Positions 1 through 22,879 of a stretch of 22,879 bases of DNA are shown here, piece after piece. A program made the position numbers and the translations under genes. This DNA comes from an uncultured virus (IMG/VR IMGVR_UViG_3300046501_000595). Its lineage: Duplodnaviria > Heunggongvirae > Uroviricota > Caudoviricetes. The stretch's first letter is position 1, and the number at the start of each line of letters is the position of its first letter. The notes under the pieces are model-generated. The model made no database searches. It had not been told where the DNA came from and saw only the letters and a program-made list of their open reading frames with translations. The stretch lies in the IMG/VR virus record IMGVR_UViG_3300046501_000595. One strand, written 5' to 3'.

Positions 1-110
1 CCAAAGACCAGATCCAGCGCGATGATGATCTTGATGCACTTGGTTTCGGAGAGGTTCCGGGCTTCGGCCAGCACGCGGGCCGGCGCACCTTTGATGTCTG
101 GGATATTCAT
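1..110 (-). CDS. Hypothetical protein, 5' part only (runs off the window start)
   Basis: ATG at 110 opens MNIPDIKGAPARVLAEARNLSETKCIKIIIALDLVF... with GC-rich third codon positions and no stop before position 1. Confidence 0.5.
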   Translation of the reverse strand, partial: MNIPDIKGAPARVLAEARNLSETKCIKIIIALDLVF

Positions 111-521
111 GATGCTCAAGTAAACCTGATGTCACGTGGGTAGAAAGACTCACAGGGCTCGCCAGCGATGATTTTTTTCAAGCGCAGGGCGATGGGAGCC
201 AGTCGATAGTAAAAGCTGACTGAGAGCTCCGTGCGAAGCCAGAAGGCAGACTCTACCGTCTCTCGCAGGACGTGCCCTATCGTTCCGACATTGCAAGGCA
301 ATGGATTGAGACGATCTCCATGCTCGGCTACGAAGTCGTTGTACCCAGGGGGAGGTCGGAGCAGAGAGCCAGGTAGTGGTGCAGCCATCGGGGATTCAGT
401 CAATTTATGCGAAATGTTGGCGGAGGATAAACGATTTGCGGTGCTGGGACAATTTGGCGTCAGCTTCTCAAAAACTCGATGGCCAGGGATCAGCCCTGGC
501 CACCCCACCGCCCTACTCGAT

Positions 522-1301
522 CTATGGCTGAGGATCATTCTCTGGAGGTGCTTTCGTGCGACCTTGGGAGAGGATCTGATCGATAGACCCTGGTTCAGAA
601 TGGATATCGTCCGAGTAGAGCTTTTTGAAAGCATCAGAACCTATGATCGTGGGAGGGATTTGCATATCCAGCGAGATTTTCCGCTGGGCAAGGAAGATCA
701 ATTTCCCAAGTGCCTTACAATCAGGATCCTCAAGAGACTCTATGCAAGCTCGCTTCATGGATTCAGGCGATGTGCCTGACCAATCTATTGCATAACCATG
801 CTCTTGTGCGAGAAGTCGTAGCAGCTGCCGTTGAGTTCTACCGTTACCCTCTCTGAATGGGTGAGCCTGGTTTACAAGGCCGAGGTAAATACCGGCAGCT
901 GAAGAAAACTCCTTTTCGGAGTCGATCTTTTGAACAACTAAACCGCTGGATTTAAGGTACTTTGACATGTTCCAAAAATCATCAGCGATTTTTGAAACAG
1001 TCGTAAACTCAGTTCCGCCCTTCGAAATATCAACGGCTCTTAGCTGCCCAGCCCAAGGATAAACATCCTGGAACAAATGGTGATGAATTTTCTGCGCGTG
1101 CTCAAGGTCAAGCAAGCCATAAATAGGGCTATCCCGGAGTTCAATCCCACGCCAGCCGCTAAACTGACTTTCCATTTCGCTGAGTTCAGTGGTATTGCGG
1201 ATATTGAAATTGTTTATCAAGACACCATTGTCATAGACGTGTGGATCGTCCTCAATGGAATGTCCGCCATAATACTCGTGGTCATCATGGCTCGAGGTCA
1301 T
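522..1301 (-). CDS. Fic-domain protein (putative AMP transferase toxin) with C-terminal extension
   Basis: Complete Fic motif HPFREGNGRTQR, upstream IHHHLFQDVYPWAGQLR.VDISKG segment, overlaps the upstream antitoxin gene. Confidence 0.93.
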   Translation of the reverse strand: MTSSHDDHEYYGGHSIEDDPHVYDNGVLINNFNIRNTTELSEMESQFSGWRGIELRDSPIYGLLDLEHAQKIHHHLFQDVYPWAGQLRAVDISKGGTEFTTVSKIADDFWNMSKYLKSSGLVVQKIDSEKEFSSAAGIYLGLVNQAHPFREGNGRTQRQLLRLLAQEHGYAIDWSGTSPESMKRACIESLEDPDCKALGKLIFLAQRKISLDMQIPPTIIGSDAFKKLYSDDIHSEPGSIDQILSQGRTKAPPENDPQP

Positions 1302-1476
1302 AGTACTCTCGCGTTTTCTTCAGCGCCTGTTCTATTGTCAGCTGACCAGAAACGTACTTCTCCGTGAGGCTACGCATAAGCGGAGTCTCTTTGATTCCTT
1401 CCAGTGCAGCAGAACCTCGCTCTTCTCTTACAGCCTGCCGACGACTTTCTACAGTACTTGGATTGATCCTATTCAT
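1285..1476 (-). CDS. VbhA/FicA-family antitoxin
   Basis: About 63 aa with the inhibitory (S/T)xxxE(G/N) motif SAALEG and YVSGQLT; directly upstream of and overlapping fic; ATG 1476 preferred as start. Confidence 0.85.
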   Translation of the reverse strand: MNRINPSTVESRRQAVREERGSAALEGIKETPLMRSLTEKYVSGQLTIEQALKKTREYYDLEP

Positions 1477-1708
1477 AGTGCTAATCCCAAAAGACACGTC
1501 AAACACCCTATTAGCACTCCTTGATGATCAGGTCAAGAAATGCAGTCCGTCCTGGGTAGTTTACTTCATGTCTAATTAGGGAGTCACGCGGAGCGAAAAA
1601 CTCCTTAGGTACGACTTCATGAGTATTGTTTATCTGCTTGTTTTTAAAGGGTTTTCATTTTTGGCATAAACCTGATGTAAAGTATCACCAGACTAGAAGC
1701 ATCGCTTA

Positions 1709-1721
1709 TAAGCTGTTGATT
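1709..1721 (-). promoter_or_regulatory. IHF-consensus site in AT-rich intergenic DNA
   Basis: Minus strand AATCAACAGCTTA matches WATCAANNNNTTR exactly. Confidence 0.4.
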
Positions 1722-1788
1722 TATAATGATTATACGATATTTTCTTCAGCCCTCCGATACGAGGGTAAAGCACCCCAGATTTCACGCA

Positions 1789-1812
1789 GAAACGCCCTTT
1801 TCAGGGCGTTTC
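1789..1812 (-). terminator. Probable intrinsic terminator of the tRNA-pth2-ORF unit
   Basis: Perfect 10-bp stem GAAACGCCCT-N4-AGGGCGTTTC about 40 bp after the stop at 1853. Confidence 0.55.
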
Positions 1813-1852
1813 CAGGGGCACATTCAGCGGCCATTTACTGGCCGGCGTGCGG

Positions 1853-2227
1853 TTACAGCGCCAGGGAGGCCTTCAGGCACTCCTCCAGTTCAACCAGGCT
1901 GGCGCTGTCCGGGGCGAACCTGGCGAACTGCACCGGCACCGGCTTGCTCGCGAAATCCTCGTTCTTGGCCAGGAAGTTCACCAGGGATCCATGCAGGCCC
2001 TGCAGTTCTACCTTGGCGTTCGCGCCGTCTTCCATGTGGCTGGCCTTGCGGTAGTCAGCACCACGCACGGAGGCGTAGACCGCGTAGTCGCGCAGGAACA
2101 GCTTCTTGGCACGGTTGCCATACTCGTTCGCCTCGCGACGAAGGTTGTCGCGGTTGGTCAGTCGCTCTTTGCCGTGGGCAATAAGGGACTTACGGGCAGC
2201 GGAGAATTCAACAAAAGTATCGCTCAT
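1853..2227 (-). CDS. Hypothetical protein (124 aa)
   Basis: SD AAGAGGT before ATG, strong codon bias, 25 bp downstream of pth2. Confidence 0.75.
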   Translation of the reverse strand: MSDTFVEFSAARKSLIAHGKERLTNRDNLRREANEYGNRAKKLFLRDYAVYASVRGADYRKASHMEDGANAKVELQGLHGSLVNFLAKNEDFASKPVPVQFARFAPDSASLVELEECLKASLAL

Positions 2228-2251
2228 GGGTATTACCTCTTTAAGTTGTGC

Positions 2252-2752
2252 TTATAAGCACTGGAAACGTTTGGTTATTTCTTTGGCTTGCGCTTTCGTG
2301 CACGGGCCAATGCCCAGGGCAGTTACTATTGGCTCGCCATCAAAATGTGGGGGAAGTACGTGGTGTTCGTCGACCACGAGCGAACATGGAAGGCCTAACT
2401 CGCGTGCCATACCATAAGCTTTGATCAACTGACTTTGATTTTTTGACTCCATGCACACTTTCGACCCAGCATTGTTCTGCTGTTTGTACCTTTCGGCACT
2501 CTTGGGATCGAACCATTCGCAATGAGTAAGGGTGTACTCAAAGCCATGGCCAAGCTGTGCACCAGCCTTACCAAGTGGCATGTCGAGCGATGCTGGGACG
2601 ATTGAATAAAGATACAGGTGATCTTTATCAGCAGGTGGCGTCTTGCGAGCCAGCAGCTGGGCAATCTCAGCAGGGGAAATCGTCGAGAAATCGACGTCTT
2701 GAAGCGGGTCGGTGTGCGGTCTAATCCGTGCGCAAGAGCTACAACATCTCAA
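2252..2752 (-). CDS. Peptidyl-tRNA hydrolase type II (Pth2 family)
   Basis: MPLGKAGAQLGHG, GSKVCM, LPCSLVVD and TALGIGP follow the Pth2 motif order. Start is uncertain (TTG 2752 or GTG 2761); the listed extension to 2887 runs through the tRNA. Confidence 0.82.
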   Translation of the reverse strand: MRCCSSCARIRPHTDPLQDVDFSTISPAEIAQLLARKTPPADKDHLYLYSIVPASLDMPLGKAGAQLGHGFEYTLTHCEWFDPKSAERYKQQNNAGSKVCMESKNQSQLIKAYGMARELGLPCSLVVDEHHVLPPHFDGEPIVTALGIGPCTKAQAKEITKRFQCL

Positions 2753-2800
2753 TTTTCTCACTTGGTGGGCTTTCTTTGGGTGAAAGCCAAAACCCTGAAT

Positions 2801-2893
2801 TGGCGGACGCAAAGGGAGTCGAACCCTTGTCGGCGGGGTTACCGCCCAGACGGTAGCAGTGTCTGTGCCTTTGGCCACTCGTGCCATGCGTCC
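2801..2893 (-). tRNA. tRNA-Ser(GCT)-like gene with atypical D and anticodon arms
   Basis: 7-bp acceptor GGACGCA/TGCGTCC, G73 and encoded CCA, T arm AAGGG-TTCGACT-CCCTT, long variable arm GGCGG-TAACC-CCGCC, anticodon arm CAGAC-ACTGCTACC-GTCTG. Confidence 0.88.
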
Positions 2894-2904
2894 TTTGTGC
2901 TTGA

Positions 2905-2933
2905 ATCATATTGCCGAAAAACAAGCCCGTCAA
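2905..2933 (-). promoter_or_regulatory. Sigma70 promoter for the tRNA-pth2 unit
   Basis: TTGACG-N17-TATGAT ending 11 nt before the tRNA 5' end. Confidence 0.8.
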
Positions 2934-2960
2934 TATATGCCATATCTTTTTTTCGACTAC

Positions 2961-3554
2961 CTACAGCGATGGCCCCTCGTGCTCTACGCGCTTGGGCTTC
3001 TCAGCGCATAAGGCAAGCTGACCAGGGTGCTTCTGCATAAGCGTGTTAAGGATGGCCACGCCGTCAAATAGGTTCAGCCCCTCCTCCTGGAGTTGCAGGG
3101 TCTGGTCAGCGGTGAGCTCGGCCAGCATGATCGCTTTCTCTGGCTCAAGACAAACCGCGATCACGTCTTCGCTGCCTTCGTACTCAACCAGGTCATAACC
3201 TTCGGAGATGAGGCTCTTACGCAAAGCCACGAAAGACTCCTTATCAGCCACCTGATGGCCATCCTCGTCTCGCCCGTAAAAATCATCCCGGTCGATGTCG
3301 CTGTATGGCTTGCTGCACGGAATGGCGAGCACGTACACATGCTCGTGCTCCCCCTCACCCAGCTCAGCGGCATTCTGAGCGTATTCGGCAGCATTCTCTG
3401 GGATCTCGGTGGTGAACAGGCCTAGGCCGGTATTCAGATCCATGCCCCGGCCCATGGCCGCAGTCGTGAATGCGTGAATTTTCCGGGCGCTGCCATGGAA
3501 GCCGATGCGGTATTCGCCAGCTTCCAGCATTTTTAGAATTGCTTGATGGGACAC
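2961..3554 (-). CDS. ART-PolyVal-like ADP-ribosyltransferase-fold protein
   Basis: GFHGS...F...GLGLFTT...AAEYA...VYVL...KPY...L.SEGYD pattern. Confidence 0.65.
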   Translation of the reverse strand: MSHQAILKMLEAGEYRIGFHGSARKIHAFTTAAMGRGMDLNTGLGLFTTEIPENAAEYAQNAAELGEGEHEHVYVLAIPCSKPYSDIDRDDFYGRDEDGHQVADKESFVALRKSLISEGYDLVEYEGSEDVIAVCLEPEKAIMLAELTADQTLQLQEEGLNLFDGVAILNTLMQKHPGQLALCAEKPKRVEHEGPSL

Positions 3555-3754
3555 GGACGTTACTCATTCTGGTCAGGCTTCCATCGTAGCAGCGCCGCAG
3601 TCACCGGAGCCAATCTGGTTCGGTGAAGTGGGCAGGATTCGCGCCAGGCAGCCAGCGAAATCAATGCATCAACATCATCCCAAAAAGGATCCTTGCTTGT
3701 ACAAAAACGGATCCTCTATGCTGGGGCCAGAACGCCACTATTTCAGGGTTTTTT

Positions 3755-4495
3755 ATGGCAGATCGTCCCCTATTCGTCGTCGCTTTACCCATCACCGCCA
3801 ACACCCAATTGCATGCCGAGGACGCCGGCGCTGTTGGCGTTTATGAGCTGATCGGCGACACATCCATGTCTCGCAGCGTGGCCGCCGCCAGTGCGCTGGA
3901 GTCGTTTCATACCAGGGTCGCCATTTCGTACCCTGAGGATTTTGTCATCAAAGTTGTTGACCCTATGCTGAGGCAAGTGCTTGAGCCCGGCGAAGCAGAC
4001 GACCCATTGGTTCTGCCATGCCAAAAGATCAGCTCTGTTGTCCGGGGCTGGATTGCAAACCTGGTCGATGACGTGGAACCTATCGCAGAGACCCCAGGAC
4101 AGAGGAAGTCGACTGTGTTGGTTGTTGCAGTGCCTGTCCGGCCTAAAGCGGAACTACACCCGTACGACAAGGGTGTTCGCGGTGTGTATTCGGTCGACAT
4201 TACTGAATCCAATTTGACCGATGCCCAGAAGGCTGGAAGCGCTCTGAATTCCTTCAACCTCACCGTTGCGGTGGAGGTACCTGAGGACTTTCAGGTCACG
4301 GTCGTTGATTCATCCGATAAGATCCTGGAACCTGGTGCAGAGCCAGAGTCTCGTGAGTTCTACTGCGAGATAGTCACTTCGGGGATTTCAAAGGACATGC
4401 TGGCCTTGGTGGGAGCTCCTGTCATTGAGGAGAAGTCTCAAAGCAAGCCAGCGGCTGTTCGCCACGAAGATGACAACCCCTCCCCTAGCTTCTGA
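3755..4495 (+). CDS. Hypothetical protein with two tandem homologous domains
   Basis: Repeated VVA.P....LH..D.G..GVY...A.SAL.SF...VA...PEDF...VVD....LEPG; ATG 3755 preferred over the GTG at 3623. Confidence 0.8.
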   Translation: MADRPLFVVALPITANTQLHAEDAGAVGVYELIGDTSMSRSVAAASALESFHTRVAISYPEDFVIKVVDPMLRQVLEPGEADDPLVLPCQKISSVVRGWIANLVDDVEPIAETPGQRKSTVLVVAVPVRPKAELHPYDKGVRGVYSVDITESNLTDAQKAGSALNSFNLTVAVEVPEDFQVTVVDSSDKILEPGAEPESREFYCEIVTSGISKDMLALVGAPVIEEKSQSKPAAVRHEDDNPSPSF

Positions 4496-4508
4496 TTGCA
4501 GCAGGCAC

Positions 4509-4544
4509 AAAAAACCCCGCATAGCCGAAACCTGCGGGGTTTTT
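4509..4544. terminator. Bidirectional intrinsic terminator
   Basis: AAAAAACCCCGCA-loop-TGCGGGGTTTTT between convergent genes. Confidence 0.85.
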
Positions 4545-4576
4545 CTCGCTATAGAACCTGGGGGCATCCGCCAAAG

Positions 4577-5017
4577 CTATGCGGCTTTCGGTGATGTCGC
4601 TTCGTCCGATTTGGCGCTGACGCCAGCTAAGAGTCGGGTCTTAAGTTCAGCCGGCAGTTTCAGGTTCTTGATGTGTCCTGCGATGTCATCGATCAACTGC
4701 GCCTGGCTGGCTAGCTGTTCCTCCATCTGCGCCCTGCCCTCGATGAGCTCCTCGATCTTGCGCGTAGCGCTGACCTTTAGCCCATCCAGGCGATGCTTGG
4801 CCATCTCAGAGCTTACTGCCTTCCCCGCCTCCATGTCTGGAGCATCACTAGCATCAAAGATCCAGTGGCGCAGTTGGCCAGCCACCATGGAAGCCGCTTT
4901 GCGCTCGATCTCCGGATAGTTCTGGGGATCGGCAGCAATCGCCTCGCAATGCGCCTTGGTGCGCTTCATAGCCGCTACCAGCGTGCTTGCCGGGCTGTTC
5001 GATTTCTTCTTTTTCAT
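4577..5017 (-). CDS. Hypothetical helical/coiled-coil protein
   Basis: ATGA overlap with the upstream gene; last gene of the operon before the terminator. Confidence 0.7.
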   Translation of the reverse strand: MKKKKSNSPASTLVAAMKRTKAHCEAIAADPQNYPEIERKAASMVAGQLRHWIFDASDAPDMEAGKAVSSEMAKHRLDGLKVSATRKIEELIEGRAQMEEQLASQAQLIDDIAGHIKNLKLPAELKTRLLAGVSAKSDEATSPKAA

Positions 5018-5508
5018 GCTGAAACTTCTGGCTCAATGGGTTTATCGAGTGTGTCGGTGGTAGGTGTAAAGCTGAGCTTCAGAGAACCGCTAGCAGCGAG
5101 GCCAATATGCCTGCGAATGCCGAGGTGCAGCTGCTCTGACTTGATGTTTCGATACCCTACGCCCAGGAAGCCGTAGAACAGAGGTGCAGTGACCGTGCTG
5201 AGCAGCCCAGCAGCAAAGGAAACCTGGAACACAATGGCGAAGAGTCGGGCCGGATCATCGGCGAAGTACTCATTGAACTGGGTTCCATGCAGGGATGCGT
5301 ACAGGCCGGCCAGCAGAACACAGAACATCGTCGACATGGGGATGCATTCAAGGAACAGTTTGAATGTCACATACACAGAATGCGCGACCTGATACGGGTA
5401 GATCATCAGGTTTTGCTTCACCTGCTTGAGCAGGCCGAGATACTCCGCATCTGTGATCTCCCCCACGTACACGCCTTCGCACTCGATCTTCCACACACCA
5501 TTACGCAT
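5014..5508 (-). CDS. Hypothetical inner-membrane protein
   Basis: Two hydrophobic segments; TGATG coupling to the upstream ORF. Confidence 0.75.
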   Translation of the reverse strand: MRNGVWKIECEGVYVGEITDAEYLGLLKQVKQNLMIYPYQVAHSVYVTFKLFLECIPMSTMFCVLLAGLYASLHGTQFNEYFADDPARLFAIVFQVSFAAGLLSTVTAPLFYGFLGVGYRNIKSEQLHLGIRRHIGLAASGSLKLSFTPTTDTLDKPIEPEVSA

Positions 5509-5882
5509 CAGTCCCTCCTCATCTTGTCATTCTCCAGTTTGGCCAGCGCATCGCAGAGCTCGTCGCGGGCCGTGTGTGTCAAAATCTCTGTGAACTTGAT
5601 GTTCTGAGTCAGCTCAATCAGTTCAGGGTGGTATTTGTTGATCCTGTCCAGCGTGATCACGTCACCGAACGGCAGCTTCATCGGCACACTGCTGACGCCA
5701 AGGTTCAAGCAGTCCACCTGTAGTTCGCCGGAGGCGGTTGTGGCGCCGTGATTCTCCGAACTGATGGTATTCAAGGCCTCACGCATAAAGAACAAAGCCC
5801 CACCCAGCAAGATCAAAGAACAAACCCCGGCGTATACGCACATCAGCGCCAGCTCTCGGCGTTTAAACCTCTCTCTGGTCAT
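5508..5882 (-). CDS. Membrane-anchored hypothetical protein (Cys-pair family)
   Basis: N-terminal TM helix, DCLNL and ARDELCDAL motifs, ATGA coupling. Confidence 0.75.
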   Translation of the reverse strand: MTRERFKRRELALMCVYAGVCSLILLGGALFFMREALNTISSENHGATTASGELQVDCLNLGVSSVPMKLPFGDVITLDRINKYHPELIELTQNIKFTEILTHTARDELCDALAKLENDKMRRD

Positions 5883-6217
5883 CGAGGTACACCATAGTGA
5901 GTGACTGCCTCTTCCAGGGGGCTACAGAGCCTATCGCGCTCACCCCGCCCGAACCCATTGGCCTTGAACTCCGCCAGCATTGGCTCAGTGCGTTTGTGAT
6001 CAAAAGCCTCAAGCGCCGGGTATGCCTGCCTCGCCTGAACGAGCAGCATCCTGAGCTGGAAAGGTTCTGCCTGGTCACCAATTTTCAGGCTGTAGCACTG
6101 GTCTGCTAGGTTGGCGTACCTGGGGCTACCGTAACGCAACTGGGTCACGAAGAATATGCCGGTAGCGACGGCCACCAGCACCATCCCACCGGCAATCATT
6201 AGCTGCTTCCTGGACAT
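5879..6217 (-). CDS. Membrane-anchored hypothetical protein (Cys-pair family)
   Basis: N-terminal TM helix, DQCYSL and ERDRLCSPL motifs, SD AAGGT. Confidence 0.75.
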   Translation of the reverse strand: MSRKQLMIAGGMVLVAVATGIFFVTQLRYGSPRYANLADQCYSLKIGDQAEPFQLRMLLVQARQAYPALEAFDHKRTEPMLAEFKANGFGRGERDRLCSPLEEAVTHYGVPR

Positions 6218-6224
6218 GTCACCT

Positions 6225-6314
6225 TTACCTCAGTGCGATGTGCACCACTGCGAGGGAAATGAAAGCAAAGCCCGACACCTTCCACAGAATTTTCTCGAGA
6301 CGGATGGTGTGCAT
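6225..6314 (-). CDS. Small hydrophobic peptide (29 aa, not in ORF track)
   Basis: MHTIRLEKILWKVSGFAFISLAVVHIALR* fills the gap between two operon genes; AAAGG upstream. Confidence 0.5.
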   Translation of the reverse strand: MHTIRLEKILWKVSGFAFISLAVVHIALR

Positions 6315-6318
6315 GGGA

Positions 6319-6765
6319 TCAGCCTTTGGTGTCGATTGGAGGGGGTTGTACCGCTGGCGCCGGCGCCGACGCTTTCTGGAGCGCTGCGCAGAACTCCTGA
6401 CGCCCTACCGGCGTTAGGTGTGACAGTTTTTCGTTAGATTCGCAGGTTGTCTGGCTTGCTGCCGGCGAAGGTTCTGCCAGCTTTTCAAGCGATACGCACA
6501 ATCCCTGACGGGCTGCCGGCGATAGTTCGTTCTGCGAAGCATAGGAAGCGACAAGAGCACTGTGGCGCTCATCTTTCCTGGAGATCGCTCCCAAAACCCA
6601 GATGGTGGAAGACGACACCGGGCGGTCTATCACTGAAACTGGCAGATTCCAGCACATATCTACGAACGAGGCACTGCCGGTGCGAGGCTCTGGGAGTTTC
6701 TGTACCAGGTAGACCGACAAACCGATAACGGCTGCGCCAACCAGAACACTACAAAGCTTGTTCAC
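6319..6765 (-). CDS. Membrane-anchored hypothetical protein (Cys-pair family, duplicated C-terminal helix motif)
   Basis: N-terminal TM helix, DMCWNL, ARQGLCVSL and GRQEFCAAL motifs; TAGTG coupling. Confidence 0.72.
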   Translation of the reverse strand: MNKLCSVLVGAAVIGLSVYLVQKLPEPRTGSASFVDMCWNLPVSVIDRPVSSSTIWVLGAISRKDERHSALVASYASQNELSPAARQGLCVSLEKLAEPSPAASQTTCESNEKLSHLTPVGRQEFCAALQKASAPAPAVQPPPIDTKG

Positions 6766-7019
6766 TAAAAAGGACTCTCACGGGATGATTCAAGATGGCT
6801 GCTGCTTGATAGAAGCCTGATTTGGCTTTCAGATAGACGCCCGTAGAGGTAAGCGCTGTAGGCAAGCAATCCAACGCCGATAGTACAAGCAATCACCGAA
6901 ATTTCACTTATGCCGGTTGGAGCGCCCCTGAGAACGCCGTTGATACCGAAACCAAGGCCGGCAATGGAGGTGATGAAATACGCTACGAGGGGTTGATTAT
7001 TCTTATGGCTCTGGGTCAT
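6765..7019 (-). CDS. Small two-TM membrane protein
   Basis: Two hydrophobic stretches; first gene of the coupled operon; start uncertain (7019 or 7037). Confidence 0.6.
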   Translation of the reverse strand: MTQSHKNNQPLVAYFITSIAGLGFGINGVLRGAPTGISEISVIACTIGVGLLAYSAYLYGRLSESQIRLLSSSSHLESSRESPF

Positions 7020-7195
7020 GGCGGGATTCCAAGGCACAAGGGAACCCCTGATGGGGAGCTAGGGGTTTGGATGGTTGAATCATGCCAGATCACCTCAAAT
7101 TTCCAAGCCCCAAACTGTCAATTTATCACAATTATTTACTGCCTCCGTTTCATGATCACTCCTTGCGCGGGAAGGTGGCCAAGGCTTACCCACAG

Positions 7196-7232
7196 TAGTA
7201 GACAACGATCTAAGGATAACCTGTCCTGGTAC
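7196..7232 (+). repeat. Upstream motif, copy 1
   Basis: TAGTAGACAACGATCTAAG-N9-TCCTGGTAC, matched at 8194-8226. Confidence 0.65.
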
Positions 7233-7308
7233 GTCAAAAGCACATTTGCGGCTGCTTCTTTGGCACTGTTAAGCTGAATCGAGACGCACACAATCAAGGA
7301 ATAGAAAA

Positions 7309-8097
7309 TTGACCAGGCTCAAATATCTCCTCGAGCAGTTCGGCCTTATGTTCACTGAAGGCCGGCACCAGGTGAAATCGTTGAAATTGGAAAGCTCTGC
7401 AGATTTGCACCAGCTCTCCTTTGCTGAAACCCTGTGGCCTGACGTCAAATCCGTTGCCTTCAAACCGGTCGAATTCAAGGCACAGGTTGTCCCAGGTGAA
7501 GAACCGGCGAAGACGCTGCTCAGGGCTATGGTGACTGCCCCGGAAAGCGTCAACAAGGTCGCCAAGCTGTTCAACACCTACAACCTGGATCGGAACCTCA
7601 AATGGTTCTTTGAGGAAATCAAGGAAGTCCAGCAGCTGCATAAGAACAACCTCAAGATGTTCGACGCCTTCACTCAGCCAGGTACCCAGGAGGTTGAGGC
7701 CTACTTCGTTCGCCCGGAGTGCGCCCAACTCCACCCACAGTTATTCAGCACGGCTCAAATTTCGCCAAAACAATCGACCATCGATGACCTGTGCAGGCTG
7801 GGCATGTACCGTAAGGCTGCCCTGCTTTCTATTCCGGCAAGCGTCGCGCCCGAGAATGTGGCCGAGTTCGCTTACTCCGCCCTTCAAAATGAGCAATCGA
7901 GCTGGAGTGGCAATCAGGACATCATCAACCTCACGGACTTCCCTCGTTCGATGCAGGTAGGTGACGTGTTCATCATCGGCAGCCATGGCCATGTTGTTAA
8001 GGGCATGGGGTTCGAGAAGCTGGACAGCTTTTTCCCGAGGGATCCAGAAGCCGAGGTGGCCCGGCATGACTGGAGCTCCGAAGGCCCAGGTCTTTAA
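7309..8097 (+). CDS. Hypothetical protein with C-terminal YodL-like domain
   Basis: RSMQVGDVFII...HVVKGMGFEKL resembles the YodL S.SVGD...V...GF..L signature; SD AAGGA before TTG. Confidence 0.65.
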   Translation: MTRLKYLLEQFGLMFTEGRHQVKSLKLESSADLHQLSFAETLWPDVKSVAFKPVEFKAQVVPGEEPAKTLLRAMVTAPESVNKVAKLFNTYNLDRNLKWFFEEIKEVQQLHKNNLKMFDAFTQPGTQEVEAYFVRPECAQLHPQLFSTAQISPKQSTIDDLCRLGMYRKAALLSIPASVAPENVAEFAYSALQNEQSSWSGNQDIINLTDFPRSMQVGDVFIIGSHGHVVKGMGFEKLDSFFPRDPEAEVARHDWSSEGPGL

Positions 8098-8108
8098 ACT
8101 CCACCGTT

Positions 8109-8131
8109 GAGCGCCAGCCACCCTGGCGCTC
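8109..8131 (+). terminator. Hairpin after the YodL-like gene
   Basis: GAGCGCCAG-CCACC-CTGGCGCTC, no clear U tract. Confidence 0.4.
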
Positions 8132-8193
8132 TATCGCCACGCCCCTCCCCACTTGATTACCGATACGCGATTTGTGGGGAGTTACACACCCGC

Positions 8194-8226
8194 TAGTGGA
8201 CAACGATCTAAGCGGTTTCCTGGTAC
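8194..8226 (+). repeat. Upstream motif, copy 2
   Basis: TAGTGGACAACGATCTAAG-N5-TCCTGGTAC, matched at 7196-7232. Confidence 0.65.
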
Positions 8227-8248
8227 CTTACTGAGCATTCGACATCCC

Positions 8249-8767
8249 ATGGTTACCAAGCAATCTGTCTACCACGGCACGAACTTTGAATTCGACTGCT
8301 TCGACTCCAAGAAGCTTGGCGTGAGCTGCGACAACCCAACCACCATGATGGGGTTCTTCTTCAGCTCGTCCAAAGAAGGTGCCTATCGCTGGGCCCACCG
8401 GAGCTCCACATGGGGCACCTTGCAAGGCACTACCGTCAGCAATCCGATGGTTGTCATAGCCGACGTCAGCGAGCTCCAGTTCAAGAAGATGTCAGCCGAG
8501 AAATTCACCTACTACCTGAAAACAGCCCGCCAGGAGACCATTTTCAGGCATGTGAACAAGTGGAAGTCGAACGGCTATGACGGCCTACACATCAAGCTTG
8601 TCGATGAAGACTGGTTCTGCGTATTCGAGGCCGGCAAGATCAAGATCCTGGGGAGGGAACATGAGCCCGCAGCGATCAAAGAGCCCGCTCCATTCATTAC
8701 ACCAGCCATTCCTCCAGTTGAATTTAAAGCTACCAAGATTCCTTACATTCCCAGGTTAGAGCCGTAA
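8249..8767 (+). CDS. ART-PolyVal-like ADP-ribosyltransferase-fold protein
   Basis: VYHGT...FD.F...GFFFSS...A..WA...GYDGL...FCVFE...IKIL; ATG 8249 preferred. Confidence 0.72.
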   Translation: MVTKQSVYHGTNFEFDCFDSKKLGVSCDNPTTMMGFFFSSSKEGAYRWAHRSSTWGTLQGTTVSNPMVVIADVSELQFKKMSAEKFTYYLKTARQETIFRHVNKWKSNGYDGLHIKLVDEDWFCVFEAGKIKILGREHEPAAIKEPAPFITPAIPPVEFKATKIPYIPRLEP

Positions 8768-8904
8768 TGTGCTGCAATGAGACGAACCTTCTTGGCTAAC
8801 GTTCTTTGACCTAGTAAAGCTTATCGAGGACAATAGGGTTATACGCAGGTTGTAGGTGAATCCCTGCTTCCAAGCTCTTCTCGACAGGCCCAATGGAGTG
8901 ACTC

Positions 8905-9390
8905 GTGCCTTCCAACATTCTCATCACTGCCGGCCCTAGTGGCGACACCCTTCAATGCTTGAAACAAGCCTTCGCTACGCCTGTGAATGGCCGGGTTGAA
9001 CCTACGCTTGTGATCGATTTTTCCTGCATCACAAACGTCCGCATCATGATTGACGCCTGGCGCCAGCAAATCGATTTAACGGGCGAGGCCCCTGTAAATC
9101 TGGTGCTGGACATGACAGAGATGGATGACATCGGCTCTTGGGATCGGTGCCTTTCCGGTGTGTTTGATACCCGTGTTTTCGGCGCTGATCAGGAGTTGCC
9201 AAAGGCTTGGAACGTCGCATTGCTCGTTCCAGCCTGTGAACTTGAAAACCTGCCGGCTTGCTCCACTCTTGCAGGCGTCATCATCGATGGTTCGCACCCA
9301 TTTGGTAGCAGCCAACTGTGTCCCAAACTGGCTGATGAATCCCCATCCAGAAAGGATAAAGACTTTTCCAACGACACCCCAAGTCCTTGA
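8905..9390 (+). CDS. Hypothetical protein
   Basis: SD GGAG before GTG, alpha/beta-like pattern, tail ending NDTPSP. Confidence 0.65.
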   Translation: MPSNILITAGPSGDTLQCLKQAFATPVNGRVEPTLVIDFSCITNVRIMIDAWRQQIDLTGEAPVNLVLDMTEMDDIGSWDRCLSGVFDTRVFGADQELPKAWNVALLVPACELENLPACSTLAGVIIDGSHPFGSSQLCPKLADESPSRKDKDFSNDTPSP

Positions 9391-9419
9391 TGAGGGCTTC
9401 TTGCAACGATAGGCCTTTA

Positions 9420-9447
9420 TTGACAACCGCTTTCAAGTGCATACCAT
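9420..9447 (+). promoter_or_regulatory. Putative sigma70 promoter
   Basis: TTGACA-N16-TACCAT upstream of the 9484 ORF. Confidence 0.5.
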
Positions 9448-9483
9448 CACGATTCTCTCAATCTGAGTTCGTGAGGATTGCAC

Positions 9484-10146
9484 ATGACCGCACCAATGAA
9501 CGGCCTTCAGGAGCCAATGGAAGCCTTAGCCCGCGAGCGGGAAGTTAGCGACTACCCCAAGGGCAATGCACTGCTGCCCTTACCTGCTGCCTACCGGGAA
9601 ATGGGTAGCCCTTCTTGCCGCCTGTACACGGCTGAGCAAATGCACGGGTACGCGCTGGCCAACGCCAAGGCCCGCACCGTCGCCTGGCATTTCCACCGGC
9701 CACCATCTCCAAACGGTATGTTCGGCCTCAACTGGCCGGAGGTGAACCGGATCATTACCGAAGAAACCAAGGCCGCGCACGCTGCAACAACAATCGATCA
9801 AGACTCGCCCGGCAGCCTAACCCCGTTGAACACGGAAGGTTTGGTATCCGTGCTGCGCAAAGCCCTCATCAGGGCTTCGTCCATGGAATTGCAGTGCCTG
9901 ATCACCGGCACCGAGGATGAACCGCAACAGCTTAAAAACGCACTGGCCGGCCTTTCGCGGGAGCTTGAGGCTACGCGTGCGCTTAACGACGCGGCCATCA
10001 AAGCCCTCACCGAGATCTCGAACATCGAGGACAAGGTCAATGGCGGCGACTGGGACGAGATCGAAGAGGCCAGGAGTATCGCCATTTCCGCCTTGGGCGT
10101 CTGCCAAGCGCCCATTGAATCCTGTGCACCAAATGCCCCGGCCTAG
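9484..10146 (+). CDS. Hypothetical protein (phage/plasmid type, mosaic)
   Basis: SD GAGG before ATG 9484; LYTAEQM..YA segment and a C-terminal coiled coil. Confidence 0.7.
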   Translation: MTAPMNGLQEPMEALAREREVSDYPKGNALLPLPAAYREMGSPSCRLYTAEQMHGYALANAKARTVAWHFHRPPSPNGMFGLNWPEVNRIITEETKAAHAATTIDQDSPGSLTPLNTEGLVSVLRKALIRASSMELQCLITGTEDEPQQLKNALAGLSRELEATRALNDAAIKALTEISNIEDKVNGGDWDEIEEARSIAISALGVCQAPIESCAPNAPA

Positions 10147-10232
10147 CAACAAGAGAAGCACCTCTGTGTGCCTCTGGCCGCAGCGCCAAACCCTTTACGG
10201 GAGTGAAATTACCAAGTGGAAGGAGATTCCGG

Positions 10233-10478
10233 GTGAAAACAACTTCTACGCTTTACACGTTGCGCAACGCAAAAGGCGAGTATTACAGCTTCACCGACCA
10301 GGCAAACTATGACGGCCCTCAGCTCAGCCGCGATCCGGGAAACGCCAAACGCATGACAGCACAAGGCTGTGGTGCCGTGAAACGTGTGCTGGCAAACCCA
10401 AAATATTATGGGGTGGAATTCGAGCGCGTGTCGGTTACCGACATGATCTCAGCCGGCCTGTTGCCTCAGCCGACCTAA
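10233..10478 (+). CDS. Hypothetical small protein
   Basis: SD AAGGAG before GTG 10233. Confidence 0.6.
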   Translation: MKTTSTLYTLRNAKGEYYSFTDQANYDGPQLSRDPGNAKRMTAQGCGAVKRVLANPKYYGVEFERVSVTDMISAGLLPQPT

Positions 10479-10530
10479 ATATCTGAAACAATTAAATCTA
10501 CCTTTCAAAGGCTAATTGGAGAAACACAGG

Positions 10531-11661
10531 ATGATTACTGCCGTTTACGCACTTTCTGGCGACCCAATCACTTTTGGTCATATTGACATCATCAACCGAG
10601 CCGCCGCTGGGTTTGATCATCTCATTGTTGGGCTTGGCGTAAACCCCAACAAAAAATACATGCTAACCCCTAATGAGCGAATAGCTGTTGCCAAACAATC
10701 GCTATCCCACCTCAACAATGTTGAGGTAATGTTCTTCGAAGGCCTGCTTGTGGATTTCGCATTTGAACAAGGTGCCACCATCATTGTTCGTGGCATCAGA
10801 AACGCCTCGGATGCAGTGGCCGAACAGGCCCTCGATCAGGTCAATGGCTCTCAGATGAACATTGATACTTTTTTCATGTTTTCACGTTCCAAGCTTGCAC
10901 ATGTAAGTTCCAGCAACGTAAAAGCACTACAGGCCGAAAACGGACTCATTCATGAATATGTTCCGCTCCCTGTGAAGAAAATGCTCGAACGCAAGATCTC
11001 ACACCAGCTTGTCTACGGGGTAACAGGCGTAATGGGTTCTGGGAAATCATACGTTGCCGAGCAACTTTCTATCTATGCCGAGGCACAACATGCGGTATCA
11101 GATAGCAACCCGCTGGTTCACAACATTGAACTTGATAAGCTGGCCCATCAAGTATATGAATCAGATAAACCGGGCTACAAAGACATTCGTGAGAAAATCA
11201 AAAATCACTTTGGAACACTAGACCGGTCAAAAATTGGGCAGATTGCCTTCGGCAGCGAGAACAGCAAGGAGCACGTTGACTTTTTGAACAACATTTTCAA
11301 AGACCCTGTCATGGTTCTGCTGCGTCAGGAGCTACGTGGCAAACAAGGCATCCTGCTGATTAACGCAGCCTTGCTTGTGGAGAGTGACCTGCTCAATCTC
11401 TGCAACAACCATGTGATCCTGGTCAACGCTGAAGACGCAGTGCGCCATGAGCGTCTGGTTAAATTCAGGAACATTGACCCCGTGGTTGCTGAAAAACGCA
11501 TCAAACACATGAAAAGCAACAGCACCAAGAGAGCGCAGATCAAGAGGTCTATTTCAAGCTCTCACTTTGGAAATATTGTAGACTTTGACAATTCCTCTAG
11601 TAACCTTGAGCTGATTGCCAACCTGTATGAACAGCTTAAAAGCGAGTACTACGAAAGATAA
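10531..11661 (+). CDS. coaD: Phosphopantetheine adenylyltransferase (CoaD) fused to dephospho-CoA kinase (CoaE)
   Basis: N-terminal DPITFGHIDII, NPNK, FEGLLVDFA, IVRGIR, VSSSNVK (PPAT); C-terminal GVTGVMGSGKS, LDKLAH, LDR..IG...F, ALLVE (DPCK); SD GGAG before ATG 10531. Confidence 0.9.
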   Translation: MITAVYALSGDPITFGHIDIINRAAAGFDHLIVGLGVNPNKKYMLTPNERIAVAKQSLSHLNNVEVMFFEGLLVDFAFEQGATIIVRGIRNASDAVAEQALDQVNGSQMNIDTFFMFSRSKLAHVSSSNVKALQAENGLIHEYVPLPVKKMLERKISHQLVYGVTGVMGSGKSYVAEQLSIYAEAQHAVSDSNPLVHNIELDKLAHQVYESDKPGYKDIREKIKNHFGTLDRSKIGQIAFGSENSKEHVDFLNNIFKDPVMVLLRQELRGKQGILLINAALLVESDLLNLCNNHVILVNAEDAVRHERLVKFRNIDPVVAEKRIKHMKSNSTKRAQIKRSISSSHFGNIVDFDNSSSNLELIANLYEQLKSEYYER

Positions 11662-11809
11662 AAACAACCTGCAACATTCTCGAGATGATCGTGAGGTTTT
11701 TGCGTGTGGCGCTGCATGGGCCATTGCCAGTGTTTTCTGGACAAGCGCTCAATACCACATGGGTAAGGCAAAGCGCTAAGCGCCCTGAACATTACAGGCC
11801 TGATGCAAC

Positions 11810-11839
11810 AGCGCCAGCCAATCAACCTTGGCTGGCGCT
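11810..11839 (-). terminator. Hairpin immediately after the hipA-like stop
   Basis: 12-bp stem AGCGCCAGCCAA-TCAACC-TTGGCTGGCGCT. Confidence 0.55.
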
Positions 11840-11844
11840 TCTCG

Positions 11845-13155
11845 TTAAGCTAGCGGTAGGCCCTGCCGAACTTCAGCAGCAAAAGCCTGTAGATCGAGAT
11901 CCTCTTCGGCCAATCCCTCAAAAGCAAACGGGTTCAACATCTGCCGTGTGGCCAGCACGTTGCGGTCGACCTGGCTGATACCTGACTCATTGCAGACGCT
12001 ATCCCAGTACACCTGAATGCCTTGAAGCTGCATGAAGACGATTTTCTTCGCGTCTTTACGCTCCAGGAGGAAAAGGTGGGCGGCATCAAGGCACAGTGCG
12101 ATCTGGCTTTGGTTCTGCTCACCCATGATGAGCATTCCCTGGCTCGCGACGTTGCCGGTGCGGTTCTGTGGGCAGATATCGTAGGCCGGCGTCAGGCTGT
12201 AGGCTTTGCCATCAAAAAAGGCAGCATGGTTCCGGGCATGGTCGTCCGTGTTGCCGCAGAGAATGTTGAACACCAGCCTGGAGAACAACTCCTGCAGGTC
12301 GCGCTTAGGGTCGTTAAAATCCTTGCGAATAATGTGCGTGAGGTCTTCATAGCTCGTATAGCGAGCCATCATCTCATCGAGTCCAAGCAGTGTCAGCGCA
12401 CTCACCATAATCTTCCTGGCCCAGCTGCCGTTCTTCTTCACACGGTCGAAGCGTTCGATCAGCAGTACGTCCTTGCCAAGCACATGCTCAATCTTCACTG
12501 GCGCGACCTCCAGGCCGACCAGGCTCGCCAGGCGCATCATGATGAATTCAGACCGCACGACGCTGATCGTGTCGTTGGAGGCCGAGAATTTCGCCACGTA
12601 CTTCAGATCATCCGCTTTGATCAGCGACTTTGGCCGCGCCCCACCGATAGAAGAACCATGGCGCAAAGCCTGGTCGAGCTCTGGCGTTAGTGGGATCCCC
12701 TTCTCCACCAGCTCGGCGGCGTTGAGTAGCTCAGCGAGCGTGGCATTGTCGTTACTCCTCGGAACGTACTCAGTCGGCGATTCCTGGAAGTCCAAAGCAC
12801 CGATACGATCAGAACCGGACTCGAGCATGTACGTCAGCTCATCGAGATCCTGATCGTAAGCTTTAAGCCCAGCCTTACCGTAAAGCCGATTGATGATAAC
12901 GCGACGACCCCATGCGTCAGGCGATGCGTCCCGTATACCACTGGCAATCATCAGGCCTTTCGGCGGACTAATGATCTCCGGACTCAAATTGAGCTCGAGG
13001 TTATTCAGCGGGATGGCGTTGGGATTGTTCAGGTAGCTTTGACCGTACAGAAACGAGTACCGACCACGGCTTCTGACCAATCTGCCGGCTACAACAGGCT
13101 CTGTGCTATCGGGCAGCCATGTCCATACGTAACAGACTCGATCTTCAGAAGGCAT
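11845..13155 (-). CDS. hipA: HipA-family Ser/Thr kinase toxin
   Basis: DASPDAWGRR N-terminal motif, GSSIGGARPK Gly-rich loop, IERFDR, GNTDDHARN catalytic motif, LTPAYD. Confidence 0.92.
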   Translation of the reverse strand: MPSEDRVCYVWTWLPDSTEPVVAGRLVRSRGRYSFLYGQSYLNNPNAIPLNNLELNLSPEIISPPKGLMIASGIRDASPDAWGRRVIINRLYGKAGLKAYDQDLDELTYMLESGSDRIGALDFQESPTEYVPRSNDNATLAELLNAAELVEKGIPLTPELDQALRHGSSIGGARPKSLIKADDLKYVAKFSASNDTISVVRSEFIMMRLASLVGLEVAPVKIEHVLGKDVLLIERFDRVKKNGSWARKIMVSALTLLGLDEMMARYTSYEDLTHIIRKDFNDPKRDLQELFSRLVFNILCGNTDDHARNHAAFFDGKAYSLTPAYDICPQNRTGNVASQGMLIMGEQNQSQIALCLDAAHLFLLERKDAKKIVFMQLQGIQVYWDSVCNESGISQVDRNVLATRQMLNPFAFEGLAEEDLDLQAFAAEVRQGLPLA

Positions 13156-13471
13156 TGCTCACCTCAGTTTTGGATTCGCGGACGGAAGCAGGCAGTAAAG
13201 CGATTTTGTCGGTGAGCGTGCTGGCAAGCGTGTTAGGCCCCATAGGGGACTCAAACAACTCAATGCCGAGGAGATGCGCAACCTCAAAAGCCACGCCGAT
13301 TTCGCAACCAGGCTCACATTTCTCCAGGCGTTGGATAAGGCTTCGGGAAACGCCAGCTCGATCTGCCAGGTTTTGAAGGGTCAATCCCCTCTCCTTGCGC
13401 TTGAGCTGAATCATTTTCCCTAGAATTTCGAGAGCCTTTTTGGTGTAAGGCGAGATAGCGCGCTTGCCCAT
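13145..13471 (-). CDS. XRE/HipB-like HTH antitoxin
   Basis: RKERGLTLQNLADRAGVSRSLIQRLEK HTH; overlaps the hipA start; SD GAGG before ATG 13471. Confidence 0.88.
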   Translation of the reverse strand: MGKRAISPYTKKALEILGKMIQLKRKERGLTLQNLADRAGVSRSLIQRLEKCEPGCEIGVAFEVAHLLGIELFESPMGPNTLASTLTDKIALLPASVRESKTEVSNAF

Positions 13472-13535
13472 CAGGACATCCTCAATAAATGCTTTGCGTA
13501 AAGATAGCATTTTGAGGGCCTGCGGACAACATTAG

Positions 13536-13582
13536 TACCCGTTAAAAGGTATCTAAGGTATTTCGTGACTCGTTTATGGGTA
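13536..13582. promoter_or_regulatory. Candidate antitoxin operators
   Basis: TACC-CGTTAAAA-GGTA (13536-13551) and degenerate GACT-CGTTTATG-GGTA (13567-13582) upstream of the HTH gene. Confidence 0.35.
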
Positions 13583-13597
13583 ATTTTCGCTGCCGAT

Positions 13598-14617
13598 TTA
13601 CAGGGGATATTGGCGTGGTGGATGGATACTCCCCCACCCCCTCCAGCTCCAAACAACCGGGTGCTTTGGCGGGCGCTGATTGGGATAGCCCAAAAGACCA
13701 GTCAACAACGAAGTTGTGTTCGAGGCGGTGAACAGGTTCTCCCAGAAGCGATATGAGATCGACGCCTGCAGATCCAACATCATCACCGGGAACAGAGTCG
13801 CGAACCTATCACTGAAGGTGTTGGCCACCTCCCGCGTCCCTTCATGGCTGATGACCAGGTACATGCCATTTCCTGTGCGGGTAGCTGCAAGGTGATCGCC
13901 ATGCGTGAAGTCTTTGATGTCCAGGCACACAGGGCTGATCACGCCAGCCTCGCTGAGGATTGATTGCCAAGTCAGCGCCAGCTCCGATGTCATGCCATCG
14001 GCAAGGATGAAAAGTTGCTTTGACTGCCAGGCGTCTACCGCGTTGATCTGGTTGGCGATGTTGATGGCTGCATGCTGGGAACGACTCCAGGCATCGCAGA
14101 GCTTAATCGGCTTGAGCTCACACTCTGTCGGGTAACCCAGCGCCTGCTCAACCATACGGTGAGTCAGTGCCGACAGCATCAGGATCGATTTAAGGTTAAC
14201 GAAGCGCCTATCTCGATCAGGCAGAGCATCGATGGCCAGCACTGAACCTTTGCCCTGCTCTTGCAGATGCCGCGCAGCTCCGCCATCCGGATCGCCGGAG
14301 AGGAGAATCGAGCCTTCGCCCCCTCGGGCGGCTATAGCTTCAGCAACCTCAACGGCGTCCGGGTGGTTACCCCGCAGTGATGTCAGTACCGGAAGGCACT
14401 TGATCCGCGTGTTTTGCCCATACTCCAACGCAGTCACAAACCGGGAAGGAGTGCCGGCGATCCGTTGCATCATAGAGACGCCATAGAGAGCGGAGATCTT
14501 GGCCAGGCCAGCCGCAATCCACACCGTTGAAGGTGCATCCTTGAGCACCAAAGCTGCCGGGAGCACAGCTGGGTCATCAATGCGCTGAATCAGCATTTCG
14601 ATGTCTGAATCTTCCAT
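13598..14617 (-). CDS. Double SIS-domain phosphosugar-binding protein (GlmS/AgaS/FrlB-like, divergent)
   Basis: WIAAG, TSLRGNHPD (like SQSGETAD), FVNLKS and KDFTHGD (like EFRHGP) in the expected order; 5 bp downstream of the WYL gene. Confidence 0.65.
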   Translation of the reverse strand: MEDSDIEMLIQRIDDPAVLPAALVLKDAPSTVWIAAGLAKISALYGVSMMQRIAGTPSRFVTALEYGQNTRIKCLPVLTSLRGNHPDAVEVAEAIAARGGEGSILLSGDPDGGAARHLQEQGKGSVLAIDALPDRDRRFVNLKSILMLSALTHRMVEQALGYPTECELKPIKLCDAWSRSQHAAINIANQINAVDAWQSKQLFILADGMTSELALTWQSILSEAGVISPVCLDIKDFTHGDHLAATRTGNGMYLVISHEGTREVANTFSDRFATLFPVMMLDLQASISYRFWENLFTASNTTSLLTGLLGYPNQRPPKHPVVWSWRGWGSIHPPRQYPL

Positions 14618-14622
14618 GTGTC

Positions 14623-15501
14623 TCAGTCCTTCACGTATTTCATCAATGCCTGCCAGTTGGCGACAGCAACTCCGAAATTTCGGTCTTGAGGCTCGCCCTC
14701 GTATTCACGTACAGCATCGACCAGGTACATCGCAGAAAGCTGGTAGTAGACCAGGCACTCACGGGTGCTGATCACGCATTGCCCGTCTTTCATGCTGTAG
14801 TCGCGTTCAACCACCTCCCGCTGTATCTGGGATAGGGTCGCGGACGGGACAAGGATGATGTCCGCCATCGTGTTCCACGCCACATCGGCTTCAGCGCCCA
14901 CCCACTCAGATTCCGGGCTATCACAGGTATCGAGCACTCGGCCTGGAATGATGTCGGCAAAGACCTTCTTATCCACCATGAAGGCACGGATGTGCCAGCG
15001 GATCTCGGTCTCCACAATGTCGTGAGGGCAGATGACGCGCCACTCAGGTTCAGCCTTCTTCCCTGATTGGTACAGCACCGATATAGGCATCCTCAGTCGA
15101 AACGACCGGGAGATGGCCATGAGCACCGTATCGCTCATACCGCGTTTGATGGGCTTCACAGATTCGCGCTGAATCGAACGAAGCGAAGGATCTTCATCGG
15201 CGTTGGCCGTTAACCACCCTTCCAGGCTTTTCTCAAAGAGGGGTTCAAACTCCTCCCCCTTGATATAGAGCTTCTTGCTCGTGTGGTAACGAAGATTGGT
15301 CGGCGCCAGCTCCTGATAGAGCTTGATATCACCAGAGGCCTGCTGAGGAGAGATCTCGAAGCGGCTGACCAGGTCAGAACGGTTCAACTCACCTACCCAA
15401 AAAATGCGGTCTTCAAGCCATTGCAGGCGTGCCTGTATCGCCTGGCCGTTGCGCAAGTTTTTGAAAAAATCAGGTGAGCAGTTTGACATCACTCTAGTCA
15501 C
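14623..15501 (-). CDS. CapW-like wHTH-WYL-WCX transcriptional regulator
   Basis: RLQWLEDRIFWVGELNRSDLVSRFEISPQQASGDIKLYQELAP wHTH, Y.S...WRVICPH...RWHIRAF...FADIIPGR WYL, VVERDYSM WCX; SD AGGAGG before GTG. Confidence 0.88.
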   Translation of the reverse strand: MTRVMSNCSPDFFKNLRNGQAIQARLQWLEDRIFWVGELNRSDLVSRFEISPQQASGDIKLYQELAPTNLRYHTSKKLYIKGEEFEPLFEKSLEGWLTANADEDPSLRSIQRESVKPIKRGMSDTVLMAISRSFRLRMPISVLYQSGKKAEPEWRVICPHDIVETEIRWHIRAFMVDKKVFADIIPGRVLDTCDSPESEWVGAEADVAWNTMADIILVPSATLSQIQREVVERDYSMKDGQCVISTRECLVYYQLSAMYLVDAVREYEGEPQDRNFGVAVANWQALMKYVKD

Positions 15502-15561
15502 GCTTATAAGATCCTCCTAGTGAATAGCACGATCATACAGGAAAGCTTAGGCCATGGTCGA
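15483..15561. promoter_or_regulatory. Overlapping divergent promoters with a central palindrome
   Basis: Plus TTGACA-N16-TATAAG (15483-15510); minus TCGACC-N18-TATGAT (15561-15532); CTTATAAG palindrome at 15503-15510. Confidence 0.55.
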
Positions 15562-17395
15562 GGTCGCAGTAGTAGAATTTGGTGCCAAAGCGCACACAAA
15601 CAATGGGTTACAGGAAGATACCCGCCCTCGCGCTCAGCTGCCTATAGCAGCGTTGCAAAGCGAGGGTTCCATTGCGGATCTCTCCATAGAAGACCTAGGC
15701 ATCCGGGTCGACCTAATCCGTGAGCTGCGTAAGCTCCCGGCTGATGCTTTATCGAACATTCGTCACTTCCAGACTCAAGTCGGTTGCCTCAATCGCTGCG
15801 GTTTTTGCAGCCAGGGTGCCGGCAAGACGCTGTGGAATATGCCACGCCAGGCTCTGGCCAACCTCATCTCGGCACTTAAGACTGTGTGCCTAGAGAATGC
15901 ACTGGAGCGTGGTCTTATTAAAGCCGACCCGCTCGATGGCAACCATGTGTTTGCTGCTGATTTCGTCATGCCGGCGCTTGGCCTGCTCGGTGATCAGCGT
16001 AAAGACCGCCCCGGCGTGATCTATTGCTACCTGGATAACGATCCGGCTGCTTACCCGCACCTTGACGACATGATCCAGTGGCTGCATGAAGACCTGGGCG
16101 TCAAAGTCCGCATTGCCACGGTCGGCTACAGTCGCCAAAACCCGGTGATTCAGCAGATGCATGAGCGCATCAGCGAAGAGTTGCTCAGTGGTATCGCCGG
16201 GCTGCGTCTCTCCTTCTCCCCTTACACCTACGGCTGGACTGATATGGCCCAGAAGCGTGGTGAAGGTAGTCGTGATGAGTTCGAGCTGGACACCGCCACC
16301 CTGCTCTCTACCTACCGCAAGCTGTTCCTCGAACGCAAAGGCCGCAAAGGTGCGTGTATCGAGCTGCGCTTCCGGCCAATGATCACCACCGCCCCTGTTC
16401 ACATTGAGAACGTGGAGGGTCGATTGGTCATTCGCTGCGGGTCTTACCTCGTGGTGCAGCGCAATGCCGATGTGCTGAACGTCGCCAACATCACCGATGC
16501 TCGCTGCCACGGTAATGATCTCGATGTTGATGGTAGTCCCTGCCTGATTGTCCGGGCCGCACCTGAGCTGTTGGAGGTACCAGTCGCCGACGTCGTAAAC
16601 GCTCTGTTCCACGGTGGTCAGATGCCGTTTGTGCCGGAGAGCGTTTACGAAGGCCTTCTGCATCGGCTGCGTAATGACGATGGCGAGTATTTCTCGGTCG
16701 ACGCCGAGCGTACCAAGGCTGGCGTTTACTCCAAGTTCTTCTACCCGAAGACCGATGCACGCCCTAAAGCAGGAATGATCGACGGTGAGCGCTACCACTT
16801 AAACGCGATGATGGCTGCCAAGCTCCAAGGCCTCGGCTCCACATGGGAGCACGTTGACCTTCTGCTGGGTGGTTTGGAGGCAAAAGCCCAAGCCATTGAA
16901 GTGATCGACGCGGGCGAAGCCAAGTACATCCGTGAAGAGGTCGTCGGTCTGCTGCAAAGCTACGTGCGCACCCTCAAGCTGGCCAAGTACCCGAGCTACA
17001 CCTACTTCGACAAAGAACACTCGGTCGATACCGGGCACATCTGTAACCTGGGACGCGCCTACAGCGAGTACAAGGCTATTGCATCGCGCCCTGACCTTCC
17101 GCTTACCCCGAAGCACGAACGTGCCTTTGGGCCCACTGGGGAGCTTGCAGAGGAAGGTATCGCCTGGCGTCTTGCGGTGACTCCGCAGGATAGCGCCAAG
17201 AATGCACGCGGCGAGCGCAACACCTATCAAGAGCACCCTTCGATCCTGATCGAGAAGCTCGACTTGGCCATGACCGCCACCAGCACTGGGCAGTCACAAG
17301 CGCGCTACTTCATCCGGACTCAACCGATCCAGAAGATCACCCTCCAGGACTCGATGAGTTTCCCGGTGATCCCTGGGCACATTGCAAGGAAGTAA
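15554..17395 (+). CDS. Radical SAM enzyme of unknown function with a large C-terminal extension
   Basis: CxxxCxxC in TQVGCLNRCGFCSQ (aa 78-85), followed by barrel-like motifs YLDNDP, RIATVG, LRLSFS. Confidence 0.85.
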   Translation: MVEVAVVEFGAKAHTNNGLQEDTRPRAQLPIAALQSEGSIADLSIEDLGIRVDLIRELRKLPADALSNIRHFQTQVGCLNRCGFCSQGAGKTLWNMPRQALANLISALKTVCLENALERGLIKADPLDGNHVFAADFVMPALGLLGDQRKDRPGVIYCYLDNDPAAYPHLDDMIQWLHEDLGVKVRIATVGYSRQNPVIQQMHERISEELLSGIAGLRLSFSPYTYGWTDMAQKRGEGSRDEFELDTATLLSTYRKLFLERKGRKGACIELRFRPMITTAPVHIENVEGRLVIRCGSYLVVQRNADVLNVANITDARCHGNDLDVDGSPCLIVRAAPELLEVPVADVVNALFHGGQMPFVPESVYEGLLHRLRNDDGEYFSVDAERTKAGVYSKFFYPKTDARPKAGMIDGERYHLNAMMAAKLQGLGSTWEHVDLLLGGLEAKAQAIEVIDAGEAKYIREEVVGLLQSYVRTLKLAKYPSYTYFDKEHSVDTGHICNLGRAYSEYKAIASRPDLPLTPKHERAFGPTGELAEEGIAWRLAVTPQDSAKNARGERNTYQEHPSILIEKLDLAMTATSTGQSQARYFIRTQPIQKITLQDSMSFPVIPGHIARK

Positions 17396-17398
17396 GCT

Positions 17399-17980
17399 AT
17401 GAGCGGAAAACTGATCGTCATCACCGGCCTTGACGGCTCTGGCACCTCATCATTGGCGGAGCAGCTGTCCGCCCGTGATCCAGGATCGCGAGTTGTTAGA
17501 ACTCCGGACTCCCCTTTTGACGCATGCCGGGAAGTCATCGACCTGCAGGTACGCCACAAGTCCCAGGCGGCGCACTACCTGTTCTATCTCAGCAGCGTCG
17601 TCTTTGCCTCAACCGAGATCGAAGAGCTGCTCAAGACCGGTAACGTTTACTGCGTTCGCTACCTGATCGATACCGTTGTCTCGCACCGGGCCGCAGGCCT
17701 GAACGTGGATCTCAACTACGACAGCGAATTCTATTCGATCAAAAAGCCTGATCTGACCATCATGATTGGTATCGACGAGCAGGTTCGGCAGAAACGGATC
17801 TCCGCCCGTGTCGGTGGCAAAGGCTTCCTCGACAAGCTGCTCGACGATGACGAGCGGCGTGCGCGTTTCCACCAAGAGTTTGAACGTCTTGCTCACCATT
17901 ACGTGACCATTGAAAATGATGCGTCGAATATCGAAGTCGCCCTGACGGCGGCTATGCAACACATGCCGTGGATCAAATAA
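17399..17980 (+). CDS. Thymidylate kinase/CMPK2-like NMP kinase fold protein with a variant P-loop
   Basis: LIVITGLDGSGTSS, LFY, VRY..DT..SH, KPDLTI, R.KRI..R. Confidence 0.82.
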   Translation: MSGKLIVITGLDGSGTSSLAEQLSARDPGSRVVRTPDSPFDACREVIDLQVRHKSQAAHYLFYLSSVVFASTEIEELLKTGNVYCVRYLIDTVVSHRAAGLNVDLNYDSEFYSIKKPDLTIMIGIDEQVRQKRISARVGGKGFLDKLLDDDERRARFHQEFERLAHHYVTIENDASNIEVALTAAMQHMPWIK

Positions 17981-17983
17981 GAC

Positions 17984-18484
17984 ATGTCAAAGCGCTTTTA
18001 CCTTTCCCGTAAGGGCCTGACCCGCCTTTCGCAGCAGCGCGACCAGCTGCGGGAGGATCTGCAGCGTTCCACCAAAGAAATGGGTGAGTCCGTTAAGCGG
18101 GACAACGACCTGCGGGAAAACCCGGAGTACATGCAGCTCCAGACGAAGGTCAGCTACGAGCTGCCGAACAAGATCTCCGAGATCAGCCGTATTCTCGACA
18201 CACACATGCTGATCGAGGACATCGACGCGATCAAGGAAGGACACTTCGACGAGGTACTGCCGGGCATGCAGGTAGTGGTCGAGGACGAGCATGGCGCAAG
18301 CCGTACGTTCTCAATCATGGGCTACGAGGAAGGCAATCCGGCCCTAGGCATTGTCTCCTACCTGACCCCGGTTGCTAACGCCATGCTCCACAAGGGTATC
18401 GGCGATGAAGTGGAGTTGCCCCACAATGGCAAAGCTGTCCCCTACGAAATCATAACTATAGGGCGCAGTCCTCATCTTGATTGA
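17984..18484 (+). CDS. GreA/GreB-family transcript cleavage factor
   Basis: YLSRKG...coiled coil...NDLRENPEY acidic tip, FSIMGYEE.NP..G.VSYLTPVA.AM..K..GD.V. Confidence 0.9.
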   Translation: MSKRFYLSRKGLTRLSQQRDQLREDLQRSTKEMGESVKRDNDLRENPEYMQLQTKVSYELPNKISEISRILDTHMLIEDIDAIKEGHFDEVLPGMQVVVEDEHGASRTFSIMGYEEGNPALGIVSYLTPVANAMLHKGIGDEVELPHNGKAVPYEIITIGRSPHLD

Positions 18485-18627
18485 AGGCTCTAGCGTCAGC
18501 CTTTGGTGCCATTCGGCGGGTAGTTTCTGATCCCGCTTGCCCATCGGGGTGGGTGCACTATATTGATGCGTACCAGTGAACCCCATCCTGGGATTGTGGC
18601 AATCGGTCATCCGCTGAAAACCACGAG

Positions 18628-18662
18628 AAAATGCCGCCAAATCACAAAGGCGGCATTTTTTT
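18628..18662 (+). terminator. Intrinsic terminator of the rSAM-kinase-Gre operon
   Basis: AAAATGCCGCC-loop-GGCGGCATTTTTTT. Confidence 0.8.
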
Positions 18663-18721
18663 GTCCATAATTTTCGCTGTAAAGTATTCCGCCTCAGGAG
18701 CAACCAGGTTAAGAGAACGAT

Positions 18722-19195
18722 ATGGCACAGGAAAACGCGGTAACGCGAACGTCGAAAATCAGGAGAAATCCCGACCGAGTTCCGCCGACTGATCATCAGG
18801 TCAATGCCATGATGAAAAGCATCCAGGCAGTCGGAAAGATTCTCAAGCCAATTGACGTCATCCCTGTGGGCGACGGCTATGAGATCGACGACGGCGAGGT
18901 TCGTTGGCTGGCCGCTATCGGTCTCAAAATGGATATAGTCCCGATCAATGTGGTGGATGTCGACCGTGAGGTGAGCGCCATAGATTCGATCATCATGAGC
19001 ACGGCTAGTGAAGAGCTCGCGCCATCTGATGTCGTCAGTAATCTTGAAGCACTCGTAAACGAGTTCGGTGAAAATGCTGCCGAATTGGTTTATGAAAAGC
19101 TGGTGGTTCTTCAGGGGTACACCGCATCAGCCCCCGAGCTACGAGACAGAATCATCGTGCTTTTGAGCAATTGCGGGATCACTGCCGAGGTTTAA
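18722..19195 (+). CDS. ParB/Sulfiredoxin N-terminal domain protein
   Basis: IRRNP...SIQAVGKILKPIDV...YEIDDGEVRWLAA...VPINV; no evident HTH. Confidence 0.75.
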   Translation: MAQENAVTRTSKIRRNPDRVPPTDHQVNAMMKSIQAVGKILKPIDVIPVGDGYEIDDGEVRWLAAIGLKMDIVPINVVDVDREVSAIDSIIMSTASEELAPSDVVSNLEALVNEFGENAAELVYEKLVVLQGYTASAPELRDRIIVLLSNCGITAEV

Positions 19196-19211
19196 AGCGA
19201 GTGCCCAACGA

Positions 19212-19607
19212 TCAGACCGGAAAAGCGAGGCTCAACTGGTAGTTGGCATGGGCCTCCAATAGATACTCCCTCACAGCCTCATCGTCGCTGTCGCACCCCC
19301 TGCCGGCGCCTAGCGCTTCAGCATGCATGGCCTTCAACGCAAGCTCGCCAGCCGCCCCGCCATCGAGTGCATCGATGCTCTTCCAGGTAGAGAGGTCAGC
19401 TTCGTCCATGTACCGGTATGGGTCGGCCACCATGCCACAGTAAAAGCCTCCCTCTGAACCCCGGACAAGTGCTTTGCAGTTCTGGTCATTACCCAAGGTC
19501 ACGCCCAGCTCGCAAACCTTCGCGATGCAGCAGATTCCGCACCCATTGCACGGCTGGCCGTAGACCGGCTTGTCGAGTGTGACGGAATGAATCAGGTTCC
19601 ACTGCAT
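19212..19607 (-). CDS. Cys-rich putative Fe-S/Zn cluster protein
   Basis: PCNGCGICC....C...C.AL...YCG...GRGCDS; ATG 19607 preferred. Confidence 0.7.
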   Translation of the reverse strand: MQWNLIHSVTLDKPVYGQPCNGCGICCIAKVCELGVTLGNDQNCKALVRGSEGGFYCGMVADPYRYMDEADLSTWKSIDALDGGAAGELALKAMHAEALGAGRGCDSDDEAVREYLLEAHANYQLSLAFPV

Positions 19608-19818
19608 GGGGTGACGTCTTGACCTCTGATTGAACGCAAAAGCCTCGTTTCCGAGGCTGTCACACATCTTCTCATCAGGTGCACATCACATCAACAGATT
19701 CGCTGACCGATGGGCTTATAAGCCGACAGAGTTCATCGTTTTCGCATCCGATGGATTTACCTCTTTATGAGCCTCAAATAGCCTTTGCGCATCATATATA
19801 GGTATTCAGTTTGATTTA

Positions 19819-20283
19819 ATGTCAATTTTAAGAGATTCTTCAATTCAATTTTCGGTGAACAACGGCATGGACAGAATAAAACAGGCTTGGATCGACACCA
19901 CATTCGAGGCCATTGAGTCCTGCGAAGGGTACCTGACCATTCAAGACTCCGGCGCCGGCGAGTTTAAAACCTTGGCCAACTGGATTTACTTCGCTGAGCA
20001 GAATCCCTACGGGTTTATGCCGGTGGGCTGGGAGACCGCTAAGGGCACTGCCCAAGGCTTTAAGCTCTTTCTGGACACTCTCCATCGGGCAATGCTCAAT
20101 GAGGGCAACTGGTGTTTCGTAGAGCCGCAGATTCACAGTAGCTTCCTGGTGCTTGGGGTAGATAACCATGAAGCGGAGAAGATCCAGGGCATCGTCGACA
20201 AGAAGATTGGATTGCCTTATCGCCGACCCTTTGAGGTTCACCAGGATGTGGTTCGCTTTATCAAGCAAGTCTCCAACCACTGA
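19819..20283 (+). CDS. Hypothetical protein
   Basis: 154-aa ORF with protein-like composition; start may be ATG 19867. Confidence 0.65.
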   Translation: MSILRDSSIQFSVNNGMDRIKQAWIDTTFEAIESCEGYLTIQDSGAGEFKTLANWIYFAEQNPYGFMPVGWETAKGTAQGFKLFLDTLHRAMLNEGNWCFVEPQIHSSFLVLGVDNHEAEKIQGIVDKKIGLPYRRPFEVHQDVVRFIKQVSNH

Positions 20284-20397
20284 CCTGTGCCTGGGCTGCA
20301 TACCGGTGACCGGTTGAAACAGCGTTAGCCGGCTTAGCCGGAGATGCGACTGCACTGCCCACGCTATCGACCGCTTGAGTCCGACCAATATCAATGG

Positions 20398-20967
20398 CTA
20401 AAGCTCTAGACCGCTGATCTCATGGTCATAACTGGGTTTTTGCACAACCGCGATTTTGATCTGCTGTGCGTTGAAGGCAACATACTGATCATATGACCGG
20501 GTCTGCCTTTGACCGGCATCCATCCCGGAAAAATCGGTCACCCCCTGCAAAATCATGCCATCAAAACCCTGCATTTCTAACGAGTAGGCAAGATTGTCAA
20601 TGCTCGTCCAGTCGATCTCGCCAACTTCATCACCAACTAGGGTGAGGAGCTCTGCAGCTGAGATGACTCTCGGGTTCTTCATGGACAGATAAACCGACAT
20701 AACCGTAGGGTCACCGTCATGGCCCTCTCGGGCGTACTGAGAACAGGCGTAGGCCATTGCCGCATCCCAGTCACAGGTGAAATAGGCTGGAAAGGTATCA
20801 AACACGCTGAAATCATTCGGGGTTCCGTGGAAAACCACCATCGGCGCCCCGGCTTCAGTTACCACCTTACTCCCATCAAACCATCGCCTGAAGGAAGGTA
20901 GATCCGTTCTGATTTGTCTGGTAGCCAGATCTTGGTTGGCTGACGACATATGGACATTTTCCAGCAT
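20398..20967 (-). CDS. ART-PolyVal-like ADP-ribosyltransferase-fold protein
   Basis: [11 protein letters not shown]...G.PMVVFHGT...F..F...YFT...A..YA...VYLSMKNP...GFDG...[10 protein letters not shown]. Confidence 0.82.
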
Positions 20968-21173
20968 TTAATTTCCACATTATGACCTGCGGAGACCGAT
21001 ATTTTTCAAGGATAAACGTACGACCCGGTCTCAGATTTGAGCTCAATGCATACGTATCCCAACGGATACTTGATCGATCAATCTGGGTGCTGCCCACCTG
21101 TCATTCGGCTGGATTTATTTTTGATTCAATGAGAATCTGGAACGACTGTACTACCTCAAGGACGCTGAAAATC

Positions 21174-22490
21174 ATGCTGTTTAAAGGCTTCAAAAACAGG
21201 ATCAACACCCTGCAGCAAACAGTCGCCCAGCAAGCCAGCCTCCTTGCGGCCATCAACCATTCCATGGCAGTCATCGAATTCGACCTGGATGGCATCGTCC
21301 TGGTGGCCAACGAAAACTTTTTCAAAACCACAGGCTACCATTCCGCGCAAATTGTAGGACGGCCCCACCGTCAGTTCTGCCCGCCCGAGTACGCACGGAG
21401 CGCTGAGTATCTGGACTTTTGGCGCCGCCTTAAAAACGGCCAGTTCGAATCAGGCACCTTTGAGCGCGTAGCTGCGGATGGTCGACCGATTTGGCTGGAG
21501 GCCAGCTACAGCCCAGTCAAAGACGAGAGCGGTAACGTCGTAAAAGTGGTCAAGTACGCCCTGGACGTCACCCTTAAGGTGCAACGCGAGTGTGAAGCCA
21601 AAGGCAAGTTGCAAGCCCTGGATCGCGCCATGGGCATCATCGAGTTCAATCCAGATGGGAGCATTGTCGATGCCAACCAGAACTTCTTGCATCTGGTCGG
21701 CTACAGCCTTGCTGAACTCAAGGGTAAGCACCATCGCCTGTTCTGCAAGCCAGCGCTGGCCGGCAGCAACGAATACCAGGACTTCTGGCGACGTCTGAAC
21801 AAAGGCGAGTTTTTCAGCGGACAGTTTGAGCGGGTCGGCAAACATGGGCAGACCCTTTGGCTGGAAGCCAACTACAACCCGGTGTACGACGCTCGAGGTC
21901 AGCTCTCCAAAGTGGTGAAGTTCGCCTCTGATGTGACCGCAAGGGTTGAGCAGCATGCCCAGGATGCTCGTAGCGCCAGCCAGGCCTATCACATCTCAGT
22001 GGAGACGCGACAAGCCGCTGAACATGGCACCGTCGTTATCCAGCAAGCGGCGAGCGAAATGCGGGACATCGCCGACAATATTGAAGGCTCGTCTGTCATC
22101 ATTGCGAAGCTCGGGGAGCGCTCCAAACAAATCACCACAATCGTCAACACCATTCGTGGGATAGCAGACCAGACCAACCTGTTGGCGCTGAATGCCGCCA
22201 TCGAAGCAGCCCGCGCCGGCGAGCAAGGCCGTGGTTTTGCCGTGGTGGCAGACGAAGTTCGGCAGTTGGCCGCTCGCACCAGCGGTTCAACAATGGAGAT
22301 TGCCGCTATGATCAACATGATCCAGAAAGAAACGCTGCTCGCGATCCAGAGCATGGATGGCACCAGGCAGCGGGCAACCTCCGGGGTCGATTTGGCCAAT
22401 CAGGCTGGCGCGGTGATCCAGCAAATTCGCGATGGCGCCAGCGAGGCGGTTCAGGCGGTGAGTATGCTGGCCAATGAGCGTGGTCAGTAG
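21174..22490 (+). CDS. Soluble methyl-accepting chemotaxis protein with two PAS domains (BdlA-like)
   Basis: Two MAVIEF..DG....AN.NF...WLEA.Y.PV PAS repeats, [34 protein letters not shown] hairpin, no TM; SD AAGGA before ATG 21174. Confidence 0.95.
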
Positions 22491-22686
22491 CGTTAACGGG
22501 GTCACTCGGTGCGGACTTTGGCCGGCGAGATCATAGAGACGATTAATGACCACCTGGCCAGAGCTCCCGAAGCTTCATCGTGTATCCGATACACGATGAA
22601 TAATACTAATAAGCCATTGAATTTGTTTGCTTTACAGTCTTGCAGCCTCGTAGGGTTGTGGCCATCTAGATCAGGAGATCGCCACC

Positions 22687-22879
22687 TTGCCCCGCCGCCG
22701 TCAGCACACCCGCCCCGCCATCAAGATTGATCGCTCGACCCTAGAGCAAGACAAGTTTCTGGATCTGTGCCAGCGGAGGGAAACACGGCTCACGTTGCAC
22801 CTGGAGGGGAACGTGCAACTAATTGGCGTGGTGCATAGGCATGACCGGAAATCGATTGAGTTTGGAGGCAAAAACCCTT
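22687..22879 (+). CDS. Hfq-like Sm-fold protein, truncated by the window end
   Basis: SD AGGAG before TTG 22687; LEQDKFLDLCQRRETRLTLHLEGNVQLIGVVHRHDRKSIEF aligns by eye with Hfq [40 protein letters not shown]. Confidence 0.65.
   Translation, partial: MPRRRQHTRPAIKIDRSTLEQDKFLDLCQRRETRLTLHLEGNVQLIGVVHRHDRKSIEFGGKNP

Follow-up and report, generated by a model that had tools for sequence, protein, structure and literature searches.

The window analysed here (22,879 nt; IMG/VR record IMGVR_UViG_3300046501_000595) carries five tightly packed genes in two divergent arms, which raises the question of whether they form a single functional unit and, if so, what it does. The sequence-only reading of this locus had proposed a new defence system in which a CapW-like regulator and a SIS protein face an operon for a radical-SAM enzyme, a nucleotide kinase, and GreA. 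Our analysis showed that the five genes are one real, horizontally mobile module on a Pseudomonas-type megaplasmid, built around an unannotated radical-SAM enzyme. As to its purpose, we favour, tentatively and at somewhat below an even chance, an inducible pathway whose product, a modified nucleotide, would act on transcription, with defence as the probable role.

Organization of the locus and its control region

Open reading frame analysis confirmed all five genes and their close spacing, with gaps of 5, 3, and 3 bp within the arms. The minus-strand arm encodes P0002 (13598–14617, 339 aa), which has a predicted double-SIS fold, and P0003 (14623–15501, 292 aa, GTG start), assigned by sequence match to the CapW/BrxR family of wHTH-WYL repressors. 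The plus-strand arm encodes P0001 (15554–17395, 613 aa), a radical-SAM-fold enzyme of an unannotated family recognized by motif and fold; P0004 (17399–17980, 193 aa), a thymidylate-kinase-family protein (Pfam) with an atypical P-loop; and P0005 (17984–18484, 166 aa), an extra GreA/GreB-type paralog identified by Pfam and its acidic tip.

The divergent control region (15483–15553) was described from a promoter scan and a conserved order of motifs. The gap between the two arms is 52 bp (15502–15553), as had been described, and would be 64 bp if the regulator begins at an ATG four codons in. The scan revealed promoter-like TTGACA (15483–15488) and TAAGAT (15507–15512) elements for the plus-strand operon (10/12 matches), and this predicted promoter is flanked by CTAGTCAC and CTAGTGAATAG motifs; the order of these elements was conserved in three related loci (L002, L003, and L088). 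The -10 element lies between conserved CTAGT-type motifs. These form only an imperfect palindrome in the window, where a repeat finder reported none in the control region, and a perfect one, GTCTAGTAACTAGAC, in the control regions of L088 and L091. The operon is closed by an intrinsic-terminator-like hairpin on the plus strand (18623–18664), in line with the terminator originally noticed there: the two 16-nt arms of an inverted repeat (18623–18638 and 18649–18664) are 88% complementary and enclose a 10-nt loop, and a T-run comes after them, with an A-run on the other side. The hairpin was missing from a simple terminator scan because its 10-nt loop exceeds the limit of that scan.

The five encoded proteins

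P0001 carries a CX3CX2C motif whose cysteines (C78, C82, and C85) were invariant across 28 homologs; the third is preceded by an aromatic residue. Its predicted structure is confident and contains a partial TIM-barrel radical-SAM core (VIA-align), with large beta-rich and helical regions outside it. Profile searches matched no Pfam family even at E up to 0.1 (Radical_SAM, PF04055, included), no NCBIfam model, and 0 PADLOC families at E up to 0.01 (pVip models included). PDB-chain sequence searches with the 613-aa and 339-aa families returned nothing meaningful, and Foldseek with the P0001 model gave no match at E up to 0.001, only weak radical-SAM rows. The radical-SAM label is supported by the invariant cysteines and the fold, without any profile match, and P0001 is predicted to be a radical-SAM enzyme of an undescribed family. 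Its structural neighbours (VIA-align) include the sugar- and nucleoside-tailoring enzymes BtrN, DesII, BlsE, and OxsB. The suggested kinship with viperin did not hold at the sequence level: P0001, unmatched by the PADLOC pVip models, is not a viperin-family member by sequence. It is also twice the size of viperin, and in the structural comparison the peptide epimerase EpeE scored higher than viperin. A queuosine-type salvage lyase was considered as a reading and set aside. Separately, the ESM Atlas, used for leads only, listed phage radical-SAM clusters for P0001 at 0.85.

P0004 matched Pfam Thymidylate_kin (PF02223; 46.3 bits, cut-off 27; E 5.1e-12) and fell below the dTMP-kinase equivalog cut-off (TIGR00041; 42.1 vs 83.25 bits). 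It also matched the PADLOC models PDC-M51B (E 6.9e-26) and VakA (E 3e-12), and was the only module protein with a PHROGs match. The P-loop of the kinase-like proteins reads TGLDGSGT[ST], in which Thr replaces the Walker-A Lys in 30/30 aligned cassette members; the lysine is kept in two canonical Tmk copies and in the actinomycete (Kitasatospora) copy, L070. The kinase-like proteins also have Val where the two canonical Tmk copies carry D or E before an R-[FY] pair. The proposed nucleotide kinase is thus a member of the thymidylate-kinase family lacking both the Walker-A lysine and the acidic residue, and may therefore not phosphorylate at all.

P0005 proved to be an extra Gre paralog rather than the housekeeping GreA. 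Both Pfam domains common to GreA and GreB were detected, the C-terminal Gre domain (GreA_GreB, PF01272; E 1.1e-15, 57.8 bits, cut-off 26.9) and the N-terminal coiled coil (PF03449) at 21.8 bits, just below its cut-off of 24.5. The D..E-N..E acidic tip (D42, E45, N46, and E48) aligns without any change to the canonical GreA and GreB of the nearest genome, our reference. That genome has its own greA (172 bits) and greB; P0005 is an additional copy on a plasmid. It differs from both factors in scoring below their equivalog cut-offs (TIGR01462, 65 vs 139 bits; TIGR01461, 34.6 vs 171 bits), in its constant linkage to a kinase-like gene, and in having relatives that are sometimes fused to NADAR. A match to PADLOC LeoBC was marginal (E 0.0087).

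The CapW-like identity of P0003 was borne out by phmmer against PDB: residues 23–260 of 292 align to residues 14–261 of 299 of CapW (7tb6_A, E 1.3e-33), and BrxR matched at E 1.2e-24 (7t8k_A) and 6.4e-23 (7qfz_A). The Pfam WYL score was 21.5 bits, just under the 21.8 cut-off, and PADLOC gave a weak WYL match. According to PMC9122588, capW precedes its operon and is read from the other strand, and CapW binds palindromes over the -10 site; the P0003 gene lies upstream of the operon on the opposite strand, as this rule states. Known defence systems lie beside 164 of 347 BrxR homologs according to the covered part of PMC9122601.

The AF2 model of P0002 (pLDDT 91.9) has a double-SIS fold. Foldseek returned 226 PDB matches at E up to 0.001, the best being the GlmS isomerase domain (7dnr_A, E 1.8e-12, TMq 0.70), NagB-II, and FraB, so that the closest folds are sugar-phosphate isomerases, deaminases, and deglycases. 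The SIS label was upheld by the fold alone, the Pfam SIS score lying below its cut-off (14.3 vs 25 bits; E 0.037). The P0002 family comprises 55 clusters, several on contigs of the same size as those holding the 613-aa family. As leads only, the ESM Atlas listed SIS clusters for P0002 at 0.90–0.92.

In two related loci (L008 and L091), the SIS protein is fused to the WYL regulator, a pairing absent from the covered portions of three WYL papers. The nearest likeness for SIS attached to a DNA-binding regulator is the RpiR/MurR type (HTH plus SIS sensor); here, the DNA-binding part is wHTH-WYL, the SIS domains are a tandem pair, and the window keeps them as two separate genes. P0002 may be either a phosphosugar- or ligand-binding partner of the regulator or a pathway enzyme, and the two fusions point to a sensor role at least as much as to the phosphosugar handling first proposed.

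Distribution, linkage, and genomic context

The radical-SAM family is rare, with 206 clusters among 1.84 billion representatives and 99 relatives in a collection of 185,579 species. We examined 101 related loci, comprising 80 genome loci (species-level) and 21 metagenome loci, which span Pseudomonadota, candidate-phyla-radiation (CPR) bacteria, archaea, Bacillota, and Actinomycetota. Next to the radical-SAM gene, the genome loci showed NADAR adjoining or fused in 56/80, a kinase-like gene in 34/80, Gre in 33/80, and a CYTH-like gene in 21/80, counts that are not phylogenetically independent, and the 21 metagenome loci agreed with this pattern. Radical-SAM::NADAR fusions were found in P0094, P0097, and L018, and NUDIX, ATP-grasp, HAD, and DHH genes stand beside the radical-SAM gene in other branches; every recurring enzyme partner of the family acts on nucleotides. 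Kinase-like and Gre-like genes adjoin the radical-SAM gene in three deep and distant clades (Pseudomonadota, CPR bacteria, and Bacillota). The gene linkage is far beyond chance. The earlier expectation that the radical-SAM gene keeps company with all four partners held broadly for the kinase and Gre genes, across these three clades, and for the SIS and WYL genes within a single clade only.

That clade, which holds the WYL/SIS loci, lies within Pseudomonadota (support 99, FastTree). The whole five-gene layout also occurs in Azoarcus, Acinetobacter, Atlantibacter, and two metagenome contigs, and Methylomonas (L004) has the same layout, ended by the contig edge inside the radical-SAM gene. The flanks differ in every genome of the clade, so the module moves as a unit between unrelated contexts. 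One locus (L087) sits among JukA (E 4.7e-57), PDC-M40B (E 5.5e-59), TIR, and PIN genes. The flanks of L002, L003, and L004 are housekeeping- or resistance-like, with cytochrome bd oxidase and glmS/glmU, arsenic resistance, and molybdate genes. The window neighbourhood includes a HipA/HTH pair, Fic, and ART genes. A classical defence island around the window module was considered and rejected: the nearest PADLOC-type matches were Fic (PDC-S04, E 1.1e-57, about 13 kb away) and a weak HipA, which were not decisive.

PADLOC-DB v2 assembled no system from the five window proteins; its matches within the module were those of the kinase-like protein to PDC-M51B and VakA, the weak WYL match, and the marginal LeoBC match, the radical-SAM and SIS proteins matching no model. 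NADAR partners in other phyla matched PDC-M42C (E 1.1e-16), and no further PDC-M51 or PDC-M42 models were matched among the five window proteins (E up to 0.01) or the scanned partners (E up to 1e-5). A search of article full texts gave no account of the gene combination or of PDC-M51 and PDC-M42, and we found no paper naming the combination, which agrees with the initial impression that it is not a named system. Neither E. coli genomes nor PLSDB plasmids matched the locus by megablast, tblastn of the 613-aa protein gave two weak partial Streptomyces plasmid matches and no phage match, and Rfam found no family over the whole window. A sequencing-run search listed only soil and rhizosphere DNA metagenome contigs and no RNA carrier.

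The commonest form of the family bears on whether the pathway has any conflict role. In gut Bacilli, LysR is found with the radical-SAM gene and NADAR::DHH, without a kinase-like gene or Gre, in 21 of the 57 full-flank loci, and six such loci have flanking ORF clusters in common; this two-gene form under LysR looks like a vertically inherited metabolic operon, which argues for a metabolic core. It supports a rival explanation, a regulated pathway that salvages, repairs, or modifies nucleotides or cofactors and has no part in conflict. In such a pathway, the radical-SAM enzyme with NADAR, DHH, CYTH, and NUDIX would recycle or rework some unusual nucleotide or nucleoside, the sugar phosphate set free would be isomerized or deaminated by the SIS protein, and Gre would adjust transcription as the nucleotide pool changes. 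The presence of the family in small-genome lineages (CPR bacteria, Micrarchaeota, and Mollicutes-like Bacilli), the fold relatives of P0002, an aminotransferase gene in some Bacilli loci, the housekeeping-like flanks of L002–L004, and the absence of relatives from the phage records and IMG/VR contigs searched all fit this explanation. However, the family is very rare and its distribution patchy. In Pseudomonadota, the module is mobile, resides on a megaplasmid, and is under a regulator family so far tied to defence, and it is not obvious why salvage would need a dedicated transcript-cleavage factor; we consider this explanation rather unlikely, with a substantial chance nonetheless.

Proposed function and relation to known systems

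For the favoured inducible nucleotide pathway, we infer what it makes, how Gre takes part, what induces it, and that it serves defence, as follows. The 613-aa enzyme would act on a nucleotide, a substrate class suggested by its partner genes, and together with the kinase-like protein would make, or keep phosphorylated, a modified nucleotide that reaches RNA polymerase. The Gre paralog, its catalytic tip intact, would occupy the polymerase secondary channel. There it would most likely allow the host enzyme to trim the analogue from the 3' end of the RNA, whereas polymerases that cannot work with Gre, such as phage single-subunit enzymes, would remain blocked. In the Pseudomonadota clade, the CapW/BrxR-type repressor would keep the operon off at the conserved candidate operator around the -10 element until released by a stress or infection signal. 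The double-SIS protein would either serve as a ligand sensor with the repressor or act on the sugar moiety of the product, and the module as a whole would, once induced, work against phages or mobile elements. Weighing against defence are the mixed genomic context, the lack of a PADLOC system match, and the metabolic-looking LysR branch.

This proposal borrows from two known arrangements and departs from both. The VakA match of the kinase-like protein recalls the prokaryotic viperins, since PADLOC gives its neighbouring pVip model the description "Viperins associated with kinases". Unlike in the pVip and viperin-CMPK2 systems, however, the radical-SAM protein has no pVip or Radical_SAM sequence match and extends over 613 aa with regions beyond the core, the kinase-like protein lacks the P-loop lysine, and Gre, NADAR, CYTH, and SIS are added. 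As in CapW-CBASS and BrxR-BREX, a homologous regulator is encoded divergently upstream, and the motifs that repeat or form palindromes near the -10 element are a possible further likeness, but the controlled operon contains no CBASS or BREX gene.

A sharper version would be a "poison plus polymerase-repair" immunity, in which the nucleotide made by the radical-SAM and kinase-like pair terminates chains or causes stalling, Gre provides self-immunity by removing it from the multi-subunit RNA polymerase of the host, and NADAR, DHH, CYTH, and NUDIX destroy the released fragments, so that only polymerases that cannot use Gre are poisoned. We regard this specific form as distinctly unlikely.

The association of Gre with the kinase-like gene can also be interpreted the other way round, with the Gre paralog as effector and not antidote. 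Among the 57 full-flank loci, Gre was present in 16, all of which carried the kinase-like gene; three loci had the kinase-like gene without Gre and 0 had Gre without it. NADAR::Gre fusions (L025, L046, L051, L052, and L060) physically join a nucleotide-processing domain to a polymerase-binding factor. DksA-type factors act together with ppGpp; similarly, a ligand made by the radical-SAM and kinase-like proteins might, together with Gre, reprogram or shut the host RNA polymerase via its secondary channel, as an abortive-infection, dormancy, or plasmid-host control switch. CapW-type repression fits such a costly or toxic output, and the HipA/HTH pair, Fic, and ART genes nearby also speak for this reading. 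However, the tip residues match those of cleavage-competent GreA and GreB, and rescue fits at least as well as inhibition; we judge an effector role improbable.

The structural neighbours of P0001 (BtrN, DesII, BlsE, and OxsB), the actinomycete branch with kinase-like, ATP-grasp, radical-SAM, and NUDIX genes, and the aminotransferase in some Bacilli loci would suit a nucleoside-antibiotic-type cluster directed at bacterial competitors, in which self-resistance would come from the Gre paralog or the hydrolases. This is highly improbable for the window module, which has no exporter, peptide-assembly, or resistance-transporter gene and consists of only three operon genes and two regulatory-arm genes; to our knowledge, a CapW-type regulator would also be unusual for antibiotic clusters. 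Finally, that the five genes are unrelated neighbours with a coincidental cysteine motif, as the lack of any profile match for the 613-aa and 339-aa proteins might suggest, is refuted by the cross-phylum linkage and fusions, the invariant cysteines, and the confident radical-SAM and double-SIS models, leaving it a negligible chance.

What the module offers is a radical-SAM family that is rare yet phylum-spanning, unseen by profile libraries, and wired to nucleotide enzymes and a private transcript-cleavage factor. If the favoured pathway indeed makes a transcription-targeting nucleotide, viperin-type chemistry would extend to a new enzyme family, Gre paralogs would gain a role in immunity or self-protection, and the family would be a source of new nucleotide analogues; if the poison-plus-repair form were true, it would represent a new principle in which self and invader are discriminated by polymerase proofreading. 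From the WYL::SIS fusions, the CapW/BrxR regulator family may well have a new kind of sensor input, and the module can serve to test the proposal that orphan BrxR/CapW regulators are signs of defence systems yet to be discovered.

Gene organization and control of the module

ORF calling placed the genes for the 339-aa double-SIS protein P0002 (13598–14617) and the 292-aa WYL regulator P0003 (14623–15501) on the minus strand, divergent from those for the 613-aa radical-SAM protein P0001 (15554–17395), the 193-aa thymidylate-kinase-like protein P0004 (17399–17980), and the 166-aa Gre paralog P0005 (17984–18484) on the plus strand. Gaps within the arms measured 5, 3, and 3 bp, and the divergent gap 52 bp. 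Repeat search and sequence reading revealed a terminator-like 16-nt inverted repeat (18623–18638 and 18649–18664) followed by a T-run, which ends the plus arm. These results confirmed the five ORFs, spacing, and boundary elements of the sequence-only reading. The stretch of approximately 140 nt from the Gre stop codon to the terminator (18485–18622) contained no ORF of at least 80 aa wholly within it and matched no Rfam family.

P0003 scored 21.5 bits against a Pfam WYL cut-off of 21.8 and matched solved chains of CapW (7tb6, E 1.3e-33, residues 23–260) and BrxR (7t8k, E 1.2e-24; 7qfz, E 6.4e-23) directly. Judged from these matches, P0003 is clearly a CapW/BrxR homolog, as its initial CapW-like label had it. 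A promoter scan identified TTGACA, an 18-nt spacer, and TAAGAT at 15483–15512, with the -35 element overlapping the first regulator-gene codons. The control regions of the window, the Azoarcus and Acinetobacter loci, and metagenome contig L088 shared the order TTGACAT, CTA[GT]TCAC, a -10-like element, and CTAGT[GA]A[AC]TAG, and those of L088 and a second metagenome contig, L091, carried the perfect palindrome GTCTAGTAACTAGAC. In PMC9122588, capW is encoded upstream of its own operon in the opposite orientation, and the palindromes that CapW binds cover the -10 site; the conserved order of motifs around the -10-like element, and the palindromes of L088 and L091, would fit this behaviour.

P0002 showed no significant profile match (Pfam SIS at E 0.037). 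Its confident AF2 model (pLDDT 91.9) resembled the tandem-SIS proteins GlmS (isomerase domain; E 1.8e-12, TMq 0.70), NagB-II, and FraB, so the SIS label was upheld by fold.

The radical-SAM family and its recurring partners

Searches of Pfam, NCBIfam, PADLOC, and PHROGs gave no match to P0001. The protein has an invariant C78-X3-C82-X2-C85 motif and an interrupted core followed by a beta-rich region (~267–410), a helical hairpin (~412–480), and a C-terminal sheet. A word-index search returned 99 family clusters, two with an N-terminal NADAR domain; none had an informative name, the named ones being "hypothetical protein" or "uncharacterized protein". With 206 clusters (E up to 0.001) in an exhaustive profile search of 1.84 billion representatives, the family is rare and has sharp boundaries. 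With one genome per species, 99 stretches encoded relatives, of which 80 loci were kept for analysis, and a metagenome scan added 21. The genome loci came from a Pseudomonas megaplasmid (99% identical), Azoarcus, Acinetobacter, Methylomonas, Atlantibacter, Lonepinella, candidate-phyla-radiation (CPR) bacteria, Micrarchaeota, many gut Clostridia and Bacilli MAGs, Veillonella, Streptomyces, and Kitasatospora.

With ORFs called naively and partner HMMs built from the loci themselves, the radical-SAM gene was accompanied by NADAR, adjacent or fused, in 56 of 80 loci, a kinase-like gene in 34, a Gre-like gene in 33, a LysR regulator in 28, a ~198-aa protein in 21, SIS in six, and WYL in five. The ~198-aa protein is CYTH-like (6/12 members weakly matched Pfam CYTH, best E 8.8e-4; profile against PDB 1yem, E 2e-4), and CPR loci contained a clear CYTH gene (2e-11). 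The 14 loci that lacked all of these partners also had nucleotide enzymes nearby. In the Kitasatospora locus (3750–8265), a Pfam scan identified a thymidylate-kinase-like gene with the P-loop lysine, ATP-grasp, radical SAM, and NUDIX, in ORF clusters common to other actinomycete loci; one archaeal locus combined NUDIX, Dam methylase, radical SAM, and a glycosyltransferase, and Micrarchaeota loci contained a HAD phosphatase.

Architectures varied by lineage: kinase-like, Gre, radical SAM, and CYTH in CPR; kinase-like, radical SAM, NADAR, Gre, and CYTH-like in Clostridia; kinase-like, radical SAM, and a NADAR::Gre fusion in Veillonella and others; LysR, radical SAM, and a NADAR::DHH fusion in Bacilli; and SIS and WYL divergent from radical SAM, kinase-like, and Gre in Pseudomonadota. 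NADAR::Gre fusions (L025 7579–8484, L046, L051, L052, L060) and radical-SAM::NADAR fusions (L018 4415–6631 and proteins P0094 and P0097) came from Veillonella, gut MAGs, and metagenome proteins.

Among the 101 loci, 95 had a radical-SAM ORF and 57 had full flanks. In these 57, whose counts are phylogenetically non-independent, kinase-like and Gre genes occurred together in 16, kinase-like alone in three, and Gre alone in none; the other 38 had neither. A NADAR::DHH fusion was present in 21, none of which had a kinase-like gene or Gre. A FastTree phylogeny of 91 radical-SAM ORFs (10 loci without an ORF of at least 480 aa excluded) distributed the kinase-like/Gre architecture over a Pseudomonadota clade, a CPR clade, and several Bacillota clades, and united the seven WYL/SIS rows in one clade (support 99). 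The proposed co-occurrence with the radical-SAM gene therefore held for kinase-like and Gre genes across these clades, and for SIS and WYL within one.

P0004 exceeded the Pfam thymidylate-kinase cut-off (46.3 bits against 27), matched PADLOC PDC-M51B (6.9e-26) and VakA (3e-12), and fell under the dTMP-kinase equivalog cut-off. All 30 aligned members carried the P-loop TGLDGSGT[ST], with Thr at the Walker-A Lys position. A Val occupies the site before the R-[FY] pair at which both canonical Tmk copies in the nearest genome, G001, have D or E. The initial NMP kinase label was thus right as to family; since the Walker-A lysine is missing, "kinase" is a family label rather than a demonstrated activity. 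P0005, a Gre-type factor as first proposed, matched Pfam GreA_GreB (E 1.1e-15) and fell under the greA and greB equivalog cut-offs; tip residues D42, E45, N46, and E48 were invariant across cassette members and canonical GreA and GreB. On contig 1, G001 (two contigs, 44% shared words with the window) has a greA of its own (172 bits) and another Gre-family match slightly below cut-off (133.9 bits), probably greB; the P0005 paralog lies on contig 2, a related megaplasmid. Besides the chromosomal tmk, G001 has a further full-scoring thymidylate kinase gene on this second contig (505768–506373; 136.3 bits, above cut-off).

The Pseudomonadota form and its surroundings

The divergent five-gene arrangement was found in L001 (the megaplasmid), L002 (Azoarcus), L003 (Acinetobacter), L087, and L088; the Methylomonas layout was truncated inside the radical-SAM gene. 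A single WYL::SIS protein of ~630–650 aa was encoded in Atlantibacter hermannii (L008, 4059–5948, minus strand) and L091 (2784–4745, minus strand), and L009 carried a different WYL regulator (HTH_11 + WYL), a 112-aa ORF, and SIS, all on the operon strand. The Azoarcus copy is flanked by cytochrome bd oxidase, a sigma-54 activator, and glmS/glmU, the Acinetobacter copy by arsenic-resistance genes, that of Methylomonas by molybdate regulators, that of Atlantibacter by Imm63 and umuDC, and that of Lonepinella by an IetA-like ATPase. In metagenome contig L087 the module lies within a defence island (3043–5527 and 12459–17488; JukA 4.7e-57, PDC-M40B 5.5e-59, TIR, PIN_8). Since the flanks differed in each genome, the module moves as a unit.

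The ORFs around the module in the window are typical of accessory and conflict genes on a large plasmid, and none formed a named defence system. They include Fic, PTH2-domain, ART-PolyVal, and ParB-N genes (522–1301, 2252–2887, 2961–3554, and 20398–20967, minus strand; 8153–8767 and 18722–19195, plus strand), with Fic matching PADLOC PDC-S04 (1.1e-57); of the three ART-PolyVal assignments, one is weak. ARAGORN called a tRNA-Ser (GCT) at 2801–2893 (minus strand) that overlaps the PTH2-domain ORF at its 5' end, which leaves either the tRNA call or the start assigned to the ORF open to doubt. A HipA-like kinase gene (11845–13155, minus strand; HipA_C 1.6e-44) overlaps an upstream HTH_3 gene (13145–13510, minus strand), and this toxin-antitoxin-type pair directly adjoins the SIS gene. 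A single-ORF CoaD-CoaE fusion (10516–11661, plus strand; CoaD TIGR01510 7.2e-41, CoaE 6.5e-16) adjoins the pair on the plasmid, and also lies beside the module in L001.

Predicted function

The recurring enzymatic partners all act on nucleotides, their phosphates, or the N-glycosidic bond, so the radical-SAM substrate is very probably a nucleotide. In its logic the module resembles the layout of viperin with a kinase to which it was initially compared; P0001 is however outside the viperin family by sequence, has double the size of viperin, and keeps a different set of partners (Gre, NADAR, CYTH, SIS). A full-text literature search returned no description of this gene combination; PMC9503650 mentions NADAR and GreA, but for unrelated TPR-GreA/B-PIN systems.

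For the window's version, defence is the single most likely reading in view of the CapW-type control, the mobility, and the location on a plasmid; we hold this preference tentatively. According to PMC9122601, known defence genes lay no more than 50 kb from 164 of the 347 BrxR homologs, and its authors proposed that the other homologs may mark undiscovered systems. A metabolic core function of the radical-SAM module is very much alive: Bacilli have a LysR-controlled two-gene form, and six such loci have flanking ORF clusters in common.

That Gre depends strictly on the kinase-like gene, and is excluded from loci with the DHH phosphoesterase fusion, suggests that Gre is needed when the product stays phosphorylated and polymerase-accessible. 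Given the intact acidic tip, the simplest role is excision, in which the Gre paralog would free the 3' end in host polymerase of the analogue and so confer self-protection; alternatively, the ligand and Gre could act jointly as an effector on polymerase. The coupling of such a module to Gre stands a real chance of being a new principle.
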